Below are positions 1 through 64,000 of a stretch of DNA of 64,000 nt, piece by piece; within the stretch, counting starts at the first letter, position 1; every line of letters begins with the position of its first letter. A program made the translations under genes and the position numbers. The notes under the pieces are model-generated. The model ran no database searches. It had not been told where the DNA came from and saw only the letters and a program-made list of their open reading frames with translations. This stretch comes from a virus (taxonomy: Duplodnaviria; Caudoviricetes): the IMG/VR virus record IMGVR_UViG_3300027996_003878, one strand, 5' to 3'.

Positions 1-187
1 ACATTAAACTTATTTCCTTCTTTGTTTTTTTTCATTTTTTTTTATCAGGGGAAGGTCAGAAATTTTGCGCTTTTTCGGCGCGGTTTTTTTCGGGCGGTTT
101 CTTTTTTGCTACGAATTTTTTTTTTTTAGCACATTTTGAATACGTAATTATTATTTATTGTAAAGCCACGCGGTGTTTTAAATAAAT

Positions 188-655
188 CTACTTATCTTTA
201 AATACTGGAATATATAATTCATTTACTTCACTAATTGGTCCATACCAGGCAAAGTCATTAATTTCACGCAAGCTTACCTCCAAGTCATTTTGAATAATTA
301 TCTCTGTAAATATTGTTTCTACGCTACAATATTTCCAGCTATCGACAATTACATCAGGCATAACCGGATCCCACTCCGACCAGCTGGTATCAAGAACAAA
401 AAGCTCTTTCTTGCTCTTACTCCATCGAACAAGAAACCCCTCATCTTTATGCTCCTTCCAAATAAGACCATGCCACATACACCCCGTCCACCTGCCCAGT
501 TTGGATGGAATAAGGCTGGACAACAAAATACTGCCCACAGCTTTTGATCTGCTGTAAGGGCCTTGTATCTGCCAAATAAAATCACCCTCTTCATAAATGG
601 GAATATTATTATCGGGCTTCTGCATCATAATATATTCTTTAAAGGGTTTATACAA
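188..655 (-). CDS. hypothetical protein
   Basis: 155-aa ORF, co-oriented with neighbours; no family recognised. Confidence 0.6.
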   Translation of the reverse strand: MYKPFKEYIMMQKPDNNIPIYEEGDFIWQIQGPYSRSKAVGSILLSSLIPSKLGRWTGCMWHGLIWKEHKDEGFLVRWSKSKKELFVLDTSWSEWDPVMPDVIVDSWKYCSVETIFTEIIIQNDLEVSLREINDFAWYGPISEVNELYIPVFKDK

Positions 656-809
656 ACAATCGAATTTTATGTGAATTTAAACTATAAATATATAATACTA
701 TGCAATAAAAAAAAACGCTTAGATTATTTTAATCTAAGCGTTTTTCAACCGTGCAATTTGAACTAGTTCAAATTCTTTAAAGAAGCTGGTTTGATATTGT
801 TGGTATGAT

Positions 810-1043
810 TTAATATACTTTTAATTGCTTCTTGTCCAATTTTACCTTGGACTTTACTTGGACTTTATTTACAATTTTCTGTCTGATCTTTTTTAGTTTG
901 GCTTCTTCTATCTTTAAATCGTTTTTTGCTAGCTCAAACTCATCCAAAAGTTCTTTAGAGATCAATCCAGATAAAGCTAGAATTTTAACGAATTCATCAG
1001 CCATAATATCGCCTACATGAGTTAGATCAGATTTATTTTTCAT
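810..1043 (-). CDS. hypothetical coiled-coil protein
   Basis: 77-aa ORF; start overlaps the end of the upstream small ORF. Confidence 0.6.
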   Translation of the reverse strand: MKNKSDLTHVGDIMADEFVKILALSGLISKELLDEFELAKNDLKIEEAKLKKIRQKIVNKVQVKSKVKLDKKQLKVY

Positions 1044-1044
1044 C

Positions 1045-1215
1045 TTAACTTTCTTCTACATCAAAATGCGTGACAATTTTATTTTCTTGCCCCACACGAT
1101 CTCCGTCCATCATTGCAGTATAAATAACAATCTGCCCTTGATCGTCCTCACTGACTTCAGCGTGCGGGAGGAATGTTTGTAGCTTCTTAAAAAACATATT
1201 CTTTGTTAGATTCAT
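1045..1215 (-). CDS. small hypothetical protein (56 aa, not in ORF track)
   Basis: Manual translation MNLTKNMFFKKLQTFLPHAEV...FDVEES; GGAG upstream. Confidence 0.55.
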   Translation of the reverse strand: MNLTKNMFFKKLQTFLPHAEVSEDDQGQIVIYTAMMDGDRVGQENKIVTHFDVEES

Positions 1216-1297
1216 TTTCTTACTCCATTTTACAAATTTAACCTTTAAATCAAGGCTATACTTACAATAATGTTTTAAGTTGATTATCTCGAATGAA

Positions 1298-2242
1298 TCA
1301 ATTTTTGTAATTATCTGAAAAGTCTTTTAAGTATTTAAATAGCGCTCGTTCTTTTTGCTTACACTCCAGAACAACATCCACACCTTCTCCATAGTTTTCA
1401 AAGGGGGTATAGTACCAGCTTGAATGAGAAGGCGGAGGTACTTTTGGGTCTTCATACTTCTTTTTTGAGTTTGAGTGATGGCACTGCTGTTTAATATTTA
1501 ATCGGCTCCAGGTCTCACGTGCTAAATAAAATGCGTCGTGATAATCTAAGTCTTGCGGCCCCAATTCATGATGGTGCGAGTCAAAAACAACAGGAATGCC
1601 AATTTTGTTAGACACACCTTCGACAAGCATCTTTGTGGAATACAACGATGCTTTGTCATCATTTTCAACGGTTAGTCTTTTTTGACAATTGCTAGAAAGC
1701 TTTTTAAAATTATTACAAAACCTAAACAAAGCCTCTTCGCGATCATTGTATGAGCCGCCAACATGAATATTTATCTTTGCCCATTGCGATTCCGGCAGAT
1801 TCATTAAATCCATTTGAATCGAATGATCGTTTAATTCTTTGATGGTTTTCTCTACAACGCTTTCATTGGGCGATGCAAGGCAGTTAAACGGCCCTGGATG
1901 AAAGCTTAACCTTTGACCGGCCTCTGATGCAATACGACCCGCTTCAGCCATTACAGCGGCAATCTCGTCGATCTGAGGCAAATCAAAAATATCATACTCA
2001 GAGCACCAGGGGAATAAACATGAAGTCATTCTATAGACTTTTATTTGTTTTTGATTATTCCATTCAATAATTCGCTTTAAAGCATTTACATTACTTAAAG
2101 CCAATTGACTTGCATAATTAACACCTTTCGCTAGGAATGTTCTTTTAATCATTCCTCGATTGGAGCTAACCTTTTCTTCCTCTTGAAGTGTTGCGTTAAT
2201 GCAAGCATATCCAAGTCTTACAGGTATTTCAGCGTATGTCAT
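1298..2242 (-). CDS. uvsE: UV DNA damage repair endonuclease (UVDE/UvsE)
   Basis: RLGYACIN, YRMTSCLFP, RLSFHPGPF, NIHVGG, RLTVENDD, VVFDSHHH, VLECKQKE motifs of the UvsE family. Confidence 0.95.
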   Translation of the reverse strand: MTYAEIPVRLGYACINATLQEEEKVSSNRGMIKRTFLAKGVNYASQLALSNVNALKRIIEWNNQKQIKVYRMTSCLFPWCSEYDIFDLPQIDEIAAVMAEAGRIASEAGQRLSFHPGPFNCLASPNESVVEKTIKELNDHSIQMDLMNLPESQWAKINIHVGGSYNDREEALFRFCNNFKKLSSNCQKRLTVENDDKASLYSTKMLVEGVSNKIGIPVVFDSHHHELGPQDLDYHDAFYLARETWSRLNIKQQCHHSNSKKKYEDPKVPPPSHSSWYYTPFENYGEGVDVVLECKQKERALFKYLKDFSDNYKN

Positions 2243-2354
2243 TTAATATTAAGCCAATAACGATAATTACAAAAATTATAAACATTTATTGTGGATCTGT
2301 ATTTAGATTTTGCTATGAATGAAGTTGAGCGTAGCGTAATTGATTAAAGTATAA

Positions 2355-2531
2355 CTACGAATTTGATGCGCCTGATCGAATCCAAACATCAACTTCTTCT
2401 TTTTTGAATCTTAGGAGCCGCCCAACGCGATGGGCTGGCATTCCAAGCTCATGCACATATCTATAAACAGTATCCTTGCTAATTCCAACATACTTTGCGA
2501 TTTCTTCTACGGAAACCCACTTTGAAGCCAT
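2355..2531 (-). CDS. excisionase-like helix-turn-helix DNA-binding protein (HTH_17/MerR-like)
   Basis: WVSVEEIAKYVGISKDTVYRYV...MPAHRVGRLLRFKKEEVDVWI. Confidence 0.9.
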   Translation of the reverse strand: MASKWVSVEEIAKYVGISKDTVYRYVHELGMPAHRVGRLLRFKKEEVDVWIRSGASNS

Positions 2532-2555
2532 GATTAACAATGCAAGTAGTTTAAT

Positions 2556-2723
2556 TTAATCGCTTTTTACAACCCAACCGGCCATAAGCAGCGAGCAAGC
2601 AACCAAGCCCCAATTTGGAAGAACAATATCTGCTTCCAATGAGGCTAGGACAGGATTCGCCATAGCCATTGTAATAAAGAAAACAATAATCGCAAAAATA
2701 AATTTAAATGCTCCACCAATCAT
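2556..2723 (-). CDS. small membrane protein (55 aa, not in ORF track)
   Basis: MIGGAFKFIFAIIVFFITMAMANP... with two hydrophobic stretches; AAGGAG SD; early promoter at 2744-2771. Confidence 0.65.
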   Translation of the reverse strand: MIGGAFKFIFAIIVFFITMAMANPVLASLEADIVLPNWGLVACSLLMAGWVVKSD

Positions 2724-3282
2724 AACTAACTCCTTATAATGTAAACATAACCACTATAGAGCTTATGTCAAATAGTAATCTCATAATAATATATAGAATA
2801 ATAAAATAAGGGAATAAAGGGAAGAAGCGTGAGCAGGAGATCGAACTCTTAAGAAGTAACTCAGGACAATTGATTTACTTCTTCGCTTTACTTCCCCTTA
2901 TTCCCAAATGGTGTGTCATTGCTGGGGGGAAAACAACTTCACAGCCATAAAGTAAGTTTCGTTTAAGGAAAGGTCAACCCTTTTGTAAGGAAAAATGTTT
3001 TGATTTATTTCAAATGGCTGAAATAATTAGAAAAACTCTGGGTAAACGCGCCAAACGAGATTGCAGAAGGCAGTTGCAGCTGTGCCTGGCAGCGGTGTAT
3101 ATTCTTTCTGACCTTCATGCTCAATGCACCATTTAATTGCGAGCCCACGGCCGATTATTGGATAGACATATGTGCGCGCGTGACAATATGAGTTTCCTCT
3201 AGAAATGCCCTTAGAGGTTAGGATGACTGCATATGAATATTTATTAAAAATAACTTCCTAATCAATTAGATAGCTGCTTCGC

Positions 3283-3870
3283 TCAATCAAGCAATCTATT
3301 TCTTGCTTCTTCTATTGCTTCGTATCGTATTTCTCCTTCAAGATCATCTAATCTTTGTAGATGATCCTTTAGCCATTTATCTTGATTGTCGAAAATATAA
3401 TCAGTCAAAGCGGATTCAAGCTTTTCTTTATCTTTTTTGTTTTCAATATTGAGACCGTCGAAGCTTACAAGGTGGAAGTTCTCCAGCTCCCAGCCGCCAG
3501 AGATTCCAACTTCAGGATCTTTGGGCTCATGATACCAATCAGCATCAAAAGAAAATGAGTGACTTGTTGAATCACTGTATTCCTCCCAATTCTCCGGCTC
3601 CTCTCCAAACGTATCCATAACCTCAAGCCAGAATGCATCGCCATCAATCGCTCCTCCGGCGGGTGTAAAATGCTTATCGCTTATGATACGGGGGCCTTTA
3701 ATGCGAAACCCAAGCTCCACATCATCTACCTCAATCGTTTCATCGGAATATCGATCTCGCTCCGCTTGTGAAAAAGGCCCTTTAAGCTCCAAGGTCATAC
3801 CAAGCGCATCTTGAGCTTTCTTCTCAAACATTGAAGCGAATTTACTGATTTTATCTATTAAGTTAGTCAT
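3283..3870 (-). CDS. acidic hypothetical protein with shared N-terminal leader
   Basis: ORF; likely start MTNLIDKISKFASMFEKKAQ. Confidence 0.7.
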   Translation of the reverse strand: MTNLIDKISKFASMFEKKAQDALGMTLELKGPFSQAERDRYSDETIEVDDVELGFRIKGPRIISDKHFTPAGGAIDGDAFWLEVMDTFGEEPENWEEYSDSTSHSFSFDADWYHEPKDPEVGISGGWELENFHLVSFDGLNIENKKDKEKLESALTDYIFDNQDKWLKDHLQRLDDLEGEIRYEAIEEARNRLLD

Positions 3871-3964
3871 TTTTTTCCCTAAAGACACACACGTACACGC
3901 AGTATGTTCGTTAAACTCATCCTCTAAAGATATTAAATTATGACCACTTAAACAAATATTCTTG

Positions 3965-4423
3965 TTATTGAATTTTGATTTTCATAAAGGATTTTGTTAG
4001 TTTAATTAGTTTAACCAAGCTTCTTTCCAAATCATCAAACAAAACAAAACCCTCCTCTTTATCACTGTGCCAGCAACGTAAACCATTGATATCTTTAATT
4101 ACATCGTCACAATGATTTAATAAATTCAAAAAGATAGCTTCAGCTGCTTCTTGAGAGCCTTCAATTTTGGGTAGAATCTTTTCAAAGCAAGCAAGCTCAT
4201 GTGCGTGTGTGAATTCGTGCTTTACTCGCTCAATCTTATCTTCAAGAAAAGACAAGCGGTTATGTGTGTCTTTGAATGATGCCCTAAGAGTAGATTCATT
4301 TTTGTAATCTAAATGACTTACATCATCCTTGTAAATATTCAAAAAATGATTTAGTTCAGAATGATGTTCTTTGAAGTTAATAACATTATTCATAATTAAC
4401 CTGCCATTACCTTGTCTTTCCAA
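3965..4423 (-). CDS. hypothetical protein
   Basis: ORF; true start probably the internal MNNVINF. Confidence 0.65.
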   Translation of the reverse strand: MERQGNGRLIMNNVINFKEHHSELNHFLNIYKDDVSHLDYKNESTLRASFKDTHNRLSFLEDKIERVKHEFTHAHELACFEKILPKIEGSQEAAEAIFLNLLNHCDDVIKDINGLRCWHSDKEEGFVLFDDLERSLVKLIKLTKSFMKIKIQ

Positions 4424-4950
4424 AAATCAAACCCTTCACGCAAAAGCTTTAAAAACTCTGCGTCACTTAGGTTTGTTTCTGTTCCTCCATCACTCCCAAA
4501 ATGATTATGCATGAGAGTTTCAGGATCCATTGGAACATCGCCTTCAACAGGAGAAGCATTAATTGAAACAACCTCCCAATGGCTCTTATCGGGCTCAAGT
4601 GAATTATCTCCACCTTCAGCCAAAACATCCGAACGATAAAGAATAACCTCAACTCGCTTTGCCGGAGCCTTTCTCGCGCCCTTTGCCAATACCTGCTTTC
4701 TAGGAACCTCACCTTCCCTTCTAGACGTGTATGCGCCTGTAAGCTCTGCTCCGGACTCTAAGGAAACAACGCCGCTAAAAAAGCCCTCATGGTTTATCGT
4801 TACAGAAATAACCCCATCTCTGTAACCTGGCTCTTGATTGCTCCAAAAGTTCATAACCATTTTTGGAACTTCTTCAATATTTCCCGCAAAATAAGAAAAA
4901 GGGCTTTCTTTGGTCTGACGAAGTACAAAGGGGTTGTTTACAATTTTCAT
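4396..4950 (-). CDS. hypothetical phage protein
   Basis: 184-aa ORF in operon. Confidence 0.75.
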   Translation of the reverse strand: MKIVNNPFVLRQTKESPFSYFAGNIEEVPKMVMNFWSNQEPGYRDGVISVTINHEGFFSGVVSLESGAELTGAYTSRREGEVPRKQVLAKGARKAPAKRVEVILYRSDVLAEGGDNSLEPDKSHWEVVSINASPVEGDVPMDPETLMHNHFGSDGGTETNLSDAEFLKLLREGFDFWKDKVMAG

Positions 4951-5087
4951 TATTCTTTAATTCCTTTCCAATGGCTTTATTGCCGCCTCTAACTACAAGA
5001 CGCTCTCAGTTGCTCTTTTCTGACAGTAAGCTTCAACTTTTTTTTAAGCGGCCAAGGAAGTTCATGATTTATTTGATTAAAATAATG

Positions 5088-5348
5088 TTAAACGTTCAGC
5101 GTAACAATCCCAAACCCTGAGTGCTCGTCACCCCAAGTAAGAAAAAAATCATCATCATGCAGGGTCGCAAAGTCTAAGCCTTCCGACTCATTGATTTCAT
5201 AAATTTCGCTATAACTCTCACCTTCATATGCGCCCTCTACCATCTTACGAAATTGGTCTTTGGCGCTTTGCTCATCAGTAAAGCTGGAAACAACCTTCAT
5301 GCCCCAGGAAGACTCAACAGATACAATTAAATAAAGTTTATTTGACAT
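5088..5348 (-). CDS. hypothetical protein
   Basis: 86-aa acidic ORF. Confidence 0.7.
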   Translation of the reverse strand: MSNKLYLIVSVESSWGMKVVSSFTDEQSAKDQFRKMVEGAYEGESYSEIYEINESEGLDFATLHDDDFFLTWGDEHSGFGIVTLNV

Positions 5349-5396
5349 AATATTTCTTTCTTTGTTTGATTCGTTTTGTTTTAATTGTTTAAAAAA

Positions 5397-5594
5397 TTAT
5401 GACGCACTTACCAAGCTCAAACACTTCAACGGTGTTCTGGCGTTCATGCCATCTGGAAACCTTACCCAAACTTGCTGTGAGAAAATGTAATCGGCCAATC
5501 GTCTTGCCGGAATAACCCGAACCACTTCTCCTACAGCACCATCATCAGAATGCCTTACCCTATCACCAACTTTAAAAGGATTTTTCATTTTCAT
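5397..5594 (-). CDS. small SH3/KOW-like beta-barrel protein
   Basis: FKVGDRVRH...GEVVRV...VWVRF; paralog of 13150-13350. Confidence 0.65.
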   Translation of the reverse strand: MKMKNPFKVGDRVRHSDDGAVGEVVRVIPARRLADYIFSQQVWVRFPDGMNARTPLKCLSLVSAS

Positions 5595-5884
5595 GTTTCG
5601 AACCTCTTGTTTAAAACTTCTTCAATAGAATTAGCTAATTGTTGCGCAGAATTAAGGCTTTGAATAAAATCGGTTGTAACCTTTGGATTGACCGTACCAA
5701 GGGAAGCCCAATTTACACCTACATTCCACTCCTCACGCCAACAGGAATGAACCACCCTAACTTCAATATGCCTCCCAAACTTCCAGATAGCCGAACTAGA
5801 GCTTGTGTGGGACTCAAGCTTAGCAAACTCAGGGTTCTCGCCATTGACCCGATCAATCAATTCCTTCATAGTCATTGCACTCAT
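5591..5884 (-). CDS. hypothetical protein, paralog family A
   Basis: Similar to 5967-6257 and 10963-11286; AGGAGG SD. Confidence 0.75.
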   Translation of the reverse strand: MSAMTMKELIDRVNGENPEFAKLESHTSSSSAIWKFGRHIEVRVVHSCWREEWNVGVNWASLGTVNPKVTTDFIQSLNSAQQLANSIEEVLNKRFET

Positions 5885-5966
5885 AATCAACCCCCTCCTT
5901 TCATATTACTAACATAACCACCCCAATGGCTTTGTCAAGGGATTCTTTTTTTTATAATTTAATAAT

Positions 5967-6257
5967 CTAATTACTTGCATTTAGAGCATTGTCAATAAAA
6001 TCCACCAGCTCTTTTGCTTGTCTTAAATCATTGGAAAATTCTTCGCATCGTAATGAATCAACCATCCACAATGAAGGCCAGCTAATACCAACCCTCCATG
6101 TTTTTCGCCAAGTAGAATATTGCGCCTTAACTTCTACTTGATTAAAATACCATAAAGCTGCATCTTCATATTTCTTTAAATTTGCATCTGCCAAATTTGC
6201 ATCTGCCCATATAAGATTAAAGCCATTAACCTTATCAATTAAATCCTTAATAGTCAT
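5967..6257 (-). CDS. hypothetical protein, paralog family A
   Basis: MTIKDLIDKVNG vs MTMKELIDRVNG; W..V.V.W.SL core. Confidence 0.75.
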   Translation of the reverse strand: MTIKDLIDKVNGFNLIWADANLADANLKKYEDAALWYFNQVEVKAQYSTWRKTWRVGISWPSLWMVDSLRCEEFSNDLRQAKELVDFIDNALNASN

Positions 6258-6447
6258 TGGCTAAAGCTATGCGCTCCCTTCGCCTTCTCGTGATTTAATT
6301 GCCTTAATTATTTAAATCATTATTATTTTATAAATTAAAATTACGATGAGATGAGAGGGCAAGAGAGCCATATATTGGACAGCAGCTATACAAAAGCTCA
6401 ACAATAACAATTAAGTCTTTTATTTTAAACAACAAAGGAAGATAATT

Positions 6448-6627
6448 ATGAATAAATCAAAAGTATGTTTTATCGCCAGCCTTGCATCCGTTGCGGCTTC
6501 AATTGGAATTTGGGTATACGCAGGAGGTCAGCTTGGTGACGCACACGCACACGCAGAGCGATGGGGACTCTTTGTGGGCTTATGGGCGCCTACGCTCATG
6601 GGTATGGAAAACCACTTGAAGAAATAA
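6448..6627 (+). CDS. small membrane protein (59 aa, not in ORF track)
   Basis: MNKSKVCFIASLASVAASIGIW...ERWGLFVGLWAPTLM; AAGGA SD; opposite strand to neighbours. Confidence 0.75.
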   Translation: MNKSKVCFIASLASVAASIGIWVYAGGQLGDAHAHAERWGLFVGLWAPTLMGMENHLKK

Positions 6628-6719
6628 TTAAAGATAATATTGATTAGGTAGTTATAATAAAGTGCCCCTGTCTGTATTCTTTAAATAAAAAGAAGGGCAG
6701 CGGGGCATCAGTATTATTT

Positions 6720-6947
6720 TCAATTGAACTCTCTTTTAATTACATTATTTACAGCGTTCTCAAGAGCTTTTGCAGGTGTAGGGCCGGTGCCTTCATAAAA
6801 ATCCTTCCAGCTGCTTGTAATATAAGCAATATAGCCAAGGTCTTTTGAACCATTGTTTGGCTTAATGTCCTTGATAGATATCCCCATATTTTTCAAATCT
6901 TCAATTGTTTGAGACATTACATCATCATCATTTATTTCAATTCTCAT
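6720..6947 (-). CDS. hypothetical protein
   Basis: 75-aa ORF with GGAG SD. Confidence 0.7.
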   Translation of the reverse strand: MRIEINDDDVMSQTIEDLKNMGISIKDIKPNNGSKDLGYIAYITSSWKDFYEGTGPTPAKALENAVNNVIKREFN

Positions 6948-6964
6948 AAATACTCCAGATTTTA

Positions 6965-7714
6965 TTAGTTTAGTTGTTTGACCTTTTCTTTACTAGAACC
7001 CGTCATTCCGCTGTGAAATTGAATGCTTCGTCCAGCTTTTCGACCAGCATTTCTTGCATTATTGTCGTGTGCATGTCCAGACGCGCGGTAGTTCTTTGCA
7101 TTCCCCACGAGACATTGCAGGACCTCATTTACGGAATCCATTCGATTATTTAAAAGAACCATAGCTGAAACTTTGCCTTCTTCTTTATATCGCGCCATTT
7201 CTTCATTCTTTGCATCTTGAAGCATTTTGCTTACACTTTCAACTGAACCATGCTTAAAGTTATTTGAAAAACTTTTACCAGAGCCAATGCCAGAAAGAAT
7301 TGCTTGCTTACACAGTCTTTCAATTTCGCGCTCGGCAAAAGAAAATAGGTAGCGGACAACTGCTACGTCCGACTTTCGACCAATAATCTGAATTTCGGCA
7401 TTCTGATTAAAAGAACGGTTGCCTTGGCGAATAACAACTTTACAATCGTTTGGATGAGCAATTCCAACCGCCAAAGAAACACGCCAATTAGAGATACTTT
7501 TTGAAGAATAAAGAGAAGAATCTCCTGCAAAGTACTGAGCTTCTTCATCTACGTTATTGTTAGCGGCCTCTAGTTCAGCTTGTTCAATGCGATGCTTGTC
7601 CATCAACCTTTGAGCTTGAGCCGCTGCGGTTGCTGCCTCTGCTTCTGTTGCACCCTTGCCTTCTGCTAGATTTAGAAGTTTTTGAATCTTTTCGATAATT
7701 GATTTATTGCTCAT
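6965..7714 (-). CDS. DUF2786 domain protein
   Basis: IIEKIQKLLNLAEGKGATEAEAATAAAQAQRLMDKH N-terminus with the typical C-terminal domain. Confidence 0.9.
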   Translation of the reverse strand: MSNKSIIEKIQKLLNLAEGKGATEAEAATAAAQAQRLMDKHRIEQAELEAANNNVDEEAQYFAGDSSLYSSKSISNWRVSLAVGIAHPNDCKVVIRQGNRSFNQNAEIQIIGRKSDVAVVRYLFSFAEREIERLCKQAILSGIGSGKSFSNNFKHGSVESVSKMLQDAKNEEMARYKEEGKVSAMVLLNNRMDSVNEVLQCLVGNAKNYRASGHAHDNNARNAGRKAGRSIQFHSGMTGSSKEKVKQLN

Positions 7715-7825
7715 TTGAATTTATTCCTAATCGTACATGTATGCGTGTAGAAGCATCAAGCTCAATACTAATGTAACCACTTATGACTTCTTGTCAACAT
7801 TAAAATTTACATATGTTTTGTTTGA

Positions 7826-7933
7826 TTATTTAAGATTTGCAATAACAACAAAGGCAACGATAAGGAGGAACCAAAACCAACCTCCGCCACCTTCTTCTTC
7901 AACCACTTCTTCAACAATAAATTTTTTACCCAT
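7826..7933 (-). CDS. small membrane peptide (35 aa)
   Basis: MGKKFIVEEVVEEEGGGGWFWFLLIVAFVVIANLK; AAGGA SD. Confidence 0.6.
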   Translation of the reverse strand: MGKKFIVEEVVEEEGGGGWFWFLLIVAFVVIANLK

Positions 7934-8138
7934 TTTTAATTCCTTTATAAAAGACAATAAGGCTCCCAACTTCCTTATTTAAGTGCGGCCTACGACAGCA
8001 CATGTAAATACGTACTTGCCACGCTTACGCAATCATAATCTTGGCTTCAATCAGCTCCCGGCGATCTGTCCAAGTATTATGATCCACACTCCCCACAATA
8101 TTATTATAATCACTTTTTAATAATTATCAAGTCTTTCT

Positions 8139-8813
8139 TTAAGCAACCATTGGCAATCGAACCACAAACCCGCTTTTATCCGTTTGTGCGCGTCCCTTTG
8201 CTTTAAGACCTACAATGCAGCCCTTGGGGTCTAGGAATCGAAGGTCGTCCTCATCCCCGCTTACTACGAGCTTTCCCCAATACTCTTTCGGCATCTCACC
8301 ACGAAAAACTACGGCTACATTGCCACCACGATCCAACCATTCTCTTGCTTGTTTTTGATTAAGTTCAGTTTCTGCGCGTGAAAAAGTAAGATGATAGTTA
8401 TCAGGAGCATGACGATCATTGTATTTTGTGTAATCGAAAAAAATCTGATCGGAAAACTTTTGAGGAATTCCAAAGGCCTCCCAAGGAATATCACTTGTTA
8501 GATTAAGACGAAATGCAGGAGTCAAACGCATTTTTCTTGCATGAATAATTGCCTTCTCAATATCAAATTCTAAAGTACGAAGAAACTCAGGAAGATCTTT
8601 CCAAAAGAATTGAGTCTTCCTTGAGCGTGACTTTTGAACATTAGGGTAACTGCCATTGCCAACAGTATTCAAGCAACTCCTTAGACAGCCTGAGGTGGCC
8701 CTGGCGCATACTTTACCAGGGAGCAAATGAAGGCCGAAGACAATATAGCCTCGATCACGGCCCTTCATGATTTTTTTGTTATTGGTTGTAAGTAGGTCAA
8801 ACATCTTGCTCAT
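8139..8813 (-). CDS. phage Gp88-like Cys-cluster protein
   Basis: C-x6-C-x3-C, RLNLTSDIPW, FFDYTK, NYHLTFS, GDEDDLRFLD, VGLKAKG motifs; ATG at promoter +1. Confidence 0.8.
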   Translation of the reverse strand: MSKMFDLLTTNNKKIMKGRDRGYIVFGLHLLPGKVCARATSGCLRSCLNTVGNGSYPNVQKSRSRKTQFFWKDLPEFLRTLEFDIEKAIIHARKMRLTPAFRLNLTSDIPWEAFGIPQKFSDQIFFDYTKYNDRHAPDNYHLTFSRAETELNQKQAREWLDRGGNVAVVFRGEMPKEYWGKLVVSGDEDDLRFLDPKGCIVGLKAKGRAQTDKSGFVVRLPMVA

Positions 8814-8865
8814 GATACTAACATAATCACCCATAAACCAATGTCAACCCTTTATCAGTCTTATT

Positions 8866-9237
8866 TTAATTTAGGAATTTAGTAAATTTCTTTTCGTGGG
8901 CTAGTTTGGTCAAGTAAAGAACCCAAAGTCGATTGCCATGAAAAAGAGCAACATGAGTGCCAAACGCATTGCTTGAGCTTACATGTCCGTCACTTGTTAG
9001 TTCGTCAAAGTTATTTTTTACTTTAGTAATAATAGATTTGACTTGGCGATCATTAACTTCTTTTGCTTCTAGCTCATAGCCGCGATCTTTTGAAGCCTCA
9101 TCAGCGTGCTTTGAAGCATAGCGGTGATTTCCAGAGCACCCACAACAACAACACCCCCTACATCCACTGTACACACTTCGGACATCATTCACACTAATTG
9201 AATTAAGAATGTTGTTAGTCAATTTAATTTGCGACAT
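8866..9237 (-). CDS. Cys-rich hypothetical protein
   Basis: VYSGCRGCCCGCSGNHRY motif. Confidence 0.75.
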   Translation of the reverse strand: MSQIKLTNNILNSISVNDVRSVYSGCRGCCCCGCSGNHRYASKHADEASKDRGYELEAKEVNDRQVKSIITKVKNNFDELTSDGHVSSSNAFGTHVALFHGNRLWVLYLTKLAHEKKFTKFLN

Positions 9238-9348
9238 AATATTTACCCAATCTTAAAAATTGCCAATGAGGTATATTGCAACCTCAACATACTACTAATA
9301 TAATCATCCACTACAGGCAGTCAAGGGGTTATTTTGATAAAGTTTTAT

Positions 9349-9903
9349 TTAATTATTTTGTTCTTTTACTCGTTCAGAAAAACGATCCATAAGTTTTTTA
9401 GTTGCGCTGAACACTGCATCTGCAATGTCTTTATCTACTGAGTCATAAACACTAATGTATTCATTTAATTGATCTTCTAACGCTTGATTTCCTACCTCCC
9501 TTACCGCCTCTCGAAAGCAATACCATTCAAAAGAATCAAGGGCCAACCAAGCCTTCATTACTTGAGCAGCCTCCTCTCCCCATGGATGCTCAGAGCCATA
9601 GCGCTTTGCCCATTCAGAATCACTTTCAAGCATCTCTTTATGATCTTCTAAGGTTAAAAATTCATAATACTCAAATGCTTCTTTGATTAAATCAATAGAA
9701 GGATTGTGTTGAATATTACAAAGCTCAGGGCTTGCGCCAGGACAATTCCCTGTATTATCAAGAAGGTAAAACAATCCTGCAATACAAGACTTTGCTAGCT
9801 CACATTCTCTCCCTCCTTTTCGCTGCTTTTCGCTGCTTATGTGCTTGATATTTACAAACAATCTCCTTAACTGCACTATTGGACTTGGTAGGTATGCCAT
9901 CAA
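9349..9903 (-). CDS. hypothetical protein
   Basis: 184-aa ORF. Confidence 0.65.
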   Translation of the reverse strand: MMAYLPSPIVQLRRLFVNIKHISSEKQRKGGRECELAKSCIAGLFYLLDNTGNCPGASPELCNIQHNPSIDLIKEAFEYYEFLTLEDHKEMLESDSEWAKRYGSEHPWGEEAAQVMKAWLALDSFEWYCFREAVREVGNQALEDQLNEYISVYDSVDKDIADAVFSATKKLMDRFSERVKEQNN

Positions 9904-9961
9904 CTCGCCAATTATTAAATAGTTCTAAATTTGTGCTTGACTTTGACATTGCTTTAATTGC

Positions 9962-10381
9962 TTAGGAGGTTTTTTCTGAATCATGAAACCAATCAGCCGG
10001 AAGAGTATAGCAAGTTACCCCATCTTCTTCTTGATTATCTAGATCTCCTGCACCCGGAATACAGGGAGAACATTTTCTTGCTTGAGTAGTATGCGGTGAC
10101 TCAAAAACCCAAACCAAAGGAGCGCCCCCTAAGTAAGACATTCCCAGCTTCATATCATTAGTAGTTAGACCATACTCATCCTCTTCGCCTAGCCAGTTTT
10201 CGGCAAATTCCTGCTCATCTTCGTCCGTTGCATCAGGATTTTCATTTCTCCAATCAGTTAAGGCTGCGGCATAACTTAGATTTTCTCCGTAATTAAAAAA
10301 TTCTTCGAACACCCAATCTTTTAGATTATTAAGAGCAACAACACCATAAGCAATTCCAGTTTCGGGGTTATAATTAGGCAT
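9962..10381 (-). CDS. acidic hypothetical phage protein
   Basis: 139-aa ORF behind promoter 10448-10475; CSPCIPGAGDLD motif. Confidence 0.75.
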   Translation of the reverse strand: MPNYNPETGIAYGVVALNNLKDWVFEEFFNYGENLSYAAALTDWRNENPDATDEDEQEFAENWLGEEDEYGLTTNDMKLGMSYLGGAPLVWVFESPHTTQARKCSPCIPGAGDLDNQEEDGVTCYTLPADWFHDSEKTS

Positions 10382-10531
10382 CTTTATCTTCTTTCACTTT
10401 TAGAATAATAATTACAAACCGCGATTAGCGCTGCGGACTGTGATACTAATATAATCACCCATAACTGCCTGTCAATGGGTTTTTAAGAATAATACAGATC
10501 TATATCTATGTAGAACGATGATTCTATTTTA

Positions 10532-10813
10532 TTAGAACGGCCATTCTACTTTTGTAATCTTTTTGAATCCGCTTCTGGTTGTGTTAAGCAGCCCAAGCTT
10601 TTCAACAACACTTTCCGGGGTGGCTCCAGGCTTAGACATTTCACTCTGCCAAACGGGACTGGCCTCTAACGCCGAGGCTAAGATCTCTACAGCTCCAGGC
10701 TGCTCCAAATCCCTTCGCATTTGATTTTGGTCGCGCATAGTTTTGGCGACTTTATAAGCAAAACCACCAATGAGCAACTTGCCGGCCCAATCTATTTTGT
10801 AATCTTTAAACAT
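10532..10813 (-). CDS. hypothetical protein
   Basis: 93-aa ORF. Confidence 0.65.
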   Translation of the reverse strand: MFKDYKIDWAGKLLIGGFAYKVAKTMRDQNQMRRDLEQPGAVEILASALEASPVWQSEMSKPGATPESVVEKLGLLNTTRSGFKKITKVEWPF

Positions 10814-10879
10814 TTTTTTGCCTCTTTCAAGATTAAAAGCAGCATATCTTTGAAAGAATAGATATAACTAATTATATAG

Positions 10880-10952
10880 GCCAATGTAGCTCAATAGGCA
10901 GAGCAGGACATTTGTAATGTCAAGGTTGTAGGTTCGATTCCTATCATTGGCT
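10880..10952 (+). tRNA. tRNA-Thr(UGU)
   Basis: Acceptor GCCAATG/CATTGGC, anticodon loop TT TGT AA, GGTTCGATTCC T-arm; CCA not encoded. Confidence 0.93.
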
Positions 10953-10962
10953 CTACTTTTAT

Positions 10963-11286
10963 TTATTCAGCTAATTCTTCTTTAATTTTTTTCGCAAATG
11001 TTGTTGCGAGTTTTAAATTATTTGAAAAGATGGATGCTTGTTCTGGATTGATTGGCTCTAGATCTAACCAATCAACAGAAACATTCCACTTTTGTTCGTT
11101 ATAATCATATGCCGCTGTTACTTCAATTTGGGGAGTAAAGTACCAAGTCATTGCAGTACGATGTCTACCAAGCCCCATATCTGTATAAGGAACTTTCCAT
11201 GAATCCACTGTATCTTTTAAAGTAAGAAGAGTATGCATGGATAACGAAACTTTAAACGATTTTGCTACTTTTTGAAGCTTGCTCAT
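10963..11286 (-). CDS. paralog family A protein with shared N-terminal leader
   Basis: C-terminal WYF..IEV..Y...W.V.V.W core like 5591 and 5967; N-terminus KVAKSFKVSL. Confidence 0.75.
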   Translation of the reverse strand: MSKLQKVAKSFKVSLSMHTLLTLKDTVDSWKVPYTDMGLGRHRTAMTWYFTPQIEVTAAYDYNEQKWNVSVDWLDLEPINPEQASIFSNNLKLATTFAKKIKEELAE

Positions 11287-11323
11287 GTTTATTATATTAT
11301 TTTATTGAGCGTAATAGTTAAAT

Positions 11324-11629
11324 CTAATCATTACCCGCAGTGCCGTATGTATCAATCCAATCTAGAAAATCTTCCACAGGGGTTTCTGGAAGAGCCCCAA
11401 CACGCATTGAGCCATAACGTCGATAGCAATTGTATAGCCTCCCCTCACCGTCTTCAAACGTCCACTGACACTCATCATAGCCCTTGTCAGGAGCAACCCA
11501 CCCATCCAATGAAGGCTGAAAGAATGTTTCAACAATGGACTGCTGTTTTGAAGAAAGAATATTTCTTAGCGCTAATCCAATTATGTTTGCGTTTTTGATT
11601 AGCTTGTATTTTTGTGTCGTGTCGGTCAT
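11324..11629 (-). CDS. hypothetical protein (leaderless start)
   Basis: ATG 7 nt after -10 box; track extension MSDYISI is the promoter. Confidence 0.7.
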   Translation of the reverse strand: MTDTTQKYKLIKNANIIGLALRNILSSKQQSIVETFFQPSLDGWVAPDKGYDECQWTFEDGEGRLYNCYRRYGSMRVGALPETPVEDFLDWIDTYGTAGND

Positions 11630-11678
11630 GATACTAATATAATCACTCACTAGAGCGTGCCAATATAAAACACATATT

Positions 11679-11754
11679 TGGTAGGGCGAGAGGGATTCGA
11701 ACCCTCACTTTAAGGGTTTTAAGCCCTCTTCCTCTGCCGTTGGGATACCGCCCC
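11679..11754 (-). tRNA. tRNA-Leu(UAA) with short variable loop
   Basis: GGGGCGG/TCGCCCT-A-CCA, GAGGG CT TAA AA CCCTT, variable region only AAAGT. Confidence 0.9.
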
Positions 11755-11816
11755 ATATTATTATTTTACGTTAATTGCAGTTGCAGCTTTGAGCAAAGCA
11801 TATGCCAACTCTTCTG

Positions 11817-11853
11817 CTGAGCCTGCTGCGTATACCAATTTCGCCATATCCGC
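11817..11853 (-). pseudogene. orphan 5' half of tRNA-Leu(CAG)
   Basis: GCGGATATGGCGAAATTGGTATACGCAGCAGGCTCAG matches a tRNA-Leu 5' half up to the anticodon; no complementary 3' half follows. Confidence 0.55.
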
Positions 11854-11894
11854 ATATATTGCTTTCTTAATTATTTAATTTATCTCTCAATTTG

Positions 11895-12216
11895 CTCCGG
11901 CTGTTGGACTCGAACCAACGACCTAGTGGTTACTTACTACTACAGCTTTCACTGCCACAAAAGTGTTTGTAGTCTGGACTATATCATCACCCTCGGCTTT
12001 ACGTTAGGGTGTCCGGCGCTAATGTGGTAATTAAGAGGACTTTACCTCTCCACTAGCCTCTGCACCTTCCAGCGGTGTACTGCTGGCTTGGCTCAGGATT
12101 AGCATATCTGCCACGCAAACTTAGCCTTCCCTGAATTCACCGGATTTACATCATAAAGTTTCCTCCATGAGCTGCTAACTCACAGCCACTTGCTCTACCA
12201 ACTGAGCTAAGCCGGA
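11895..12216 (-). tRNA. tRNA-Asn(GUU) split by group I intron at 35/36
   Basis: Exon1 12216-12182 ends AGTGGCTGT; exon2 11932-11895 begins TAACCACT; spliced loop CT GTT AA. Confidence 0.92.
11933..12181 (-). mobile_element. group I intron (249 nt, no ORF)
   Basis: P AATTCAGGGAA, Q AATCCTGAGC, R CAGAGGCTA, S GATATAGTCC; follows U, ends in G. Confidence 0.92.
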
Positions 12217-12435
12217 ATGGTGTGCCTCTAGCTACAATAACCAACTTAGCTATCTTGCATGTCGGAGGCACACTTAATTTTATTTAACAAAAAAACTTCT
12301 CTCGAAATAATTAATATGTGGGCTTAAAAATAACTATTTGATAAAATATTAATAATTACAAAGCCATCACAAACGTCTTGTAATTGTTCGTGTAATATAA
12401 TCATGTCGATACAAAGGTCAACATCTTCTTGCTTG

Positions 12436-12765
12436 CTACCTTAAGCTCTTGGTTGGAATCACCGCAACAGCGCCAACGATAGGTTTTCCAGCCAAAATCG
12501 TTGCAACTAGATTAATCCTAAGTCGTTTTAGCAGGCCCTCTTCGTTCACGATCATCATAAAATCATTATCTTCTTTCACAGGAACAAGCTCAATTAGACC
12601 GCCCACAGCATTCTGAAGTACTTTCAAGCCGTAAGAGCCATCATCATTATCAGGCAACATTTCTGTTACGCCAATGGCTTTGGTCGCATCTTGAAAGAAC
12701 TCATCAGGGCTTGTCTCTGGGCTAATCCTAAGTCCGTGTGCGTATGTGCGGCTAGTTGCTTCCAT
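12436..12765 (-). CDS. DUF3846-like protein
   Basis: LQNAVGGLIELV, MIVNEEGLL, N..AT.LAG.PIVG motifs. Confidence 0.8.
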   Translation of the reverse strand: MEATSRTYAHGLRISPETSPDEFFQDATKAIGVTEMLPDNDDGSYGLKVLQNAVGGLIELVPVKEDNDFMMIVNEEGLLKRLRINLVATILAGKPIVGAVAVIPTKSLR

Positions 12766-12770
12766 TGTGA

Positions 12771-12920
12771 TTACTTTAAATTCTTTTTTCTGTTTAACAA
12801 AAACTGCTTAACGGTAATATCTTCTTGTTTAAATTGTTTTACCGCATATTTAAATTGCTTTGACTTTCCTGTAAATATAAAGCCGTTGTTGTAAATATTT
12901 AAAATAGCTTGATTTGTCAT
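12771..12920 (-). CDS. MciZ-like peptide (49 aa, not in ORF track), candidate FtsZ inhibitor
   Basis: MTNQAILNIYNNGFIFTGKSKQFKYAVKQFKQEDITVKQFLLNRKKNLK; ATGA overlap with upstream stop; pattern resembles Bacillus MciZ. Confidence 0.5.
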   Translation of the reverse strand: MTNQAILNIYNNGFIFTGKSKQFKYAVKQFKQEDITVKQFLLNRKKNLK

Positions 12921-13153
12921 TCTTCCATCTTATACAGGACGTGCTTTAGGTCAACTTTTTGCCATTTATCAGGAACTCCCCATCCTTCAGGAAGAGGCTC
13001 GCAGCATGAAAACTTCCCTGACAATTCATTGGGTGAACATTTTATACATTGAACGTAAATATCACCATAATGATTGGTTGAAATCCATGCAACATAACCG
13101 CAGCTATTGCACTTATATCGCTTTGCTTTAATCTTGCCAGTTTTTTTAATCAC
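12917..13153 (-). CDS. zinc-ribbon hypothetical protein
   Basis: CNSC...CIKC...CC. Confidence 0.7.
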   Translation of the reverse strand: MIKKTGKIKAKRYKCNSCGYVAWISTNHYGDIYVQCIKCSPNELSGKFSCCEPLPEGWGVPDKWQKVDLKHVLYKMEE

Positions 13154-13350
13154 GGATCTTGCAACCTTAGATGAGCTGATTGAACCCAGCCCACAAGCTT
13201 CTCCGGCTCAAAAGAATTAAATGGGGTTTCGAACTTTACCTGAACCTGAAATGCCAGCTTGTTGTAATCAGTAGCAACAACGACTCCGGGCGCATTGTCA
13301 TCGGTATGAATAACTCTATCATTTACGGAAAACCTCATGACATACCTCAA
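13150..13350 (-). CDS. small SH3/KOW-like protein
   Basis: FSVNDRVIH...GVVV...VQVKF; paralog of 5397-5594. Confidence 0.65.
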   Translation of the reverse strand: MRYVMRFSVNDRVIHTDDNAPGVVVATDYNKLAFQVQVKFETPFNSFEPEKLVGWVQSAHLRLQDP

Positions 13351-13367
13351 TTCAACATCCTCTCATT

Positions 13368-13607
13368 TTAACGAATTACGATCCAGCCACCCTTGGACTC
13401 TACGTAACAAGTTCCCACATTTGAGTAAATACAACAATAAACGCGACGCCACCTATTGTTATCAGGTAATTTAACCATTTTAGAAGTTGGAATCTTCTTG
13501 CCATACCCGGTCCTTGTGTAACTAAGGCCTTTTTCTTGCCACCAAAGAGGCTCTTCCTTGCTTTCGAGTTCAGACAAGTCGTATCGCTTAATAATGTTCT
13601 TCTTCAT
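13368..13607 (-). CDS. hypothetical phage protein (leaderless start)
   Basis: ATG at promoter +1; WWQ..GLS.T.TGYG.KIPT, RWRRVYC..YSN.GT motifs. Confidence 0.75.
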   Translation of the reverse strand: MKKNIIKRYDLSELESKEEPLWWQEKGLSYTRTGYGKKIPTSKMVKLPDNNRWRRVYCCIYSNVGTCYVESKGGWIVIR

Positions 13608-13666
13608 AATACTAATATAATCACTCACTGGGTGGCGTCAAGTGTTACCGCTAAAATATTTTATTA

Positions 13667-13942
13667 TTAAAGGATACGTTTTTCTTTTCGTCCATGCAGT
13701 TCAGGGAAATGAACCTTCCATGTTTTTCCTGTTTTTAAATCAGTGGCAAGCGTATCCCACACCCCGTCTGGATTATCGCCGGATTGCCCTGGTATAGCCG
13801 AGCAATAACGACAACTGCATCGATCATCGTCTGCCCCATGGCCAAACTCGCTCTTAGGTAGAGGATTAAAGCCCGTGTTATTAAAGACACAAGCGTAGGA
13901 TACACCGTCAACAACTTTTGGCTCTAGCTTCATTTTTTTCAT
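13667..13942 (-). CDS. hypothetical zinc-binding protein
   Basis: Likely start MKKMKLEPK; CSCRYC motif. Confidence 0.65.
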   Translation of the reverse strand: MKKMKLEPKVVDGVSYACVFNNTGFNPLPKSEFGHGADDDRCSCRYCSAIPGQSGDNPDGVWDTLATDLKTGKTWKVHFPELHGRKEKRIL

Positions 13943-13943
13943 C

Positions 13944-14150
13944 CTAACAAGTGAATTGAACAAAAGACTCATCTTTAAGCTGCTCTTGAAGATGATCAAT
14001 AATACAATCAATGCTCTCAAGCGTCTCTTTAATAGTAAACTTCTTCTTGGCCTTTTGCCACTCAATAATTTGATCTTTAAGATCTTGAATCCGCTCTTGC
14101 TTCATAGCATCGACCAAACAGGCTAGTGGTTTTGTTGTCTTTATCATCAT
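13944..14150 (-). CDS. hypothetical protein (leaderless start)
   Basis: ATG 7 nt after -10 box. Confidence 0.7.
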   Translation of the reverse strand: MMIKTTKPLACLVDAMKQERIQDLKDQIIEWQKAKKKFTIKETLESIDCIIDHLQEQLKDESFVQFTC

Positions 14151-14220
14151 GATACTAATATAATCACTCACGCATACGTGTCAATAGTGTACGTGCTCTT
14201 TTTTCTTAATATTAAATTTG

Positions 14221-14661
14221 TTATTTAAATAATCCAGCCTCATGCATGCTCACATGCTCATCTTCTGTTAGGACAATATGATCTAAAAGTTTAATTCCTA
14301 AAATTTCAGCCGCGTTTTTAACTCGTTTTGTAAAATCAATATCGCTTTGAGATGGCTTTACACTTCCAGATGGATGATTGTGCCCCAAAATAATTCCTGT
14401 TGCTGCTGATAGGACCGCCCCTCGCAAGACATCAGATGCAGTTACGCCACACGATCCCAAACCACCTACAGCTACAACTTCACAACCTACTGGATTAAGT
14501 TGATTATTACAGTAAACAATGGAAAGCACCTCACGATCTCCGCGCTCTGAACAACACAATTGGCGCAAAACATCAACCGCAATACTTGGAGTGTTAACGC
14601 TGTACTTACAACGCTTTTCTCGAACAAGCTTTACTCTATATCGTGGCAATGCATATTTCAT
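14221..14661 (-). CDS. radC: RadC-like JAB domain protein
   Basis: DREVLSIV..., IILGHNHPSG...PSQSD...LLDHIV. Confidence 0.92.
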   Translation of the reverse strand: MKYALPRYRVKLVREKRCKYSVNTPSIAVDVLRQLCCSERGDREVLSIVYCNNQLNPVGCEVVAVGGLGSCGVTASDVLRGAVLSAATGIILGHNHPSGSVKPSQSDIDFTKRVKNAAEILGIKLLDHIVLTEDEHVSMHEAGLFK

Positions 14662-14818
14662 ACTTCAAAACTTTCAGCAGGAGACAAGGTTATGAATTCA
14701 ATAAGATCTTCAGAGTCTTTTTCTTCAACCCTTTCATTTAAAAGGTAATCATTAATATTTTCCAAATCAATTGTCTTAGATGAAAAATCAATATTTGAAA
14801 TACTTTGAAACTTAATAA

Positions 14819-15208
14819 TCATTTAATTACCTCAACCTCTTCGCCTTTTTCATTAACGTAAACAAGGCGTGATGCATTCTTAGAGCACGGGAACAAGCAG
14901 CCGCCATAGACTGGGTTTGAAAAATAACCCATCAAGCTGGTTAGGGGCTTTGCCGTACCGCTCTTGTCGAGTCGCGCTTTCTTTACTGTCGCCTTCATAC
15001 TACTAATATAACCACCATGAAGGATGGCGCAAGGGCAATTTCTGACAAAAAACTCTATGAAGTATTTCTCGCCGCTTTGAAGGTGCTCCACACAGGCGGA
15101 GGTTTCCTCATCTCGAAGGCGACTGAGAAAAACTCGTAGGGCCGCCTCCGGTGAACTTGCCTTTATTTCGTCAGTTAATTGAACTTGGTATGTTTCTTCT
15201 GCTTCCAT
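14819..15208 (-). CDS. hypothetical ORF containing an internal promoter; 14819-14998 is a probable separate leaderless gene
   Basis: GGYISSM in the ORF is the promoter motif read in frame. Confidence 0.6.
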   Translation of the reverse strand: MEAEETYQVQLTDEIKASSPEAALRVFLSRLRDEETSACVEHLQSGEKYFIEFFVRNCPCAILHGGYISSMKATVKKARLDKSGTAKPLTSLMGYFSNPVYGGCLFPCSKNASRLVYVNEKGEEVEVIK

Positions 15209-15308
15209 TATTTACACTCCAGCCAGTTGTCCCCATACTTGCTCGACGTTTCCAAGGGAACCGCCAAGTCAAAGTCAAAGGGGTGCATCTTTATTGTTTT
15301 AAAAGTTT

Positions 15309-15384
15309 TGGTGGGTCCACTCGGATTCGAACCGAGGGCCTACTGGTTAAAAGCCCGCAGCTCTACCGACTGAGCTATGGACCC
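15309..15384 (-). tRNA. tRNA-Lys(UUU)
   Basis: GGGTCCA/TGGACCC-A-CCA; loop CT TTT AA; one mismatch in the anticodon stem. Confidence 0.92.
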
Positions 15385-15429
15385 TTACTGCCGGCCTTGG
15401 GGCGCCACCTGCGCCCCAAGGCCAACCTA

Positions 15430-15756
15430 TCAAACTTTGTAGATGGCTGAATACCATGAAGTGCATTGCTCGGCGTAGTAGCCAATTTCAAACAATGCTT
15501 CAGTCATTTCCTCAACTGATTTATAATCCATGTAATCCATGTTGAAGTACCGTGCATGGTCGCCGCCGTCATGAACCACGATCAACTCTGAACTTGTACC
15601 ATATTGCTCCCCTCGGTCCTCCCACTCTTCAACTGAGTAAAACGGTCGGCAGCCTCCAGCCTTGGCTCCCTCAAACAAAACGCTCACGATCTTGTCAGCG
15701 ATCTTTTTTTCAGTTCCTTCAAGATGTGAGGTGTCAAATTTATCGTGGAATTTCAT
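15430..15756 (-). CDS. hypothetical protein
   Basis: AAGGAG SD; promoter 15795-15822. Confidence 0.75.
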   Translation of the reverse strand: MKFHDKFDTSHLEGTEKKIADKIVSVLFEGAKAGGCRPFYSVEEWEDRGEQYGTSSELIVVHDGGDHARYFNMDYMDYKSVEEMTEALFEIGYYAEQCTSWYSAIYKV

Positions 15757-15801
15757 AGTAATCTCCTTGCGGTTTAGCTCCTCGCTACAATACTAATATA
15801 A

Positions 15802-16389
15802 TCACCCAATCAATGATGTCAACACCCAGCCGCCTTCTTTTTTCTTTGGCAGGTGATTTCGCAAGCTAAAGAAAAGCTCACAAATCTCAAGGGCATCATT
15901 TTGTTGTTTTGTTAGTTTTGTGCAGTCAATATGGCCTTTTTCATTTTTAAAGGTTTCTACAATAACATCGGCAAGGCAGTTCTTTGGCTCAAATGAAATA
16001 AAGTTCTCGCTGCAATAATCAAGAAGTTTGCAATCAAGACGAAGCATGTAATATCGAACGCTTTGAACTTCCCAGCTTTTTCCTGTTTTAGCAAGAACTC
16101 CAAAAGGCTTCCCAGGAACATCATCGTAATCGAAATAAACCCCTACTCCTTTTTCTTGCTTATATACAACTTGACCCTCCATGTCGCCGCCTTCATAGTC
16201 CATGGCAACCAAGCAATTTTCAACTTTAGCAAAAGCCTCATTGCATCGGTCAAGTTTACGCTGATAAGCATCGCTCCTTGGCCTCGTTGACCATGCGCTC
16301 GACCGACCGCTGAACCTGTAACAATAGACAGGGCCACGAAGGGTTTTGACAGGCCGAGTTTTTCGCAGTGTATAGATGTATGTTCCCAT
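15802..16389 (-). CDS. hypothetical protein
   Basis: AAGGAG SD; promoter 16410-16437; stop codon lies inside the next promoter. Confidence 0.75.
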   Translation of the reverse strand: MGTYIYTLRKTRPVKTLRGPVYCYRFSGRSSAWSTRPRSDAYQRKLDRCNEAFAKVENCLVAMDYEGGDMEGQVVYKQEKGVGVYFDYDDVPGKPFGVLAKTGKSWEVQSVRYYMLRLDCKLLDYCSENFISFEPKNCLADVIVETFKNEKGHIDCTKLTKQQNDALEICELFFSLRNHLPKKKEGGWVLTSLIG

Positions 16390-16466
16390 AGTGCTCTCCT
16401 TACACTACTAATATAATCACTACATGCCCTGCGTCAATCCCATTATTGCTTTTTTCTTATTATTAA

Positions 16467-16658
16467 TTAAAAAGCTTTTGACCTCACATGCAGGCTTAAT
16501 TCGTTTAAATTTACAGATGTTTTAATTACTTGATTATTAAGGTTAACCCAAACATTAACCTCTTTGTTAATCATAGAATTAAAAATTTCTTTGGCGGAAA
16601 GAAATGCCAATCCAATATTAGAGCCCCAATTAGGATGCCCAACTTCAACCCATTTCAT
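16467..16658 (-). CDS. hypothetical protein
   Basis: AGGAGG SD; promoter 16696-16724. Confidence 0.65.
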   Translation of the reverse strand: MKWVEVGHPNWGSNIGLAFLSAKEIFNSMINKEVNVWVNLNNQVIKTSVNLNELSLHVRSKAF

Positions 16659-16743
16659 TATTATTTCTGCCTCCTGTGCAGATCAATATAGTATAAACAT
16701 AATCACTTTAATGCAAAAAGTCAAGATAATATAAAATGCTTAT

Positions 16744-16944
16744 TTAATCTGATCCTTCTTCGTCAGATACAATATTGTAACAATTGCAATTTTTAAATTG
16801 AGATGATTCGCCGCTTATCTCTTTTAATTCAATAATTACAGGCTCTCCCTGCCTCTCACACTCTTCATGAACAATCCTTCCAAATTGAACGGCATTTGAT
16901 TGTACCCAAGAGCCGTTCTTCCATGCCACATATATAATCCACAT
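16744..16944 (-). CDS. hypothetical protein
   Basis: 66-aa ORF. Confidence 0.55.
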   Translation of the reverse strand: MWIIYVAWKNGSWVQSNAVQFGRIVHEECERQGEPVIIELKEISGESSQFKNCNCYNIVSDEEGSD

Positions 16945-17053
16945 AATAAGTCCAATTATAATAATTAATAAGAAGTCTTGCTTTAAGGTAATCTTGCATT
17001 AACTGTATATTAAATTATTATAATTGAATCTTATATTTATATTTTACGAATAA

Positions 17054-17215
17054 TCACTCTAACCTGTAAACAATGTCGCTTGTAATCCGCCTCACGGCTT
17101 GAAGTTTTTCTGAGACGAATTTTACATCATTGGGCTGATTCTCTTCAAGAAGAACCAGCATGTTAAAGAGATCTTCATGTATTTGATTATACAATGTTCG
17201 AATATCTGATTTCAT
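17054..17215 (-). CDS. small hypothetical protein (53 aa)
   Basis: Manual translation MKSDIRTLYNQIHEDLFNML... Confidence 0.5.
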   Translation of the reverse strand: MKSDIRTLYNQIHEDLFNMLVLLEENQPNDVKFVSEKLQAVRRITSDIVYRLE

Positions 17216-17302
17216 TTAATAACCTATTAAAGATTTATTTATAAACATATCACTTGCGCTTGGTACCCTCGGCAGGATTCGAACCTGCGACCATCGGCTT
17301 AG

Positions 17303-17970
17303 CATACTAACTACAGCTTTCGCTGCCAGCCGAAGCTGTTTGTAGTCTGGACTATCTCTTCACCATTTCAGGCGCAGCACGTATAGTCTCTACGGAACCT
17401 CACGATAATCAGAAGCTAAGTTTACACTTTTCTTTTGATTATTCTTTGGAGTCTCTACCCTAAGCGTAACGCTTTTTCCAAAATCAGATGGGTTAAGATA
17501 GTAACAATTATCAGTCTGAGGACAGTAGATACAATAGATGTCTATAAAAGATTTATCTACTGGCACTGTATGAGTGCCGTTTTTATCTGTCCAACAAGAA
17601 CTGAACTTAACTTCTAATCTACCATTAGAAGCATCACGATACTTAACCTGAACAGTTTTAAACTGTCCATCTTTCCATAGAACCAAATCAAATGGCGCAT
17701 GTTCTGTTTCTGGACTAAGTGTTAAGTAACCTTTCTGAAAAAGGTCACACTTAGCCTTTAAGACTCCTAGATCACCCTTGTTTTTAGTATGATGATTTAT
17801 CATGGTGGCATTATTTTACCATAAGATCAACATACGGATTAATCGTAAGTTTCCACGGGATTGTCATCAGCACTACCTGTTAAGAGTTCCCCGTTATGGT
17901 GCTGTCCGTTTTATAGGTTTCTGTTTTCCTATAAAGGCTCCTATGTAGCAGCAGAGTTGCTGCAATGCTA
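17303..17970 (-). mobile_element. group I intron (668 nt) with homing endonuclease ORF
   Basis: P ATAACGGGGAA, Q GACAATCCCGTGG, R GTAGAGACTA, S GAGATAGTCC; terminal G; 3' end nearly identical to the tRNA-Asn intron. Confidence 0.92.
17390..17803 (-). CDS. group I intron-associated PD-(D/E)XK homing endonuclease (PDDEXK_5, I-Ssp6803I-like)
   Basis: KGDLG..., PFDLV, TVQVKY, DIYCIYCP motifs; located inside the intron. Confidence 0.88.
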   Translation of the reverse strand: MINHHTKNKGDLGVLKAKCDLFQKGYLTLSPETEHAPFDLVLWKDGQFKTVQVKYRDASNGRLEVKFSSCWTDKNGTHTVPVDKSFIDIYCIYCPQTDNCYYLNPSDFGKSVTLRVETPKNNQKKSVNLASDYREVP

Positions 17971-18092
17971 AAGGCCACTGCTCTATCCGGCTGAGCTACG
18001 AGGGCGTGATTTTTTTTGATTTCCTTCCTTTCAATTGCTCTCGACAAATCAAGATTTAAGAAAAAGACCTGTCTAAGTTATTAAATTTACTT

Positions 18093-18341
18093 CTAAACTT
18101 TATAATTAAATGGCGGTTGAACATTCGCCCACTTAAAAAAAGCATCCATCCAACATGTGTGTCCAGGCATTTTATCCCAAGTCACATTTACTTCTTTAAA
18201 TTCTTCCTTCGTTAGCACCTTTTCAATAAAGCCAAGCACTCCAGGACCAAAGCCATGCTCATCAGCAAAGTCTTCGCTCATCTTTTTTGCAGTTAAGATG
18301 ATTTCTTCAACCCTCTTGTTCTTTACAATCACCTGCATCAT
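18093..18341 (-). CDS. hypothetical protein
   Basis: 82-aa ORF overlapping the upstream stop. Confidence 0.65.
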   Translation of the reverse strand: MMQVIVKNKRVEEIILTAKKMSEDFADEHGFGPGVLGFIEKVLTKEEFKEVNVTWDKMPGHTCWMDAFFKWANVQPPFNYKV

Positions 18342-18583
18342 TCCTGCTCACTTTCTTCCTTGCGCAATTCAGACCAATCCGCCCACGCGCTCAAAAGCGG
18401 CTCTTCTTGCTCAATCGAATCAAAAGACCACATGTCAATAGAAATGCCGTCACCGTTTACGAGAATACCTACATCGCCAGACACTTTACCATCGGGGCTT
18501 GTTACTTTTATCCAAACTCGACCGCCCTCGCTCTCAGATAGCTTGTACTCGTAAGCAGAAACTTTTTCAATTTTACAGCTCAT
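18338..18583 (-). CDS. hypothetical protein
   Basis: True start MSCKIEK after GGAGG; promoter 18601-18628. Confidence 0.7.
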   Translation of the reverse strand: MSCKIEKVSAYEYKLSESEGGRVWIKVTSPDGKVSGDVGILVNGDGISIDMWSFDSIEQEEPLLSAWADWSELRKEESEQE

Positions 18584-18654
18584 TTTTCCTCCGTAATACC
18601 AACATAACCATACAAGTACAGATGTCAAGCTCTATAATGCATTGCTCTATAACT

Positions 18655-18864
18655 TTATTTTGAAATTGGCGCTTTTACGCAATGTCCTTTTTCGCATTTA
18701 AGATTAACTTTTGCGCAAACAATCCCGGCTCCAGGAATAAATTGATACGTTTTAAAGTGCCAGTCCTTCACCTCATTTGGAAATACACACACGTCCGCAG
18801 TTACCGCTTGTGACTTAGAACCCGCACACCCGCACACAAGTAGCGCTATAGCTATGCCCCTCAT
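18655..18864 (-). CDS. putative small lipoprotein
   Basis: MRGIAIALLVCGC signal with lipobox-like Cys. Confidence 0.65.
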   Translation of the reverse strand: MRGIAIALLVCGCAGSKSQAVTADVCVFPNEVKDWHFKTYQFIPGAGIVCAKVNLKCEKGHCVKAPISK

Positions 18865-18873
18865 AATAAACTC

Positions 18874-19068
18874 CTAAACTAGATAATTAGGTACTTTTTT
18901 CCAAAACTCACAAACAACTTGCTTTTTCTTTACATCCATCGACTTAGCAATCTCACTGTTTAAAAACAACTCCCATGCTTCTGATTGGTAATCAGCTCGA
19001 ATGTAAAACCCACCAACGTCACTTGCTTTTTGACTTCCGCTGATAATTGCAAACCTATATTCATTCAT
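18874..19068 (-). CDS. hypothetical protein
   Basis: 64-aa ORF. Confidence 0.6.
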   Translation of the reverse strand: MNEYRFAIISGSQKASDVGGFYIRADYQSEAWELFLNSEIAKSMDVKKKQVVCEFWKKVPNYLV

Positions 19069-19141
19069 AGTAAAACTCTTGTCTTTGATTAAAATGTTTA
19101 AGGGCGAGGGGGCGAGCTTAACCCGCCCCCAGGGTTATGCT

Positions 19142-19435
19142 CTAATCATCACCCCACTCTTCAATAACTTCATTGTGATTTTCGTCTAGCTCCATAACCA
19201 CATCCGGCCTCACAAACGTCTTGTTGTAGTCAATCTCGGGCTCATATTCAGGATCGATTGAAAGATTTCGCCCATCGCTTAGTCGAATGTTCAGAGTTCC
19301 CCATTTTACATAAAAACCCTCCACATCTTTCGCCCAAGAAAATTTATGATCTTCTTCGAGCTTTTGAACATCCCACTCAACATTCACACTGTACTTCGCG
19401 TTTAAAAACATCACTTGACGATTTTTCGCATTCAT
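19142..19435 (-). CDS. hypothetical protein
   Basis: 97-aa ORF followed by a GC-rich hairpin near 19107-19131. Confidence 0.7.
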   Translation of the reverse strand: MNAKNRQVMFLNAKYSVNVEWDVQKLEEDHKFSWAKDVEGFYVKWGTLNIRLSDGRNLSIDPEYEPEIDYNKTFVRPDVVMELDENHNEVIEEWGDD

Positions 19436-19445
19436 AATAAACCTC

Positions 19446-19745
19446 TTAACTTTGGGCGATTTTAACCAATTGATTAGAATGTTTGAGGGCGATCTTTCTA
19501 GCTCGCTCCAAATGATGTCCCGTCAAGTGCCGACCGCTTTCTACCCACTTAGCATAATAACCGCCCTTTCTCGCAGCCCAAGAGCAAAAGCCTTTGTTGT
19601 TGCTGTGGCGCGTCTGGTCGTCTCGCTGCTCATCCTCCGTCTGCAACTTGAACAGAGCAACCATAGCCCGCTCAACAGCTCGGGAGGATGTATGCAACAA
19701 AGTATCAATCTTGTCTCGGGTCCAGGTGGTTTCTGTCTTGTTCAT
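19446..19745 (-). CDS. hypothetical phage protein (leaderless start)
   Basis: ATG at promoter +1; QTEDEQ..., HSNNKGF motif. Confidence 0.8.
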   Translation of the reverse strand: MNKTETTWTRDKIDTLLHTSSRAVERAMVALFKLQTEDEQRDDQTRHSNNKGFCSWAARKGGYYAKWVESGRHLTGHHLERARKIALKHSNQLVKIAQS

Positions 19746-19795
19746 GATACTAATATAACCACCCAGACCCCTCCGTCAACCCCTTTGATTGGGAA

Positions 19796-20224
19796 TTATT
19801 CTTTTAGATTAACAAACATTTTCGCGCGCCCACAATGAACAAACATGCGAACTTCTTTTGCCTCATAAACTGGTTTAAGAAGATCTCTGGTAACAAAACT
19901 TTCAAATTTATAAGGATTGTACGTGACTTCTACCCAATCTTTATCTTTTAACAATTCCTCAAATGTTTTAAAAGTTGTTTCTGGGCCAACTTCATTCCAT
20001 TTAAAACGTTTCCCACGCACAAACGCATGAACGTTCTTTACTTTTTCTTTAAGTACTTTCTTCCTTCCAGCGGGTTGAACTGCGAACTTAACATCTCTTA
20101 AATTCACAACTCGCGAATGGTCCACAACTCGACCACGCTCAGGGCCAGACAAAGCACGAACCGAATAAGTATCTTTATGCAGATTCCAGTAAACTTCTAC
20201 GCGCGCACTCATGGCTAACTCCAT
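19796..20224 (-). CDS. conserved hypothetical phage protein
   Basis: VEVYWNLHK..YSV, KEKVKNVHAFV, VTYNPYK motifs. Confidence 0.8.
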   Translation of the reverse strand: MELAMSARVEVYWNLHKDTYSVRALSGPERGRVVDHSRVVNLRDVKFAVQPAGRKKVLKEKVKNVHAFVRGKRFKWNEVGPETTFKTFEELLKDKDWVEVTYNPYKFESFVTRDLLKPVYEAKEVRMFVHCGRAKMFVNLKE

Positions 20225-20640
20225 TCTATATGAGTAAAATCATTCTCTTTTGCCCAATCAACCAAATTAGACAACAAGTTAATCTTTTCAATCAAGTAGT
20301 TTTCATCAATTCCATGCTCAACCATACGCACAGGACGCATCTCAATCACACCATCTCGCATGCATGGCTTTCCATGAACAATTTTTTGCTTACGCACATG
20401 CTTGGATAGATGGTTCGTATTGTTTGATTTAATCTTTGCCCGGTTAATAAGAGCCATCATCTCAGAAAGACTCAACTCACCACAAAGATCTTCTGAATCA
20501 ATATCCAAGCTCGCAAGCACACGCCTACAGTTGGAATTTGCCAAGTTAAGCTCTTTCTCATCTGAAGAGCGAAAAATCTCCCAATCACGAACCTTACGGA
20601 CAACAACTTTTTTGTCAATTGCTTTAAACACAACGCTCAT
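20215..20640 (-). CDS. hypothetical protein
   Basis: 141-aa ORF in operon. Confidence 0.7.
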   Translation of the reverse strand: MSVVFKAIDKKVVVRKVRDWEIFRSSDEKELNLANSNCRRVLASLDIDSEDLCGELSLSEMMALINRAKIKSNNTNHLSKHVRKQKIVHGKPCMRDGVIEMRPVRMVEHGIDENYLIEKINLLSNLVDWAKENDFTHIEWS

Positions 20641-20652
20641 AACTATACCCCC

Positions 20653-20889
20653 TCACACATCATCGAATTCATCTTGAGCATCTAGAAACTCATACTCACG
20701 TGTGTATGACTCAGGCTTACACTCATTCTCCACAATTGAGTAATAACAACTACCATGAGCCCTATACTTCGCCTTGGATTGAACCGCCTCCGAAAAGCTA
20801 TCAATTGGACCATCAATTGCCTCAGCAGATTGAATCCCCCGAACCATGCCAAGAATAGCATCATCACGCTTCTTCATTATCCAATACAT
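20653..20889 (-). CDS. hypothetical protein
   Basis: Promoter 20908-20935; AAGGGG SD. Confidence 0.7.
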   Translation of the reverse strand: MYWIMKKRDDAILGMVRGIQSAEAIDGPIDSFSEAVQSKAKYRAHGSCYYSIVENECKPESYTREYEFLDAQDEFDDV

Positions 20890-20980
20890 TGCTGCCCCTT
20901 CAAAACTAATATAACCACTTTGGATAGTGAGTCAAGGTGCGTGCAGGCCTTTTTACCCACACGCACCCACATGTTCTCAA

Positions 20981-21694
20981 TTAAACAACTTCTACTCGCT
21001 CCAAACCACCCAGCTTAATGATAGGCTTTTGCTCATCCAACAAAGTCAAAGTAACGAACCGACTCACAGGCAGACGCTTACGCATCAACTTCTTCGCAAT
21101 TACTTTTGCGCTTGACTTGCTTGGAGGTACAGGACCGTTTTTTGCTGGAATAATAACTTTCTGGGAGATCATTAGTCCAGACAAGTAGATCGAACCAGGG
21201 ACAGGCGCCTTTCGATCTTCTGGATTGCACTCTCGGCATCCACAATCATCCGACAAGTCAGAGGTGCAAAGGTAAACTTTTGAACCACGAACAACTTTAT
21301 CGTCAACAATTAGTTGTTCAAAAACATGATCGTGAGTTGCCTTGTTTTCTCCGCGTGAACTCAACACCAAAGACTCACGCAATTCTTCTCGGGCAAGAAG
21401 AACATCCTCAACCCCAACAAGCTCACCTGTTTTTGAATCACGAAGATCACGCTCATGTGCTTCCGTAAGAATCTCCGAATTAGAAAGATTGTCCAGAACT
21501 TTGACGGACCTCTCACAAAGCGAGAGGTAAGAGAATCCGGTAATCATGATGATCTTGCTGCGATCATCTCCAAAGATCTTCTTGCTTTCTCCCCTTCCTC
21601 TTGGCTTTCCTTTCTTTGTGTATTCGACGCTTGTAAACACAGCGCCTTTGGCCTGATTCGAAATGTAATCTTCAAGTTTCATTAGATCGGGCAT
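20981..21694 (-). CDS. hypothetical protein
   Basis: 237 aa; AGGAAG SD; promoter 21743-21770. Confidence 0.75.
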   Translation of the reverse strand: MPDLMKLEDYISNQAKGAVFTSVEYTKKGKPRGRGESKKIFGDDRSKIIMITGFSYLSLCERSVKVLDNLSNSEILTEAHERDLRDSKTGELVGVEDVLLAREELRESLVLSSRGENKATHDHVFEQLIVDDKVVRGSKVYLCTSDLSDDCGCRECNPEDRKAPVPGSIYLSGLMISQKVIIPAKNGPVPPSKSSAKVIAKKLMRKRLPVSRFVTLTLLDEQKPIIKLGGLERVEVV

Positions 21695-21939
21695 GGTTGA
21701 CTTCCTTTCTTGTTATGACCGTTTGCTCCCGGTCACAATACTAATATAATCACTCAAGCCGACCTGTCAACCGATCCGTCAAAAAAAACCAAACCAATAC
21801 GCACGCATGTTTTTGATTGAGAAAAAAAACTCAGCCTTTGAACACTGGACAAGTCCTCACACGCGCGCATATTAAAACAGCCCTAAGAGCCCTCGGAGGT
21901 TTTCTTTGATTAACATCTTGTTCTTCTTTTTGTCAGGAC

Positions 21940-22200
21940 AAGTCCCGCAACCTTTCTCCTTTTTTTTCTTTGAAAGAAAGAAAGAAAGAAAGAAAGAAAG
22001 AACCTACCTTTTTCTCAAAGAAAAAGAATTCCTTTTTTCTTTGAAAAAAAGAAAGAACCTTCTACTCCTTTTTTTTCTTTGAAAAAAAAAGAAGGTATTG
22101 GAAAACTACGTTTTCCAACCTCGCCCTGACACACACATGTGCGTCAGCCCTTTTTGCTGATTAAAAAAAAGGCAAAAAAAATTAAACAAAAAAAAAGACA
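21940..22200 (+). repeat. low-complexity A/T tracts and (GAAA)n microsatellite with repeated TTTTTTCTTTGAAA units
   Basis: Seen directly in the sequence. Confidence 0.85.
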
Positions 22201-22237
22201 AAAAAAAAGCTCCCCGCCGTAGCGGGGAGCTTTTTTC
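22201..22237. terminator. bidirectional intrinsic terminator
   Basis: AAAAAAAAGCTCCCCGC-CGTA-GCGGGGAGCTTTTTT. Confidence 0.9.
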
Positions 22238-23323
22238 TTATTCGAGCATTGATTCGAGGATGTTGGAGCCAAGCTGCTCCGACTCGACGCCCGCCTCGGT
22301 TGCCTCGGGCACGCTCATGTACTCGCTCGTTCCATCGGCCAACATGACCTCGACCAGGTATTCCACTGTTTCGAGGTGCTGGGCTGCCTTGGCAGCCCGC
22401 GACCCATACATGGCCTCCAGCCGGGTCGTGCCTTTACGGGTGCCTCGCTCGCTGCCGTCCACGTGCCTGTCTAGCAGGAACGTGGCTGCATTCCAAAGCG
22501 TAGCAAGGTTCTGACCGTCCCCGATTCTATTGATCGGATTGGCCATGGCTTGCTCGAACTCAGTCACGCGCTTATGATATCGCGTGACCGCGTTTTTTGA
22601 AGCGTCCTCGCCAACTGGCGAGATGAACGTATCGAATGCCGTACGCGCTTGCGTCCACGTCAGGCGCTTGCTTGTCGTTTCGAGCAACGCTGCCATACTG
22701 CCGCCTTCAGCGACGATCTTGGGCAGCGCATCCTTAATCGCACGGACCTTGCCATCAAGCCCGCGAGTATGTTTGATCTTGGCCCATTCCGCGCCATCTT
22801 GGTCAAGCGCGGCTTTGAGCGTGTTTGCGCACACGACTCGGATCGACGTGCCGCCCATGCAAAGGCGCAGCGAGCCGTCGAAGCTATCGGCAATGGTTAG
22901 GTACTGATGTACCCCGCCGATCTCTCCAAGGGAAAAGACGGCAACCTGGCGCTTGCCGTCGTGCAAGCTGAACATGCCAGCCGGCTTGGCTCCGGCCAAG
23001 GTGGCAGCTATGCAAAGCTGCCGGAAGTCTTCAGGAAGGAGCGGGTTATACCGCGCCCCATTAAGACCCACCACAATGGGCGGGGCGGTGTCGTAAAGCG
23101 CAATTAGCGCTTTTTTGTCATCGGCTTGGATCTCCAAGCCGCCATCGGTCACAAAGACCGGCGTGTGAACTTCCAACGCGGTAGCTACCGCGTTGAGTCT
23201 TGTGCCATGGGTGAACATCTGCTCGCCTGTCTGGCACTCCTCGTCTGGAATTAGGGTTTCAGCGCCGTGCCACGTCCGGCCAGAAGATTCGACGAAAAAA
23301 CCACGATTGAAACATGCAGGCAT
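22238..23323 (-). CDS. DUF932 family protein (GC-rich gene)
   Basis: WHG, AGMFSLHDGKR, YLTIADSFDGS, TSIRVVCANTL, TLWNA motifs; start MPACF after GGAG SD; tandem promoters upstream. Confidence 0.85.
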   Translation of the reverse strand: MPACFNRGFFVESSGRTWHGAETLIPDEECQTGEQMFTHGTRLNAVATALEVHTPVFVTDGGLEIQADDKKALIALYDTAPPIVVGLNGARYNPLLPEDFRQLCIAATLAGAKPAGMFSLHDGKRQVAVFSLGEIGGVHQYLTIADSFDGSLRLCMGGTSIRVVCANTLKAALDQDGAEWAKIKHTRGLDGKVRAIKDALPKIVAEGGSMAALLETTSKRLTWTQARTAFDTFISPVGEDASKNAVTRYHKRVTEFEQAMANPINRIGDGQNLATLWNAATFLLDRHVDGSERGTRKGTTRLEAMYGSRAAKAAQHLETVEYLVEVMLADGTSEYMSVPEATEAGVESEQLGSNILESMLE

Positions 23324-23640
23324 AATTGACTTCTCCAATATTTTTTGGAATCGGACTGTCCGACTCACTACTAATGTAATCACGCTACTTGGAACGTCAA
23401 GGACTTTTGTTTAATCCTTGTTTTGTCTCGCCCCGTTCACATTGTTAATATAATCACGCTGCTCCCCTTGTCAATTATTCAAACGAAAAAAAGCCCGTTT
23501 TGCCGCTTTTTTCCAAAAAGCGCCGAAAACTGACAAAAAAGGAAAGAAAGCGCCAGATCCCGCGAGTTTCTGAGAAAAGCTCCCGGCAATATTGCGCGCC
23601 CGCTCCGCGTGGCCCCGGCAAAACCCCACTTATGGCTCAA

Positions 23641-24290
23641 AATAAGCCCAATATATCCAATAAGCCCAATATATCTAATATATCTAATATATCTAATATA
23701 TCTAATATCTCTAGCGTAGCTTTATATTAGCGTAGCTTTAGATTGACACATCTTTATATTGAGCAAGGTGGCTTTACTTTGATTTAATAAAAGGGGCGGG
23801 AGAATAAACAGGAGAGAATAAGCAAGGGAAATAAACAGGAGGGAGAGGTAAATAGCTAAATTGAATTGAGCGAAGCTTTATATTATTGAATTGAGCGTAG
23901 CGAAGCTTTACATTAGCGAAGCAGCTATTGAATTGGGGGCAAATAAAAAAAAGGCGGAAGAAAATATATTTACCTCTTTACCTCTTTAGCGTAGCGTAGC
24001 TTTATATTAGCGTAGCTTTATATTAGCAGAGAAAACCTGTCTTTACTTTAATCCTTTCCCTTACCTCTATCTTTACCTTAGAGAAGCTTTATGCTATCTT
24101 TTAATTTATAACCATGCAAAAACAAATAAAAAGAATAGATAAGTTTATATCTTCTTCTGTACCTAGAGGATTACATATACCTTTAGGACTTATATTGGGA
24201 TTTACATTAAGCTTTGTTTTACTTACTCTTATAAAAGCAGCTTTACATTAGCGAAGCTTTACATTAGCGAAGCAGCTATTGAATTGAATT
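23641..24290 (+). repeat. iteron-like repeat cluster
   Basis: AATAAGCCCAATATATC x2, AATATATCT tandem x4-5, 16-bp TAGCGWAGCTTTAYAT at 23712, 23728, 23868, 23898, 23992, 24008, 24249; inverted repeat AGAGGTAAATA/TATTTACCTCT. Confidence 0.85.
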
Positions 24291-24851
24291 ATACTTATTT
24301 GAGTTTCTTTTTATTTATATTTTGCGCCCGAAAAAAAGGGAGATATTTAAATATATGATTTCAGCTATTTATAATAAATTATCCCAATTTGACCCACTAT
24401 TTCCCATTATTTCCCACAAAGATCCACTTTAACTTTAATATTGGCAAAAAAAGGATAATAAAAAATTTAAAAATAATACTTATTGTCATTATTAAAAATA
24501 ACAGTGAAATGGGGATAAAAAGGGGAGCGCTTTATACTCCTTTAAAATAGCTCTGCATACTTATAGAATGGGGGCGCTTTTAAGGAAACAAATCCTCATC
24601 ATTCTCTAAGTCATTGTTTTCTGGTATTTGATCAATCTTATTCACCCAAGCATAAGAAAGAATGAAGCAAAAAAGAGTCATGATGGCAATTAGCAAAGAA
24701 GAGCTAACCCAGATTAAATCATTGTAAATAACTTGATTTTGTTGCAGCGGCATATCAAACTCGTGTCTTTTGCAGAATAAAATAATAAAGCGTGATGGCG
24801 GAAAATAAAACGAGGAATAACTTTATCACTTTGAATGTAAGCGGAGGCACA

Positions 24852-25049
24852 TCAATCCTTATGCTTATGATGGCTTGAATCAATGAAGGCTCCGGCTATC
24901 ATTAAAAGTCCGGCGAAAAGACTAAGGGTGGCGCTCATATAAGCTTTCTCATACAAATTAAGAGCCGTCTCAAGAACATGAATGGATCCATGTATTCCTA
25001 AAGCCCAACGAATAAATTTATGAAATAAATCTTTTCTCATTGCGTTCAT
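24852..25049 (-). CDS. small membrane protein
   Basis: Two hydrophobic segments. Confidence 0.65.
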   Translation of the reverse strand: MNAMRKDLFHKFIRWALGIHGSIHVLETALNLYEKAYMSATLSLFAGLLMIAGAFIDSSHHKHKD

Positions 25050-25279
25050 TTTGATTGGATTTCGATGCAGATATTTTTTTCTTTTAATTTGGATACAATG
25101 TAGTCAAAGTGTATTTTGGATTGTCCGATTTGCTCTGGAGAATAAGATCCAGGTTTATTCCAAATCTCTGATCTTTGTTTCATAATTTTTGGACAGATCT
25201 TGGGCGATGACTTTTCCCATCTGACCTCCACCCAAAACCAATACCTTCTTACCCATGGTTTTATTGTCTTACATGCCAA
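25046..25279 (-). CDS. hypothetical protein
   Basis: 77-aa ORF. Confidence 0.5.
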   Translation of the reverse strand: MACKTIKPWVRRYWFWVEVRWEKSSPKICPKIMKQRSEIWNKPGSYSPEQIGQSKIHFDYIVSKLKEKNICIEIQSK

Positions 25280-25354
25280 TTAATGATTGGACTGATAATG
25301 AAATAAATAAATTAACACATAAAAATAAAAACAATAAAAATAAAGCTTGCTTAT

Positions 25355-26128
25355 CTATATTTTCAAAACCAAACATCTTGCTGATCCGCCTGACTTTAAA
25401 AACTCAGAGGTATCGACTTCAATATGATTAATATTATTTACTTGTAGCACATTCTTTAATTCGCTGGATATTTTTGTGGAAATAATGTTGTTATTTATTT
25501 TAACACCATTGCAAGCAAATCTTTTGGCATCGTCTTCTGAAATGGGGATCATCTTAAAGGGCAGCTTTTTAATTTCATCTGAATCAAAGGCGCCCGGATA
25601 ATATAAGCATAATCCGTTTATTTCTAACATGCATGTATCAAGATGGTAAAATCGCTCATCCTGAAGTTTTAACGTGATGCATTTTAAATTAAGCAGTTCG
25701 GCTGTTCTCTCAACTGCTTTTTCATCACTTCGAAAACCCCAACCCGCGATAAGATGATCGTTCCAAATAAAACAATCGCCACCGCCCTCAAATGTTAAAT
25801 TTTTTGATAAGGTATGTGTGTTATAATTATTTTTTAAAAACCAATCTTTAAATTGATCATGCTCCGGCTGACGCTCTGGGTGCTTAAAATTTGATATTAC
25901 AACATGATTCTTGTGAGCAATTCCGGCGTTGGCTGCAAATACCATATCGGGAAGATCTTTGTGCTGATCTAAAAATAAAACCTGGACGCCAAGATCTTCA
26001 ATTGTAGACCTTAACTCTTTCCATTGATATTTTGCCAGCTCTAAATTAACTGGGTCATCCGTATTCATCCATGGATTTATTGAATAATTAACCGAAAAAT
26101 TTGTTGGGCGGCACATTAATATTTTCAT
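25355..26128 (-). CDS. amidinotransferase / dimethylarginine dimethylaminohydrolase family protein
   Basis: INPWM, LPDMVFAANAG, FEGGGD, FYHLDTC, EFLKSGGSARCL. Confidence 0.92.
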   Translation of the reverse strand: MKILMCRPTNFSVNYSINPWMNTDDPVNLELAKYQWKELRSTIEDLGVQVLFLDQHKDLPDMVFAANAGIAHKNHVVISNFKHPERQPEHDQFKDWFLKNNYNTHTLSKNLTFEGGGDCFIWNDHLIAGWGFRSDEKAVERTAELLNLKCITLKLQDERFYHLDTCMLEINGLCLYYPGAFDSDEIKKLPFKMIPISEDDAKRFACNGVKINNNIISTKISSELKNVLQVNNINHIEVDTSEFLKSGGSARCLVLKI

Positions 26129-26204
26129 ATAATTATTTATACCGAGAGGTATAAGTAATTTTTAAATATATTATATTTTTATAAATTGAAAATATTATTT
26201 ATTA

Positions 26205-27344
26205 TTATCCTGCGTGTTCTCTTAAAATATTAAGCATGCGTCGAAGCGGTTCTGCCGCTCCCCAAAGAAGCTGATCTCCAACGCTAAATGCTCCCAGATA
26301 AGTTGGACCCATTTTTAATTTATGAATCCTTCCAATTGGTATATTTAATGTTCCGGTTGTTGCTGCCGGGCTGAGTTGGCGTATTGTATCTTCTTTATTA
26401 TTATCAACTGCGGTAACCCATTGATTCGCTTGATCAATAACTTCAACAATCTCATCCAACGGAATATCCTTGCGAAGCTTAATTGTAAAAGCTTGGCTGT
26501 GGCAACGCATGGCTCCGATTCGAACGCATATTCCATCGATGGGAATTGCATTATTCTTGGTGTCAAGGATTTTGTTTGTTTCCGAGTGTCCTTTCCACTC
26601 CTCTCTTGTCTGACCGCCTTCAACCTTTCGATCAATCCAAGGAATCAAAGAAGCAGCCAAAGGAGCGCCAATCATAGAAGTGGGGTGATTATTTGATCGA
26701 ATTGCCTCAGTAACAGCGCGATCAATATGCAAGACTGAACTTGATGGATCACGAAGGAGATCTTGATTATAAGTATCAATACTACTGGAAGCCAAGTGAC
26801 TCATTTGAGATACAAGCTCTTTTAGCTGCTTTGCGCCCGCTCCGCTTGCTGCCTGATAGGTCATTGAACTAAGCCACTCAACCCAACCTTCTCGAAAAAG
26901 GCCGTGAAGAGAAAGCAACATCAAACTAACAGTACAATTCCCACCAATAAAGTCCAAAATGCCATTTTTGATGCCGCTATCAATGGCTTCTCTATTGATT
27001 GGATCAAGAGCAATCAATGCATCGTCATCCATACGCCGAGCGCTAGCTGCATCAATCCAAAAGCCCTTCCAACCAGCTTTTCGCAGTGGCCCTAACACCT
27101 CACGTGTATAATCACCGCCTTGACAGCTTATAATGACGTCATTTATTTTCAACGCATCTATACTCTTTGCATCATCAAGTTTGCCGCAATCCCTTCCTAC
27201 GTCAGGAGCAGGCATTCCCACTTGTGAGGTTGAGTAAAACCGAGGCTCAAGACCTTCAAAGTCTTTTTCAACACGCATGCGATCCATCAACACCGAGCCG
27301 ACCATGCCGCGCCATCCAACCATACCGAGTTTTTTTATTTTCAT
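26205..27344 (-). CDS. asd: aspartate-semialdehyde dehydrogenase
   Basis: GWRGMVGSVL, GGNCTVSLML, TYQAASGAGA, CVRIGAMRCHSQ, GDQLLWGAAEP. Confidence 0.98.
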   Translation of the reverse strand: MKIKKLGMVGWRGMVGSVLMDRMRVEKDFEGLEPRFYSTSQVGMPAPDVGRDCGKLDDAKSIDALKINDVIISCQGGDYTREVLGPLRKAGWKGFWIDAASARRMDDDALIALDPINREAIDSGIKNGILDFIGGNCTVSLMLLSLHGLFREGWVEWLSSMTYQAASGAGAKQLKELVSQMSHLASSSIDTYNQDLLRDPSSSVLHIDRAVTEAIRSNNHPTSMIGAPLAASLIPWIDRKVEGGQTREEWKGHSETNKILDTKNNAIPIDGICVRIGAMRCHSQAFTIKLRKDIPLDEIVEVIDQANQWVTAVDNNKEDTIRQLSPAATTGTLNIPIGRIHKLKMGPTYLGAFSVGDQLLWGAAEPLRRMLNILREHAG

Positions 27345-27347
27345 TTT

Positions 27348-27782
27348 TTAATTAATTGAATTTGACTTATCCGAGCGTGGCAGTCCAAGCATATCCCACG
27401 TCTCGTCACTAATAAAAGCCATACGCTTGTTCAAAATAGCATTCCGCAAATCAACTGGCTCCACAACACGCTCAACAAACAGATCGCGCACAACAACCCA
27501 GCCACCTGTTCGATAAGGATTACTCATATCACCTTTGGACTTTTCCTCATCAATGGAAATAAGAATAATTCCCTTATTCATAAATTCTTCACATTTGTCA
27601 CAATGATTTCCTAAGCAAGTATTAGTAGGCGCCTTCCAATCCAATTGACCCCTCTGAGACTGATGTCCAAATAAAATAACGGACATGTTTTTTTGACACA
27701 AAAAACATATTTCAACGCTAGGATTTACACCATGACTAGGGCTGAGGCGTATACTTTGATTTAATTTTTTTGTTTTGTACAT
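27348..27782 (-). CDS. zinc-finger hypothetical protein
   Basis: LSP.HGVNPS..IC..C...CLG..CDKC; tandem paralog of the next ORF. Confidence 0.75.
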   Translation of the reverse strand: MYKTKKLNQSIRLSPSHGVNPSVEICFLCQKNMSVILFGHQSQRGQLDWKAPTNTCLGNHCDKCEEFMNKGIILISIDEEKSKGDMSNPYRTGGWVVVRDLFVERVVEPVDLRNAILNKRMAFISDETWDMLGLPRSDKSNSIN

Positions 27783-27997
27783 TTATCGCATTTATTTCCG
27801 AGGCAAATGCGTTTCGGGGCTCTCACCTCACGCATAACGCCGTCTTCTGCTTCTTCGTAAATAAGACCAAGAATAGCTATGTCCATGCCCTGCTGACATC
27901 GCTCACACACTTCTATGCTTGAATTTACGCCATACACTGGACTTAATTGGACCTCACCTCGAATGTAAGATCCTTTATATACTTTCCAAGTCTTCAT
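27761..27997 (-). CDS. zinc-finger hypothetical protein (short paralog)
   Basis: LSPVYGVNSS..VC..C...CLGNKCDKC. Confidence 0.7.
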   Translation of the reverse strand: MKTWKVYKGSYIRGEVQLSPVYGVNSSIEVCERCQQGMDIAILGLIYEEAEDGVMREVRAPKRICLGNKCDKCTKQKN

Positions 27998-28006
27998 TGC
28001 TCATAC

Positions 28007-28053
28007 TAAATTGGGTTTAAGCGATCAAGGCCAGATCACTTAAACCCAATTTA
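28007..28053. terminator. long intergenic hairpin (terminator or processing site)
   Basis: TAAATTGGGTTTAAG...CTTAAACCCAATTTA, perfect 15-bp arms. Confidence 0.65.
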
Positions 28054-28372
28054 TAAATTTATACCGAAACTAGCTACCCTGAGAGTATATTTTGTTAAAC
28101 TTATCTCGAATCATCCAATCGTACTTAAAAGGCTTTGCGTGCTTTACCACATGCCCCATCGCCTCTTCTGCGGTTTTAAAGCTCCCACGGTAACTATTTT
28201 TGATATAAACTTTAAACATTTTAAATGTTAACCTTTATTTGATTATTTAACAACTTACCTTTGGCTAAATTTTAAAATAAAGCCATGCATAACTATAAAG
28301 TAAGAATCAAAAATCAAAAGTCAACTAAATGTTTAAAACACATATGACAATTTTAATTTTATTAAATGAAAA

Positions 28373-29080
28373 TTAGATAGGAGAAATACTCTTGGCCCTC
28401 AAAGCATTGCCTTCCTTGTAAGCGCTCACTAAAATAAAGAGGCCAACAAGACCAAGAAGAACAGCTTTAAGATAGAAAGCCCCCACAATTGCAACGATAG
28501 AGAAGAAGTATGCAAAATAGCTGCTTATTTTTACAGCCCTTTCTTCATTTATATACATTCTCAAAAATGCACGCAATACCCTCCCACCATCCATAGGGTA
28601 TGCCGGCACAAGATTGAAAATCCCCATGAATAGGTTTAAACATGCAAAATAAGAAAAAAAGAAAGTCCAAAAATGATTTGGAAGGTAGAAAAAAAGCAAT
28701 CTTGCATTAAATAAAAATACAAGTGGTATAATAGAAATAATTGCTAGAACAAAATTGGACAACGGCCCGGCGGCGGCAATCATCATTTCCTTTTTTGGGT
28801 CAATATCCTCCGGCACATTTATCTCAGCCAGGCCTCCGAGCGCCCAAAAGTATAAATTAGAACTTTCTTCAGATTTATAAAATAAATTTGCCGCTCGAAT
28901 GTGGGCGCATTCGTGAACAAATAAAGAAAACATCATTTGAAAGAAAACTATAAATGATGTGATTAAAGTAATTCTAATATCTTTCAATACTTGCAGGTAA
29001 CTGCAAAAGATGAGGCCTAAAACAATAAGAAAACTAGGATGAAGGTGGATATTAACGTTTTTTAATTTTAAAATTTGCAT
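28373..29080 (-). CDS. site-2 protease (peptidase M50)
   Basis: HECAH, AAAGPLSN, FNLVPAYPMDGGR. Confidence 0.93.
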   Translation of the reverse strand: MQILKLKNVNIHLHPSFLIVLGLIFCSYLQVLKDIRITLITSFIVFFQMMFSLFVHECAHIRAANLFYKSEESSNLYFWALGGLAEINVPEDIDPKKEMMIAAAGPLSNFVLAIISIIPLVFLFNARLLFFYLPNHFWTFFFSYFACLNLFMGIFNLVPAYPMDGGRVLRAFLRMYINEERAVKISSYFAYFFSIVAIVGAFYLKAVLLGLVGLFILVSAYKEGNALRAKSISPI

Positions 29081-29157
29081 ATTTTCCGCATAATTAATAA
29101 TTAGCCTTTCTGTTATGCGGAAAAATAATTAGTTTATTTAAAATAATTAATAATTAA

Positions 29158-30183
29158 TTAAATTTTTTCATTTTGTTTAATTAATTCCTCGCGAGTTTTG
29201 GCTCCCACAATTCCGTCTGCTGTTAAATTATTTTTACTCTGAAAAAGTAGAACCTGATCTCTAGTCACCGACCCAAAGTCCCCATCAGCGCCATAAGGGT
29301 TAAGGTTGTAATTAAGATTTAAAAGAATTTCTTGCATTTCTCTAACATCGCTGCCTTTCATTGAATATTTTAGCACTCTCCAGTCGTAATCTGGCTGATC
29401 TGGCTTATCAGGATTGCAAGGCGAAGGCCCATGCGTTGATGTTCTTGGATAAATGGTATCAATAAGAGGCCCCTCGCTGGATATGATTTTACATAATTCG
29501 TTATCCTTTAATAAATCACGAATATCTGACTCACAACCATTTAAATAACATTTCTTTTTAACTAAACCTGTAATGAGTTGTGAGTAATCTGTAAATGTAT
29601 CTACATGAGCTGTAGCTAAAGGTTGAAGGACATAACTGTTTTTAGAAACAGATGGGTAGGGCGAGGATGCGACATGCCATCCATAATTTGCAGCTTTTCC
29701 TTCATTTTGACCAAAAATACGGTTTGATAAAACAAAAGACTTGCCAACCGTCCACAACAAGCCGGCTCTGCCGGCCCTCTCAGACTCAATCGCTTCACTG
29801 TGCTTTACAAAACGGCTTGTGTAAGCCATTTGAGAGTCAGGCGTTTGAGTGTGAGGTTTTAGTGTAAAATTTTTACGCCTAGCTTCATCCCAAATAAGGT
29901 CACATATTTTTGCAGTAGGTAAAATACAACCAAGATGCTCAGCTATAGCGCACGCAGTCAATGCGCTTGCAGCCACACGAACAGAGTCATCAGATTGCCC
30001 AACCTGAAGCGCATCTTCAGCTACATCCATGTGAAGTAAATTATCGCCATAATTAATTTCGATAGGTGTAAAATTTAATACATAATTACCATCAAGAACT
30101 GCTTGATATATTTTATCTTCTCTTTCTTGCGTTGGTTGCTCGGGTAAAGTTTTAAGCCACTCACTTGCCTTCATAACTAGCAC
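29158..30183 (-). CDS. protein with C-terminal peptidoglycan-binding domain
   Basis: LKYSMKGSDV..MQ..L...ADGDFG..T...V..FQ...LTADGIVG..T. Confidence 0.85.
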   Translation of the reverse strand: MLVMKASEWLKTLPEQPTQEREDKIYQAVLDGNYVLNFTPIEINYGDNLLHMDVAEDALQVGQSDDSVRVAASALTACAIAEHLGCILPTAKICDLIWDEARRKNFTLKPHTQTPDSQMAYTSRFVKHSEAIESERAGRAGLLWTVGKSFVLSNRIFGQNEGKAANYGWHVASSPYPSVSKNSYVLQPLATAHVDTFTDYSQLITGLVKKKCYLNGCESDIRDLLKDNELCKIISSEGPLIDTIYPRTSTHGPSPCNPDKPDQPDYDWRVLKYSMKGSDVREMQEILLNLNYNLNPYGADGDFGSVTRDQVLLFQSKNNLTADGIVGAKTREELIKQNEKI

Positions 30184-30266
30184 CTTTTCGTTTTAGAAAT
30201 TATGATAATAAAATTGAATCAAGTTATATATAACGATGATTTTGGATTAAATGTTTAAGGCCCTGT

Positions 30267-31019
30267 ATGAAATTGCACGAAGGTTATGAAAAAAGGCCCG
30301 GTTCTATATATTTTCTGGACTGTGAAGACACACCATTAACTGAAGCCGAGGCCACATACTATTTAAAAGAAGCGTGGCGGAAGATTTATGGAGAATACCC
30401 AAGCTTAGATTCACTGGCGTTATTATGGGCTCAATCAGCCGGAGAGACTGGTCGTTGGAAAAGTCTTCGTAATTACAATTGGGGTAATATAAAGCGCCTT
30501 AAGGATGGCTACTGGACGTCTTACGTTGCTGGTGAGGTTATTCGCGGACGCCATCAGATGTTTTACCCTTATCATCCAGAAACATATTTTGCAGCCTGGA
30601 AGACGGCTCTAGAGGGTGCTGAAGGTTACATTCGTTTCTTATCAACACGGCAGCGGTATAGATTAGCATGGGAGGAAATTAGAAAAGGAGATCCTGTTGC
30701 TTATTGCACTGAATTAAAATTAGCAGGTTACTTTACAGCAGATTTAGGTCATTATACTCGCGGTGTAGTAAGTCTAGTAAAAGAATTTAAAAATCGCTCT
30801 GAGGAATTAGTTACCTATCACCCTCCGATTAAAGATATAGAGGTAGAAGTAAAGATTGAAAGGTTTGAAAAAGTTAAGTCCCTAGAAGCAGGGCAAGAAG
30901 AAGAATCAAAAGAAAAAGAGCAAGTAGCATTAACTTTAAAGCCATCAATAAGAGCCCATATATTTAATTTTATTATAAATTTTATAAAAAAAATCGCCTC
31001 ACTAATGAAGTTAAAATAG
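30267..31019 (+). CDS. glucosaminidase-like (GH73/lysozyme-fold) peptidoglycan hydrolase
   Basis: AQSAGETG...NYNWGNIK, L..AGYFTA...Y. Confidence 0.75.
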   Translation: MKLHEGYEKRPGSIYFLDCEDTPLTEAEATYYLKEAWRKIYGEYPSLDSLALLWAQSAGETGRWKSLRNYNWGNIKRLKDGYWTSYVAGEVIRGRHQMFYPYHPETYFAAWKTALEGAEGYIRFLSTRQRYRLAWEEIRKGDPVAYCTELKLAGYFTADLGHYTRGVVSLVKEFKNRSEELVTYHPPIKDIEVEVKIERFEKVKSLEAGQEEESKEKEQVALTLKPSIRAHIFNFIINFIKKIASLMKLK

Positions 31020-31082
31020 TAATATAACTTAATTAATGTAGGAAGAAATTATTGTAAATTAATAATCTTATTGAGGTACTTA

Positions 31083-31775
31083 ATGGCAAATTGCAATCAC
31101 TCAACATGCAGAAATCACCCAGTTTGTGGGCAAATTAACAAAATTGATGATAAAAAGCCAGGTGGCAACATTTATAAAATGGGCCAAACTCATATCCACA
31201 AAGGACATAAAGTTTTTGGCTGGCACTCAGGTGACGAATCAAGGTTTTATAATAATTTAATTAAAAATTTAAAGAATGGAACTATTATAGAAATAGGCGT
31301 TTATGGTGGCGCTAGTTTATTAGGCGTCGCTGATACCTTGAAAAAAACAAATAGTCATTTGTATGAAATTGATCCTTGGGAGAAGGTGGTCAATGCAAAC
31401 GGCACTCCAATGTCTAATGAACAGCGCGACATACATAGAAATAAATTGAAAAAACTTCGCCTTCATTTAGATAGTATTATAAAAAAAGAAAATTATGACA
31501 AAAACATAACGTTAGTTTGTGATTTTGCTAGCAACTTCGCTTCACAATTCAAAGAAAAGTCAGTTGATATTGTATTTGTAGATGGCGATCATTCTTATGA
31601 TTCAGTTTATGATGATATTACAACCTGGCTGCCTAAAATTAAAGATGGCGGAGTGATGTGGGGAGATGATTTTGTATGGGGCTCTGTTGCAAAGGCAGTA
31701 AAAGACTATTGTAAAAATAATAACTTAAAGTTTGAAGTAGTTTGCGGAAATCGAGCTTGGAAGATAGTTAAATAA
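31083..31775 (+). CDS. class I SAM-dependent methyltransferase (Methyltransf_24-like)
   Basis: IIEIGVYGGAS, EIDPW, VDIVFVDGDHSYD, GGVMWGDD. Confidence 0.9.
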   Translation: MANCNHSTCRNHPVCGQINKIDDKKPGGNIYKMGQTHIHKGHKVFGWHSGDESRFYNNLIKNLKNGTIIEIGVYGGASLLGVADTLKKTNSHLYEIDPWEKVVNANGTPMSNEQRDIHRNKLKKLRLHLDSIIKKENYDKNITLVCDFASNFASQFKEKSVDIVFVDGDHSYDSVYDDITTWLPKIKDGGVMWGDDFVWGSVAKAVKDYCKNNNLKFEVVCGNRAWKIVK

Positions 31776-31781
31776 AAAGTC

Positions 31782-32141
31782 ATGAGTCTTTTAAATGAAT
31801 ATATAAAAGAACTTTCAAAAGAGAAAAGTAAAGCCGTCACCGCTTATCATGGCAGCAACGTGCCGATTAAAAAGTTTAGCAGAGAGCACGGGGCGCAAGG
31901 GGTAATGTGGTTTTCAGAGGACAAAGATAAAATCATAAGGGGGGAGAGTGGCGCTCTTTCTTCCAAATATATAATGAAAGTACAACTAAACGTAGAAAAT
32001 ACAGCCGGTTGGGAAGACTATGAAAAGAAGTATCTTAAACAAATTGAAGATGAAGGGTTTGACAGTATTAAGCTAGATGACGATTGGATAATATTCGAAC
32101 CAAGCAGAGTTAAAGTAATTGAAATTGAAAAAAATTTTTAA
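31782..32141 (+). CDS. ADP-ribosyltransferase-like protein (ART-PolyVal-like)
   Basis: AYHGS...F...G.MWFS...GFDSI...WIIFEPSRVK. Confidence 0.7.
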   Translation: MSLLNEYIKELSKEKSKAVTAYHGSNVPIKKFSREHGAQGVMWFSEDKDKIIRGESGALSSKYIMKVQLNVENTAGWEDYEKKYLKQIEDEGFDSIKLDDDWIIFEPSRVKVIEIEKNF

Positions 32142-32149
32142 AGGACATT

Positions 32150-33205
32150 ATGAAACGCCAAAACATACTTATAAATTCAATCAGTAAGCTTGCAAGTAAA
32201 TTTTTGAAGCTTGCCAAGGCTCCCAGTGGAATTGTTACGTATCATGGTACAAATGCGCGGTTTTTGAATAATATGCTTCAAGAAGGAATTCTTTCAAAAG
32301 TACCTCCAGGATCTTATCACAAAGACAAGGCAGTTTATCTAACGAATGACATAAGCCAGGCTGCAAGATACACTCTAAAAGAAGATTTACCCATGATTTT
32401 AGAGCTGTATTTATCAACACCGAAGCGGTTAAAAAAAATAAAACATGATTTGCTTGATCGGTATGATTGGGGCGACTTTGAATCAGAATGGCAGGAAGAG
32501 CTAATATATTTATCTAAAGATCTAAGTGAAGTTCTAGGAGGCTGGGAAAGAGAGATCGAACAAGCCCTTGTAACTGACAATGAGATTCATGAAATTATAG
32601 GTATGAATGTTTACAAACTTATATTATCAATAGCAAGAGAAAATAATTTAAACATTCAAGATGTAAAAAATAAACTTAAAAAACTTCCAAAAAGTGATCC
32701 AAATAATTTCTTTTTTTACATATCACATGATGGTACGCTCCAACCTACCAAATATTATTATGATTGGATGCACCAAATGAAGTATCCAACCACATTGCCT
32801 CCTTCTGTTATAAAATATGTTTGGCTGCCTGAACGTAATTTAAAAAATGAGCATAAAAATAATGCGCTAAATGCCAATCAAATCTATAGCAACTATTTGC
32901 CGGGCGATTTGGACCACATAAGAAGCTCCATAGAAAATGCATTTAAGGGTATCTATGGCACGGAGACGAGCGAGGAGGACAAAGAGCGCTTGTTAGTCGA
33001 TTTAAAAGATATAAATGATGATTTTAAAGATTCAACTAAAGAGCTGTTAGAGGAAGTTAAAGGCACGGCTCCTGAGGAATTGAGCGATATTGATTATTAT
33101 GAATTTATTCCTCAGGAAGGCGAGCAGGCTCTAAGCGACAATTACCTTAGATTTGACATTGATTATGTCAAATCTAAGGGAATAAGCTCAATGTTAAAAA
33201 GCTAG
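32150..33205 (+). CDS. ART-fold protein with shared leader
   Basis: YHGT..FL..M..EGI...VYLT.D...A.RY. Confidence 0.65.
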   Translation: MKRQNILINSISKLASKFLKLAKAPSGIVTYHGTNARFLNNMLQEGILSKVPPGSYHKDKAVYLTNDISQAARYTLKEDLPMILELYLSTPKRLKKIKHDLLDRYDWGDFESEWQEELIYLSKDLSEVLGGWEREIEQALVTDNEIHEIIGMNVYKLILSIARENNLNIQDVKNKLKKLPKSDPNNFFFYISHDGTLQPTKYYYDWMHQMKYPTTLPPSVIKYVWLPERNLKNEHKNNALNANQIYSNYLPGDLDHIRSSIENAFKGIYGTETSEEDKERLLVDLKDINDDFKDSTKELLEEVKGTAPEELSDIDYYEFIPQEGEQALSDNYLRFDIDYVKSKGISSMLKS

Positions 33206-33320
33206 TCTATAAAATTCAACAAATGATTAAGAATTAATAATACAAAGAAGAAGAATAATAGAGTTAACTTAAAAATCACATATATATACAAAAAAAAGTA
33301 TATTTCAAGAGGAAGAAAAA

Positions 33321-33971
33321 ATGAAAAAATCTTCAGTGAAAAAAATTGAAAGCAATAAAGTCCACAAGCTGGCGGTAAAATTTGAAAGAAAGATATTTAA
33401 AATATCCACTCAAGAGCAGATTAGAATTTATAGAGCACAGCCTGCTTGGACAACCGATCTAGAGTCGGATTCATATGTAACTAAATCAAGAAAATTTGCA
33501 CTTGATCACGCTATAACATCCTCATTATATAATGACACTGATTTTTGCATAATTATGGCGAAAGTTAACAAAGACCAAATTGAAGAGGCAAATAATCCTG
33601 GTGAATATATTTACAAGGGCGGCAAGATTAAGGCAATTCCAATTCAAGCCATTAACTCTGAGGGCGATGTGATGCCTTATTCAAAATGGTTGGAAAATGA
33701 TGAGGTTGTGCTTTATCATAGAACAAGCCCGGAAATTGCTGAAGAAATAAATAGAAGCGGAGAATTTAAATCAAAAATTAAAACAAACCTTGGAAAAGAG
33801 CTTTATTTCAGCAATCGTCGTGATGGGCAAATATCTGGATACGGAGAGGGGCTTGTAGTTGTAAAAATAAACAAAAAATATTTAAATTTAGATGATCAGT
33901 TTTCAAGTGGCGAAAAGCATTACATGATAACCTTGAATGATTTTAATAATTATGGAAAAGTAGTCAGTTAA
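33321..33971 (+). CDS. protein with two ART-like modules and shared leader
   Basis: IYRA...SYVT..., then LYHRTS..I..SG.F...ELYFS. Confidence 0.55.
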   Translation: MKKSSVKKIESNKVHKLAVKFERKIFKISTQEQIRIYRAQPAWTTDLESDSYVTKSRKFALDHAITSSLYNDTDFCIIMAKVNKDQIEEANNPGEYIYKGGKIKAIPIQAINSEGDVMPYSKWLENDEVVLYHRTSPEIAEEINRSGEFKSKIKTNLGKELYFSNRRDGQISGYGEGLVVVKINKKYLNLDDQFSSGEKHYMITLNDFNNYGKVVS

Positions 33972-34055
33972 TTTTATTTCCTTCGATAGGCGGGTAGATA
34001 ACCAGCAAGAATTATCATATTAAAATTTTAATTAACAAAGAATTATTTAAATAAT

Positions 34056-34298
34056 ATGAAGGTCAAGAGTAGAAGCACCTATAAACTTGACCTGCATGGG
34101 CTGACCTATGAAGAGGCTGAAGGGCAATGTCATAAGTTTATCAACAAATATTGGCTATCAAATTGTGAGGGGCAAATAATAACTGGTAATAGCATTTCTA
34201 TGAAAGAAGTTGTAATTAAAATTATTAACCAGTACAAATTAGACTTTCAAGTAGGCTCTTTGAACAATTTTGGAATTATTAGAGTTTGGTTTGAATGA
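34056..34298 (+). CDS. Smr/MutS2-like domain protein
   Basis: LDLHGLTYEEA...IITGNS. Confidence 0.85.
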   Translation: MKVKSRSTYKLDLHGLTYEEAEGQCHKFINKYWLSNCEGQIITGNSISMKEVVIKIINQYKLDFQVGSLNNFGIIRVWFE

Positions 34299-34342
34299 TT
34301 AGCTATAATTTGTCATTATTTTTATAACCATAAGGATTTTAA

Positions 34343-34738
34343 ATGATTATCAATTGCAATAATATTCTAAATCTTTCAAATGTATTTTTTAAATTAGCAT
34401 CATCAAATGATGATGATGATGCTTTTGTATTAAATTTAAGTGAATATGACTTGAAGGCACTTGACCCTGATAAGCTAGAAGAGGGAAAGAAAGAATATAG
34501 AATAACGGTTACACCAGAAGAGTTAAGTCAATATTTGGAAAAATCGATGAGCGACAACAATTTGTCGCCTGTCGGCGTTCGAATTATGGAACAAGTCCCA
34601 GATCTAAAAGAATTTAATAAGCTTTTAGAAAAAGCAATAAGCAATAAAGAAGAAGAAAAGGAAAAAGCAAAAGACCTACTTTCGGAAGAGCTTAGCGATC
34701 AAGAGTTCCAAGAAAGCCTAAGAAAATTTTTATTTTAA
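34343..34738 (+). CDS. acidic hypothetical protein with shared leader
   Basis: NLSNVFFKLAS. Confidence 0.7.
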   Translation: MIINCNNILNLSNVFFKLASSNDDDDAFVLNLSEYDLKALDPDKLEEGKKEYRITVTPEELSQYLEKSMSDNNLSPVGVRIMEQVPDLKEFNKLLEKAISNKEEEKEKAKDLLSEELSDQEFQESLRKFLF

Positions 34739-34905
34739 GAAAATGGTAAAACAATTAATAAAAGAAATTAAAAAGCGTCTTGTTGATTATTGGACTCTCA
34801 ACATTACAAGCGCTGATTTTGTAATAATAATGGTGGTTAAGTTAATATTTTTCTCTGCCGGATTCTTAACTTGCCATTTATTTTTTTAATTTTTAAAGGG
34901 CCTTA

Positions 34906-35229
34906 ATGTATGAATACAAAGCGGTTGTAATTAAAGTTTATGATGGGGATACTGTAACAGTCGATGTTGATTTGGGGTGGTCGGTCGTGATTAAAAAACA
35001 AAAAATAAGATTACTAGGTATCAACGCGCCAGAGGTTAGAGGCAAGTCAAAGCAAGCAGGAAAAGAGTCTCGCGATAGACTTAAAGAAAAAATTCTAGAT
35101 CAAGAAATAACTCTTAAAACCTTTAAAGATAAGAAAGGTAAATACGGTAGATGGCTTGGTATAATTATACTAGATGATATGAATATTAATGATTGGATGG
35201 TTGAGAACAACCTTGCTGTAAAGTATTAA
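34906..35229 (+). CDS. thermonuclease (SNase-like)
   Basis: VYDGDT, IRLLGINAPE, KGKYGRWLG. Confidence 0.93.
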   Translation: MYEYKAVVIKVYDGDTVTVDVDLGWSVVIKKQKIRLLGINAPEVRGKSKQAGKESRDRLKEKILDQEITLKTFKDKKGKYGRWLGIIILDDMNINDWMVENNLAVKY

Positions 35230-35253
35230 ATTGTAATATTAAAACATTTATTT

Positions 35254-35631
35254 GTGATGAATAAAAGATTAGATCAAGCAGCACATAAAATCAATTTAAA
35301 GCTCACAAAAAGAGCCCAGGACCTTTTTTCTGAATTCAAAAAAACCGTTGATAGGCGCGGTAGTGACGAATATGACTTTAGTAATGGATTTAGCGCCTTA
35401 GTGACACGTCCATTCAAAGGGACATCCCTTGAAAAAGAGCTAAAGGGCATCTACGAGCTAGAAATATTTTCAAATGGCGACAAATGCAATGACAATGACT
35501 GCGAAGTAATAAAAGAAAATGTAATAACACCATTTTTAGAAAAATCAACTGATCCAACTGTTTATAAATTGCAATATTTAGACTGGAATGAAGTATCAAA
35601 GCTTCTTCTTTCAATACAAAGTCAAGATTAA
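35254..35631 (+). CDS. hypothetical protein with leader-like N-terminus
   Basis: AAHKINLKLTKRAQD. Confidence 0.65.
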   Translation: MMNKRLDQAAHKINLKLTKRAQDLFSEFKKTVDRRGSDEYDFSNGFSALVTRPFKGTSLEKELKGIYELEIFSNGDKCNDNDCEVIKENVITPFLEKSTDPTVYKLQYLDWNEVSKLLLSIQSQD

Positions 35632-35648
35632 AAAGATTAAAGGCACAT

Positions 35649-36314
35649 ATGTATAGTTTTGATAAGTTTTTAAAAAAATTACAAGAAGACACTCCTAAAT
35701 TTAATATTAAATATAAGAATGAATCTAAATTCATGAAATTTTTAGGCGCTTTGTTATTTTTCAACAAAGGCTTTATGACAAAGTACGTAACTACCATTGG
35801 CAGTACTGTATATTATCCTGATAAATTATTTATTGAAAAGGAGAAGGTGGCTATAGAAATTTTAGCTCATGAGTTTGTTCATACAAAAGATTCTAACAAA
35901 TCATTTTCGTTTAGTCCTTTGTATCTTTTTCCCCAAATTTTAGCACCTTTTATGTTGTTTTTTATGTTTGCTTCAATTTGGCTGGGTTTGGGTTTATTTG
36001 TTCTTTTCATATTACCATTACCGGCGCCTTTTAGAATGCATTATGAGGTACGGGGTTATACAATGTCTCTTTTTATGATAAATAAATTTTTGGTTGATCA
36101 AAATAAAGACCAGGAAGAGAGAAGAAAAGTTTTATATGATATCGCAGGCAATATAAATAAAAACTTTACCTCATTTGCTTATTACTTAATGTGGCCATTT
36201 GGTGTCACCAAAAAATTAAAACAAAATATTGACAAAATAGTAAGTAATAAAATTTTAGAAGAAGACCAAAATTATAAGTTAGCCGAAGTCGCGTTTAATT
36301 ATTGCAAAGAGTAA
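35649..36314 (+). CDS. putative membrane HExxH metallopeptidase
   Basis: LAHEFVH, TM segments, downstream YEVRGY. Confidence 0.7.
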   Translation: MYSFDKFLKKLQEDTPKFNIKYKNESKFMKFLGALLFFNKGFMTKYVTTIGSTVYYPDKLFIEKEKVAIEILAHEFVHTKDSNKSFSFSPLYLFPQILAPFMLFFMFASIWLGLGLFVLFILPLPAPFRMHYEVRGYTMSLFMINKFLVDQNKDQEERRKVLYDIAGNINKNFTSFAYYLMWPFGVTKKLKQNIDKIVSNKILEEDQNYKLAEVAFNYCKE

Positions 36315-36317
36315 TCT

Positions 36318-36761
36318 TTAAAGGTTATCTAGGCTGTCTTCAACATCTTCAATGCAACCTGCAATGCATTCGGTAAAGCCGTCCGGTCCTCCCAGACAGC
36401 TTTCCTTATACTTAACCTCATCTTTGACACAAGATTCCGTTATATTAAAACACTGTCTAATTTTTTGGGCGCAAGAGTTAGCCATGTCGCCACATGCATT
36501 TCTGCAATCATCTTCACTGGCACATGTATACATCTCTTCGCACCCTTGGCAGGAATGATTGCAGCTATTGGCATTATCAAAGCACTTTTCTAAATCATTA
36601 AAGCATTGATCGCCTTCAGGGCACTTATGCTCGGCTCCTAAGCATAAATTATTTATTTCATTACATTCCCTTATACAGCCTGAAGTATCGGGAAAGCTTA
36701 AATTAAAAGAACATCCGGTAGTTAATATAATATAAATAGTAAGAATTTTTTTTATATTCAT
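36318..36761 (-). CDS. Cys-rich putative lipoprotein
   Basis: ILTTGC lipobox-like; about 18 regularly spaced Cys. Confidence 0.75.
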   Translation of the reverse strand: MNIKKILTIYIILTTGCSFNLSFPDTSGCIRECNEINNLCLGAEHKCPEGDQCFNDLEKCFDNANSCNHSCQGCEEMYTCASEDDCRNACGDMANSCAQKIRQCFNITESCVKDEVKYKESCLGGPDGFTECIAGCIEDVEDSLDNL

Positions 36762-36892
36762 AGATCCTTATTTTTTTTGAGTTTTTACCTTCTTACCTTA
36801 ATAATTTGTGATTTATAAAAAACAATCACTCGATAAAAAATAATATTAAACAATTGTTATATTTAATATTGGGGCTTTAAATAAAAAAAATT

Positions 36893-38002
36893 ATGTTATA
36901 TAAAAATTTAATCTGGCTATTAATTATTATTTCTTTTGCTATAAATTGCGCTTCTGGGGGCGAAGAAGGTGAAAATCTTCAGTCAGAGAGCGCGGGAGGG
37001 AATTCGGGAGCAAGTGAGCCTGGGTTTTATTTTGAGGACCCGGATGAGGAGCCGCCTCCTTTGATATCAGAAGTTGACGATCTTTGCTTTGTAGAAAAGA
37101 TTGAAAGCACTTTAGCTAATTATGACATCATCATATTGCTTGATAGATCCGGCAGCATGGATTCCCCTTACAGATGGCAGGTTGTTATAAATTCTCTAAA
37201 TATTTTTTTTGAAAACAAGCAATCCGAAGGACTAAATATTGGATTGAACTTCTTCCCTCCAGAGCCCATATATGACGAAAATTTAATTATAAAATATGAA
37301 AAAGATCAATGTGATCCAAATAGCTATTCTCCAACTCATGTGCCACTTGACTCACTTCCACAGCATGTCAGCACTTTAAAAGATGCATTGCTTAATGCGT
37401 CACCTGAGGGAGACGCAACTCCCTTGTACGGAGCACTACAAGGCACCTATTTGGCATCAAAGACGCTTAAATCAGCTAGTACAAATGATTCTATTGTAAT
37501 TTTAGCAACAGATGGGATGCCTTCCGCATGCAATACTTCGTATTTAGAAATAACTAAACTTGCGGATGATGCTTATAAAAATGATAACATAAAAACGTAT
37601 GTGATTGGCCTATCAGGCTCCGACTTTTCACTTTTGAATGGAATTGCTTTTGTTGGAGGTACAGAGAACGCCTTTGATATCAGCTCTAACAGCACATTAT
37701 TTTTAGATAAAATGAAAGAAATAAGAAATAGCTTTAAGTGTCAATACAAAGTGTTAGATGATAATTTAGATCTTGCTAGCGGGATAGTTGAATATCACTC
37801 TAGCATTGGCTTTCCCGACTGGTCCATCCCACAAGTAGAAAAAAAATCTGATTGTCATAATACTATGGGTTGGTATTATGACATCAGCTCAAAGCCTTAT
37901 GCGATAGTGTTGTGCGATCAAGTTTGCGATTTAGTAACTAGCGATCCAAATCCTGAAATATACATTGGGTTTCAATGTTTAGAGAGCGATAATTTAAAAT
38001 AA
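36893..38002 (+). CDS. secreted vWA domain protein (myxobacterial type)
   Basis: Signal peptide, DRSGSM MIDAS, TPL..AL, ILATDGMP, KTYVIG, C-terminal C..GWYYD..C...C. Confidence 0.88.
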   Translation: MLYKNLIWLLIIISFAINCASGGEEGENLQSESAGGNSGASEPGFYFEDPDEEPPPLISEVDDLCFVEKIESTLANYDIIILLDRSGSMDSPYRWQVVINSLNIFFENKQSEGLNIGLNFFPPEPIYDENLIIKYEKDQCDPNSYSPTHVPLDSLPQHVSTLKDALLNASPEGDATPLYGALQGTYLASKTLKSASTNDSIVILATDGMPSACNTSYLEITKLADDAYKNDNIKTYVIGLSGSDFSLLNGIAFVGGTENAFDISSNSTLFLDKMKEIRNSFKCQYKVLDDNLDLASGIVEYHSSIGFPDWSIPQVEKKSDCHNTMGWYYDISSKPYAIVLCDQVCDLVTSDPNPEIYIGFQCLESDNLK

Positions 38003-38098
38003 AAGAAGAACAATCGATAGTCAGTACATTTATTTAAAATAAAGGCTTATAAGGATATTTTTATATCTATTTTGAAACACTTAAGTCTGATTTTTATT

Positions 38099-40996
38099 AT
38101 GAATGATTACAAAAAAGATAGCGCTGCGATTCAGTTAAAGAAAAAAATCTCTGCATCAAGAAAGCATGCGATAGAGCTTCATGCAGTAAGTCCCTATAAC
38201 TTTACAAAAGTTGCAGACATCATTGATAGCCTGTCAAAGGCATGGAATTGGATAACAGATCCAGAATTTAGATTGGATTTAAAAAAACTAAATGTAAAAA
38301 CTGTAAAAACTGAGAAGTTAATTAAAGAATTAAAAGATAAAACCAATACTTTACTCAGAGCAATTGATGCTGGCAATTTAGTCGGCTATGACAGCGCCCT
38401 TAAAGAGGTTAAACGTCTATCTACTGAACTAAACCGAGCGACATCTGAGGCCCAATCTATACAAAGAAATATGGGCGAAACGGTTATTGATGAAGTAGAG
38501 CAAAGGTACACAGAAACAAAACCAGTTGATAAGGCTGAACCAAAAAAACCAAAACCAAAGACAAAGCCAAAGACAACGCCAAAGACAAAGGCAAGAGCGC
38601 CCTCAGCGCCGCCTAAGGAGCGCGGGGAGGAGCGCGGGGAGGAGAACGGCGAGAGCATCACCCAAGAGCCAAAGAAGCCCTCAGAGGCGCCAGAGCCACC
38701 TGCAAAGACGGATAAGGAGTCTCCCCAAGAGGAGCAAGATAGCGCAAGTTTAATTCAAGCTATAGATCGTCAAATTGAATCGCTAAAAGAGCCAGAGATA
38801 GTACCTGAAACTAAGCAAAAAATAACAAGAAATTTAAGAAAGAAAATATTAGGACTTTATGCGTTAACTCAAAGAGGTGAGCGTGGCGAAGCTACGGCTG
38901 CTGAAAACGTTCTAAAGACTATCTTGCAAAAGATTAAAACAGAAGATCAGGACATACCACTTCTCGGAAGTTCGATTCCATCTTATGAAGACTTTTTAAA
39001 CCGAGCGCCTTTTTACTTATCGAAAATGCCCGCTCCAGAAAGTGATATCGAAGGAAAGCCTGAGTCCAAAGAAGAGGCCAAAAAGGAGCCGATCAAAAAA
39101 AGAAGAATCGTTCAGCTGCCCATGCCGCCGGAAGAAGCGACAAAAGAGCTTGAGCTGGTGGAAGAAAAAACAATTAAAGAGAACTCTAATGATGGTAATG
39201 TCGAGCTTATAGAGGATGCCTTGAGCAATATTAGTGTTGCCCAGCCGGAAGGTATGTTTGATAATTTTGCAAGCGGACTTAGCGGTAAAGGTTTAAAAGG
39301 AATTAGAGTTATTGGAAATAAACTTATAGGAGACGCAGAAGATCCAAATACGAAAGATCCTATGAGTAGAGGTAAAGATTTAGATGATTACGAAGATTTT
39401 TCAAACAAATCAAGCGGCATTGGATTTGACTACATACTATACTCACCGAAAGGCAACGTAAATAAATTCAATGTTGTGCCATTTTCAAAAAAAGCTATAA
39501 AAATATTGGGAGAGCTGAAAGGACTGGAGAAACTTCAACCATCGGCGGCTTTGGTCATTGAAAAAGAGTTACAGAAAAAAAGCCCAACAAAAGTATCAGA
39601 AAAACCGTCTCAAGAAAAAGAAACCGCTTTTGATGAAGGCAATTACGAAGAACCCGAAGAAGTTGTATTAAAAGACAAAAGTAAAAAAGAAAAAGCTCTT
39701 ACAGAAAAGATAAAGCAAGAATTTGATGACAAAGGCTTAGATGTTCCAGATTGGTTGCTAGATTCTATGAGAATGAGTTCAAAAGTCACAAAGCCATACT
39801 TCCCAACGACTTATAACTTAAATTATTTGATTTTTAAAGCTGAAAAAGATTTTTTTACAGATAAAATACAGAGTGAATTTGATGTCAACAATGCAGACAT
39901 GCCGTCACTGCTTGAACCACTTAACCCAGGCACATCCGTTAACACCAAGGCTAAAGAAAGCGAGTCAGAGGACACTCAAGACGAAGATTCGGCGGAAGAG
40001 TTAAGTGAGGGAAAAGTAAGAAAACAAATGAGAGGCTTGTATTTTAGCAAAGGTAAGACAAAGCAAGATTTTTCAACTACAAAAGAGGATATCAGAAAAC
40101 TTCGTGATGTCGGCATCACTGATGCTGACATTTATAATTTTAAAAAAATACCAGCAAAATCATCGCCTGCATCGGTTCCATATGCAAAAAGATCGGGTGA
40201 AATATATAAATGGGTAGCAAAAACAAAAGCAACAATGTCGGATGCGGAACTTGAGCTAATATTAGATAATGTAAAATCAGAAATATTAAAAGATTCAGAA
40301 AAATATCCAGAATTTAAAGGCCTTAATAGAGAAGCTTTAGATAAGCAGGGCTGGCTGTCTCATTATATAATTAAATCTATAAGAGAAGATCTTCCGATTC
40401 ATTGGAAAGGTAAAGATCAAAACATTGTAAGCGCACAATGGATTTATGGTCTAGCTAATATCTTTTTAAAATTGGCAATGCCCAGATTAAAAGTTGCAGG
40501 CGACAAAAATAAGGCGTCCGAAGCCGATTATATGTATCACGTTACCTACTACAAGGATCTTGGATCCATAGCAGACTCGGGATTGAACCCAGGGGGCGGC
40601 TCCGCTATGGGAAAGGGAGGGCACTCCGGACATAGCCGGGGGCGCACCTTTATGACCGAAAAGGACGGCCTTTCCTTCTGGTTCGGCAGAATGGAAGAAC
40701 ACGCGGAGGCCGACAGCGACGATCCGCTGGGCGAAGGATACGTTCCGGTCTCACTACGGTTCCCGAAGCCCAAGGGCCTGGAGGAGGACGAGGCCGGAAC
40801 CTCCGACGCAATGGCAGAATCTTACTTTCTCGAAGGTTCGGTTCCTCCTGGCGAGGTCGAACTCTGGGATGGTAATTCCTGGATCGCGCTAACCTCCTGG
40901 GAGAGCGTGAACCCGGAGGAATCCTTCGACGTGGACGAGTACGACGGGGAGAAATGGCACATCTTCAAGGGTGATAACCCTCTTTATCCCGGTTAG
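38099..40996 (+). CDS. large multidomain protein: K/P-rich linker, DUF2786-like hairpin, C-terminal ART-like domain
   Basis: KKILGLYAL.QRGERGEATAAENVL; YMYHVTY...I..SGL.P...FMT. Confidence 0.75.
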   Translation: MNDYKKDSAAIQLKKKISASRKHAIELHAVSPYNFTKVADIIDSLSKAWNWITDPEFRLDLKKLNVKTVKTEKLIKELKDKTNTLLRAIDAGNLVGYDSALKEVKRLSTELNRATSEAQSIQRNMGETVIDEVEQRYTETKPVDKAEPKKPKPKTKPKTTPKTKARAPSAPPKERGEERGEENGESITQEPKKPSEAPEPPAKTDKESPQEEQDSASLIQAIDRQIESLKEPEIVPETKQKITRNLRKKILGLYALTQRGERGEATAAENVLKTILQKIKTEDQDIPLLGSSIPSYEDFLNRAPFYLSKMPAPESDIEGKPESKEEAKKEPIKKRRIVQLPMPPEEATKELELVEEKTIKENSNDGNVELIEDALSNISVAQPEGMFDNFASGLSGKGLKGIRVIGNKLIGDAEDPNTKDPMSRGKDLDDYEDFSNKSSGIGFDYILYSPKGNVNKFNVVPFSKKAIKILGELKGLEKLQPSAALVIEKELQKKSPTKVSEKPSQEKETAFDEGNYEEPEEVVLKDKSKKEKALTEKIKQEFDDKGLDVPDWLLDSMRMSSKVTKPYFPTTYNLNYLIFKAEKDFFTDKIQSEFDVNNADMPSLLEPLNPGTSVNTKAKESESEDTQDEDSAEELSEGKVRKQMRGLYFSKGKTKQDFSTTKEDIRKLRDVGITDADIYNFKKIPAKSSPASVPYAKRSGEIYKWVAKTKATMSDAELELILDNVKSEILKDSEKYPEFKGLNREALDKQGWLSHYIIKSIREDLPIHWKGKDQNIVSAQWIYGLANIFLKLAMPRLKVAGDKNKASEADYMYHVTYYKDLGSIADSGLNPGGGSAMGKGGHSGHSRGRTFMTEKDGLSFWFGRMEEHAEADSDDPLGEGYVPVSLRFPKPKGLEEDEAGTSDAMAESYFLEGSVPPGEVELWDGNSWIALTSWESVNPEESFDVDEYDGEKWHIFKGDNPLYPG

Positions 40997-41074
40997 TCTC
41001 GGGTCGCTTATCGCGGATTCAGGGCATAGCTGATATTTTATGAAGCTGACAAACTAAAGTGAAGGGAATATACA

Positions 41075-41209
41075 ATGAAACTGATCTCATGGCACAAAGA
41101 AACACTAAATAAATTTAAGTCAAAATTTAATTTGACAGATTATCAAGTTGCTTGGATATCTTTCGCTAAAGGAATCGCAGTTGGTCTTTTAATATGCCAT
41201 CTTCTATAG
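41075..41209 (+). CDS. small membrane protein (44 aa)
   Basis: MKLISWHKETLNKFKSKFNLTDYQVAWISFAKGIAVGLLICHLL. Confidence 0.6.
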   Translation: MKLISWHKETLNKFKSKFNLTDYQVAWISFAKGIAVGLLICHLL

Positions 41210-41300
41210 GCGCTCGTGTGCAATTCGGCTTGCACAGCTAAATAGCCATCCACAAAAGGATGATCAGTTATAAATCTTTTTTTAACCTTAACTTCACTTT

Positions 41301-42173
41301 TCATTGGCAATTTTTTGCGTCACTGTACCCACGATCAATCATTTTACTAATATCACTAGAGTCAAAATTAAACAGATCGTCATTTAACGAAACGCTTGGC
41401 CTAATAATTCGTATTTTTATATCGCTATACTTACTTACAACTAAATCATTGTCCAAGCCAATTGAATGAAAGTCAGCTGCCATAATTCTATCGGTCATTA
41501 AGTCTAAGCTACGATAAGCAATATCTAAAACTGACCACCATCTCCCAGAAGGACGCCACTCTTTTGTATAAGAATTACCGGGAGAGCATGAAATTACATC
41601 AATATATTTGGCCCCAAGCCTTATTGCCTGACCAATTGGCGTACTAACTTTTATTCCACCATCAATCCACCACTTACCATTGATTATTTTCGGCTTCATA
41701 ATAACAGGCAAGCTTGCTGAAGCTACCGCCCATTCATCAAGATTAAAATCATTTTCACTAGAAAAATATTTTTCTCCAGTATTTAGACAAACAGCTCCAA
41801 TTCTAACATTTTTATTAGAATTTCTTATTTTCTCTATATCAAAGTCTGACTTTATTAACTTTATTAGCGGGCTTGAGTCAAATATAGACCATTTCCATAG
41901 CGCAGATATTTTTCCAAAAGGCTTCCAACCGCAAAATATTCTGGAAACTGTCAAGTCATGCCAAATATTATATAAATTATCATAAGCTTCAGAAGAATCA
42001 CCCAAGGGAATTGCGGCAAGCTTTAAAGCATTTAAAGCGCCAACGCTCACACCACATAAAATGTCGTAATCTAAGCCGTCCTCTTTAAGCCATTTTTTTA
42101 AAACGCCAACTTGGTAGGCGCCCTTTATACCTCCACCAGAAAGGACCAATGCTCGCTTGTTAGATTCTTTCAT
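41301..42173 (-). CDS. patatin-like phospholipase
   Basis: LSGGGIKGAYQ, GVSVG, DGG. Confidence 0.95.
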   Translation of the reverse strand: MKESNKRALVLSGGGIKGAYQVGVLKKWLKEDGLDYDILCGVSVGALNALKLAAIPLGDSSEAYDNLYNIWHDLTVSRIFCGWKPFGKISALWKWSIFDSSPLIKLIKSDFDIEKIRNSNKNVRIGAVCLNTGEKYFSSENDFNLDEWAVASASLPVIMKPKIINGKWWIDGGIKVSTPIGQAIRLGAKYIDVISCSPGNSYTKEWRPSGRWWSVLDIAYRSLDLMTDRIMAADFHSIGLDNDLVVSKYSDIKIRIIRPSVSLNDDLFNFDSSDISKMIDRGYSDAKNCQ

Positions 42174-42236
42174 TAAAGTAAAAAAAATGATGCATATAAC
42201 TATATAGCATCATTTTAATTTTTTTTACTTTAAAGT

Positions 42237-42551
42237 TTATTTCGCGTCTGTCATCTGCGCCACTGTCTTTTTAAATTCATCGTTGTCTCTCAGCCACTTG
42301 TAAACTTTTCTTAAAATTTCTGCATTTTTATTATCAGATGTGCTTAAATTTGAAGCCGACTCAGGCTCACAATTATCGCACCAATGCATGATAAATATTT
42401 TAAATTCAAAAAGGTTAGAAGAATCTCTGGTTGCCGGCATATTGCATACCATGCACTTGGGCTTGATCTTTTCTAAATTGATCAACAGCTCATTTTCATA
42501 TGATTCGTTTTTTTTTGCCAGTTCTAGTATTGATTCAAGTTTCTTTAACAT
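42237..42551 (-). CDS. hypothetical zinc-finger protein
   Basis: CMVC...WCDNC. Confidence 0.6.
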   Translation of the reverse strand: MLKKLESILELAKKNESYENELLINLEKIKPKCMVCNMPATRDSSNLFEFKIFIMHWCDNCEPESASNLSTSDNKNAEILRKVYKWLRDNDEFKKTVAQMTDAK

Positions 42552-42694
42552 TAATTAAATTTAATTTTATTATTAGAATAATATTGAATTTAATTAATCT
42601 ATAAAGAAATAACTTTAGTGAATCTTAAATATCTATACTTATAATTCCAAAGCCCAGCGCAGTTATATCATTTTCCGCCGTCAATCACCAACTT

Positions 42695-42889
42695 TCATTG
42701 TTCACCATCATCAATCTCGCCATCAATGCTAACAAGAAACTCTTTGCCGTCTTGTCCCCAAACCATCTCACACTCGTTATTATGGAGATGTTGTGCAAGT
42801 TCTTCGTGTTCCTTTTCAAGATATTCCACGATTGCTTGTTTTAACTCATCTGCCGTGAGGTAGATTGTTTTGAGTGATGTAGTTTTCAT
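42695..42889 (-). CDS. hypothetical protein
   Basis: 64-aa ORF. Confidence 0.65.
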   Translation of the reverse strand: MKTTSLKTIYLTADELKQAIVEYLEKEHEELAQHLHNNECEMVWGQDGKEFLVSIDGEIDDGEQ

Positions 42890-42970
42890 TCTTTATTCTC
42901 CAACCAACTTTGTAATGTGCTCGCAAAACTCTAAAATCATTTCAGTTCTTTTTTGAGTTCTTTGATTTTG

Positions 42971-43448
42971 TCAGCCATTTTCTTTCTCCTCACAGGTACA
43001 TTCTTGGTCTGGATAACCGGCATCGTGATGAGCACAGTTATACCACTTTGAGTTATCAAATTGATAATGCCCGTCAAGAACTTTCATTTCTAAATGCAGG
43101 TCTTCATAGTTCTCAACATAACCACCGCTAGTTCGTCCATCCAGTCGGTTCAGAAGGTTGATTGATGCTTCGCCTGCCCATAGGTCATCTTCGTTCTTCT
43201 GAGGAAAAGCATTACCTTCAACAAAATCAATAATAATGCTGTCTAAATCTCTAATCTCATCTGCTGCTCTGCGACAAAGAGATTTCAAGCGAATGATTTC
43301 TTTTTTTAACTCTCGCTGATAATCAAGTCGCTCTTGTGGAACACCAGTATCAAGAAAATTATGAACTGATAACTCTCGTTGTAGTTCTGTATTCTCTTTT
43401 TTTGAGTTCTTCTACTTGCTTTTTGAGTTCTTTGATTTCGTTAGTCAT
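42971..43448 (-). pseudogene. hypothetical protein split by a frameshift in an A7 run
   Basis: MTNEIKELKKQVEELKK joins ENTELQRELSV...LKSLCRR if one A is removed at 43397-43403. Confidence 0.6.
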
Positions 43449-43580
43449 TCTCTTCTCTCTCAAAAAGGTGTTAGGCAACCAGACCACCTAACTGACTGTT
43501 TCCAGTCCCACCCGCAGATTAGCAATCATGGAGTTTATCCCTCTCCCGCTTCATCCTTACAATCGGGGTAACTTCATTTG

Positions 43581-43697
43581 AAGGAGTGGCAGGATTTTCA
43601 CCTGCAAGCGACCAAGTGTTCCCTTGTAAGATTCTTATTCCTTGGTCCGGGTCGTGTATCATCTCAGTAGAACCCTGCGTAATGCCGCCTCACTCCT
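43581..43697 (-). ncRNA. tRNA-like cloverleaf RNA with enlarged arms
   Basis: AGGAGTG/CACTCCT, GCG/CGC, GGGT/ACCC, GACCAAG/CTTGGTC, GCAGG-TGAAAAT-CCTGC. Confidence 0.6.
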
Positions 43698-43716
43698 AGA
43701 ATCAATATAAGTCGCT

Positions 43717-43971
43717 TTATTTTTCTTTCAAGCCTTTTCGGCAAAGGTAATTTTTATGAAAGTCGAAATCATCTGAATAATCTTTTTCTATTGAGTTAGT
43801 ACTTGGGGTGAAAAAAAATACGGGGGGAAATAAATCACCCTTATCAAAACTTCTAGCTGAAAAATTTTCGATATTATTAATATATCTTTCACTTCTTTGT
43901 TTATGCCACGGATCAGTTCTTGGTAAAGTTGCAAAAAAAATTAAAGACATATATATAAAAAATATTTTCAT
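43717..43971 (-). CDS. hypothetical protein with signal-like N-terminus
   Basis: 84-aa ORF. Confidence 0.5.
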   Translation of the reverse strand: MKIFFIYMSLIFFATLPRTDPWHKQRSERYINNIENFSARSFDKGDLFPPVFFFTPSTNSIEKDYSDDFDFHKNYLCRKGLKEK

Positions 43972-43997
43972 GCAAATATATTTTTAAATGCGTAATT

Positions 43998-44420
43998 TTA
44001 AAATATATACTCCCAGTTAAGATAAACATTTGGAGACAAACCAAATGTTTTTTGAAACTTACTAACGCTTGATGGATATTCGAAGTCCTTGAAGTTACAA
44101 ACCATCAATAACTCAATTTCTTTTTTTAATTTATTTTCACAAATATTTGCAGGTGCAGAGGTTATCTCAAACGAATAAGGAAAAGCCGCCCTCTGATCAA
44201 GCACATCACTTATTACATTCGCATTACTTAAGATAGCAGAGATTTCAATTTTAAAATCATTAAGACGAAAAGAGGGGTACGTAGAGGAGATATAATCAGA
44301 AATAATTTTGTAAATTTTATCTAAATTAATTAGATCGTTAGAAATTAACGTATCACCTTTAATGGTAAAATTTATGCAATCGACTTCTAGTCGCATTCTG
44401 TAATGTACGTCATCAAACAT
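43998..44420 (-). CDS. hypothetical protein
   Basis: 140-aa ORF. Confidence 0.6.
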   Translation of the reverse strand: MFDDVHYRMRLEVDCINFTIKGDTLISNDLINLDKIYKIISDYISSTYPSFRLNDFKIEISAILSNANVISDVLDQRAAFPYSFEITSAPANICENKLKKEIELLMVCNFKDFEYPSSVSKFQKTFGLSPNVYLNWEYIF

Positions 44421-44839
44421 TTCATTTTTATCCTTTCAAAATCATCTCTATCAATAAATATATTCATCTTTTTTGCCAAAATCAAGGCCTTACGCCAAGC
44501 TGCAAATTCCTCGTCTAGAGTAATAATATTTTCAAAACTGTTTTTCTTTTTTATTTTTTTCTCACAAAATCTATGTTGATAAACATAATCATAGTAAGTT
44601 CCTCGCGCAACTAAAATATGCCCAATTTCGTGCAGCAAGCAATAAACTTTATTCTTTGCAGATCTTCTTTTGTTTATAAAGATATGATTTAAATCTAAAG
44701 AAACAAAATCAGTTATATTATATTTTTCAGTAACTTTCCAATTGTATTTTTTACAATACTTAATCAGTTTTTTATATTGAAATTCGTAATATTCGTTAGA
44801 TCCAATTTTAAGCCGTCCCATATGAATCCGATTATTCAA
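44387..44839 (-). CDS. ImmA/IrrE-like HExxH metallopeptidase
   Basis: LLHEIGH...EEFAAW. Confidence 0.75.
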   Translation of the reverse strand: MNNRIHMGRLKIGSNEYYEFQYKKLIKYCKKYNWKVTEKYNITDFVSLDLNHIFINKRRSAKNKVYCLLHEIGHILVARGTYYDYVYQHRFCEKKIKKKNSFENIITLDEEFAAWRKALILAKKMNIFIDRDDFERIKMKCLMTYITECD

Positions 44840-44875
44840 TAATCATTGTCACTCGACGATTGCATTAAGATTGAT

Positions 44876-45532
44876 TCACTCAGGTAAATTAAAGACACTT
44901 ACAACCGACCTAAGTGCTATCTTTCTGAAAGTCCGTGTTAAAGCAAATCTTTTAAACTCAAACGGAGGAGGTTCTTTTTGCTCTGAAAAGAACTTCCGCC
45001 TAGCCTCATCCTCTTTTTCAGCCTGTATTTTTACTAACTCTTGAATTAATTTAATTGCATTCTGCTTGCTTAATATTAAATCATTTTTTTCAGACCAACT
45101 AATATCTGACATCATTAAGACTGGCGCCAATCGAGAGTTCCAAAGGTCATAATCCTTTATATTAATTTTTTTAAGGTCATTTTTTAAGAAATTAATGTGA
45201 TAATCACCTGTTCTAATGTTATATTTCAACTCAACAAACAAAGGGATATCAACAAACTGCAAAAGACTGGTATTATCTTTACTAAAATAATCAATGCCTT
45301 TGCTTATTTCCTCACCAGCATCACCTTCCAATATTTTTTTTGGATCAATTTGAAACTCAACGTCCAAATCATATTCAGCCTCGACCGCACCAGGCTCCAT
45401 TTCACTTGAACGCTCACTTGGACGCTCATTATCTACCTCAGCAAGAGGCAGCGCCCTCTCAACTCTAGTTTCATCGCTAGCAACAAGCACATCAAATAAG
45501 CTTGAGAATTTTAAAATGTCTACAATTTTCAT
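44876..45532 (-). CDS. hypothetical protein with leader-like N-terminus
   Basis: ILKFSSLFDVLVAS. Confidence 0.7.
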   Translation of the reverse strand: MKIVDILKFSSLFDVLVASDETRVERALPLAEVDNERPSERSSEMEPGAVEAEYDLDVEFQIDPKKILEGDAGEEISKGIDYFSKDNTSLLQFVDIPLFVELKYNIRTGDYHINFLKNDLKKINIKDYDLWNSRLAPVLMMSDISWSEKNDLILSKQNAIKLIQELVKIQAEKEDEARRKFFSEQKEPPPFEFKRFALTRTFRKIALRSVVSVFNLPE

Positions 45533-45593
45533 CCTGTATATATGTTAATAATTTACCATAGAATCGAAATGATTTTTCATCAGGGAATATGGA

Positions 45594-45944
45594 ATGAATA
45601 GTAAAATTATTAACAATATCAATAAACTAGCTAATATATTTCTTTTAAAGACTGCGGCAAAAAAAAAGAAAGAAGAATTAGATCCAAAGGCAAAGGTAAG
45701 AAACAGAGGTGTAGTTGTTTTTCCAGCCGAAAGTGATAAAGTATTAGATAATAAAGATCATTTTCCAATTAATAATTTAAGACAAGCTAGAAACGCTTTA
45801 TCCAGAGCAAATCAATACGATAAATCGCCCGATTGGTATAAGGGATCTTTAAAATCATTGGTAAAAGAAGTGGCGAATGCTGTAAAAAATAAATTTAAAA
45901 GCATTAACGTCACCAAAGCATCCGAAAAGCCAGGGAAAGGCTGA
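45594..45944 (+). CDS. basic phage protein with shared leader
   Basis: INKLANIFLLKTAA; FPI...ARNALSRA.Q motif. Confidence 0.75.
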   Translation: MNSKIINNINKLANIFLLKTAAKKKKEELDPKAKVRNRGVVVFPAESDKVLDNKDHFPINNLRQARNALSRANQYDKSPDWYKGSLKSLVKEVANAVKNKFKSINVTKASEKPGKG

Positions 45945-45946
45945 AA

Positions 45947-46216
45947 ATGTCATTCAGCATTTGCAGCACCCAACAGCTAAGCGATGAATTAGAGGCGTGG
46001 CTGGCATGTGAAGAGAATAAAAATAAATTATCCAAACATGCAGGTCAATTTGTAATGATAAGTTTCAAATATGGAATTATTGAATTCGGTCCCACAAAAA
46101 AATCCGTAATAAATAAAGTCAGAAAGTCATTTACAAGAAATAAATATTCTAAAGAGCGACTATTGGATCCTACTGTAATTATCTTTGTGGACTTTGTTTC
46201 TTGGCCAACATCTTAA
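45947..46216 (+). CDS. hypothetical protein
   Basis: 89-aa ORF. Confidence 0.55.
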   Translation: MSFSICSTQQLSDELEAWLACEENKNKLSKHAGQFVMISFKYGIIEFGPTKKSVINKVRKSFTRNKYSKERLLDPTVIIFVDFVSWPTS

Positions 46217-46599
46217 CCATTAACGACTTCTTCTGCCCACATAATAGCCTCATTTAAATAATTCGTAACCTTTTCTTTCGCCTCGGGTATTGACATCCAT
46301 TCGAAACTATCATGCTCATATATTCCCGATTTAGGATTTTTAGTTATTTTGGGCGTCTGCTCTGTAGTTGCAATAAAGAAAATTAAATTAGAAAGTCTTT
46401 TACTTTTTTTGCCCCATATAAAGTCTAGCTTAGTAATTCCTGCCTCTTCCTTAGTCTCACGTAGAGCTGTGGCAAACGGCTTCTCGCCTTGATCCACTCT
46501 TCCTTTGGGCAGATCGCACAAGCCTTTGTTGTGCAAAATCAAAATTTTCCAATCACCTTTAATCCTTTTTAGAACAACAATACCAGCGCCATTTATCAT
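46213..46599 (-). CDS. NUDIX hydrolase
   Basis: LPKGRVDQGEKPFATALRETKEEAG Nudix box; likely start MINGAGIV. Confidence 0.92.
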   Translation of the reverse strand: MINGAGIVVLKRIKGDWKILILHNKGLCDLPKGRVDQGEKPFATALRETKEEAGITKLDFIWGKKSKRLSNLIFFIATTEQTPKITKNPKSGIYEHDSFEWMSIPEAKEKVTNYLNEAIMWAEEVVNG

Positions 46600-46689
46600 A
46601 TTTTTATTTTCTCTACCAAGCCTCTTCAACAAAAGCCCTGCCATAGCCAAGCGAACGTCTCTCATATAAATATATGTAAGTATGTTAAG

Positions 46690-47043
46690 ATGGCTGTAAA
46701 AAAGCATAAAAATATGATCTCCCTTACAGCAAAAGCTATTAATAAAATCAAAGAAATAGCCAAAGAAGAAGATATAAATGATCTGTGTCTAAGAATGAAA
46801 ATAATAGGCGGCGGATGTGCTGGATTTTCATATGATGTTTTTTTTGAACATTTAGAGAACGTTACAGATTTTGACGAGACGTTTAAAAATGAAGATATAA
46901 CTATTTGCATTGACCCATTAAGTTTTCAATATTTAAGTGGTTGTGAGATGGATTTTGTTACATCAAACTTCGGAGCAGGATTTAAATTTAAAAACCCAAA
47001 TGTGACATCTACATGCGGATGCGGGTCTTCAGTTTCATTTTAA
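46690..47043 (+). CDS. iscA: HesB/IscA/ErpA iron-sulfur cluster assembly protein
   Basis: GGGCAGFSY, NPNVTSTCGCGSS. Confidence 0.95.
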   Translation: MAVKKHKNMISLTAKAINKIKEIAKEEDINDLCLRMKIIGGGCAGFSYDVFFEHLENVTDFDETFKNEDITICIDPLSFQYLSGCEMDFVTSNFGAGFKFKNPNVTSTCGCGSSVSF

Positions 47044-47262
47044 ACAGCAGAGTTAAGGGTAAATTAATTCATTTTCAATCGAGAGTTCGCCTTGGCTTCG
47101 ATTGCCTGCAAAAGCAAGGTAGAAAACCCTTATGGAGTTTTTATCTCTGCAACTACGGTCATTTAAGGACCTAGCTTGCTTGTTTATTTTTTCATGTGCT
47201 TTTCGATATAAATTAAAGCCATCACAAATGGTTAAAAGAGACAAATTTAAAAGGTAACTAAA

Positions 47263-48498
47263 ATGGAAGATCGTTGGACAGATATCGTGCGCCCGTATTC
47301 TTTGGAAGATGTTAAAAGAATACGAGGCAGTATAAGAATAGACCAAACTTGGGCAAAATTAGCTTCAGAAAAACTTTGGCGTTTGATGAAGCAAAACGCC
47401 CCAGTTCGCGCACTTGGCGCAATGACTGGAAACCAAGCGATACAGCAAGTGCGCGCTGGCCTTAAGGCAATTTATGTAAGTGGCTGGCAGACGGCAGCGG
47501 ATGCAAATAGTGGTCGTCAGATGTACCCAGATCAAAGCTTATATCCTGTAAATGCTGTCCCATTGCTGATTGAAAGAATTAATAATGCACTTCAAAGATC
47601 AGACGAAATAGACGTCGCAGAAGAAAAATCAGACATTGATTGGCTTGTGCCACTTGTGGCGGATGCAGAGGCCGGATTCGGCGGTGTATTAAATGCATAC
47701 GAATTAATGAAATCAATGATTAAAGCGGGCGCTGCGGGCGTTCACTTTGAAGATCAATTAAGCAGCGAAAAAAAATGTGGTCATCTAAATTCCAAAACTT
47801 TAGTGCCTACGTCTAGCTTCATTAGAACCCTAACTGCTGCAAGATTAGCCGCAGATGTTTTAGAGGTTCCTACGGTTTTGATTGCAAGAACAGATGCAGA
47901 AAGCGCTGGATTTATAACTAGCGACGTAGACCCCCGCGATCATGATTTTATTGACAAATCAGAAAGAACTCCTGAAGGTTTTTTTAAGTTATGTGGAGAT
48001 CCTATGGAAAGATGCATACGAAGGGGACTTGCTTACGCACCCTACTCAGATCTAATTTGGATGGAAACATCCACTCCTAACCTAGGGCAGGCTAAAAAAT
48101 TTGCAGATGCAATTCATGAAAAATACCCAAATAAAAAATTAGCATACAATTGCAGTCCAAGCTTTCATTGGAAGAAATTCTTATCCTCCAACGAAATGAA
48201 AGACTTTCAAACGGAACTTGGAAAATTAAATTATACTTTTCAATTTATAACTTTAGCAGGTTTTCATGCCTTAAACTTTAGCATGTTTGAGTTAAGTCAG
48301 AATTATAAAAATAGCGAAATGTTGGGGTATTCTTCTTTGCAGGAAAAAGAATTTGAAGCCTATTCGCAGGGATACACCGCAATAAGGCACCAACATGAAG
48401 TTGGCGTTTCCTATTTTGATGAAGTTCGCAAGGTTATAAATGGTGGAGATGATAGCATGTCTGCTCTTACCGGCAGCACCGAAGACGACCAATTTTAA
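47263..48498 (+). CDS. aceA: isocitrate lyase
   Basis: [55 protein letters not shown]. Confidence 0.98.
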
Positions 48499-48513
48499 TA
48501 GGAAACAATTAAT

Positions 48514-49287
48514 ATGAAAGTTTTAAGAAAAGGCGCTAAAGGTCCAGGCGTAAAGGCTTGGCAAATTTTTTTACGAGGGCAAGGCTACCATATTATAGCT
48601 GATGCTGACTTTGGAAAAAAGACAGTGTCAGCCACTAAGGCTTTTCAAAAAAAGAAAAGACTTGTCGCTGACGGTGTTGTTGGCAATGCAACCTACGCCG
48701 TTGCAATGCTATTGGGGTTCGAGGTCATAAAAGATGATGAGTCTGACATTTACAGCGCCAACTGGCCTCCAAAGCCAGATTTTAAGCCAATAGTTGGAAC
48801 CGCTGCACGTCAAAGAATTTTTGGAAAATTCAATTTCAAGCGGATGAGAGTTAAAGGCAACCCAGAGGCGATTAGAATATTAGATAATTGGGTTGAAGAA
48901 AATATAGTTTATGTAAAAATCCCACAATTAATAGGCGTCAAAGGCACTTATAGAAGAAAAACATTCGCATTTCATAAGTTAGTCGCAGAGCCTGTTAAAG
49001 ATTTATTTCAGGCCTGGGATGATGAGGGATTGTCTGATCTTATTCTTTCGTGGGGAGGTTCTTTCGTACCTAGATTTATAAGAGGATCAAACACAAGCTT
49101 AAGCAATCACAGCTTTGGAAGTGCGTTTGATATAAATGTTCCATGGAATTATTTAGGAGCACGGCCGGCTTTAGTCGGTAAAAAGGGATCAGTAAGAAAG
49201 CTTGTGCCAATTGCCAATGAATTAGGATTCTATTGGGGCGGTCATTTCCGACGCAAAGATGGAATGCACTTTGAGTTCTGCGGATAA
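48514..49287 (+). CDS. peptidoglycan-binding domain + M15 family peptidase (endolysin-like)
   Basis: PGBD (ADADFG..T..A..AFQ...ADGVVG); SNHSFGSAFDIN, DGMHFE. Confidence 0.9.
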   Translation: MKVLRKGAKGPGVKAWQIFLRGQGYHIIADADFGKKTVSATKAFQKKKRLVADGVVGNATYAVAMLLGFEVIKDDESDIYSANWPPKPDFKPIVGTAARQRIFGKFNFKRMRVKGNPEAIRILDNWVEENIVYVKIPQLIGVKGTYRRKTFAFHKLVAEPVKDLFQAWDDEGLSDLILSWGGSFVPRFIRGSNTSLSNHSFGSAFDINVPWNYLGARPALVGKKGSVRKLVPIANELGFYWGGHFRRKDGMHFEFCG

Positions 49288-49324
49288 AAACTAAAAAATT
49301 CAATAAAAAAAAGCTACAAATTAA

Positions 49325-50920
49325 ATGAATAAAATATTATTTCCAGAATTAAAAAACGAAAACGAGAAAAAAATACTTTCTCCAGAAGCGCTTAACTTTC
49401 TAAAAGATTTATTTAATGAGTTTAATGGCAAAATAAAAAATTTATTAAAGCTAAGAGTTCGAGATGCTAAATTAATTTCAGATGGTCAGCTGCCAAATTT
49501 TCTAGAAGAGACAGAGGGTATTAGAAATTCCACTTGGCAAATCTCTTCGGTACCAAAAGACCTTCAAGATCGTAGAGTAGAAATTACAGGTCCGGTTGGA
49601 AGAAAAATCATAATTAACGCCCTTAACTCTGGCGCTAATGTTTTCATGGCTGATTTTGAAGATTCAAACTCACCGACCTGGAAAAACACTTTAGATGGAC
49701 AGATAAATCTCTTTGATGCTGTAAGAGAAGAAATAAGTTTATTTGATAAAGTAAAAAATAAAGAATATAAATTAAATAAAGATCACGCAACCTTGATGGT
49801 AAGACCTCGTGGCCTTCACTTACTTGAAAAAAATATTCTCATAGAAGACGAACCAATCCACGGCTCTTTAGTTGATTTTGGCTTGTACTTTTTTCACAAC
49901 GCACAAGAGCTTTTAGACAAAGGCTCCGGGCCTTACTTTTACTTACCAAAAATAGAGCACTTTAGAGAAGCTGCTCTATGGAATGAAGTATTTAATTTCT
50001 CACAAGATAAGTTAAATATTAAAAGAGGTACAATAAAAGCTACTGTTTTAATCGAAACTTTACCAGCTGCATTTCAGATGAATGAAATATTGTATCAGCT
50101 TAAAGATCATTCCGCCGGGCTGAACTGTGGAAGATGGGATTACATTTTTAGTTTTATAAAAACGCTAAAAGATCACGAGCAATTTACCCTTCCAAATCGA
50201 AGTGATTTGACAATGGATAAGCATTTTATGAGATCTTATACGCAATTGTTGATTCAAACATGTCACAAAAGAAAAGCACACGCTATGGGCGGCATGTCTG
50301 CATTTATACCAATTAAAAACGATGAAATGGCAAATAACGCTGCATTAGATGCCGTGAAAAAAGACAAAATGCGCGAAGTAAAAGACGGTCATGATGGAAC
50401 ATGGGTTGCGCACCCTGGATTAGTTGAAATGACAAGAAAAATCTTTGACGAGTACATGCCGACAAAGAATCAAATCAATAATAAAAGAGAAGACGTAAGC
50501 ATAACTGCAAATGATTTACTTCAAACCCCTCAAGGCGAGAGAACTGAAGATGATATTAGAAAAAATATAAACGTGTCATTGCAGTATATAAATTCCTGGC
50601 TATCAGGGACTGGCTGCGTTCCCATTAACAATTTAATGGAAGACGCAGCGACCGTTGAAATATCTAGAGCGTTAATATGGCAATGGATAAAATTTAAGGT
50701 AAAAACCGACAGCGGTATAATTGTAAGTAAAGAAAAAATTCAAAAATTACTGCTTGACGAAGTCGCCAAATTAAAAACAGATAAAAATATCAAAGAAAAC
50801 AACGAGACATTTAAAAAAGCAATTGAAATATTCTCAAATGTTTCAATGAATACAAGTAATTTTAATAATTTCCTAACAACCGATGCTTATGAAGAGCTAA
50901 TCAAAATATCCCAAACATGA
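49325..50920 (+). CDS. aceB: malate synthase A
   Basis: DRRVEITGP, ADFEDS, VRPRGLHL, GLNCGRWDYIFS, AMGGMSA, DGTWVAHP, MEDAATVEISR. Confidence 0.98.
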   Translation: MNKILFPELKNENEKKILSPEALNFLKDLFNEFNGKIKNLLKLRVRDAKLISDGQLPNFLEETEGIRNSTWQISSVPKDLQDRRVEITGPVGRKIIINALNSGANVFMADFEDSNSPTWKNTLDGQINLFDAVREEISLFDKVKNKEYKLNKDHATLMVRPRGLHLLEKNILIEDEPIHGSLVDFGLYFFHNAQELLDKGSGPYFYLPKIEHFREAALWNEVFNFSQDKLNIKRGTIKATVLIETLPAAFQMNEILYQLKDHSAGLNCGRWDYIFSFIKTLKDHEQFTLPNRSDLTMDKHFMRSYTQLLIQTCHKRKAHAMGGMSAFIPIKNDEMANNAALDAVKKDKMREVKDGHDGTWVAHPGLVEMTRKIFDEYMPTKNQINNKREDVSITANDLLQTPQGERTEDDIRKNINVSLQYINSWLSGTGCVPINNLMEDAATVEISRALIWQWIKFKVKTDSGIIVSKEKIQKLLLDEVAKLKTDKNIKENNETFKKAIEIFSNVSMNTSNFNNFLTTDAYEELIKISQT

Positions 50921-51249
50921 AAAAAGAAAAAAAACAATTAGAAGAATCTTTATACGAGCTACAGCAAAATGTTCCATTTAACTTCCTTCTATTACTTTGT
51001 GTCATATTAATGATTCTTGGTAATATAATCAGCGGAGCCATGACAGCTGGTTTGTTTATCTGGAACGCTGTTTTATTGTACTTTTCACTTAATTTCTTTA
51101 TAAATTCAATAAAGTTAAGGGCGAAAAATTTACAGGAAATTTTAGAGTCCCAAGAGGCATTTGAATTTCATGACTATGAAGAATCATCGCCTAAAAAGAA
51201 AGAGACAGGGGAGGAGGGGAGAGCAGAGAAAGATGACTCAGAGAAATGA
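50917..51249 (+). CDS. membrane protein
   Basis: Two TM segments and a charged tail. Confidence 0.7.
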   Translation: MKKEKKQLEESLYELQQNVPFNFLLLLCVILMILGNIISGAMTAGLFIWNAVLLYFSLNFFINSIKLRAKNLQEILESQEAFEFHDYEESSPKKKETGEEGRAEKDDSEK

Positions 51250-52262
51250 AGATAATTTATAGTGCAGGCAACAGAGTCGGGTCAAGCTCGCAATTATTTA
51301 GATTCTTTAATAAAGTATCAAATGAGCATAATATAAAAATAGCTGCATATATAAATTCTAGTGATCATTTTTCGCATATTAATTGGACATTAGACTCTTT
51401 TTATAACAAATATTCTGACAAGAAAGTATCCAAATTAAAAAAGATTATTGAATCAAAACATATGCCAAGAATAAGTGTGAAAGAAGCAATAAATTTCTTG
51501 GAGGATGTTGATCGGTTTGAGCCTGATCTGATAATTTCGGATGGCGAGCAAATATCCGCATTGATAGCGGCCTCATTAGGGGTAAGGCTTTGGTACTGTA
51601 GCCCTTTGCTTTTGCTAGTCAACATGAATTGCAATGAAATAGAAACAAAATATAGACACTCATTAGAAAATACAAAAAGAATAATTTCAGAACTACCAGA
51701 TGCCGAAAGAAACTTTATATACTCTCCATTTGAACTAGTAAAAGAAAGATTTTCAACAAAAGAAAATTATGAATGGATTACCCCTTACCATCATTCAGTT
51801 GAAAGTTTAGAAAAAGATGAAACGTCTTATTTAGCTGTTGTTCCTGACAGCCAACGGCAGCTTAAAATTCAAAAAACATTAAAATGCTCATTAGACAACT
51901 TTTCATTATATAATAATAGCTTCGAGTCAAGTAAAGAAAAAAAATTAAAATATACAAAGCAACTATCAGTTGCAAGCTGGGTGTTCACGACGGGCGAGAC
52001 CAGCTATCTTAGTGATGCTATTTATAATAATGTAGATAAGATGTGTATATCGCCATGTATGAAAGATTCAGAATCACTATTGAACGCATCATTGGTAAGA
52101 GCCTTTGGTTTAGGCTATGAGGCGGGTCAAATAGAGCTTTTAGATAAGTATTCAGTGTGCGAAATACAGCGATCTTTAGAGCGTGGTTATAATCATTTAA
52201 ATACAAACAAATTAAGAGTCCAAAATACTTTAGACGAAAAGGTTAAAGAAATATGCATATAG
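51246..52262 (+). CDS. degenerate GT-B glycosyltransferase-like protein (MJ1255-like)
   Basis: MKIIYS, FEPDLIISD.E, TTGETS.LSDAIY. Confidence 0.6.
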   Translation: MKIIYSAGNRVGSSSQLFRFFNKVSNEHNIKIAAYINSSDHFSHINWTLDSFYNKYSDKKVSKLKKIIESKHMPRISVKEAINFLEDVDRFEPDLIISDGEQISALIAASLGVRLWYCSPLLLLVNMNCNEIETKYRHSLENTKRIISELPDAERNFIYSPFELVKERFSTKENYEWITPYHHSVESLEKDETSYLAVVPDSQRQLKIQKTLKCSLDNFSLYNNSFESSKEKKLKYTKQLSVASWVFTTGETSYLSDAIYNNVDKMCISPCMKDSESLLNASLVRAFGLGYEAGQIELLDKYSVCEIQRSLERGYNHLNTNKLRVQNTLDEKVKEICI

Positions 52263-52918
52263 CATTTGATATAGGTAACGTTTTCTTTGAGTTAGAATTG
52301 GGCAATTTTACAGAGGAATTTGACGCTTACTTTAAAGGTAGATATGATTCAATTTTATTCTTAAAAGAACTGCAAGGTCCTCAAGATACCGGCTTAACAA
52401 ATATAAGAAGAAACTTAGAGATATTAATACATAAAATTTATCCTAAAGAAAGCTCAAGCTCAATAAACGAATCAATTGACAAGCTGTGCGGGGCTTGGTG
52501 TAATATTTTGAAACCATCAGAGATAATGTTAGAATTCTCTGAAGAATTAAAAAATGATGGGATTAAGGTTGCATTGCTAAGCAACGTTGGGCAAGAGCAT
52601 GCAGAATATTTAAGTAACAATTATTCCAATCTTTTTAATAATGCCACCTTGCATTTAAGCTATGAAGTTGGGGCTAGGAAGCCCAGCGATTTATACTTCA
52701 AAAGCTTTTTGTCGGATCATCCTGATTTTAAAAATTGCATATACTTAGATGATTTAAAAGAAAATGTAGATAAAGGATTAAAATATAAATTTGACGCTCG
52801 TGTGTTTAATATTAACGATTTTAAAAGCGCTGAAAATAAATTAAAAGAATATATTAAAAAAATCAAAGAAGATATAAAAGTCTCCAGAAATATGGCTGGA
52901 TGTGATTTTTATATATAA
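52253..52918 (+). CDS. HAD-superfamily phosphatase
   Basis: FDIGNV, LLSN, RKPS, YLDD..ENV. Confidence 0.9.
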   Translation: MHIAFDIGNVFFELELGNFTEEFDAYFKGRYDSILFLKELQGPQDTGLTNIRRNLEILIHKIYPKESSSSINESIDKLCGAWCNILKPSEIMLEFSEELKNDGIKVALLSNVGQEHAEYLSNNYSNLFNNATLHLSYEVGARKPSDLYFKSFLSDHPDFKNCIYLDDLKENVDKGLKYKFDARVFNINDFKSAENKLKEYIKKIKEDIKVSRNMAGCDFYI

Positions 52919-52954
52919 TTACGCCGGCCTTGTTATATACAATACAGGACCATA

Positions 52955-53125
52955 ATGATCTTTTATAAGAAATTAACGCAGGAAGAGGTTTTGGAGGCAA
53001 TAGCTCATTTGACCGTGCAAACTTTACCTGAAGATGTAAAAGGTGAAATAATTTTACATGCTTACGATGATGGATCTATTGAAATAACAGTGGTTGAGGA
53101 CGCTAAAGGCACTTCATTAAATTAA
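52955..53125 (+). CDS. small hypothetical protein (56 aa)
   Basis: MIFYKKLTQEEVLEAIAHL...; AGGA SD. Confidence 0.55.
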   Translation: MIFYKKLTQEEVLEAIAHLTVQTLPEDVKGEIILHAYDDGSIEITVVEDAKGTSLN

Positions 53126-53149
53126 ATATTTCTTATAAAATATCCCACT

Positions 53150-53178
53150 TGACTTGCGAAAAATTGATACCTATTATC
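53150..53178 (+). promoter_or_regulatory. sigma70-like promoter upstream of Hsp20
   Basis: TTGACT-N17-TATTAT. Confidence 0.55.
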
Positions 53179-53185
53179 ACGCAGC

Positions 53186-53692
53186 ATGCTAATGGCGTGC
53201 CTAACAAAAAAAAGGTGTCAAATGATGAATCCATATTTTACAAACCCAATAGCCAGCCTCTTTGATGAATTAACCAATATTAGCAATAATTGGGATACAA
53301 AAGATGCAAGCGCTTATGCTAATAATATATTAAATTCAAAGTCACTAACGGTAAGGTTTAGTAGCGTAGAGGATAATGATTATTATTATATAAGAGTTTT
53401 GTCTCCTGGATTTAAAGAGGATGAATTAAATATCTCAATTCAGCAAAATCGCCTCACGGTTACCGCAAAGAAGGGTGAAAAAGTAGTAAATAACTACAAT
53501 CAGCTGTTTTGCTCTGAAGTAAATGGCTTTGAAAAGTCATTTTTAATTCCGCAAAACATTGACACTGCAAAAATAACAGCAGAATATAGATCTGGCATTC
53601 TTGTTGTTTCAATTCCAAAGCAAAACATTAATAAAGAAGAGCCGCAAAATATAAAAATATCATTTGGCGATAAAGCTGCAATTCAAAATTAG
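53186..53692 (+). CDS. Hsp20/alpha-crystallin small heat shock protein
   Basis: PGFKEDELNI, FEKSF.IP..ID..KI.AEY.SGILVVSIPK; start may be the later MMNPYF. Confidence 0.92.
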   Translation: MLMACLTKKRCQMMNPYFTNPIASLFDELTNISNNWDTKDASAYANNILNSKSLTVRFSSVEDNDYYYIRVLSPGFKEDELNISIQQNRLTVTAKKGEKVVNNYNQLFCSEVNGFEKSFLIPQNIDTAKITAEYRSGILVVSIPKQNINKEEPQNIKISFGDKAAIQN

Positions 53693-53712
53693 CTCATCAT
53701 ACATTTGTCGAT

Positions 53713-53751
53713 AATCCCCACTGCTCTATGTTAGTAGTGGGGATTCTTTTT
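53713..53751 (+). terminator. intrinsic terminator
   Basis: ATCCCCACTGCT-loop-AGTAGTGGGGAT-TCTTTTT. Confidence 0.85.
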
Positions 53752-53761
53752 AATTAACTAT

Positions 53762-54805
53762 TTGGATGAAAGTATGAACGTTACCAAAGGCCTTACATTT
53801 GATGATGTCTTGCTTGTACCGAAACACAGCAAAATATCTAGTAGAAAATTAATTAATTTAGATTTAAATTTAAGCAATGATGTAAAATTAAATATTCCTG
53901 TCGTTTCAGCTAATATGAAAAATGTTACTGAGGCAGAAATGGCAACGGCAATATCCAATCAAGGCGGCCTTGCACTGCTGCATCGCTTTTGCTCTATAGA
54001 AAAGCAAATTAAAATGTTCACAGAATCAACTCAAGGGGGACAGCAGAACGTAGGATGCTCTGTTGGTGTTGGCAAGGAAGATTCTGAAAAGGCTGATTTG
54101 CTTTATGATAAGGGCTGCAAGATTTTTTGTGTCGATGTAGCTCACGGAGATCATGAAAATTGCTGCCGCACAACTAATTACCTAGCAAATAAATTTGACG
54201 ATTGTCTTATAATCTCAGGGAACGTTTGCACTGGTGAGGGGGCTAAAAGGCTTTTCAATTCGGGTGCTAAAGTGATTAAGGTCGGAGTGGGGCCTGGAAG
54301 TCTTTGCACTACACGGATTGACACCGGCAACGGTTATCCTCAGCTTACAGCCCTAGAGAGCGTTTTTAATGAGAGTAGATCTTGGAATTATGCCTTAAAG
54401 CATGAGAGAAATAGAAAATTCAAGATTATAGCTGATGGCGGCATTAGGAATGGCGGCGACATTATTAAAGCTTTGTGCTTTTCAGATTCAGTAATGCTTG
54501 GCAGCTTGCTTGCAGGAACTGACGAAGCGCCCGGCAACATAATTAAATTAGACGGCAAAACTTACAAAGAGTATGCGGGCAGCAGTACTCATAAAAATAA
54601 TTACATTGAAGGTGTAAAAGCAATAGTTCCAATAAAAGGCCCTGTTACGAGCATAATTACAAGGTTAATGGAAGGATTGAGGAGCGGCCTTTCCTATCAG
54701 GGTTGCACCGATCTAGAGGAGCTTAAAGTACATCCAGAATTTGTATCCATCAGCAACGCCGGCTTAATCGAAAGCCGGCCGCACGATGTTATAATATCTT
54801 CTTAA
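53762..54805 (+). CDS. IMP dehydrogenase / GMP reductase family (no CBS domains)
   Basis: LTFDDVLLVP, DVAHG, GVGPGSLCTTR, IIADGGI, EGV. Confidence 0.93.
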   Translation: MDESMNVTKGLTFDDVLLVPKHSKISSRKLINLDLNLSNDVKLNIPVVSANMKNVTEAEMATAISNQGGLALLHRFCSIEKQIKMFTESTQGGQQNVGCSVGVGKEDSEKADLLYDKGCKIFCVDVAHGDHENCCRTTNYLANKFDDCLIISGNVCTGEGAKRLFNSGAKVIKVGVGPGSLCTTRIDTGNGYPQLTALESVFNESRSWNYALKHERNRKFKIIADGGIRNGGDIIKALCFSDSVMLGSLLAGTDEAPGNIIKLDGKTYKEYAGSSTHKNNYIEGVKAIVPIKGPVTSIITRLMEGLRSGLSYQGCTDLEELKVHPEFVSISNAGLIESRPHDVIISS

Positions 54806-54850
54806 AATATTATAATAAATAATTAAGCTCAACTTAGAAGGAGTGCTGTT

Positions 54851-55702
54851 GTGTATATTATGCAGGAATACGACGAGGCTCTGAGGCACATTATTAAAAA
54901 TGGAGTTAGAAGATCAAATCGTACAAATATAGATACGATATCTGTATTTGGATATCAGGCTAGATACTCAATATCTGAACATTTCCCAATTTTAACAAAA
55001 AGGAAAATGTTTTACAAATCTATATTTAAAGAATTATTATGGATTCTTTCAGGCTCTACAAATGTTAATGAGCTAGAGTCAATGGGATCAAAAATTTGGT
55101 CCGCATGGCGAGATAAAGGATTTGAAAATAGCAATGGGTATGACGATGGTGATTTAGGTCCAATTTACGGCTGGCAATTAAGGCATTTTGGCGGCGATTA
55201 CAAAGACAAAAAGTCGGGCTTTGATCAGCTAAAATATGTGGCTAATGAGTTAAAAAATAATAAATTCTCTCGTAGAATTTTATTCACTTACTGGAATGCC
55301 CCCGATGTAACCAGCAATCGAGTAAAACTACCGCCGTGCCATCACACATTTCAACTTTATGTTGATAATAATGACAGATTAAGCGGAATGCTGTATCAAA
55401 GATCTGCGGACTATCCAATTGGAGTTCCAGCAAATATTCAATTCTACTCCGCCTTAATATATATGCTAGCTCAGCAGTGTGGAAATCAATTTACACCTCA
55501 TGAGCTTATTCACTCTACAGGTGATAGCCATATTTACCTCAATCAAGTTGACGCGGTTGAAGAATACTTAAACAGAGAAAAAACAAACTCCCCTAAATTA
55601 ATATTAAATAAAGCTAAAGATATTTTCTCTTATTCTATAAATGACTTTGAAGTAATTAATTATAATCCACAAGGAAAAATAAAAATACCTGTAGAAGTGT
55701 AG
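54851..55702 (+). CDS. thyA: thymidylate synthase
   Basis: LGPIYGWQLR, LPPCH, YQRSAD...GVPAN. Confidence 0.97.
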   Translation: MYIMQEYDEALRHIIKNGVRRSNRTNIDTISVFGYQARYSISEHFPILTKRKMFYKSIFKELLWILSGSTNVNELESMGSKIWSAWRDKGFENSNGYDDGDLGPIYGWQLRHFGGDYKDKKSGFDQLKYVANELKNNKFSRRILFTYWNAPDVTSNRVKLPPCHHTFQLYVDNNDRLSGMLYQRSADYPIGVPANIQFYSALIYMLAQQCGNQFTPHELIHSTGDSHIYLNQVDAVEEYLNREKTNSPKLILNKAKDIFSYSINDFEVINYNPQGKIKIPVEV

Positions 55703-55708
55703 TAAAAA

Positions 55709-56224
55709 ATGTTTAATATCATTGTTGCTACTGACAAAAACCAGGGTATCGGTAAAAATGGAAAATTACCATGGAAGCTAAGGGCTGACATGCAATTTTT
55801 CAAAAAAACAACCACGTTTTGTCCAGAAAGTAATATGAAAAATGCAGTCATTATGGGCAGAAAAACTTATGAGTCAATTCCCTTAAAATTTAGACCGCTG
55901 AATAATCGTTTAAATATAGTATTGACAAAAAATCATGAATATAAGCAAGATAATGTCATTACTGCACATCAGTTTGATGAGGTTTTAGAAATGTTAGACA
56001 AAAAGTCTGATATATATAACGTTTTTATAATAGGCGGAGGTGAAATATACAAAGAAGCTATATTTCACAGCCAATGCAAGCGAGTATATAGAACTGTAAT
56101 AAATAAAAATTTCAATTGCGATACGTTTTTTCCAAAATTCGAAAGTAAATTCTACCTAGAAAACGAATCAAATTTAAAATTTGAAAATGAAATAAGTTAT
56201 CAGTTTCAAACTTGGAGTAAATAA
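55709..56224 (+). CDS. folA: dihydrofolate reductase
   Basis: GIGKNGKLPW, IMGRKT, RPL.NR.NIV, IIGGGEIY, CDTFFP. Confidence 0.97.
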   Translation: MFNIIVATDKNQGIGKNGKLPWKLRADMQFFKKTTTFCPESNMKNAVIMGRKTYESIPLKFRPLNNRLNIVLTKNHEYKQDNVITAHQFDEVLEMLDKKSDIYNVFIIGGGEIYKEAIFHSQCKRVYRTVINKNFNCDTFFPKFESKFYLENESNLKFENEISYQFQTWSK

Positions 56225-56238
56225 AATGGAGAGTTAAT

Positions 56239-56922
56239 ATGTTAAGTTTTATAAAATTTATTCAAATTCCTGTAATTTCAACATCATTTCTAGTGCTGGC
56301 AAATGCTGGCAATTTAAAAAAACCAACATGTCCAGCCGATATGGTGGCTGTAAATAACAATACATGCATAGACAAATACGAATGGCCAAATAAAAAGGGA
56401 GAGCTGCCCTTAGTTGGGGCTAGCGGCTTGCCAGAGCCACGAGACATTAAGAATAAAGAGACTTGGGATGCAGACTCTTTTTGCAAAAGTGTTGGAAAAA
56501 GAGTTTGCTGGGCCGATGAGTGGGTTAAGGCTTGTAAAGGAAAAAACAACTCGCCCTATCCATGGGGAAGTCAAGTTCCAAAGTACATTCCAGGTGAGTT
56601 TGACTCGCATTTGGCTTGTAACTTTGGAAAGCAATATATTGGACCAGATGAGTATAAGATATACCTGAGGGATAAGAAGGAGATGGCTAGGCTTGATCTC
56701 CGAGAGCCTAGTGGCGAGCGCAATCAGTGCAAAAGCGAAGTAGGCGCCTTTGATATGGTAGGAAATGTCGAAGAGTGGGTTCGATGTCGCAGTAAAACTG
56801 GCTGGTGCTTAGCGGGAAGGTATTGGTCTGAATTGTACAGATGCGATCAGCTAATTGGCTCACACGCACCAAAATGGCACTATTATCAATCAGGATTTAG
56901 GTGCTGCAAAGATTTGAATTAA
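56239..56922 (+). CDS. FGE-sulfatase (SUMF1/EgtB/PvdO) domain secreted protein
   Basis: CPADMV, CIDKYE, EW.KAC, YPWG, DMVGNVEEW, GFRCC. Confidence 0.88.
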   Translation: MLSFIKFIQIPVISTSFLVLANAGNLKKPTCPADMVAVNNNTCIDKYEWPNKKGELPLVGASGLPEPRDIKNKETWDADSFCKSVGKRVCWADEWVKACKGKNNSPYPWGSQVPKYIPGEFDSHLACNFGKQYIGPDEYKIYLRDKKEMARLDLREPSGERNQCKSEVGAFDMVGNVEEWVRCRSKTGWCLAGRYWSELYRCDQLIGSHAPKWHYYQSGFRCCKDLN

Positions 56923-56959
56923 ATAAACGTAAAATAAATAGATAGATATAGAGTAAAAA

Positions 56960-57577
56960 ATGTTTAAAGAAGCCCTTATAATTACAATGATATCTGTACT
57001 TTCACGAGAAATGCCGGATATTAACACTAAAAAAAGAACACAGCGTCGCGAATCCGTAGTAACACTAAGCAAGTTAGCCTACAAGGTGGCAGAGCGTGAG
57101 GCCCTTATTAGCAGAAAAGTTGATTCTGCGTTGCTTTTGGCAACTATGTACCGCGAAAGCAGGCTTAATATCAAAACCCCTGATGGTGACTGTAAAGCTA
57201 CAGGCTGGGGAAGTTCGCTGAGAAAAAGCTGTCCCGCAAAAGGCGTTATGCAAATAATGTCAACTAATCGTAAAATATTTAATAAACTACCTCAATCGAA
57301 ATTAGACCCTAAAATACCAAATAAAATTTCGATTAAAATGCTTTATGAACCTGAGTTGAACATAAGGTTAGGCTATGTTGCTTTGCACTATTGGAAAGAC
57401 ACATGTGGCGGCCCTCCTGGAGTTTGGATGACTGCATACCGTCGCGGCAAATGCTCTAGAAAATTTAAAATTAATCGAATTGATAAAGAGGCAAAAATTC
57501 GATGCAAAATAGCAACTATTATTCTTAAAAAGACAAATTCTTTACCAAAGAACTGGAAATGTTCAAGTGAGAATTAA
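56960..57577 (+). CDS. lytic transglycosylase (SLT-like)
   Basis: MYRES, GVMQI, LYEPELNIRLG. Confidence 0.8.
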   Translation: MFKEALIITMISVLSREMPDINTKKRTQRRESVVTLSKLAYKVAEREALISRKVDSALLLATMYRESRLNIKTPDGDCKATGWGSSLRKSCPAKGVMQIMSTNRKIFNKLPQSKLDPKIPNKISIKMLYEPELNIRLGYVALHYWKDTCGGPPGVWMTAYRRGKCSRKFKINRIDKEAKIRCKIATIILKKTNSLPKNWKCSSEN

Positions 57578-57593
57578 AAAATAGAGTAACCAT

Positions 57594-57624
57594 AAAAAAG
57601 CCACTTTAAAGTGGCTTTTTTTTT
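57594..57624. terminator. bidirectional intrinsic terminator
   Basis: AAAAAAGCCAC-TTTAAA-GTGGCTTTTTTTTT. Confidence 0.85.
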
Positions 57625-57656
57625 ATATGGTTATAATATTAAAATATAAAAGTGAT

Positions 57657-58154
57657 ATGAAAAAAATTCACAAAATAGCTCAATCATTTAAAGTCTCATT
57701 AGGCAGCCATGAATGCCTTTCAGACTTATTAGCATGCATGCGCGCCGTGGCTGACCTACACCAAACTCACCACTGGCAGACTAGAGGTAGTAGCTATTAT
57801 GGCGATCACTTGTTATTTGAAAGAATATACAATGAAAGCCAAAGCTTTGTTGATCAACTTGCAGAAAAAGCAATTGGCTTAGGCAATGCTGATTTGGTAG
57901 ATTTGTGCAAACAAAGCGAACTTAGACATAAAAAAATATTAGAGATGTGTGGAGAAACTTCAAATGTTTCTCCGCAAGAGATGGTCGAGCGATCTCTCAA
58001 GGCAGAAAAAAAATTAATTGAAATGACAAAGAACTCAATCAGCTCCCTTGAGAGCTGCAATCAATTGACACATGGATTAAGCAACCTACTAGAAGGAATT
58101 GCTGACGCACATGAAGGTTTTGTATATTTGTTAAAACAACGTGAAGAGGGTTAG
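57657..58154 (+). CDS. Dps/ferritin-like protein with shared leader
   Basis: HQTHHWQTRG..YYGDHLLFE.IY...VD.LAEK; final H..VYLL; N-terminus KIAQSFKVSL. Confidence 0.8.
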   Translation: MKKIHKIAQSFKVSLGSHECLSDLLACMRAVADLHQTHHWQTRGSSYYGDHLLFERIYNESQSFVDQLAEKAIGLGNADLVDLCKQSELRHKKILEMCGETSNVSPQEMVERSLKAEKKLIEMTKNSISSLESCNQLTHGLSNLLEGIADAHEGFVYLLKQREEG

Positions 58155-58339
58155 CCAGAAATAGCTTCCTCTTCCTCGCCCTCGTCTTTGGGGCTTGCTA
58201 TTTTTACAAAAACGTCAACTGCATGCTCCTCCCCAACCTCTCCAATCATTTCATTTAAATTTCGCAAAGCCTCACTGAAGGTTAATTTTCCTAATTCATA
58301 ATCTACACATATAATACACATAATTTATTAAACTGCCTT

Positions 58340-58846
58340 TCAATTAATACTTTTGCCAAATATAGATGTTGGATTAATTAAGCTTCCACCAGAGCGCACT
58401 TCAAAGTGCAAATGAGGAGATGTCCCTTTTGCGTTTCCTGTGTCTCCAACATAACCAATAACATCATTCATGCCAACCTCATCGCCAACATTAAATTTAC
58501 CAAATGAGTCCAAGTGCATATACGATGAGCGAACGTCATTGTTGTCTTGGATAATGATCATTTTTCCAGATTTACTCCCTGTCATTTTTTTAATTATTTT
58601 GCCAGGTCCTAATGGGTAGACAGGAGTACCGCGAGGGGCGAACAGATCTATCCCCCTGTGCCCGGTTGGATGTCGAGGATCAGTTGCCATATTTGGAGAA
58701 TAATCTCCAGGGTACTTGTGCTCACCAGCCCCTCTAGTGGGGTCTTGGTAGCGCTCAGCTTGCCCCTCATCAGAGCCGGAAGAAGGGAGAGTTACGCCAA
58801 GCAAATCAGCTATTGCATTAACTAGATCTTGAGTATCATTCATCAC
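58340..58846 (-). CDS. M23 family peptidase
   Basis: HRGIDL, YMHL, IGYVGDTG, PHLHFEVR. Confidence 0.93.
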   Translation of the reverse strand: MMNDTQDLVNAIADLLGVTLPSSGSDEGQAERYQDPTRGAGEHKYPGDYSPNMATDPRHPTGHRGIDLFAPRGTPVYPLGPGKIIKKMTGSKSGKMIIIQDNNDVRSSYMHLDSFGKFNVGDEVGMNDVIGYVGDTGNAKGTSPHLHFEVRSGGSLINPTSIFGKSIN

Positions 58847-58927
58847 ATAAGCCTTTAAATAAGTTTTAATAATATATTTGATTAATGATACATATCGAGT
58901 TAAACCCCGACACCATTTTAGAAGATC

Positions 58928-59149
58928 ATGATGGATGATTTAAAATATTATACAATAAAACTAGAGGCATTTGTCCCTACAGAAATTGAATATCGAGTCC
59001 TCGCCAGCAATCCCGAAGAAGCATTAGAGTTGATTGCGAAAAAAGCACCCAACAATAGGCCGAAACAAAGATTATCAAGAATGAAAAAAATAAAGGCGCA
59101 AGTTTATCTGGCCGGAACAACAATAATTAAACTATCAAGAAAATTTTAA
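58928..59149 (+). CDS. hypothetical protein
   Basis: 73-aa ORF. Confidence 0.6.
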   Translation: MMDDLKYYTIKLEAFVPTEIEYRVLASNPEEALELIAKKAPNNRPKQRLSRMKKIKAQVYLAGTTIIKLSRKF

Positions 59150-59728
59150 ATGTTAAATTATTACGTAATAGACACGGAAACAACCGGACTAACACCGGGA
59201 CACCATGAAGTAGTGGAAATTTCCATCATCCGCTGTTCAGACAGACATCAGTTAACAAAATTCATAAAAGCGGAGCACCCAGACAGAAGCTCACCTTACG
59301 CATTAAAAATAACAAAAAAAAGTATGGCAGATTTGAAAGTAGGCGAGTCAAAAGAAGATGTCGTCAGCGCTTGCAATAACTTTTTCAATCAAGATAATAA
59401 AACCCCAGAACACCGCTGTATCGTTGCCCATAATGCAAAATTTGATAAGAACTTTTGCCATGCGTTATGGCAAAGTGTTAATCAGGAATTTCCAGCTGTA
59501 TGCTGGCTAGACACAATGTCATTAGCGAAAAAATGGGCAAAAAAGAACGGCATAAATCGACCAAAACTAAGCCTGGCATCAGTTATAAATTTTACAGGCG
59601 TCATGCCCGTCCCTGGAGAGCACACTGCAAAGGCAGATGCGCGAAATACATATTTAGTATGGAAGAAAAATATGGACGAAAATATTGACTATCTGACTTC
59701 AATTAAAAGATATCCTCATATTTTTTAA
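59150..59728 (+). CDS. DEDDh 3'-5' exonuclease (DnaQ-like)
   Basis: IDTETTG, VAHNAKFD, H.A..D. Confidence 0.93.
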   Translation: MLNYYVIDTETTGLTPGHHEVVEISIIRCSDRHQLTKFIKAEHPDRSSPYALKITKKSMADLKVGESKEDVVSACNNFFNQDNKTPEHRCIVAHNAKFDKNFCHALWQSVNQEFPAVCWLDTMSLAKKWAKKNGINRPKLSLASVINFTGVMPVPGEHTAKADARNTYLVWKKNMDENIDYLTSIKRYPHIF

Positions 59729-59800
59729 TAACGACAAGGTAAGTTTGCAATAAATAATTATTATATAGAACGATAACAATCCATTAGAAAAGGAAACAAA

Positions 59801-59977
59801 ATGACTTACGAATATAGATGCAAAAAGTGTGATCATCAGTGGGAGGCTCAGCAAAAAATAACCGAGGAGCCCATCACACATTGCCCTGAGTGTAACACGG
59901 AAAACGCTGAGAGATTAATCTCGTGCAAAAATGGCTTCATACTCAAAGGTGGAGGCTGGTTTAGACAGGGGTACTAA
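59801..59977 (+). CDS. FmdB family zinc-ribbon protein (58 aa, not in ORF track)
   Basis: MTYEYRCKKC...CPEC...FILKGGGW. Confidence 0.88.
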   Translation: MTYEYRCKKCDHQWEAQQKITEEPITHCPECNTENAERLISCKNGFILKGGGWFRQGY

Positions 59978-59982
59978 TCTGA

Positions 59983-60762
59983 ATGACAATTTTAGATAAC
60001 GATCAAGCAATTTATTATCTTGCTAAGTGGCTGATCGAAAGAAAAAATGAGGTAAATAAAAATGGATTTCTGATTGAGTTAGCCAACAGAAACAGCTTAT
60101 TGGCTGCAAAAATTTGTGAAAAGACAAAATCGAAAACCTACCTAGTAATAAATAAAAACAATAAAGATAAAGATAAAAAATTAAAATTAATTAAAGAAAA
60201 TATAAAATTAAAAAATTTTAAAATAATTCAAATCGATGATGCAAAGGCATTAGGCGGCTCAAAAGACTTGCTTGCCAGTGCAGGCGTTAACTTAAATGAA
60301 AATCGTTTAAAATATTTTTTAAAGCCTGTAATTTCCTTTATAGCGAAGGATGAAAATTTGCTTATTATAAATTGCCTTAGCCGAAATCACTACAGATTAA
60401 TTAGAGATTATAAAAAAGACCTTGATGTTCACGGTGATTTATTATTATTTTCAGATATATATCAAAGTGAATTGGATGAATTGTATTTCTATGCAACTAA
60501 AGAGAGCAATAATATTAATGAGTGTTTTTTCAATTTAAATATCACACATAGTGAAGTTGAGTGGTTAGACAGAAAAGATGTAAAAACAAATGTAGTAACT
60601 AATTGTACAGATCCAGCAAAATCAAGAGAGTGGCCGTCATTTACAGGTCGCCAAAAGCAAATAATATCCTACATTCATCAAGTTGAAAAATCATCAAGGC
60701 ACAGGCAAATATTCAACGTACCAGAATGTAAGATAAGAAATAAAGAAGGGCTCATAAAATGA
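59983..60762 (+). CDS. hypothetical protein
   Basis: 259-aa ORF. Confidence 0.65.
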   Translation: MTILDNDQAIYYLAKWLIERKNEVNKNGFLIELANRNSLLAAKICEKTKSKTYLVINKNNKDKDKKLKLIKENIKLKNFKIIQIDDAKALGGSKDLLASAGVNLNENRLKYFLKPVISFIAKDENLLIINCLSRNHYRLIRDYKKDLDVHGDLLLFSDIYQSELDELYFYATKESNNINECFFNLNITHSEVEWLDRKDVKTNVVTNCTDPAKSREWPSFTGRQKQIISYIHQVEKSSRHRQIFNVPECKIRNKEGLIK

Positions 60763-61229
60763 AAAGACAGATAATATTCATATTAAATATATTATTAATA
60801 TTTTTAATATCAGCGTGCGGTGCATCTAGCCCTCCAGAGGCTAAATTTTTAATTCCGAATCACTATTCAAAGTTTGAGTGGTATCCACTTACACAAAATA
60901 CCATTTCAAAAGCATTAATGAATGATAAGCTTATGCTTCTTTATATATACAAAGATGAATGTGAGTCATGCACGAATTTTAAAAAGACAACGCTCACTAG
61001 CCCATGCTTGTATGAATTGATGGACGAAGAGTATTTATTTGTTGCAATAAATGCTAAAAAAATTCCTAGCATTCTTCTGAAAGTGTCAGACTTTGACAAA
61101 AAAGAAATTACAATGCCACTGACCGCCTTCTACAATCCAAGAAAAGGGATAATTCCGTTTCGACTGTACGGATCTGTGAGTTCAGAAAATTATTGTGAAG
61201 TGCTAAAGTTAGTAAGAAAAAACTATTGA
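60759..61229 (+). CDS. thioredoxin-fold lipoprotein
   Basis: LISAC lipobox; CESC motif. Confidence 0.75.
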   Translation: MKRQIIFILNILLIFLISACGASSPPEAKFLIPNHYSKFEWYPLTQNTISKALMNDKLMLLYIYKDECESCTNFKKTTLTSPCLYELMDEEYLFVAINAKKIPSILLKVSDFDKKEITMPLTAFYNPRKGIIPFRLYGSVSSENYCEVLKLVRKNY

Positions 61230-61233
61230 TAAA

Positions 61234-61800
61234 TTGAATAAGAAAAAGGCAATAATAAGTCTAAAGGCATTCTTAAAAGATGAAGATCTAATAAATATTA
61301 TAAACACATGCGATCTAGAGCCTGAAAGTAACTGGAGATGTTGGTCCGACGGTTTTGGTCATAAAATAAAATTTAATAATAAAAAAATATCTTACTCTTT
61401 TAAGAGTGATAATAAATTTATTATTAAAGACATATACTTTAAAGCACACCCGCTAGATCTGCTAAAAAATGGAAAATATTGCCTTTTATCACTTTCAAAA
61501 AGTAAAGATTATCTAGTTTTATGGATTCTTGGAAGAGACAATATATTAAGATGCTGTAATTTACAAAATGGAATTTGGAAAGAAAATATACCTCCATTAA
61601 GCTTTGGCATAGAGCCAGTAATGAGGTTGATAAAAAATATAAAAGTCGATTCTCATGTGACAAACGAAGATGTTTATTTTAATGGCCAAAAGAAGGGTTT
61701 ATTTGATTATTTAATCTTTACGAAATGGCCTCCAAAAATAAATATAAAAGAAAAAATCAAACAGATAAATACAAATATATATAGAGAAATTATAAAATGA
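61234..61800 (+). CDS. hypothetical protein
   Basis: 188-aa ORF. Confidence 0.6.
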   Translation: MNKKKAIISLKAFLKDEDLINIINTCDLEPESNWRCWSDGFGHKIKFNNKKISYSFKSDNKFIIKDIYFKAHPLDLLKNGKYCLLSLSKSKDYLVLWILGRDNILRCCNLQNGIWKENIPPLSFGIEPVMRLIKNIKVDSHVTNEDVYFNGQKKGLFDYLIFTKWPPKINIKEKIKQINTNIYREIIK

Positions 61801-62291
61801 GACCAAGCAATTTTATTATACCTGGTAGTTTGTCATACAGATTTGGCTCTGCAACAGTGCCAAATGCCGCAGGCCACAGGATAATAGTTCAACCAATTCG
61901 TGATAATGGTAAATATGAGGAGTCTTTTAACAAGTTAATCTCTAAAAGATGGCCTCTGGTTGAGCGCGAATATAAAAGATGGTACAGAAGCCAAAAGAAT
62001 TTTAAATTAGGCGAAATACAGGCTATAAATGTACAGAGCGATACAACAATTATAAATATGCTTTGCGAAAAGGCTAAAAAAAGAGCTTTTCCGTTGTGCT
62101 ATCAATCCTTACAAATGTGTTTAGAAAAGGTAGGGCTAATTGCTATTGATCAAGGAAGCAGCATTCACGCCCCCATGATTGGAAAGCGCTTTAAAAAGAA
62201 TAATTGGGATAAAATAGAAAGCATTATAACGCATGAAATTATAAAAAGGGGTATAAATATGACTTTTTATAATGAAGAATTAGATTCATAA
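61797..62291 (+). CDS. degenerate macrodomain (Appr-1''-p processing/Poa1p-like) protein
   Basis: GSAT.P...G.RII, IS.RWP..E.EY..W, FKLG.IQ, SIHAPMIG, W..IE.II. Confidence 0.7.
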   Translation: MRPSNFIIPGSLSYRFGSATVPNAAGHRIIVQPIRDNGKYEESFNKLISKRWPLVEREYKRWYRSQKNFKLGEIQAINVQSDTTIINMLCEKAKKRAFPLCYQSLQMCLEKVGLIAIDQGSSIHAPMIGKRFKKNNWDKIESIITHEIIKRGINMTFYNEELDS

Positions 62292-62293
62292 AA

Positions 62294-63367
62294 ATGATAG
62301 AACGTAATGTTATTATAACGGTATATGCGAACTCTTCAAAAGCCCCCGCGTCCAAGTGGGCAGAGGATTTTTTTGAAGACACTCCTATTGTTCTAAACGT
62401 ACCAGGCGCTGGGGGCTCATCTTTTCGAAGAAAAGCGATACAATGGGCGTCAACAGGCGATCTGTTTCAAGCAGCATTAAATGAGCTAAGAAAAGACGCT
62501 GCAAACATAAAAATAAAAAACAGAGGCCTGGTGACATTTTCTGTCGGGTGGTCTTTCGCTGATGAATTATTAAAATTTACCAGGGAAAGAAAGGCATTAG
62601 ACTGCTATATATTACTAGACGGCTGTCACACAAAAAATTTAACCCATTGGAAAGAATTTGCAAAAACCGCATTTGAATCTAATAAATTTTTTATAATGGC
62701 ACATTCCAATATAAACCCGCCATTCATAAGCGCAAAAGATTCAAATACTATAATATTCAATTCTGTAAAAAATAATCCATCGCTTGATAAAAGCAAATTT
62801 AAAAATATAAATATTCCAGATTGCGTTCTAAACGCCAAGCTCCCTGACGAGGGTGTAAAAATATCACTTGGCGCGGCTGGAAATCTGCCACCTATATCCA
62901 AAATTTGGAAACGAGACGCACTGATTGATTTTGAGACGGTGGGCAATATTGTAAGGCTCAACTATCAAGGGAACGACAGACCGGATCATGTTTACATAGC
63001 CTGGCACGTAAGCGAGCGATTATGGATGTGGCTCGGTAAATTTTGGACCGAGCTAGCTCCCAGCACAAGGCCAGAGCCATTTGTCAGCAAAAAGACACTT
63101 GCCCCCGGAGCTGAGGTCGAAGCGCCCACAGCCAGCGAATTAGGGCGCCCGGAGTCTACAGAAAACAAGGCAAGTCTTGAAGGAAAACCCGAAGGCTCAG
63201 ATAATAAAGATAATATTAAGACTGATGCCAGATTAACAGAGACTCAAGATGGCAAAGAAAATAACTCAATAATACTATCCGGTAAAAATAATATTATTAA
63301 AAGTATATTTAATTTATTAAGCATCGTCTTTTCTTGGATTATAAATAAAATTAAAAAGAGCCAATAA
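62294..63367 (+). CDS. alpha/beta-hydrolase-like hypothetical protein
   Basis: TFSVGW nucleophile-elbow-like segment, LLDGCH; P/E-rich C-terminal linker. Confidence 0.5.
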   Translation: MIERNVIITVYANSSKAPASKWAEDFFEDTPIVLNVPGAGGSSFRRKAIQWASTGDLFQAALNELRKDAANIKIKNRGLVTFSVGWSFADELLKFTRERKALDCYILLDGCHTKNLTHWKEFAKTAFESNKFFIMAHSNINPPFISAKDSNTIIFNSVKNNPSLDKSKFKNINIPDCVLNAKLPDEGVKISLGAAGNLPPISKIWKRDALIDFETVGNIVRLNYQGNDRPDHVYIAWHVSERLWMWLGKFWTELAPSTRPEPFVSKKTLAPGAEVEAPTASELGRPESTENKASLEGKPEGSDNKDNIKTDARLTETQDGKENNSIILSGKNNIIKSIFNLLSIVFSWIINKIKKSQ

Positions 63368-63384
63368 TTATTTATTAATAATAT

Positions 63385-63786
63385 ATGGATGGCTCGTCCA
63401 AGCTTAAAGTTGGTGATGAAATAAAAGTTTTACTTGATTCAAGACGAAACATCACTGACGACAAAAGACAATACAAAGATATTGTAAAATTACAAATTAT
63501 TAAAAGAAAGCAAACATCAAGCGTTTGCTTTGTCCCAAACTATATATTTGTTAAACACACCAAGAAGTGTAATTCAAAATTAATAAATGAGCTAGATTTA
63601 GATAATAAATGGCTTAATACTGACATCATCATTGTATGCGACTCAGCCATAATTGAAGTTGTAAAGCGTCAAGACGGAGCAGTGTGCGACAACTGTAATC
63701 ATTTCTACAGTTACGCGGAATATGACGAAAATGAGGGCTTTACGTGCTATTTATGCAAGCAAAATCCATACAGATGCAAATTTTAA
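63385..63786 (+). CDS. hypothetical protein with C-terminal zinc finger
   Basis: CDNC...CYLC. Confidence 0.65.
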   Translation: MDGSSKLKVGDEIKVLLDSRRNITDDKRQYKDIVKLQIIKRKQTSSVCFVPNYIFVKHTKKCNSKLINELDLDNKWLNTDIIIVCDSAIIEVVKRQDGAVCDNCNHFYSYAEYDENEGFTCYLCKQNPYRCKF

Positions 63787-64000
63787 ATAATTAATTATTA
63801 ATTACATCGACATTTTTATATTAAAAATAAACAATATTTTATGAAAATTAAAAGTAAAATAATAAAAATAAAAATAAAAATAATGTCAGTATTATTATTG
63901 TCTTTATTTTTTTTGACAGTAGGTGTTTCTTTAAAAAATAGAGCTTCAATGCGAGTAAAGACAGTTCGCACTCCCATATCAGAATTAAATCTAGCCAGAG

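Follow-up and report, generated by a model that had tools for sequence, protein, structure and literature searches.

Organization of the locus

The stretch of DNA analysed here, hereafter the window, is 64,000 nt long and belongs to a virus of the Caudoviricetes (Duplodnaviria; IMG/VR record IMGVR_UViG_3300027996_003878). On its minus strand, a sigma-70-type promoter is followed by a tRNA-shaped module (D1), a second structured leader domain (D2) and the start of a gene. These features, together with the parts of D1, are given below in the direction of transcription; pairs with compensatory changes were counted in an alignment described in the next section.

43704-43731, minus strand: sigma-70-type promoter; -35 element TTGAAA (43731-43726), 16-nt spacer, -10 element TATATT (43709-43704); 10 of 12 positions match
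43581-43697, minus strand: D1, the whole tRNA-shaped module; 117 nt including the U at the discriminator position (43581); score 144.6 bits with covariance model (CM) R1
43691-43697, minus strand: acceptor-like stem of D1, 5' strand AGGAGUG; pairs with 43582-43588; compensatory changes at 6 of 7 pairs (73 sequences)
43677-43688, minus strand: D-like hairpin GCG-GCAUUA-CGC; 3-bp stem, the middle C-G pair being U-A in 7 sequences
43649-43675, minus strand: anticodon-position arm; 5-bp stem GGGUU/GACCC, 17-nt loop
43661-43666, minus strand: pseudoknot strand a, UGAGAU, within the anticodon-position loop
43610-43647, minus strand: extra arm (variable position); 7-bp stem GACCAAG/CUUGGUC, 24-nt loop; compensatory changes at 5 of 7 stem pairs
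43627-43632, minus strand: pseudoknot strand b, AUCUUA, within the extra-arm loop; pairs with 43661-43666
43589-43605, minus strand: T-like arm GCAGG-UGAAAAU-CCUGC; compensatory changes at 2 of 5 pairs
43582-43588, minus strand: acceptor-like stem of D1, 3' strand CACUCCU; abuts the T stem directly
43462-43580, minus strand: D2, a separate module usually found without D1; hairpin CCCCG/CGGG with a 42-nt insert, hairpin GACUG-GAAA-CAGUC, hairpin at 43492-43470, U run at 43466-43462
43359-43448, minus strand: beginning of the downstream gene (MTNEIKELKK...); the U run of D2 is followed at once by its Shine-Dalgarno sequence

The -10 element of the promoter ends 6 nt before D1. A promoter matching at 9 or more of the 12 positions is present in 28 of the 43 D1-D2 copies with enough upstream sequence, and there the -10 element ends between 5 and 9 nt (mode 7) before D1. 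The region is richer in GC than its flanks, as a reading made from the sequence alone had stated (49.5% in 43500-43699 against 26-29% upstream); the GC content of the D1 neighbourhood is 26-33%. In a genome of about 33% GC, another part of the window, 40500-41000, reaches 54-62%; it lies inside the 3'-terminal part of a 974-aa ORF. The same reading had placed the cloverleaf in a gap free of ORFs. This needs qualifying: a 47-aa ORF (43519-43662, minus strand) overlaps D1, though many homologues have ACG or ACA in place of its ATG. As a protein gene, this ORF was discarded on account of its poorly conserved start codon.

The GC-rich block is made of two separable modules, D1 and D2, which are found together, apart or alone. 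D2 is widespread (L051-L067). It comprises, in order, a AAUGAAGUUACCC hairpin, in which the 42-nt insert is present or absent, a second, short hairpin, a third whose G/U-rich loop is conserved, and the U run. Most often it occurs by itself, where an early transcript begins, downstream of a near-consensus TTGACA-17-TATAAT promoter; the genes that follow are many and unrelated. Its GNRA hairpin covaries (GACUG/CAGUC to GAGCA/UGCUC). Since a 5' UCAAA sequence is able to base-pair with UUUGA in the U run, the apparent terminator of D2 may be a closing helix. A 14-bit match of the Rfam family Flavo-1 in D2 was dismissed as noise.

The direct succession of U run and Shine-Dalgarno sequence leaves the downstream gene without a promoter of its own. 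In the window, its reading frame is shifted after a run of seven A residues near 43397-43403; in relatives and in RNA-library contigs, six A residues are present and the frame, about 223-237 aa long, is uninterrupted. The shift is explained by slippage, by a fault in the assembly or by the gene being a pseudogene. Two relatives (L062 and L064) carry the same gene behind D2 alone, so D1 is dispensable for it.

RNA libraries from four separate studies (sponge, sediment, salt-marsh and aquatic samples) yielded contigs that cover D1 and D2 (43462-43698). Transcription of both modules is therefore likely, as far as it can be judged from assembled contigs, which may contain DNA and show no ends. The coverage stops at 43698 because the relatives differ upstream, and this limit does not represent an observed start. 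A single adapter-joined RNA contig ends at 43463, within the U run, which is a weak hint of a 3' end.

D1 folds into a cloverleaf kept by selection

Folding of the D1 sequence by itself gave the same four-way junction as minimum free energy structure (-36.3 kcal/mol) and as centroid (z = -2.34; 3 of 200 shuffled sequences folded equally well). The helices named in the sequence-only reading could all be located on the minus strand (43697-43581), within this junction. Two details required correction. The arm at the anticodon position is there, with a loop of 17 nt, but its stem has 5 bp (GGGUU/GACCC) instead of the GGGT/ACCC proposed. Secondly, the TAAG/CTTA hairpin thought to be nested in the extra arm is not supported, as its CUUA pairs instead with UGAG(A) of the anticodon-position loop to form the pseudoknot described below. 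The spacing is that of a tRNA: a 7-bp acceptor stem, a 2-nt linker, a 3-bp D stem, a 1-nt linker and a 5-bp anticodon stem, continued by a long extra arm and by a 5-bp T stem stacked on the acceptor. Stem lengths and linkers match those of tRNA to the nucleotide, which bears out the tRNA-like shape initially claimed.

Covariation, which had been put forward as a check of the structure, proved strong. RNAalifold applied to 20 homologues predicted the same cloverleaf; in this set 97.7% of the cells were paired and 8 pairs showed compensatory changes. With 73 distinct homologues, pairing was 98.2% and compensatory changes affected 14 of the 27 pairs. In the latter alignment the covariation score was 0.248, against 0.129 for shuffled alignments (0/500), and controls in which the structure was slid scored 0.10 or less. 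The stem at the anticodon position is invariant in the alignment sets because the search patterns required it; in a divergent copy (L022/L060), compensatory changes are seen both in this stem (CCGUU/GACGG in L060) and in the D stem (GCC/GGC).

Conservation extends to the loops. The flanks of the anticodon-position loop, CUAC and AUAYAC, are retained in divergent copies, while being prescribed by the search patterns in the remaining ones; the length of this loop varies from 8 nt, in a degenerate copy (L028), to 38 nt. In the extra-arm loop, pseudoknot strand b is bordered by the purine-rich blocks GGAAUAAGA and GGAAUAC, and the two GGAAUA blocks are conserved though they lie outside every search pattern. 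The T-like loop retains U as its first base (tRNA position 54) and AA at positions 58-59; it reads UGAAAAU in most copies and has the canonical sequence UUCAAAU in a subset. The D loop is GCAUUA or GUAUUA, or else ACAGCA and others, and both D-loop and T-loop sequences differ between subfamilies. Position +1 is A or U, not G, and CCA is encoded in no copy.

Altogether, D1 is real, and more than 70 variants of its sequence show that selection maintains the folded RNA: compensation maintains 14 of 27 pairs and the pseudoknot, and loop blocks are conserved across subfamilies whose stems share only about 60-70% of their sequence.

A pseudoknot joins the anticodon-position and extra-arm loops

The oversized loop at the anticodon position is connected to the extra-arm loop by a pseudoknot of 5-6 bp, in which the five bases following CUAC pair with five bases of the extra-arm loop. 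Support comes from five sequence classes that covary:

UGAGA/UCUUA: main type, which includes the window
U(G/A)GCA/AGCUA: L152 type
UAACU/AGUUA: L070
CAAGC/GCUUG: L060
CGAGA/UCUAG: L114

All five positions are paired in 37 of 74 sequences, compared to 1.6% of shuffled loops. A sixth pair (columns 38-67) is always formed, as C-G in 10 cases, U-G in 8 and U-A in 2. With 5-6 bases of its 17-nt loop engaged in this way, and with no call from either ARAGORN or the Rfam tRNA model (RF00005), D1 has no decodable anticodon, in agreement with the initial reading. One role considered there, that of a decoy for anticodon nucleases or synthetases, becomes less obvious, since the "anticodon" loop is locked in the pseudoknot with the extra-arm loop.

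Distribution of D1

Marine viral and metagenome contigs yielded 99 matches to the D1 model, corresponding to 73 distinct homologues. These were collected from IMG/VR, by exact-word, protein-anchored and three pattern scans, and from one scan of metagenome contigs; the exact-word scan of IMG/VR found one relative, in another gene context. The family CM detects a single D1 copy in the window, and contigs generally carry one or two copies, even when they are 230-312 kb long. At L028:246-345 (minus strand), on a contig labelled as a giant-virus MAG, D1 is degenerate: its loop has 8 nt (CUACUGAG) and its 3' half is unrelated.

A search with the Rfam 15 families produced no match to D1 at the gathering threshold, nor at E <= 10 on positions 43200-44100. 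ARAGORN reported only Thr, Leu and Lys tRNAs in the window and called neither D1 nor its homologues. Among 185,579 prokaryote genomes, neither of two pattern scans turned up a match, an absence that holds at the stringency of the patterns, and blastn with a 281-nt region found no match among sequenced phages and plasmids. In the literature searched, no description matched a tRNA-like leader, a tmRNA insert or a tRNA mimic of jumbo phages, nor was a tRNA-shaped domain embedded in tmRNA found described; a catalogue of about 8,500 candidate structured RNAs from IMG/VR (PMC10690425) could contain the motif under a number. D1 very probably represents a family that Rfam 15 lacks: structured, self-contained RNA modules carried by uncultured marine phages, of which many are jumbo phages.

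Relation to tRNAs and other known RNAs

When the family CM was run on the window, all three genuine tRNAs were among the 14 best matches (13.8, 10.1 and 6.4 bits), the Thr tRNA ranking second. In the tRNA region of phage T4, class II tRNAs came first (Ser, 25.6 bits; Leu, 17.9 bits), followed in third place by rnaC (15.9 bits), and phage tRNA-Leu genes score about 25 bits. Geometry, this ranking and the subset of copies with a canonical T loop together suggest that D1 likely descends from a class II (long-arm) tRNA. With tRNA-Ser and tRNA-Leu, D1 shares the lengths of stems and linkers, the long helical extra arm, the 7-nt T loop, U54, A58 and the G53-C61 pair. It differs from them in its loop of 17-38 nt that presents no anticodon, in the absence of GG from the D loop, in a T loop that is mostly non-canonical, in an extra-arm loop of 21-24 nt pseudoknotted to the anticodon-position loop, and in the lack of an encoded CCA. 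Neither the set of nucleotides that build the tRNA elbow (G18 G19; T54 Psi55 C56) nor an anticodon loop of 7 nt that has U33 and leaves the anticodon free was found in D1.

The tmRNA model (RF00023) has no match in the window. D1 is a passenger in the tmRNA genes of other phages and is not itself a tmRNA.

RNAs C and D of phage T4 (species 1 and 2 RNA) are like D1 in being phage-encoded, 119-139 nt long, partly tRNA-like, and located in a tRNA gene cluster or at its end; rnaC has a canonical T arm. As for homology, the only match found is the generic one of 15.9 bits to the tRNA-like 3' part of rnaC, and there is none to rnaD. The cross-match with rnaC rests on generic acceptor, T-arm and extra-arm features; the bodies of the two RNAs differ and no sequence relationship was seen. 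In contrast to D1, no such pseudoknot is known in the T4 RNAs, nor is any copy of them known within tmRNA genes or mRNA leaders.

Non-decoding copies of the acceptor/T-arm part of tRNA are also found in YrlA, in the tRNA-like domain of tmRNA, in mascRNA and in the 3' tRNA-like structures of plant viruses. In YrlA, the ends of the RNA make the Ro60-binding stem rather than an acceptor stem. Both YrlA (PMC4201824) and mascRNA (PMC11693755) are handled by tRNA enzymes. Unlike these mimics, D1 has no G3:U70 pair, and no Rfam family of these types matches it. The proposal that D1 might be a Y/Yrl-like RNA is not supported, given the different topology and the lack of an Rfam match. No gene for a TROVE-domain (Ro60) protein was detected among the ten flanking ORFs scanned.

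The promoter/stem-loop cassettes (PeSLs) of T4-type phages are, by their description, simple motifs of a few tens of bases, made of a promoter and a terminator. Compared to PeSLs so described, D1 is a pseudoknotted cloverleaf of 117 nt, under selection at the RNA level and present also without a promoter in tmRNA genes and tRNA arrays. The likeness is that these cassettes (PMC2839356, PMC4122927) are short, conserved and non-coding, are tied to early promoters, precede unrelated genes and mark recombination joints in hyperplastic regions. D1 belongs neither to the class II tRNAs, nor to the group of T4 RNAs C and D, nor to the YrlA-type mimics.

Genetic contexts of D1

Seventy-five distinct contexts of D1 were sorted into classes:

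D1 followed by D2, the arrangement of the window: 44 of 75
D1 followed directly by a U run, with a small gene next: 6 of 75
D1 inside the loop of the first D2 hairpin: 3 of 75
D1 inside phage tmRNA genes: 5 of 75
D1 in tRNA arrays, on the strand of the tRNAs and with its own hairpin after D1: 6 of 75
Other contexts, several of them beside tRNA genes (L095, L070, L089, L122): 11 of 75

One further copy takes the place of a D2 hairpin. The genes found downstream of D1 are mutually unrelated and are of at least 11 kinds. Occurrence in tRNA arrays, in tmRNA genes and in the leaders of early genes identifies D1 as a self-contained module.

Within the arrays, D1 stands 11 nt after a tRNA-Asn gene or follows an ORF for a small acidic lipoprotein; in L089, it begins 11 nt past the CCA end of tRNA-Asn. 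Location in a tRNA cluster, in the same orientation as the tRNAs, is seen in one D1 subfamily (L084, L089, L136, L101, L115, L151, L070). In the window the tRNA genes lie 28-33 kb away. The small ORFs directly upstream of D1 in two of the arrays (L084:1373-1543 and L115:2168-2320, both on the minus strand) specify products of 50-56 aa that resemble acidic lipoproteins, with a signal peptide containing Cys and a tail rich in D, E and T.

The tmRNA genes that bear D1 (L114, L126, L144, L100 and L117) exceed the Rfam threshold, with scores of 57-104 bits, and D1 replaces a small hairpin seen in a related tmRNA devoid of D1. One-piece phage tmRNA genes were observed at L114:3793-4282, L126:375-850, L144:39-608, L100:10687-11174 and L023:1998-2392, with a tag of about ANNNY.Y..VALAA. 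In several of them (476-570 nt), D1 sits in a hairpin loop of the pseudoknot-rich 3' domain; the insertion causes ARAGORN to misread the tag of L114.

The tmRNA helix that hosts D1 (AAUGG.UACCCUA ... UAGGUGG; L114, about 4004-4021 and 4143-4150) resembles the first hairpin of D2 (AAUGAAGUUACCCCG ... CGGGUGGG; window 43558-43572), and the AUAGU sequence at its junction is the same as in leaders that have D1 within the loop of the first D2 hairpin. Homology of D2 to the pseudoknot region of tmRNA was considered and is not established, the similarity consisting of a short common motif (nhmmer E of about 0.01 in a tiny database). A common origin of the two helices, suggested by the resemblance of their sequences, is only a lead.

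Other copies have the appearance of recombination products. At L153:600-912, a promoter and D1 are followed by about 135 nt ending in the T arm, the 3' acceptor strand and the CCA of a tmRNA, and no 5' part of a tmRNA was found there. This chimera probably arose by recombination between two D1 copies. At L001:4180-4211 (minus strand), a tRNA 5' half, made up of the acceptor strand, the D arm and one strand of the anticodon stem, precedes D1 by 11 nt, and there is no 3' half in the vicinity; D1 is flanked there by the 8-nt repeat CAAAUGAA, which looks like a recombination scar. The L153 chimera and the tRNA half of L001 suggest that D1 may also serve as a recombination joint.

Possible roles of D1

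All contexts share two properties, a highly expressed carrier transcript and a module closed by its own stem. For this reason we tentatively favour, at something short of an even chance, the view that D1 is a stable small RNA, derived from a tRNA and unable to decode, which is either excised from its carrier or terminated on it; function and processing are both inferred. An autonomous D1 would ride on a strong early promoter as in the window, on tRNA arrays, on tmRNA genes or on the structured leader D2. Being closed by its own 7-bp stem, it could sit harmlessly in a loop of another RNA, leaving that RNA undisturbed. The stack of acceptor and T arm is the part that tRNA end-processing enzymes recognise, and RNase P on the 5' side and RNase Z, RNase E or a similar enzyme on the 3' side would thus define the ends of D1 and release it; alternatively, its end might be set by a nearby terminator. 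The surface that binds a putative partner in trans would be the lower half, which holds the pseudoknot and the conserved bases.

We counted in favour of autonomy the spread over varied contexts, the use of the tRNA strand in arrays and the presence of only one or two copies per contig. The structure and its covariation, the tRNA geometry, the closely placed strong promoter, the relatives whose gene has D2 alone and the RNA-library contigs were also counted for this view. A further idea of the initial reading, that of an RNase P/Z processing signal, is indirectly backed by the copies placed 11 nt after a tRNA in arrays and by those within tmRNA genes. Counted against processing were the D loop without G18/G19 and the T loop that is variable and mostly non-canonical, because the elbow contacted by RNase P and by the CCA-adding enzyme may then not form. 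The A or U at +1 and the lack of an encoded CCA point the same way, as does the fact that D1 is mostly the physical 5' end of an mRNA, where a role in cis fits equally well. Moreover, excision from a tmRNA would split that tmRNA. This last point can be turned round: D1 might form a new functional class, a portable RNA of tRNA shape that is excised, or excises itself, from any carrier, converting one-piece phage tmRNAs into two-piece ones and uncapping early mRNAs, after which the pseudoknotted half would act in trans on a host translation factor or on an anti-phage factor, as a tRNA-mimic effector and not a relic. We regard this bolder scenario as unlikely.

The main rival to the small-RNA view is that D1 stays attached as an accessory domain acting in cis, where it would shield early mRNAs, tmRNAs or array precursors from decay that depends on the 5' end, or bring a protein to them, for instance RNA polymerase, the ribosome or a tRNA-binding factor. 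Transcripts would begin 0-3 nt before D1 in the 28 of 43 D1-D2 copies with a promoter, and the downstream gene lacks a promoter of its own; furthermore, D1 occupies three positions relative to D2 as well as a hairpin loop of tmRNA, as peripheral domains of larger RNAs often do. However, such a role does not account for the free-standing copies in tRNA arrays, placed after a tRNA or a small ORF and provided with their own hairpin. Leaders with D2 only serve the same genes in relatives, D1 is limited to one or two copies per genome whereas D2-type leaders are more numerous, and a mere 5' shield has no need for conserved loop sequences or a pseudoknot. A cis-acting domain thus seems somewhat unlikely, while remaining the strongest competitor.

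D1 could also be a new self-cleaving or processing ribozyme, whose four-way junction and pseudoknot would form an active site cutting the carrier, for instance to give mRNAs with a 5'-OH or two-piece tmRNAs. Small self-cleaving ribozymes (twister, pistol, hatchet) are compact, pseudoknotted and promiscuous as to context. D1 fits this pattern by its compact fold, by the conserved unpaired nucleotides clustered around the pseudoknot and by its varied genetic contexts, phage tRNA regions included; yet a ribozyme would leave the exact tRNA spacing unexplained, and no Rfam ribozyme family matched. We consider this improbable. Less probable still is a decaying tRNA gene or a functionless, selfish hitch-hiker spread by recombination among phage genomes, as the chimera of L153, the tRNA half of L001 and the degenerate copy of L028 might suggest: compensatory evolution at 14 of 27 pairs and in the pseudoknot, along with loops conserved across subfamilies, makes a functionless relic unlikely.

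The position in 5' leaders, the complex pseudoknotted architecture and the U run directly after the closing stem in six contexts are what would be expected of a riboswitch aptamer governing a downstream terminator-like hairpin or U run. The unrelated nature of the downstream genes (at least 11 kinds) and the copies in tmRNA genes and tRNA arrays, locations that offer a switch no target, make a riboswitch very improbable and any gene-specific regulation in cis unlikely. Finally, a working decoder tRNA (for example of Ser type, with a residual loop CU-ACU-GA once small insertions are removed) or a 47-aa protein gene is barely conceivable: despite the class II shape, the 8-nt loop of L028 (CUACUGAG) and the ORF at 43519-43662, neither ARAGORN nor the Rfam tRNA model makes a call, loop insertions of 10 nt are not known to be removed by any bacterial mechanism, the pseudoknot takes up the loop bases, and the start codon of the ORF is lost in many copies.

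Implications

The conserved loop blocks and the pseudoknot of D1 point to a specific partner. By its presence at the 5' ends of mRNAs, within a leader, in tmRNA genes and in tRNA arrays, D1 offers a set of natural "domain-swap experiments", and its occurrence inside tmRNA prompts one to ask whether the tmRNAs concerned exist in split form. If D1 is a processed tRNA mimic, as we tentatively favour, it would provide a handle on how phages use the tRNA-processing enzymes of the host to make effectors other than tRNAs; if it acts in cis, it would be a 5' leader element of a novel kind. In both cases, D1 is a candidate for a new Rfam family, so far found only in uncultured marine phages.

Phage genomes carry tRNAs and a few enigmatic tRNA-like stable RNAs. 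Among the latter, T4 RNAs C and D have remained without a known function after 50 years. The D1 family is better defined than these RNAs, by a deep alignment, strong covariation and a defined pseudoknot. In our folding analysis, T4 rnaC (L050; T4 70908-71046) folded very stably (z = -4.6) and rnaD was unremarkable (z = -0.8).

What the first reader, a model, noticed from the sequence alone, without database searches (positions are those of the whole stretch)
47263..50920. Both glyoxylate-shunt enzymes (isocitrate lyase and malate synthase A) in a phage-like genome, bracketing an endolysin-like gene
Seen: full-length aceA (catalytic KKCGH intact) and aceB (RWDY, DGTWVAHP intact) on the same strand, separated only by a PG-binding/M15 peptidase, in AT-rich codon usage like the surrounding genes. 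Neighbours are phage-type genes, not a host operon, and there is no aceK or iclR in the window. Known: these two enzymes are the whole shunt and convert acetyl-CoA to C4 carbon. I do not know of this pair as a common phage auxiliary gene set. Inference: the phage reroutes host lipid or acetate carbon into biosynthesis.
Basis: partly seen in the sequence, partly recalled or inferred. Interest (0 to 1): 0.85.

Follow-up and report, generated by a model that had tools for sequence, protein, structure and literature searches.

The report
Glyoxylate-shunt genes in marine huge phage
A roughly 296-kb uncultured marine tailed phage carries intact, conserved genes for both glyoxylate-shunt enzymes with a cell-wall peptidase gene between them, but this gene pair has already been reported in marine and huge phages, so this is a well-documented example, not a discovery.

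Summary
The window encodes isocitrate lyase (47263-48498), a PG_binding_1 + M15 peptidase (48514-49287) and malate synthase A (49325-50920). All three are on the + strand and separated by 15 and 37 bases. Both enzymes pass NCBI's equivalog cut-offs and keep their catalytic motifs.

The contig is a phage. I walked from the window through 100%-identical overlaps to baseplate genes on the same record. Assemblies of 296,223, 295,897 and 296,258 bp hold window proteins. Six independent contigs cross both gene junctions, so the locus is not chimeric.

Both enzymes group with viral sequences in the trees, clearly for malate synthase and only weakly for isocitrate lyase. Their composition matches their neighbours and they are under purifying selection.

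The novelty claim does not hold. aceAB was reported in ocean viromes (2013) and in a complete 179-kb marine viral genome (2017). A 2025 preprint found it in 98 huge phages, including two genomes with the genes "one gene away".

Additions from this work:
- The usual viral order is aceB-aceA. Only this lineage has aceA-peptidase-aceB.
- An ErpA/IscA-like Fe-S carrier gene lies within 4 kb in 10 of 36 viral loci and in 0 of 80 cellular loci.
- A peptidoglycan hydrolase gene recurs next to the pair.

First readers of this scan noted the same stretch twice. The role in infection is inferred, not shown.

The parts
46690..47043 (+). ErpA/IscA-like A-type iron-sulfur carrier gene (117 aa), 220 bases upstream of the isocitrate lyase gene
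   Evidence: Pfam Fe-S_biosyn 5.2e-19. NCBIfam TIGR00049 scores 107.6, above its cut-off of 58.8. The best equivalog is ErpA at 112.1, just under its cut-off of 117. Homologues lie within 4 kb of aceA/aceB in 10 of 36 viral loci and 0 of 80 cellular loci.
47263..48498 (+). Isocitrate lyase (aceA), 411 aa, lacking the ~20-30 N-terminal residues of cellular ICLs
   Evidence: The best solved-structure matches are PDB 6lrp (E 1.6e-167) and 7cmx (E 3e-166). The KKCGH loop and all 160+ columns invariant among 11 homologues are kept. It is 83% identical to the relative L002, with dN 0.118 and saturated dS.
48514..49287 (+). Endolysin-like peptidoglycan hydrolase, with an N-terminal PG_binding_1 domain and a C-terminal Peptidase_M15_4 domain
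   Evidence: Pfam and PHROG endolysin families. The PG-binding domain resembles those of solved endolysins, including phiKZ gp144. The zinc motifs SNHSFGSAFD and DGMHFE can be read in the translation. It is 70% identical to the L002 copy in the same position, with dN/dS 0.13.
49325..50920 (+). Malate synthase A (aceB), 531 aa
   Evidence: PDB 3cux gives 3e-187. R160, E244, D272 and D440 align with the catalytic Arg and Asp and the Mg ligands of E. coli malate synthase A; the roles of these residues are from my own knowledge. All 30 viral sequences lie on one side of a 99 SH-aLRT branch.
50917..53692 (+). Co-directional downstream genes with overlapping or short gaps: a 110-aa unknown, a glycosyltransferase, a 221-aa HAD-like protein and HSP20. 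They probably share a transcription unit with the genes above.
   Evidence: ORF spacing and Pfam. No strong terminator-like site lies between 47263 and 53692. A 13-pair stem followed by a T run sits at 53713-53745. This is a consensus scan only.
57627..58154 (+). Dps/ferritin-like protein. It is part of the iron and stress gene content near the locus, and its link to the shunt genes is inferred.
   Evidence: Precomputed Pfam Ferritin. NCBIfam DpsA-like 3.8e-12, below its cut-off.
41301..42173 (-). Patatin-like phospholipase. It is a possible source of fatty acids for acetyl-CoA, but the link is speculative.
   Evidence: Pfam Patatin 8e-33. It is conserved at 69% in L002 only and absent from the other viral aceBA loci.

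Best explanation
These are functional auxiliary metabolic genes of a ~296-kb marine tailed phage. During infection the phage makes its own isocitrate lyase and malate synthase A. These open or strengthen the glyoxylate bypass in the host. Isocitrate is split into succinate and glyoxylate, and glyoxylate plus acetyl-CoA gives malate. The two CO2-releasing, NADH-producing TCA steps are skipped. Carbon is kept as C4 acids, which feed oxaloacetate, aspartate, amino acids and nucleotides for phage production. Shown here: the genes are intact, lie on a phage, are old viral lineages and are under purifying selection. Inferred: that they are expressed, when they are expressed, where the acetyl-CoA comes from, and what the benefit is. 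The M15 peptidase between them is most likely an ordinary lysis or cell-wall enzyme that shares the transcription unit, not a part of the pathway.
For: Enzyme identity: both pass NCBIfam equivalog cut-offs. Their best solved-structure matches have E-values of 1.6e-167 (ICL, 6lrp) and 3.2e-187 (MS, 3cux), with catalytic motifs kept. Phage identity: the window is 99.99% identical to JGI record Ga0233412_10000011. I walked through 100%-identical overlaps past an intein-bearing RNR, DnaB with its loader, and a TubZ/PhuZ-like tubulin. The walk reached a baseplate wedge protein (phrog_6, 1.7e-32) and a gp25-like baseplate protein (phrog_2669, 7.8e-10) on that same record. Assemblies of 296,223, 295,897 and 296,258 bp carry window proteins, and the 295,897-bp contig starts at a different point from the window. 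Not chimeric: six independent contigs cross both junctions at 99.93-99.99% identity. At least 19 seawater, marine or estuary runs hold at least half of the sampled words of the stretch, among 20 holders from 18 studies; 6 of these runs may be the source of the DNA. Long viral residence: all 30 viral malate synthases lie on one side of a 99 SH-aLRT branch against 79 cellular ones. ICL falls in a clade of IMG/VR and unnamed ~410-aa metagenome sequences. No cellular protein exceeds about 60% identity for MS or 67% for the named ICL hits. GC3 matches the neighbouring genes. dN is 0.12 for ICL and 0.25 for MS with dS saturated, measured against the syntenic relative L002, which has the same aceA-M15-aceB order. 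Other aceBA-bearing IMG/VR contigs of 111-267 kb carry a large terminase. Three papers propose the same kind of role.
Against: There is no evidence of expression and no enzyme assay. No aceK or other means of diverting isocitrate from host isocitrate dehydrogenase was seen, so flux through a lower-affinity lyase is assumed. According to the preprint, most huge phages with ICL lack malate synthase (98 against 22). This suggests that the key contribution may be ICL alone, and that 'the whole shunt' is not the selected unit. The host is unknown: the asd, ICL and MS homologues give no donor. It therefore cannot be said whether the host already has the pathway.
Confidence: 0.6

Rival explanations
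1. The module answers iron or oxidative stress, not carbon supply. The phage ErpA/IscA-like carrier keeps host 4Fe-4S aconitase loaded, and aconitase makes isocitrate. The phage ICL and MS then route that isocitrate through iron-free enzymes. This lowers NADH supply to the iron-rich respiratory chain and lowers reactive oxygen, so that infection can finish in iron-poor seawater.
For: An IscA-like gene lies within 4 kb, mostly upstream and on the same strand. This holds in the window and in 10 of 36 viral aceA/aceB loci, in at least three different arrangements, but in 0 of 80 cellular aceB loci. A Dps/ferritin-like gene, HSP20 and a thioredoxin-like gene lie in the same co-directional stretch. 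Phage C48C1 has a NifU-like gene 3 kb upstream of its ICL. Iron limitation induces the glyoxylate shunt in marine heterotrophs (PMC6618146). The role of A-type carriers in maturing 4Fe-4S enzymes is established knowledge and was not tested here.
Against: The viral loci are related to one another, so 10 of 36 is not ten independent events. The block may simply be inherited. Cellular flanks were only 4 kb. Many viral aceBA loci lack the carrier gene. There is no expression or iron-response data. This reading is compatible with the main explanation and does not exclude it.
Confidence: 0.25
2. The genes are a host-fitness cargo expressed during a lysogenic or pseudolysogenic carrier state. They help the infected cell grow on C2 compounds, as Nishimura et al. 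proposed for their aceBA virus.
For: The proposal is in PMC5332604. The genome also carries a large glycosyltransferase and sugar-epimerase cluster like the one those authors linked to surface modification.
Against: No integrase, repressor or partition genes were seen in the ~120 kb that I examined, although I ran no dedicated search. The genome architecture is that of a large lytic-type myovirus, with its own replication genes, RNR and tubulin. The contig assembles as a free ~296-kb unit in several samples and is never joined to cellular DNA.
Confidence: 0.1
3. The contig is cellular, or the locus is an assembly chimera or a contaminant, as several 'phage' records with aceBA in public phage collections are.
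For: In the phage collection most aceA/aceB hits are mislabelled Salmonella or E. coli contigs.
Against: Baseplate genes lie on the same record. Six independent contigs span the junctions. Several assemblies of about 296 kb exist. The composition is phage-like. The sequences cluster with viral clades.
Confidence: 0.02

Closest known systems
aceBA operon of the complete marine viral genome TARA_ERS478052_N000008 (179 kb; Nishimura et al. 2017, PMC5332604)
   Same: Both glyoxylate-shunt enzymes lie side by side in a large marine tailed-phage genome and are interpreted as auxiliary metabolic genes. About 30 IMG/VR loci that I retrieved have the same aceB-aceA arrangement.
   Different: Here the order is aceA, a peptidase gene, then aceB, and the genome is ~296 kb. 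I did not retrieve the TARA genome itself, so its relationship to this phage was not measured.
Isocitrate lyase and malate synthase of huge phages in the Huge Phage Genome Collection (bioRxiv 10.1101/2025.02.27.640493)
   Same: The phage size class and habitats match. [quoted passage not shown] The latter is the arrangement seen here and in L002.
   Different: The preprint gives counts only. It does not name the intervening gene, give phylogeny or describe the neighbouring Fe-S carrier gene. I could not check whether this genome is one of its two cases.
Bacterial aceBAK operon (E. coli type)
   Same: The same two enzyme families are present, at 56% (ICL) and 51% (MS) identity to enterobacterial copies, with the same catalytic residues.
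   Different: The gene order differs. No aceK kinase/phosphatase and no iclR were seen. The ICL lacks the N-terminal ~20-30 residues. A peptidoglycan hydrolase gene is inserted between the two genes.
Modular endolysins of large phages of Gram-negative hosts (phiKZ gp144 type)
   Same: An N-terminal PG_binding_1 domain is followed by a catalytic domain, and the PG-binding domain matches that of gp144.
   Different: The catalytic domain is an M15 zinc peptidase, not a lytic transglycosylase. Its lysis role is untested, and the window holds at least four other cell-wall hydrolase-like genes.

Membership tests
Isocitrate lyase (NCBIfam NF011645 / TIGR01346 equivalogs) | Full-length match above the curated equivalog cut-off | tested here: met
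   671.3 bits against a cut-off of 562, and 531.1 against 275.9. The methylisocitrate lyase models score far below their cut-offs.
Isocitrate lyase | Catalytic loop K-K-C-G-H and the conserved DAEAGFGG metal-site region | tested here: met
   Residues 170-174 are KKCGH, and D134-G141 is conserved. All columns invariant among 11 homologues are kept.
Isocitrate lyase | Cleaves isocitrate to succinate and glyoxylate | not testable with these tools
   Needs an enzyme assay or complementation of an aceA mutant.
Malate synthase A (NCBIfam TIGR01344 equivalog) | Full-length match above the curated cut-off, with the three Pfam domains | tested here: met
   756.1 bits against a cut-off of 594.5. MS_N, MS_TIM-barrel and MS_C are all above the gathering score.
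Malate synthase A | Catalytic Arg and Asp, and the Mg ligands Glu and Asp | tested here: met
   R160, D440, E244 and D272 are invariant in the alignment and align to the corresponding E. coli 3cuz residues. The residue roles come from my knowledge of the E. coli enzyme.
Virus-encoded auxiliary metabolic gene | The gene lies on a genuine viral genome, with viral genes on both sides, and is not an assembly artefact | tested here: met
   Baseplate genes lie on the same record, reached through 100%-identical overlaps. PHROG families occur at window positions 1-31 kb. Six independent contigs span the junctions.
Virus-encoded auxiliary metabolic gene | Expressed during infection and alters host metabolism | not testable with these tools
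   No cultured host is known. This needs infection transcriptomics or flux data.
aceBAK operon | Order aceB-aceA-aceK with the kinase/phosphatase present | tested here: not met
   The order is aceA-M15-aceB. No aceK-sized ORF is in the window, and no AceK family appears in the gene calls for positions 37-73 kb.
Phage endolysin (M15 peptidase type) | A cell-wall-binding domain plus an M15 catalytic domain with His-Asp-His zinc ligands | tested here: met
   PG_binding_1 3.1e-11 and Peptidase_M15_4 6.6e-15. The motifs SNHSFGSAFD and DGMHFE are present.
Phage endolysin (M15 peptidase type) | Acts in host lysis, for example with a holin or spanin partner and late expression | not tested
   I did not search for a holin. 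Several other hydrolase-like genes in the window could be the true endolysin.

The most novel reading that the evidence does not exclude
Marine huge and T4-like phages may carry a conserved iron-sparing module instead of a simple carbon-salvage pair. It would consist of an ErpA/IscA-like Fe-S carrier, sometimes ClpP and a short glutamine synthetase, aceB and aceA, and a peptidoglycan hydrolase. In this reading the phage keeps host aconitase metallated to feed its own iron-free bypass, which allows productive infection of iron-limited cells. The repeated adjacency of a cell-wall hydrolase would then reflect co-regulation with the late or lysis programme.
Probability: 0.15. Interest if true: 0.6.

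Novelty: already known. Interest (0 to 1): 0.35.

Why it matters
A phage-encoded glyoxylate bypass would mean that infected marine bacteria respire less of their carbon to CO2 and shunt more into biomass, which here is virions. It could also let them cope with iron scarcity. Both effects bear on ocean carbon and iron budgets. The idea has stood in the literature since 2013 without a single enzymatic or physiological test. This genome offers a clean, full-length, widely distributed gene pair for such tests. The linked Fe-S carrier gene gives a concrete hypothesis that can be checked against iron gradients. As a discovery claim, however, the pair in a phage is not new.

Tried and rejected
- **Own genome:** no whole genome is held for this window. 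The JGI record could not be searched as a handle.
- **Terminase:** a profile built from the terminases of three aceBA-bearing IMG/VR phages found nothing in the ~120 kb of this genome that I held. The terminase must lie elsewhere. Baseplate genes served as the hallmark instead.
- **PHROG scans with no match:** the 2212-, 980-, 736-, 703-, 562- and 727-aa proteins gave nothing. The 548- and 615-aa proteins gave only weak tail or baseplate hits.
- **Expression:** no RNA holder was listed for the locus or for the ICL gene alone. This says nothing about expression. I did not lay reads.
- **Host or donor inference:** the ICL, MS and asd homologues are all 52-67% identical to many phyla with no clear donor. 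The match of asd to the 'gamma' equivalog is the only weak hint.
- **Phage collection:** DNA similarity gave only mislabelled enterobacterial contigs.
- **Promoter scan:** sigma-70-like sites are no more frequent than in shuffled sequence (56 against 48.8 expected), so no promoter is claimed. The region upstream of ICL is poorly conserved between the window and L002.
- **Patatin as lipid source:** I considered this and did not adopt it, because the gene is shared only with L002.
- **dN/dS:** dS is saturated for ICL and MS, so only dN is reported.
- **Not used:** structure and complex prediction, because both enzymes have very strong full-length sequence matches to solved structures.
Full report

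Yes. The three ORFs lie exactly where stated, all on the + strand, separated by 15 and 37 bases. Pfam assigns them as follows:
- ICL, 5.7e-101.
- PG_binding_1 plus Peptidase_M15_4.
- The three malate synthase domains, with the TIM barrel at 5.8e-114.

NCBI's equivalog models are passed with room to spare: isocitrate lyase at 671 bits (cut-off 562) and malate synthase A at 756 bits (cut-off 594.5). The methylisocitrate lyase and malate synthase G models fall far below their cut-offs.

Against solved structures the lyase aligns end to end with bacterial ICLs (best match 6lrp, E 1.6e-167) and keeps the KKCGH loop. The synthase aligns with Bacillus anthracis and E. coli malate synthase A. It keeps the RWDY, DGTWVAHP and EDAAT segments. 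R160, E244, D272 and D440 are invariant in a 12-sequence alignment.

The lyase starts about 20-30 residues later than cellular enzymes. Its closest relatives share this feature.

The M15 protein has the zinc motifs SNHSFGSAFD and DGMHFE. Its N-terminal PG-binding domain resembles those of solved endolysins, including phiKZ gp144.

**2. Is the contig a phage, and is the locus sound?**

No whole genome is held for the window, and the window itself has no capsid or terminase gene. It does have:
- three scattered tRNAs;
- several PHROG families;
- many small unknown ORFs.

I therefore walked outwards by exact-protein look-ups. The window is 99.99% identical to JGI record Ga0233412_10000011 (120 kb). 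Successive loci overlap at 100% identity. The walk passes, in order:
- an RNR with a LAGLIDADG intein;
- DnaB with an IstB-like loader;
- a TubZ/PhuZ-like tubulin;
- a large sugar-epimerase and glycosyltransferase cluster;
- giant ORFs of 980, 2212 and 1079 aa.

The 1079-aa protein matches the baseplate wedge family phrog_6 (1.7e-32). The 142-aa protein next to it matches gp25-like baseplate families (7.8e-10). These genes lie on the same JGI record as the shunt genes, about 67-70 kb away in window coordinates. This is a tailed phage with a contractile-tail-type baseplate.

Assemblies of 296,223, 295,897 and 296,258 bp carry window proteins. The 295,897-bp contig starts at a different point from the window. 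This fits a complete genome of ~296 kb that is circularly permuted or terminally redundant.

Six contigs from different samples and assemblers cross the aceA-M15 and M15-aceB junctions at 99.93-99.99% identity. At least 19 seawater, marine or estuary runs hold at least half of the sampled words of the stretch. There are 20 holders from 18 studies, and 6 of them may be the source of this DNA. Chimerism and contamination are excluded. Earlier notes of this scan place capsid, portal and tail genes further along the same genome. My walk reached the start of that region and agrees with them as far as it went.

**3. Where do the genes come from?**

IMG/VR holds many relatives. With the two scans and ORF extraction I obtained about 36 viral loci, and nearly all of them carry both genes. 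Three of the four largest contigs (111-267 kb) encode a Terminase_6N large terminase.

In a tree of 109 malate synthases, all 30 viral sequences lie on one side of a branch with 99 SH-aLRT support. On the other side are the 79 most similar sequences from 185,579 species genomes. The window pairs with L002.

The ICL tree is less resolved. The window falls in a clade with 85 support, made of IMG/VR sequences and unnamed ~410-aa metagenome sequences. A second viral clade, L010 and phage C48C1 sit elsewhere.

No cellular protein is closer than about 60% for MS or 67% for ICL. GC3 values are like those of neighbouring genes. Against the relative L002, dN is 0.12 (ICL), 0.25 (MS) and 0.23 (M15), with dS saturated or above 1.3.

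The genes are therefore long-standing, selected residents of phage genomes, not a recent capture. Two caveats apply. Several viral sequences have atypical composition, and the trees used the quick search.

**4. Arrangement**

In about 30 viral loci the order is aceB then aceA, directly adjacent, as in bacteria. Only the window and L002 have aceA, a PG-binding M15 peptidase, then aceB.

L002 is a 45-kb contig with 68-83% protein identity and the same neighbours:
- a patatin-like gene, NUDIX and an IscA-like gene upstream;
- HSP20, an IMPDH-like gene and ThyA downstream.

L003 is a more distant relative with ICL only. It shares this genome's glycosyltransferase cluster and its Dockerin-bearing giant protein.

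No strong terminator-like site lies between 47263 and 53692. A 13-pair hairpin with a T run follows HSP20 at 53713-53745. The three genes therefore probably share a transcription unit with the next four or five genes. This rests on spacing and a consensus scan only.

**5. Recurrent neighbours**

An unbiased clustering of ORFs from the viral loci shows a conserved block in one large T4-like group. The genes in order are:
- a gp32-like gene;
- RecA/UvsX;
- a 5'-3' exonuclease;
- DnaB;
- RNR;
- an IscA-like gene (in some loci);
- ClpP;
- a short glutamine synthetase (in some loci);
- aceB;
- aceA.

A ~312-aa PG_binding_1 plus Amidase_2 gene sits directly before aceB or directly after aceA in 14 loci.

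Two associations therefore recur across lineages that differ in arrangement.

(a) An ErpA/IscA-type Fe-S carrier gene lies within 4 kb in the window and in 10 of 36 viral loci, in three different layouts. It is found in 0 of 80 cellular aceB loci. Phage C48C1 has a NifU-like gene 3 kb upstream of its ICL.

(b) A PG-binding cell-wall hydrolase abuts the pair, with an M15 domain here and an amidase domain there.

Both associations are weakened by two facts. The loci are related to one another. And huge phages carry several hydrolase genes; this window has at least five.

The first association suggests a mechanism. Aconitase, a 4Fe-4S enzyme, makes the isocitrate that the lyase consumes. A-type carriers deliver such clusters. 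Iron limitation induces the shunt in marine heterotrophs (PMC6618146). A Dps/ferritin-like gene, HSP20 and a thioredoxin-like gene lie in the same stretch.

**6. How it most likely works**

Shown: a phage genome carries intact, conserved genes for both enzymes.

Inferred: they are expressed in the infected cell and add lyase and synthase capacity. Isocitrate carbon and acetyl-CoA then end up as succinate and malate and are not lost as CO2. This supports aspartate-derived and nucleotide synthesis. The same genome region also carries asd, ThyA, DHFR and an IMPDH/GMP-reductase-like gene, and RNR lies a little further on.

The iron-sparing reading is a variant that I rate at about one in four. A carrier-state or host-fitness role, as proposed in 2017, is less likely for this genome. 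A patatin-driven lipid source is possible but unsupported beyond one relative.

**7. Comparison with what is known**

The phenomenon has been published three times:
- Hurwitz et al. 2013 found aceAB in photic-zone viromes (PMC4053976).
- Nishimura et al. 2017 described an aceBA operon in a complete 179-kb marine viral genome (PMC5332604).

The isolate phage C48C1 (Kyanoviridae) also carries an ICL, annotated as hypothetical.

The same stretch was also noted twice within this scan.

**8. Verdict**

This is a real and well-supported case, but of a known kind. The small additions are:
- independent proof of phage identity;
- the single viral malate synthase clade;
- the lineage-specific gene order with a named intervening gene;
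- the linked Fe-S carrier and hydrolase genes.

Interest is moderate to low as a discovery. The locus is useful as a test case, because no phage ICL or MS has yet been assayed.

Noticed in passing
L005, L007, L009, L012, L018, L020, L021, L023, L027, L028, L037, L039 (e.g. L012:11233-12165, L039:7739-8698): In a T4-like group of IMG/VR phages, a ~312-aa PG_binding_1 + Amidase_2 gene sits directly before aceB or directly after aceA. A cell-wall hydrolase next to the shunt genes therefore recurs with a different catalytic domain and in different positions.
   Followed up: partly
L003:5496-6554, L005:7432-8454, L007:11205-12230, L012:12152-13213 and others: A short (~350 aa) glutamine synthetase gene lies next to aceBA or ICL in at least 8 viral loci and in 0 of 80 cellular loci. 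ClpP lies just upstream of aceB in 17 viral loci. Neither gene is in this window.
   Followed up: partly
window 26205-27344 (-): A full-length aspartate-semialdehyde dehydrogenase passes the 'asd_gamma' equivalog (547 bits, cut-off 403). Its GC of 0.44 is above the window mean. Its homologues give no clear donor.
   Followed up: partly
window 22000-24000: A GC-rich island (0.49 against 0.37 for the window) holds a 381-aa DUF932 / phrog_1221 protein on the - strand.
   Followed up: no
window 32150-33205 (+): A 351-aa protein has weak PARP / ART-PolyVal ADP-ribosyltransferase matches, below the Pfam cut-offs.
   Followed up: no
L133:17730-19133 (about 35 kb beyond the window end): A TubZ/PhuZ-like tubulin gene (Pfam Tubulin; weak phrog_4733 PhuZ hit) lies beside the replication genes of this phage.
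   Followed up: no
   Followed up: no
L001 (OQ984149.1 44175-45416): The isolate phage C48C1 (Kyanoviridae, 156 kb) encodes an isocitrate lyase 52% identical to this one. It is annotated as a hypothetical protein, and a NifU-like gene lies 3 kb upstream.
   Followed up: partly
phage collection records AFYI01000007.1, AGRM01000005.1, OR850939.1, OR845679.1, OR851757.1: Records filed as phages are 0.5-Mb Salmonella contigs or short Salmonella/E. coli fragments carrying the bacterial aceBA. A naive search of phage databases for these genes returns mostly these contaminants.
   Followed up: no
window 29158-30183 (-), 30267-31019 (+), 56960-57577 (+), 58340-58846 (-): At least four more cell-wall hydrolase-like genes lie in the window: a protein with a C-terminal PG_binding_1 domain, a weak endolysin-family hit, an SLT gene and an M23 gene. 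It is open which one is the lysis enzyme.
   Followed up: no
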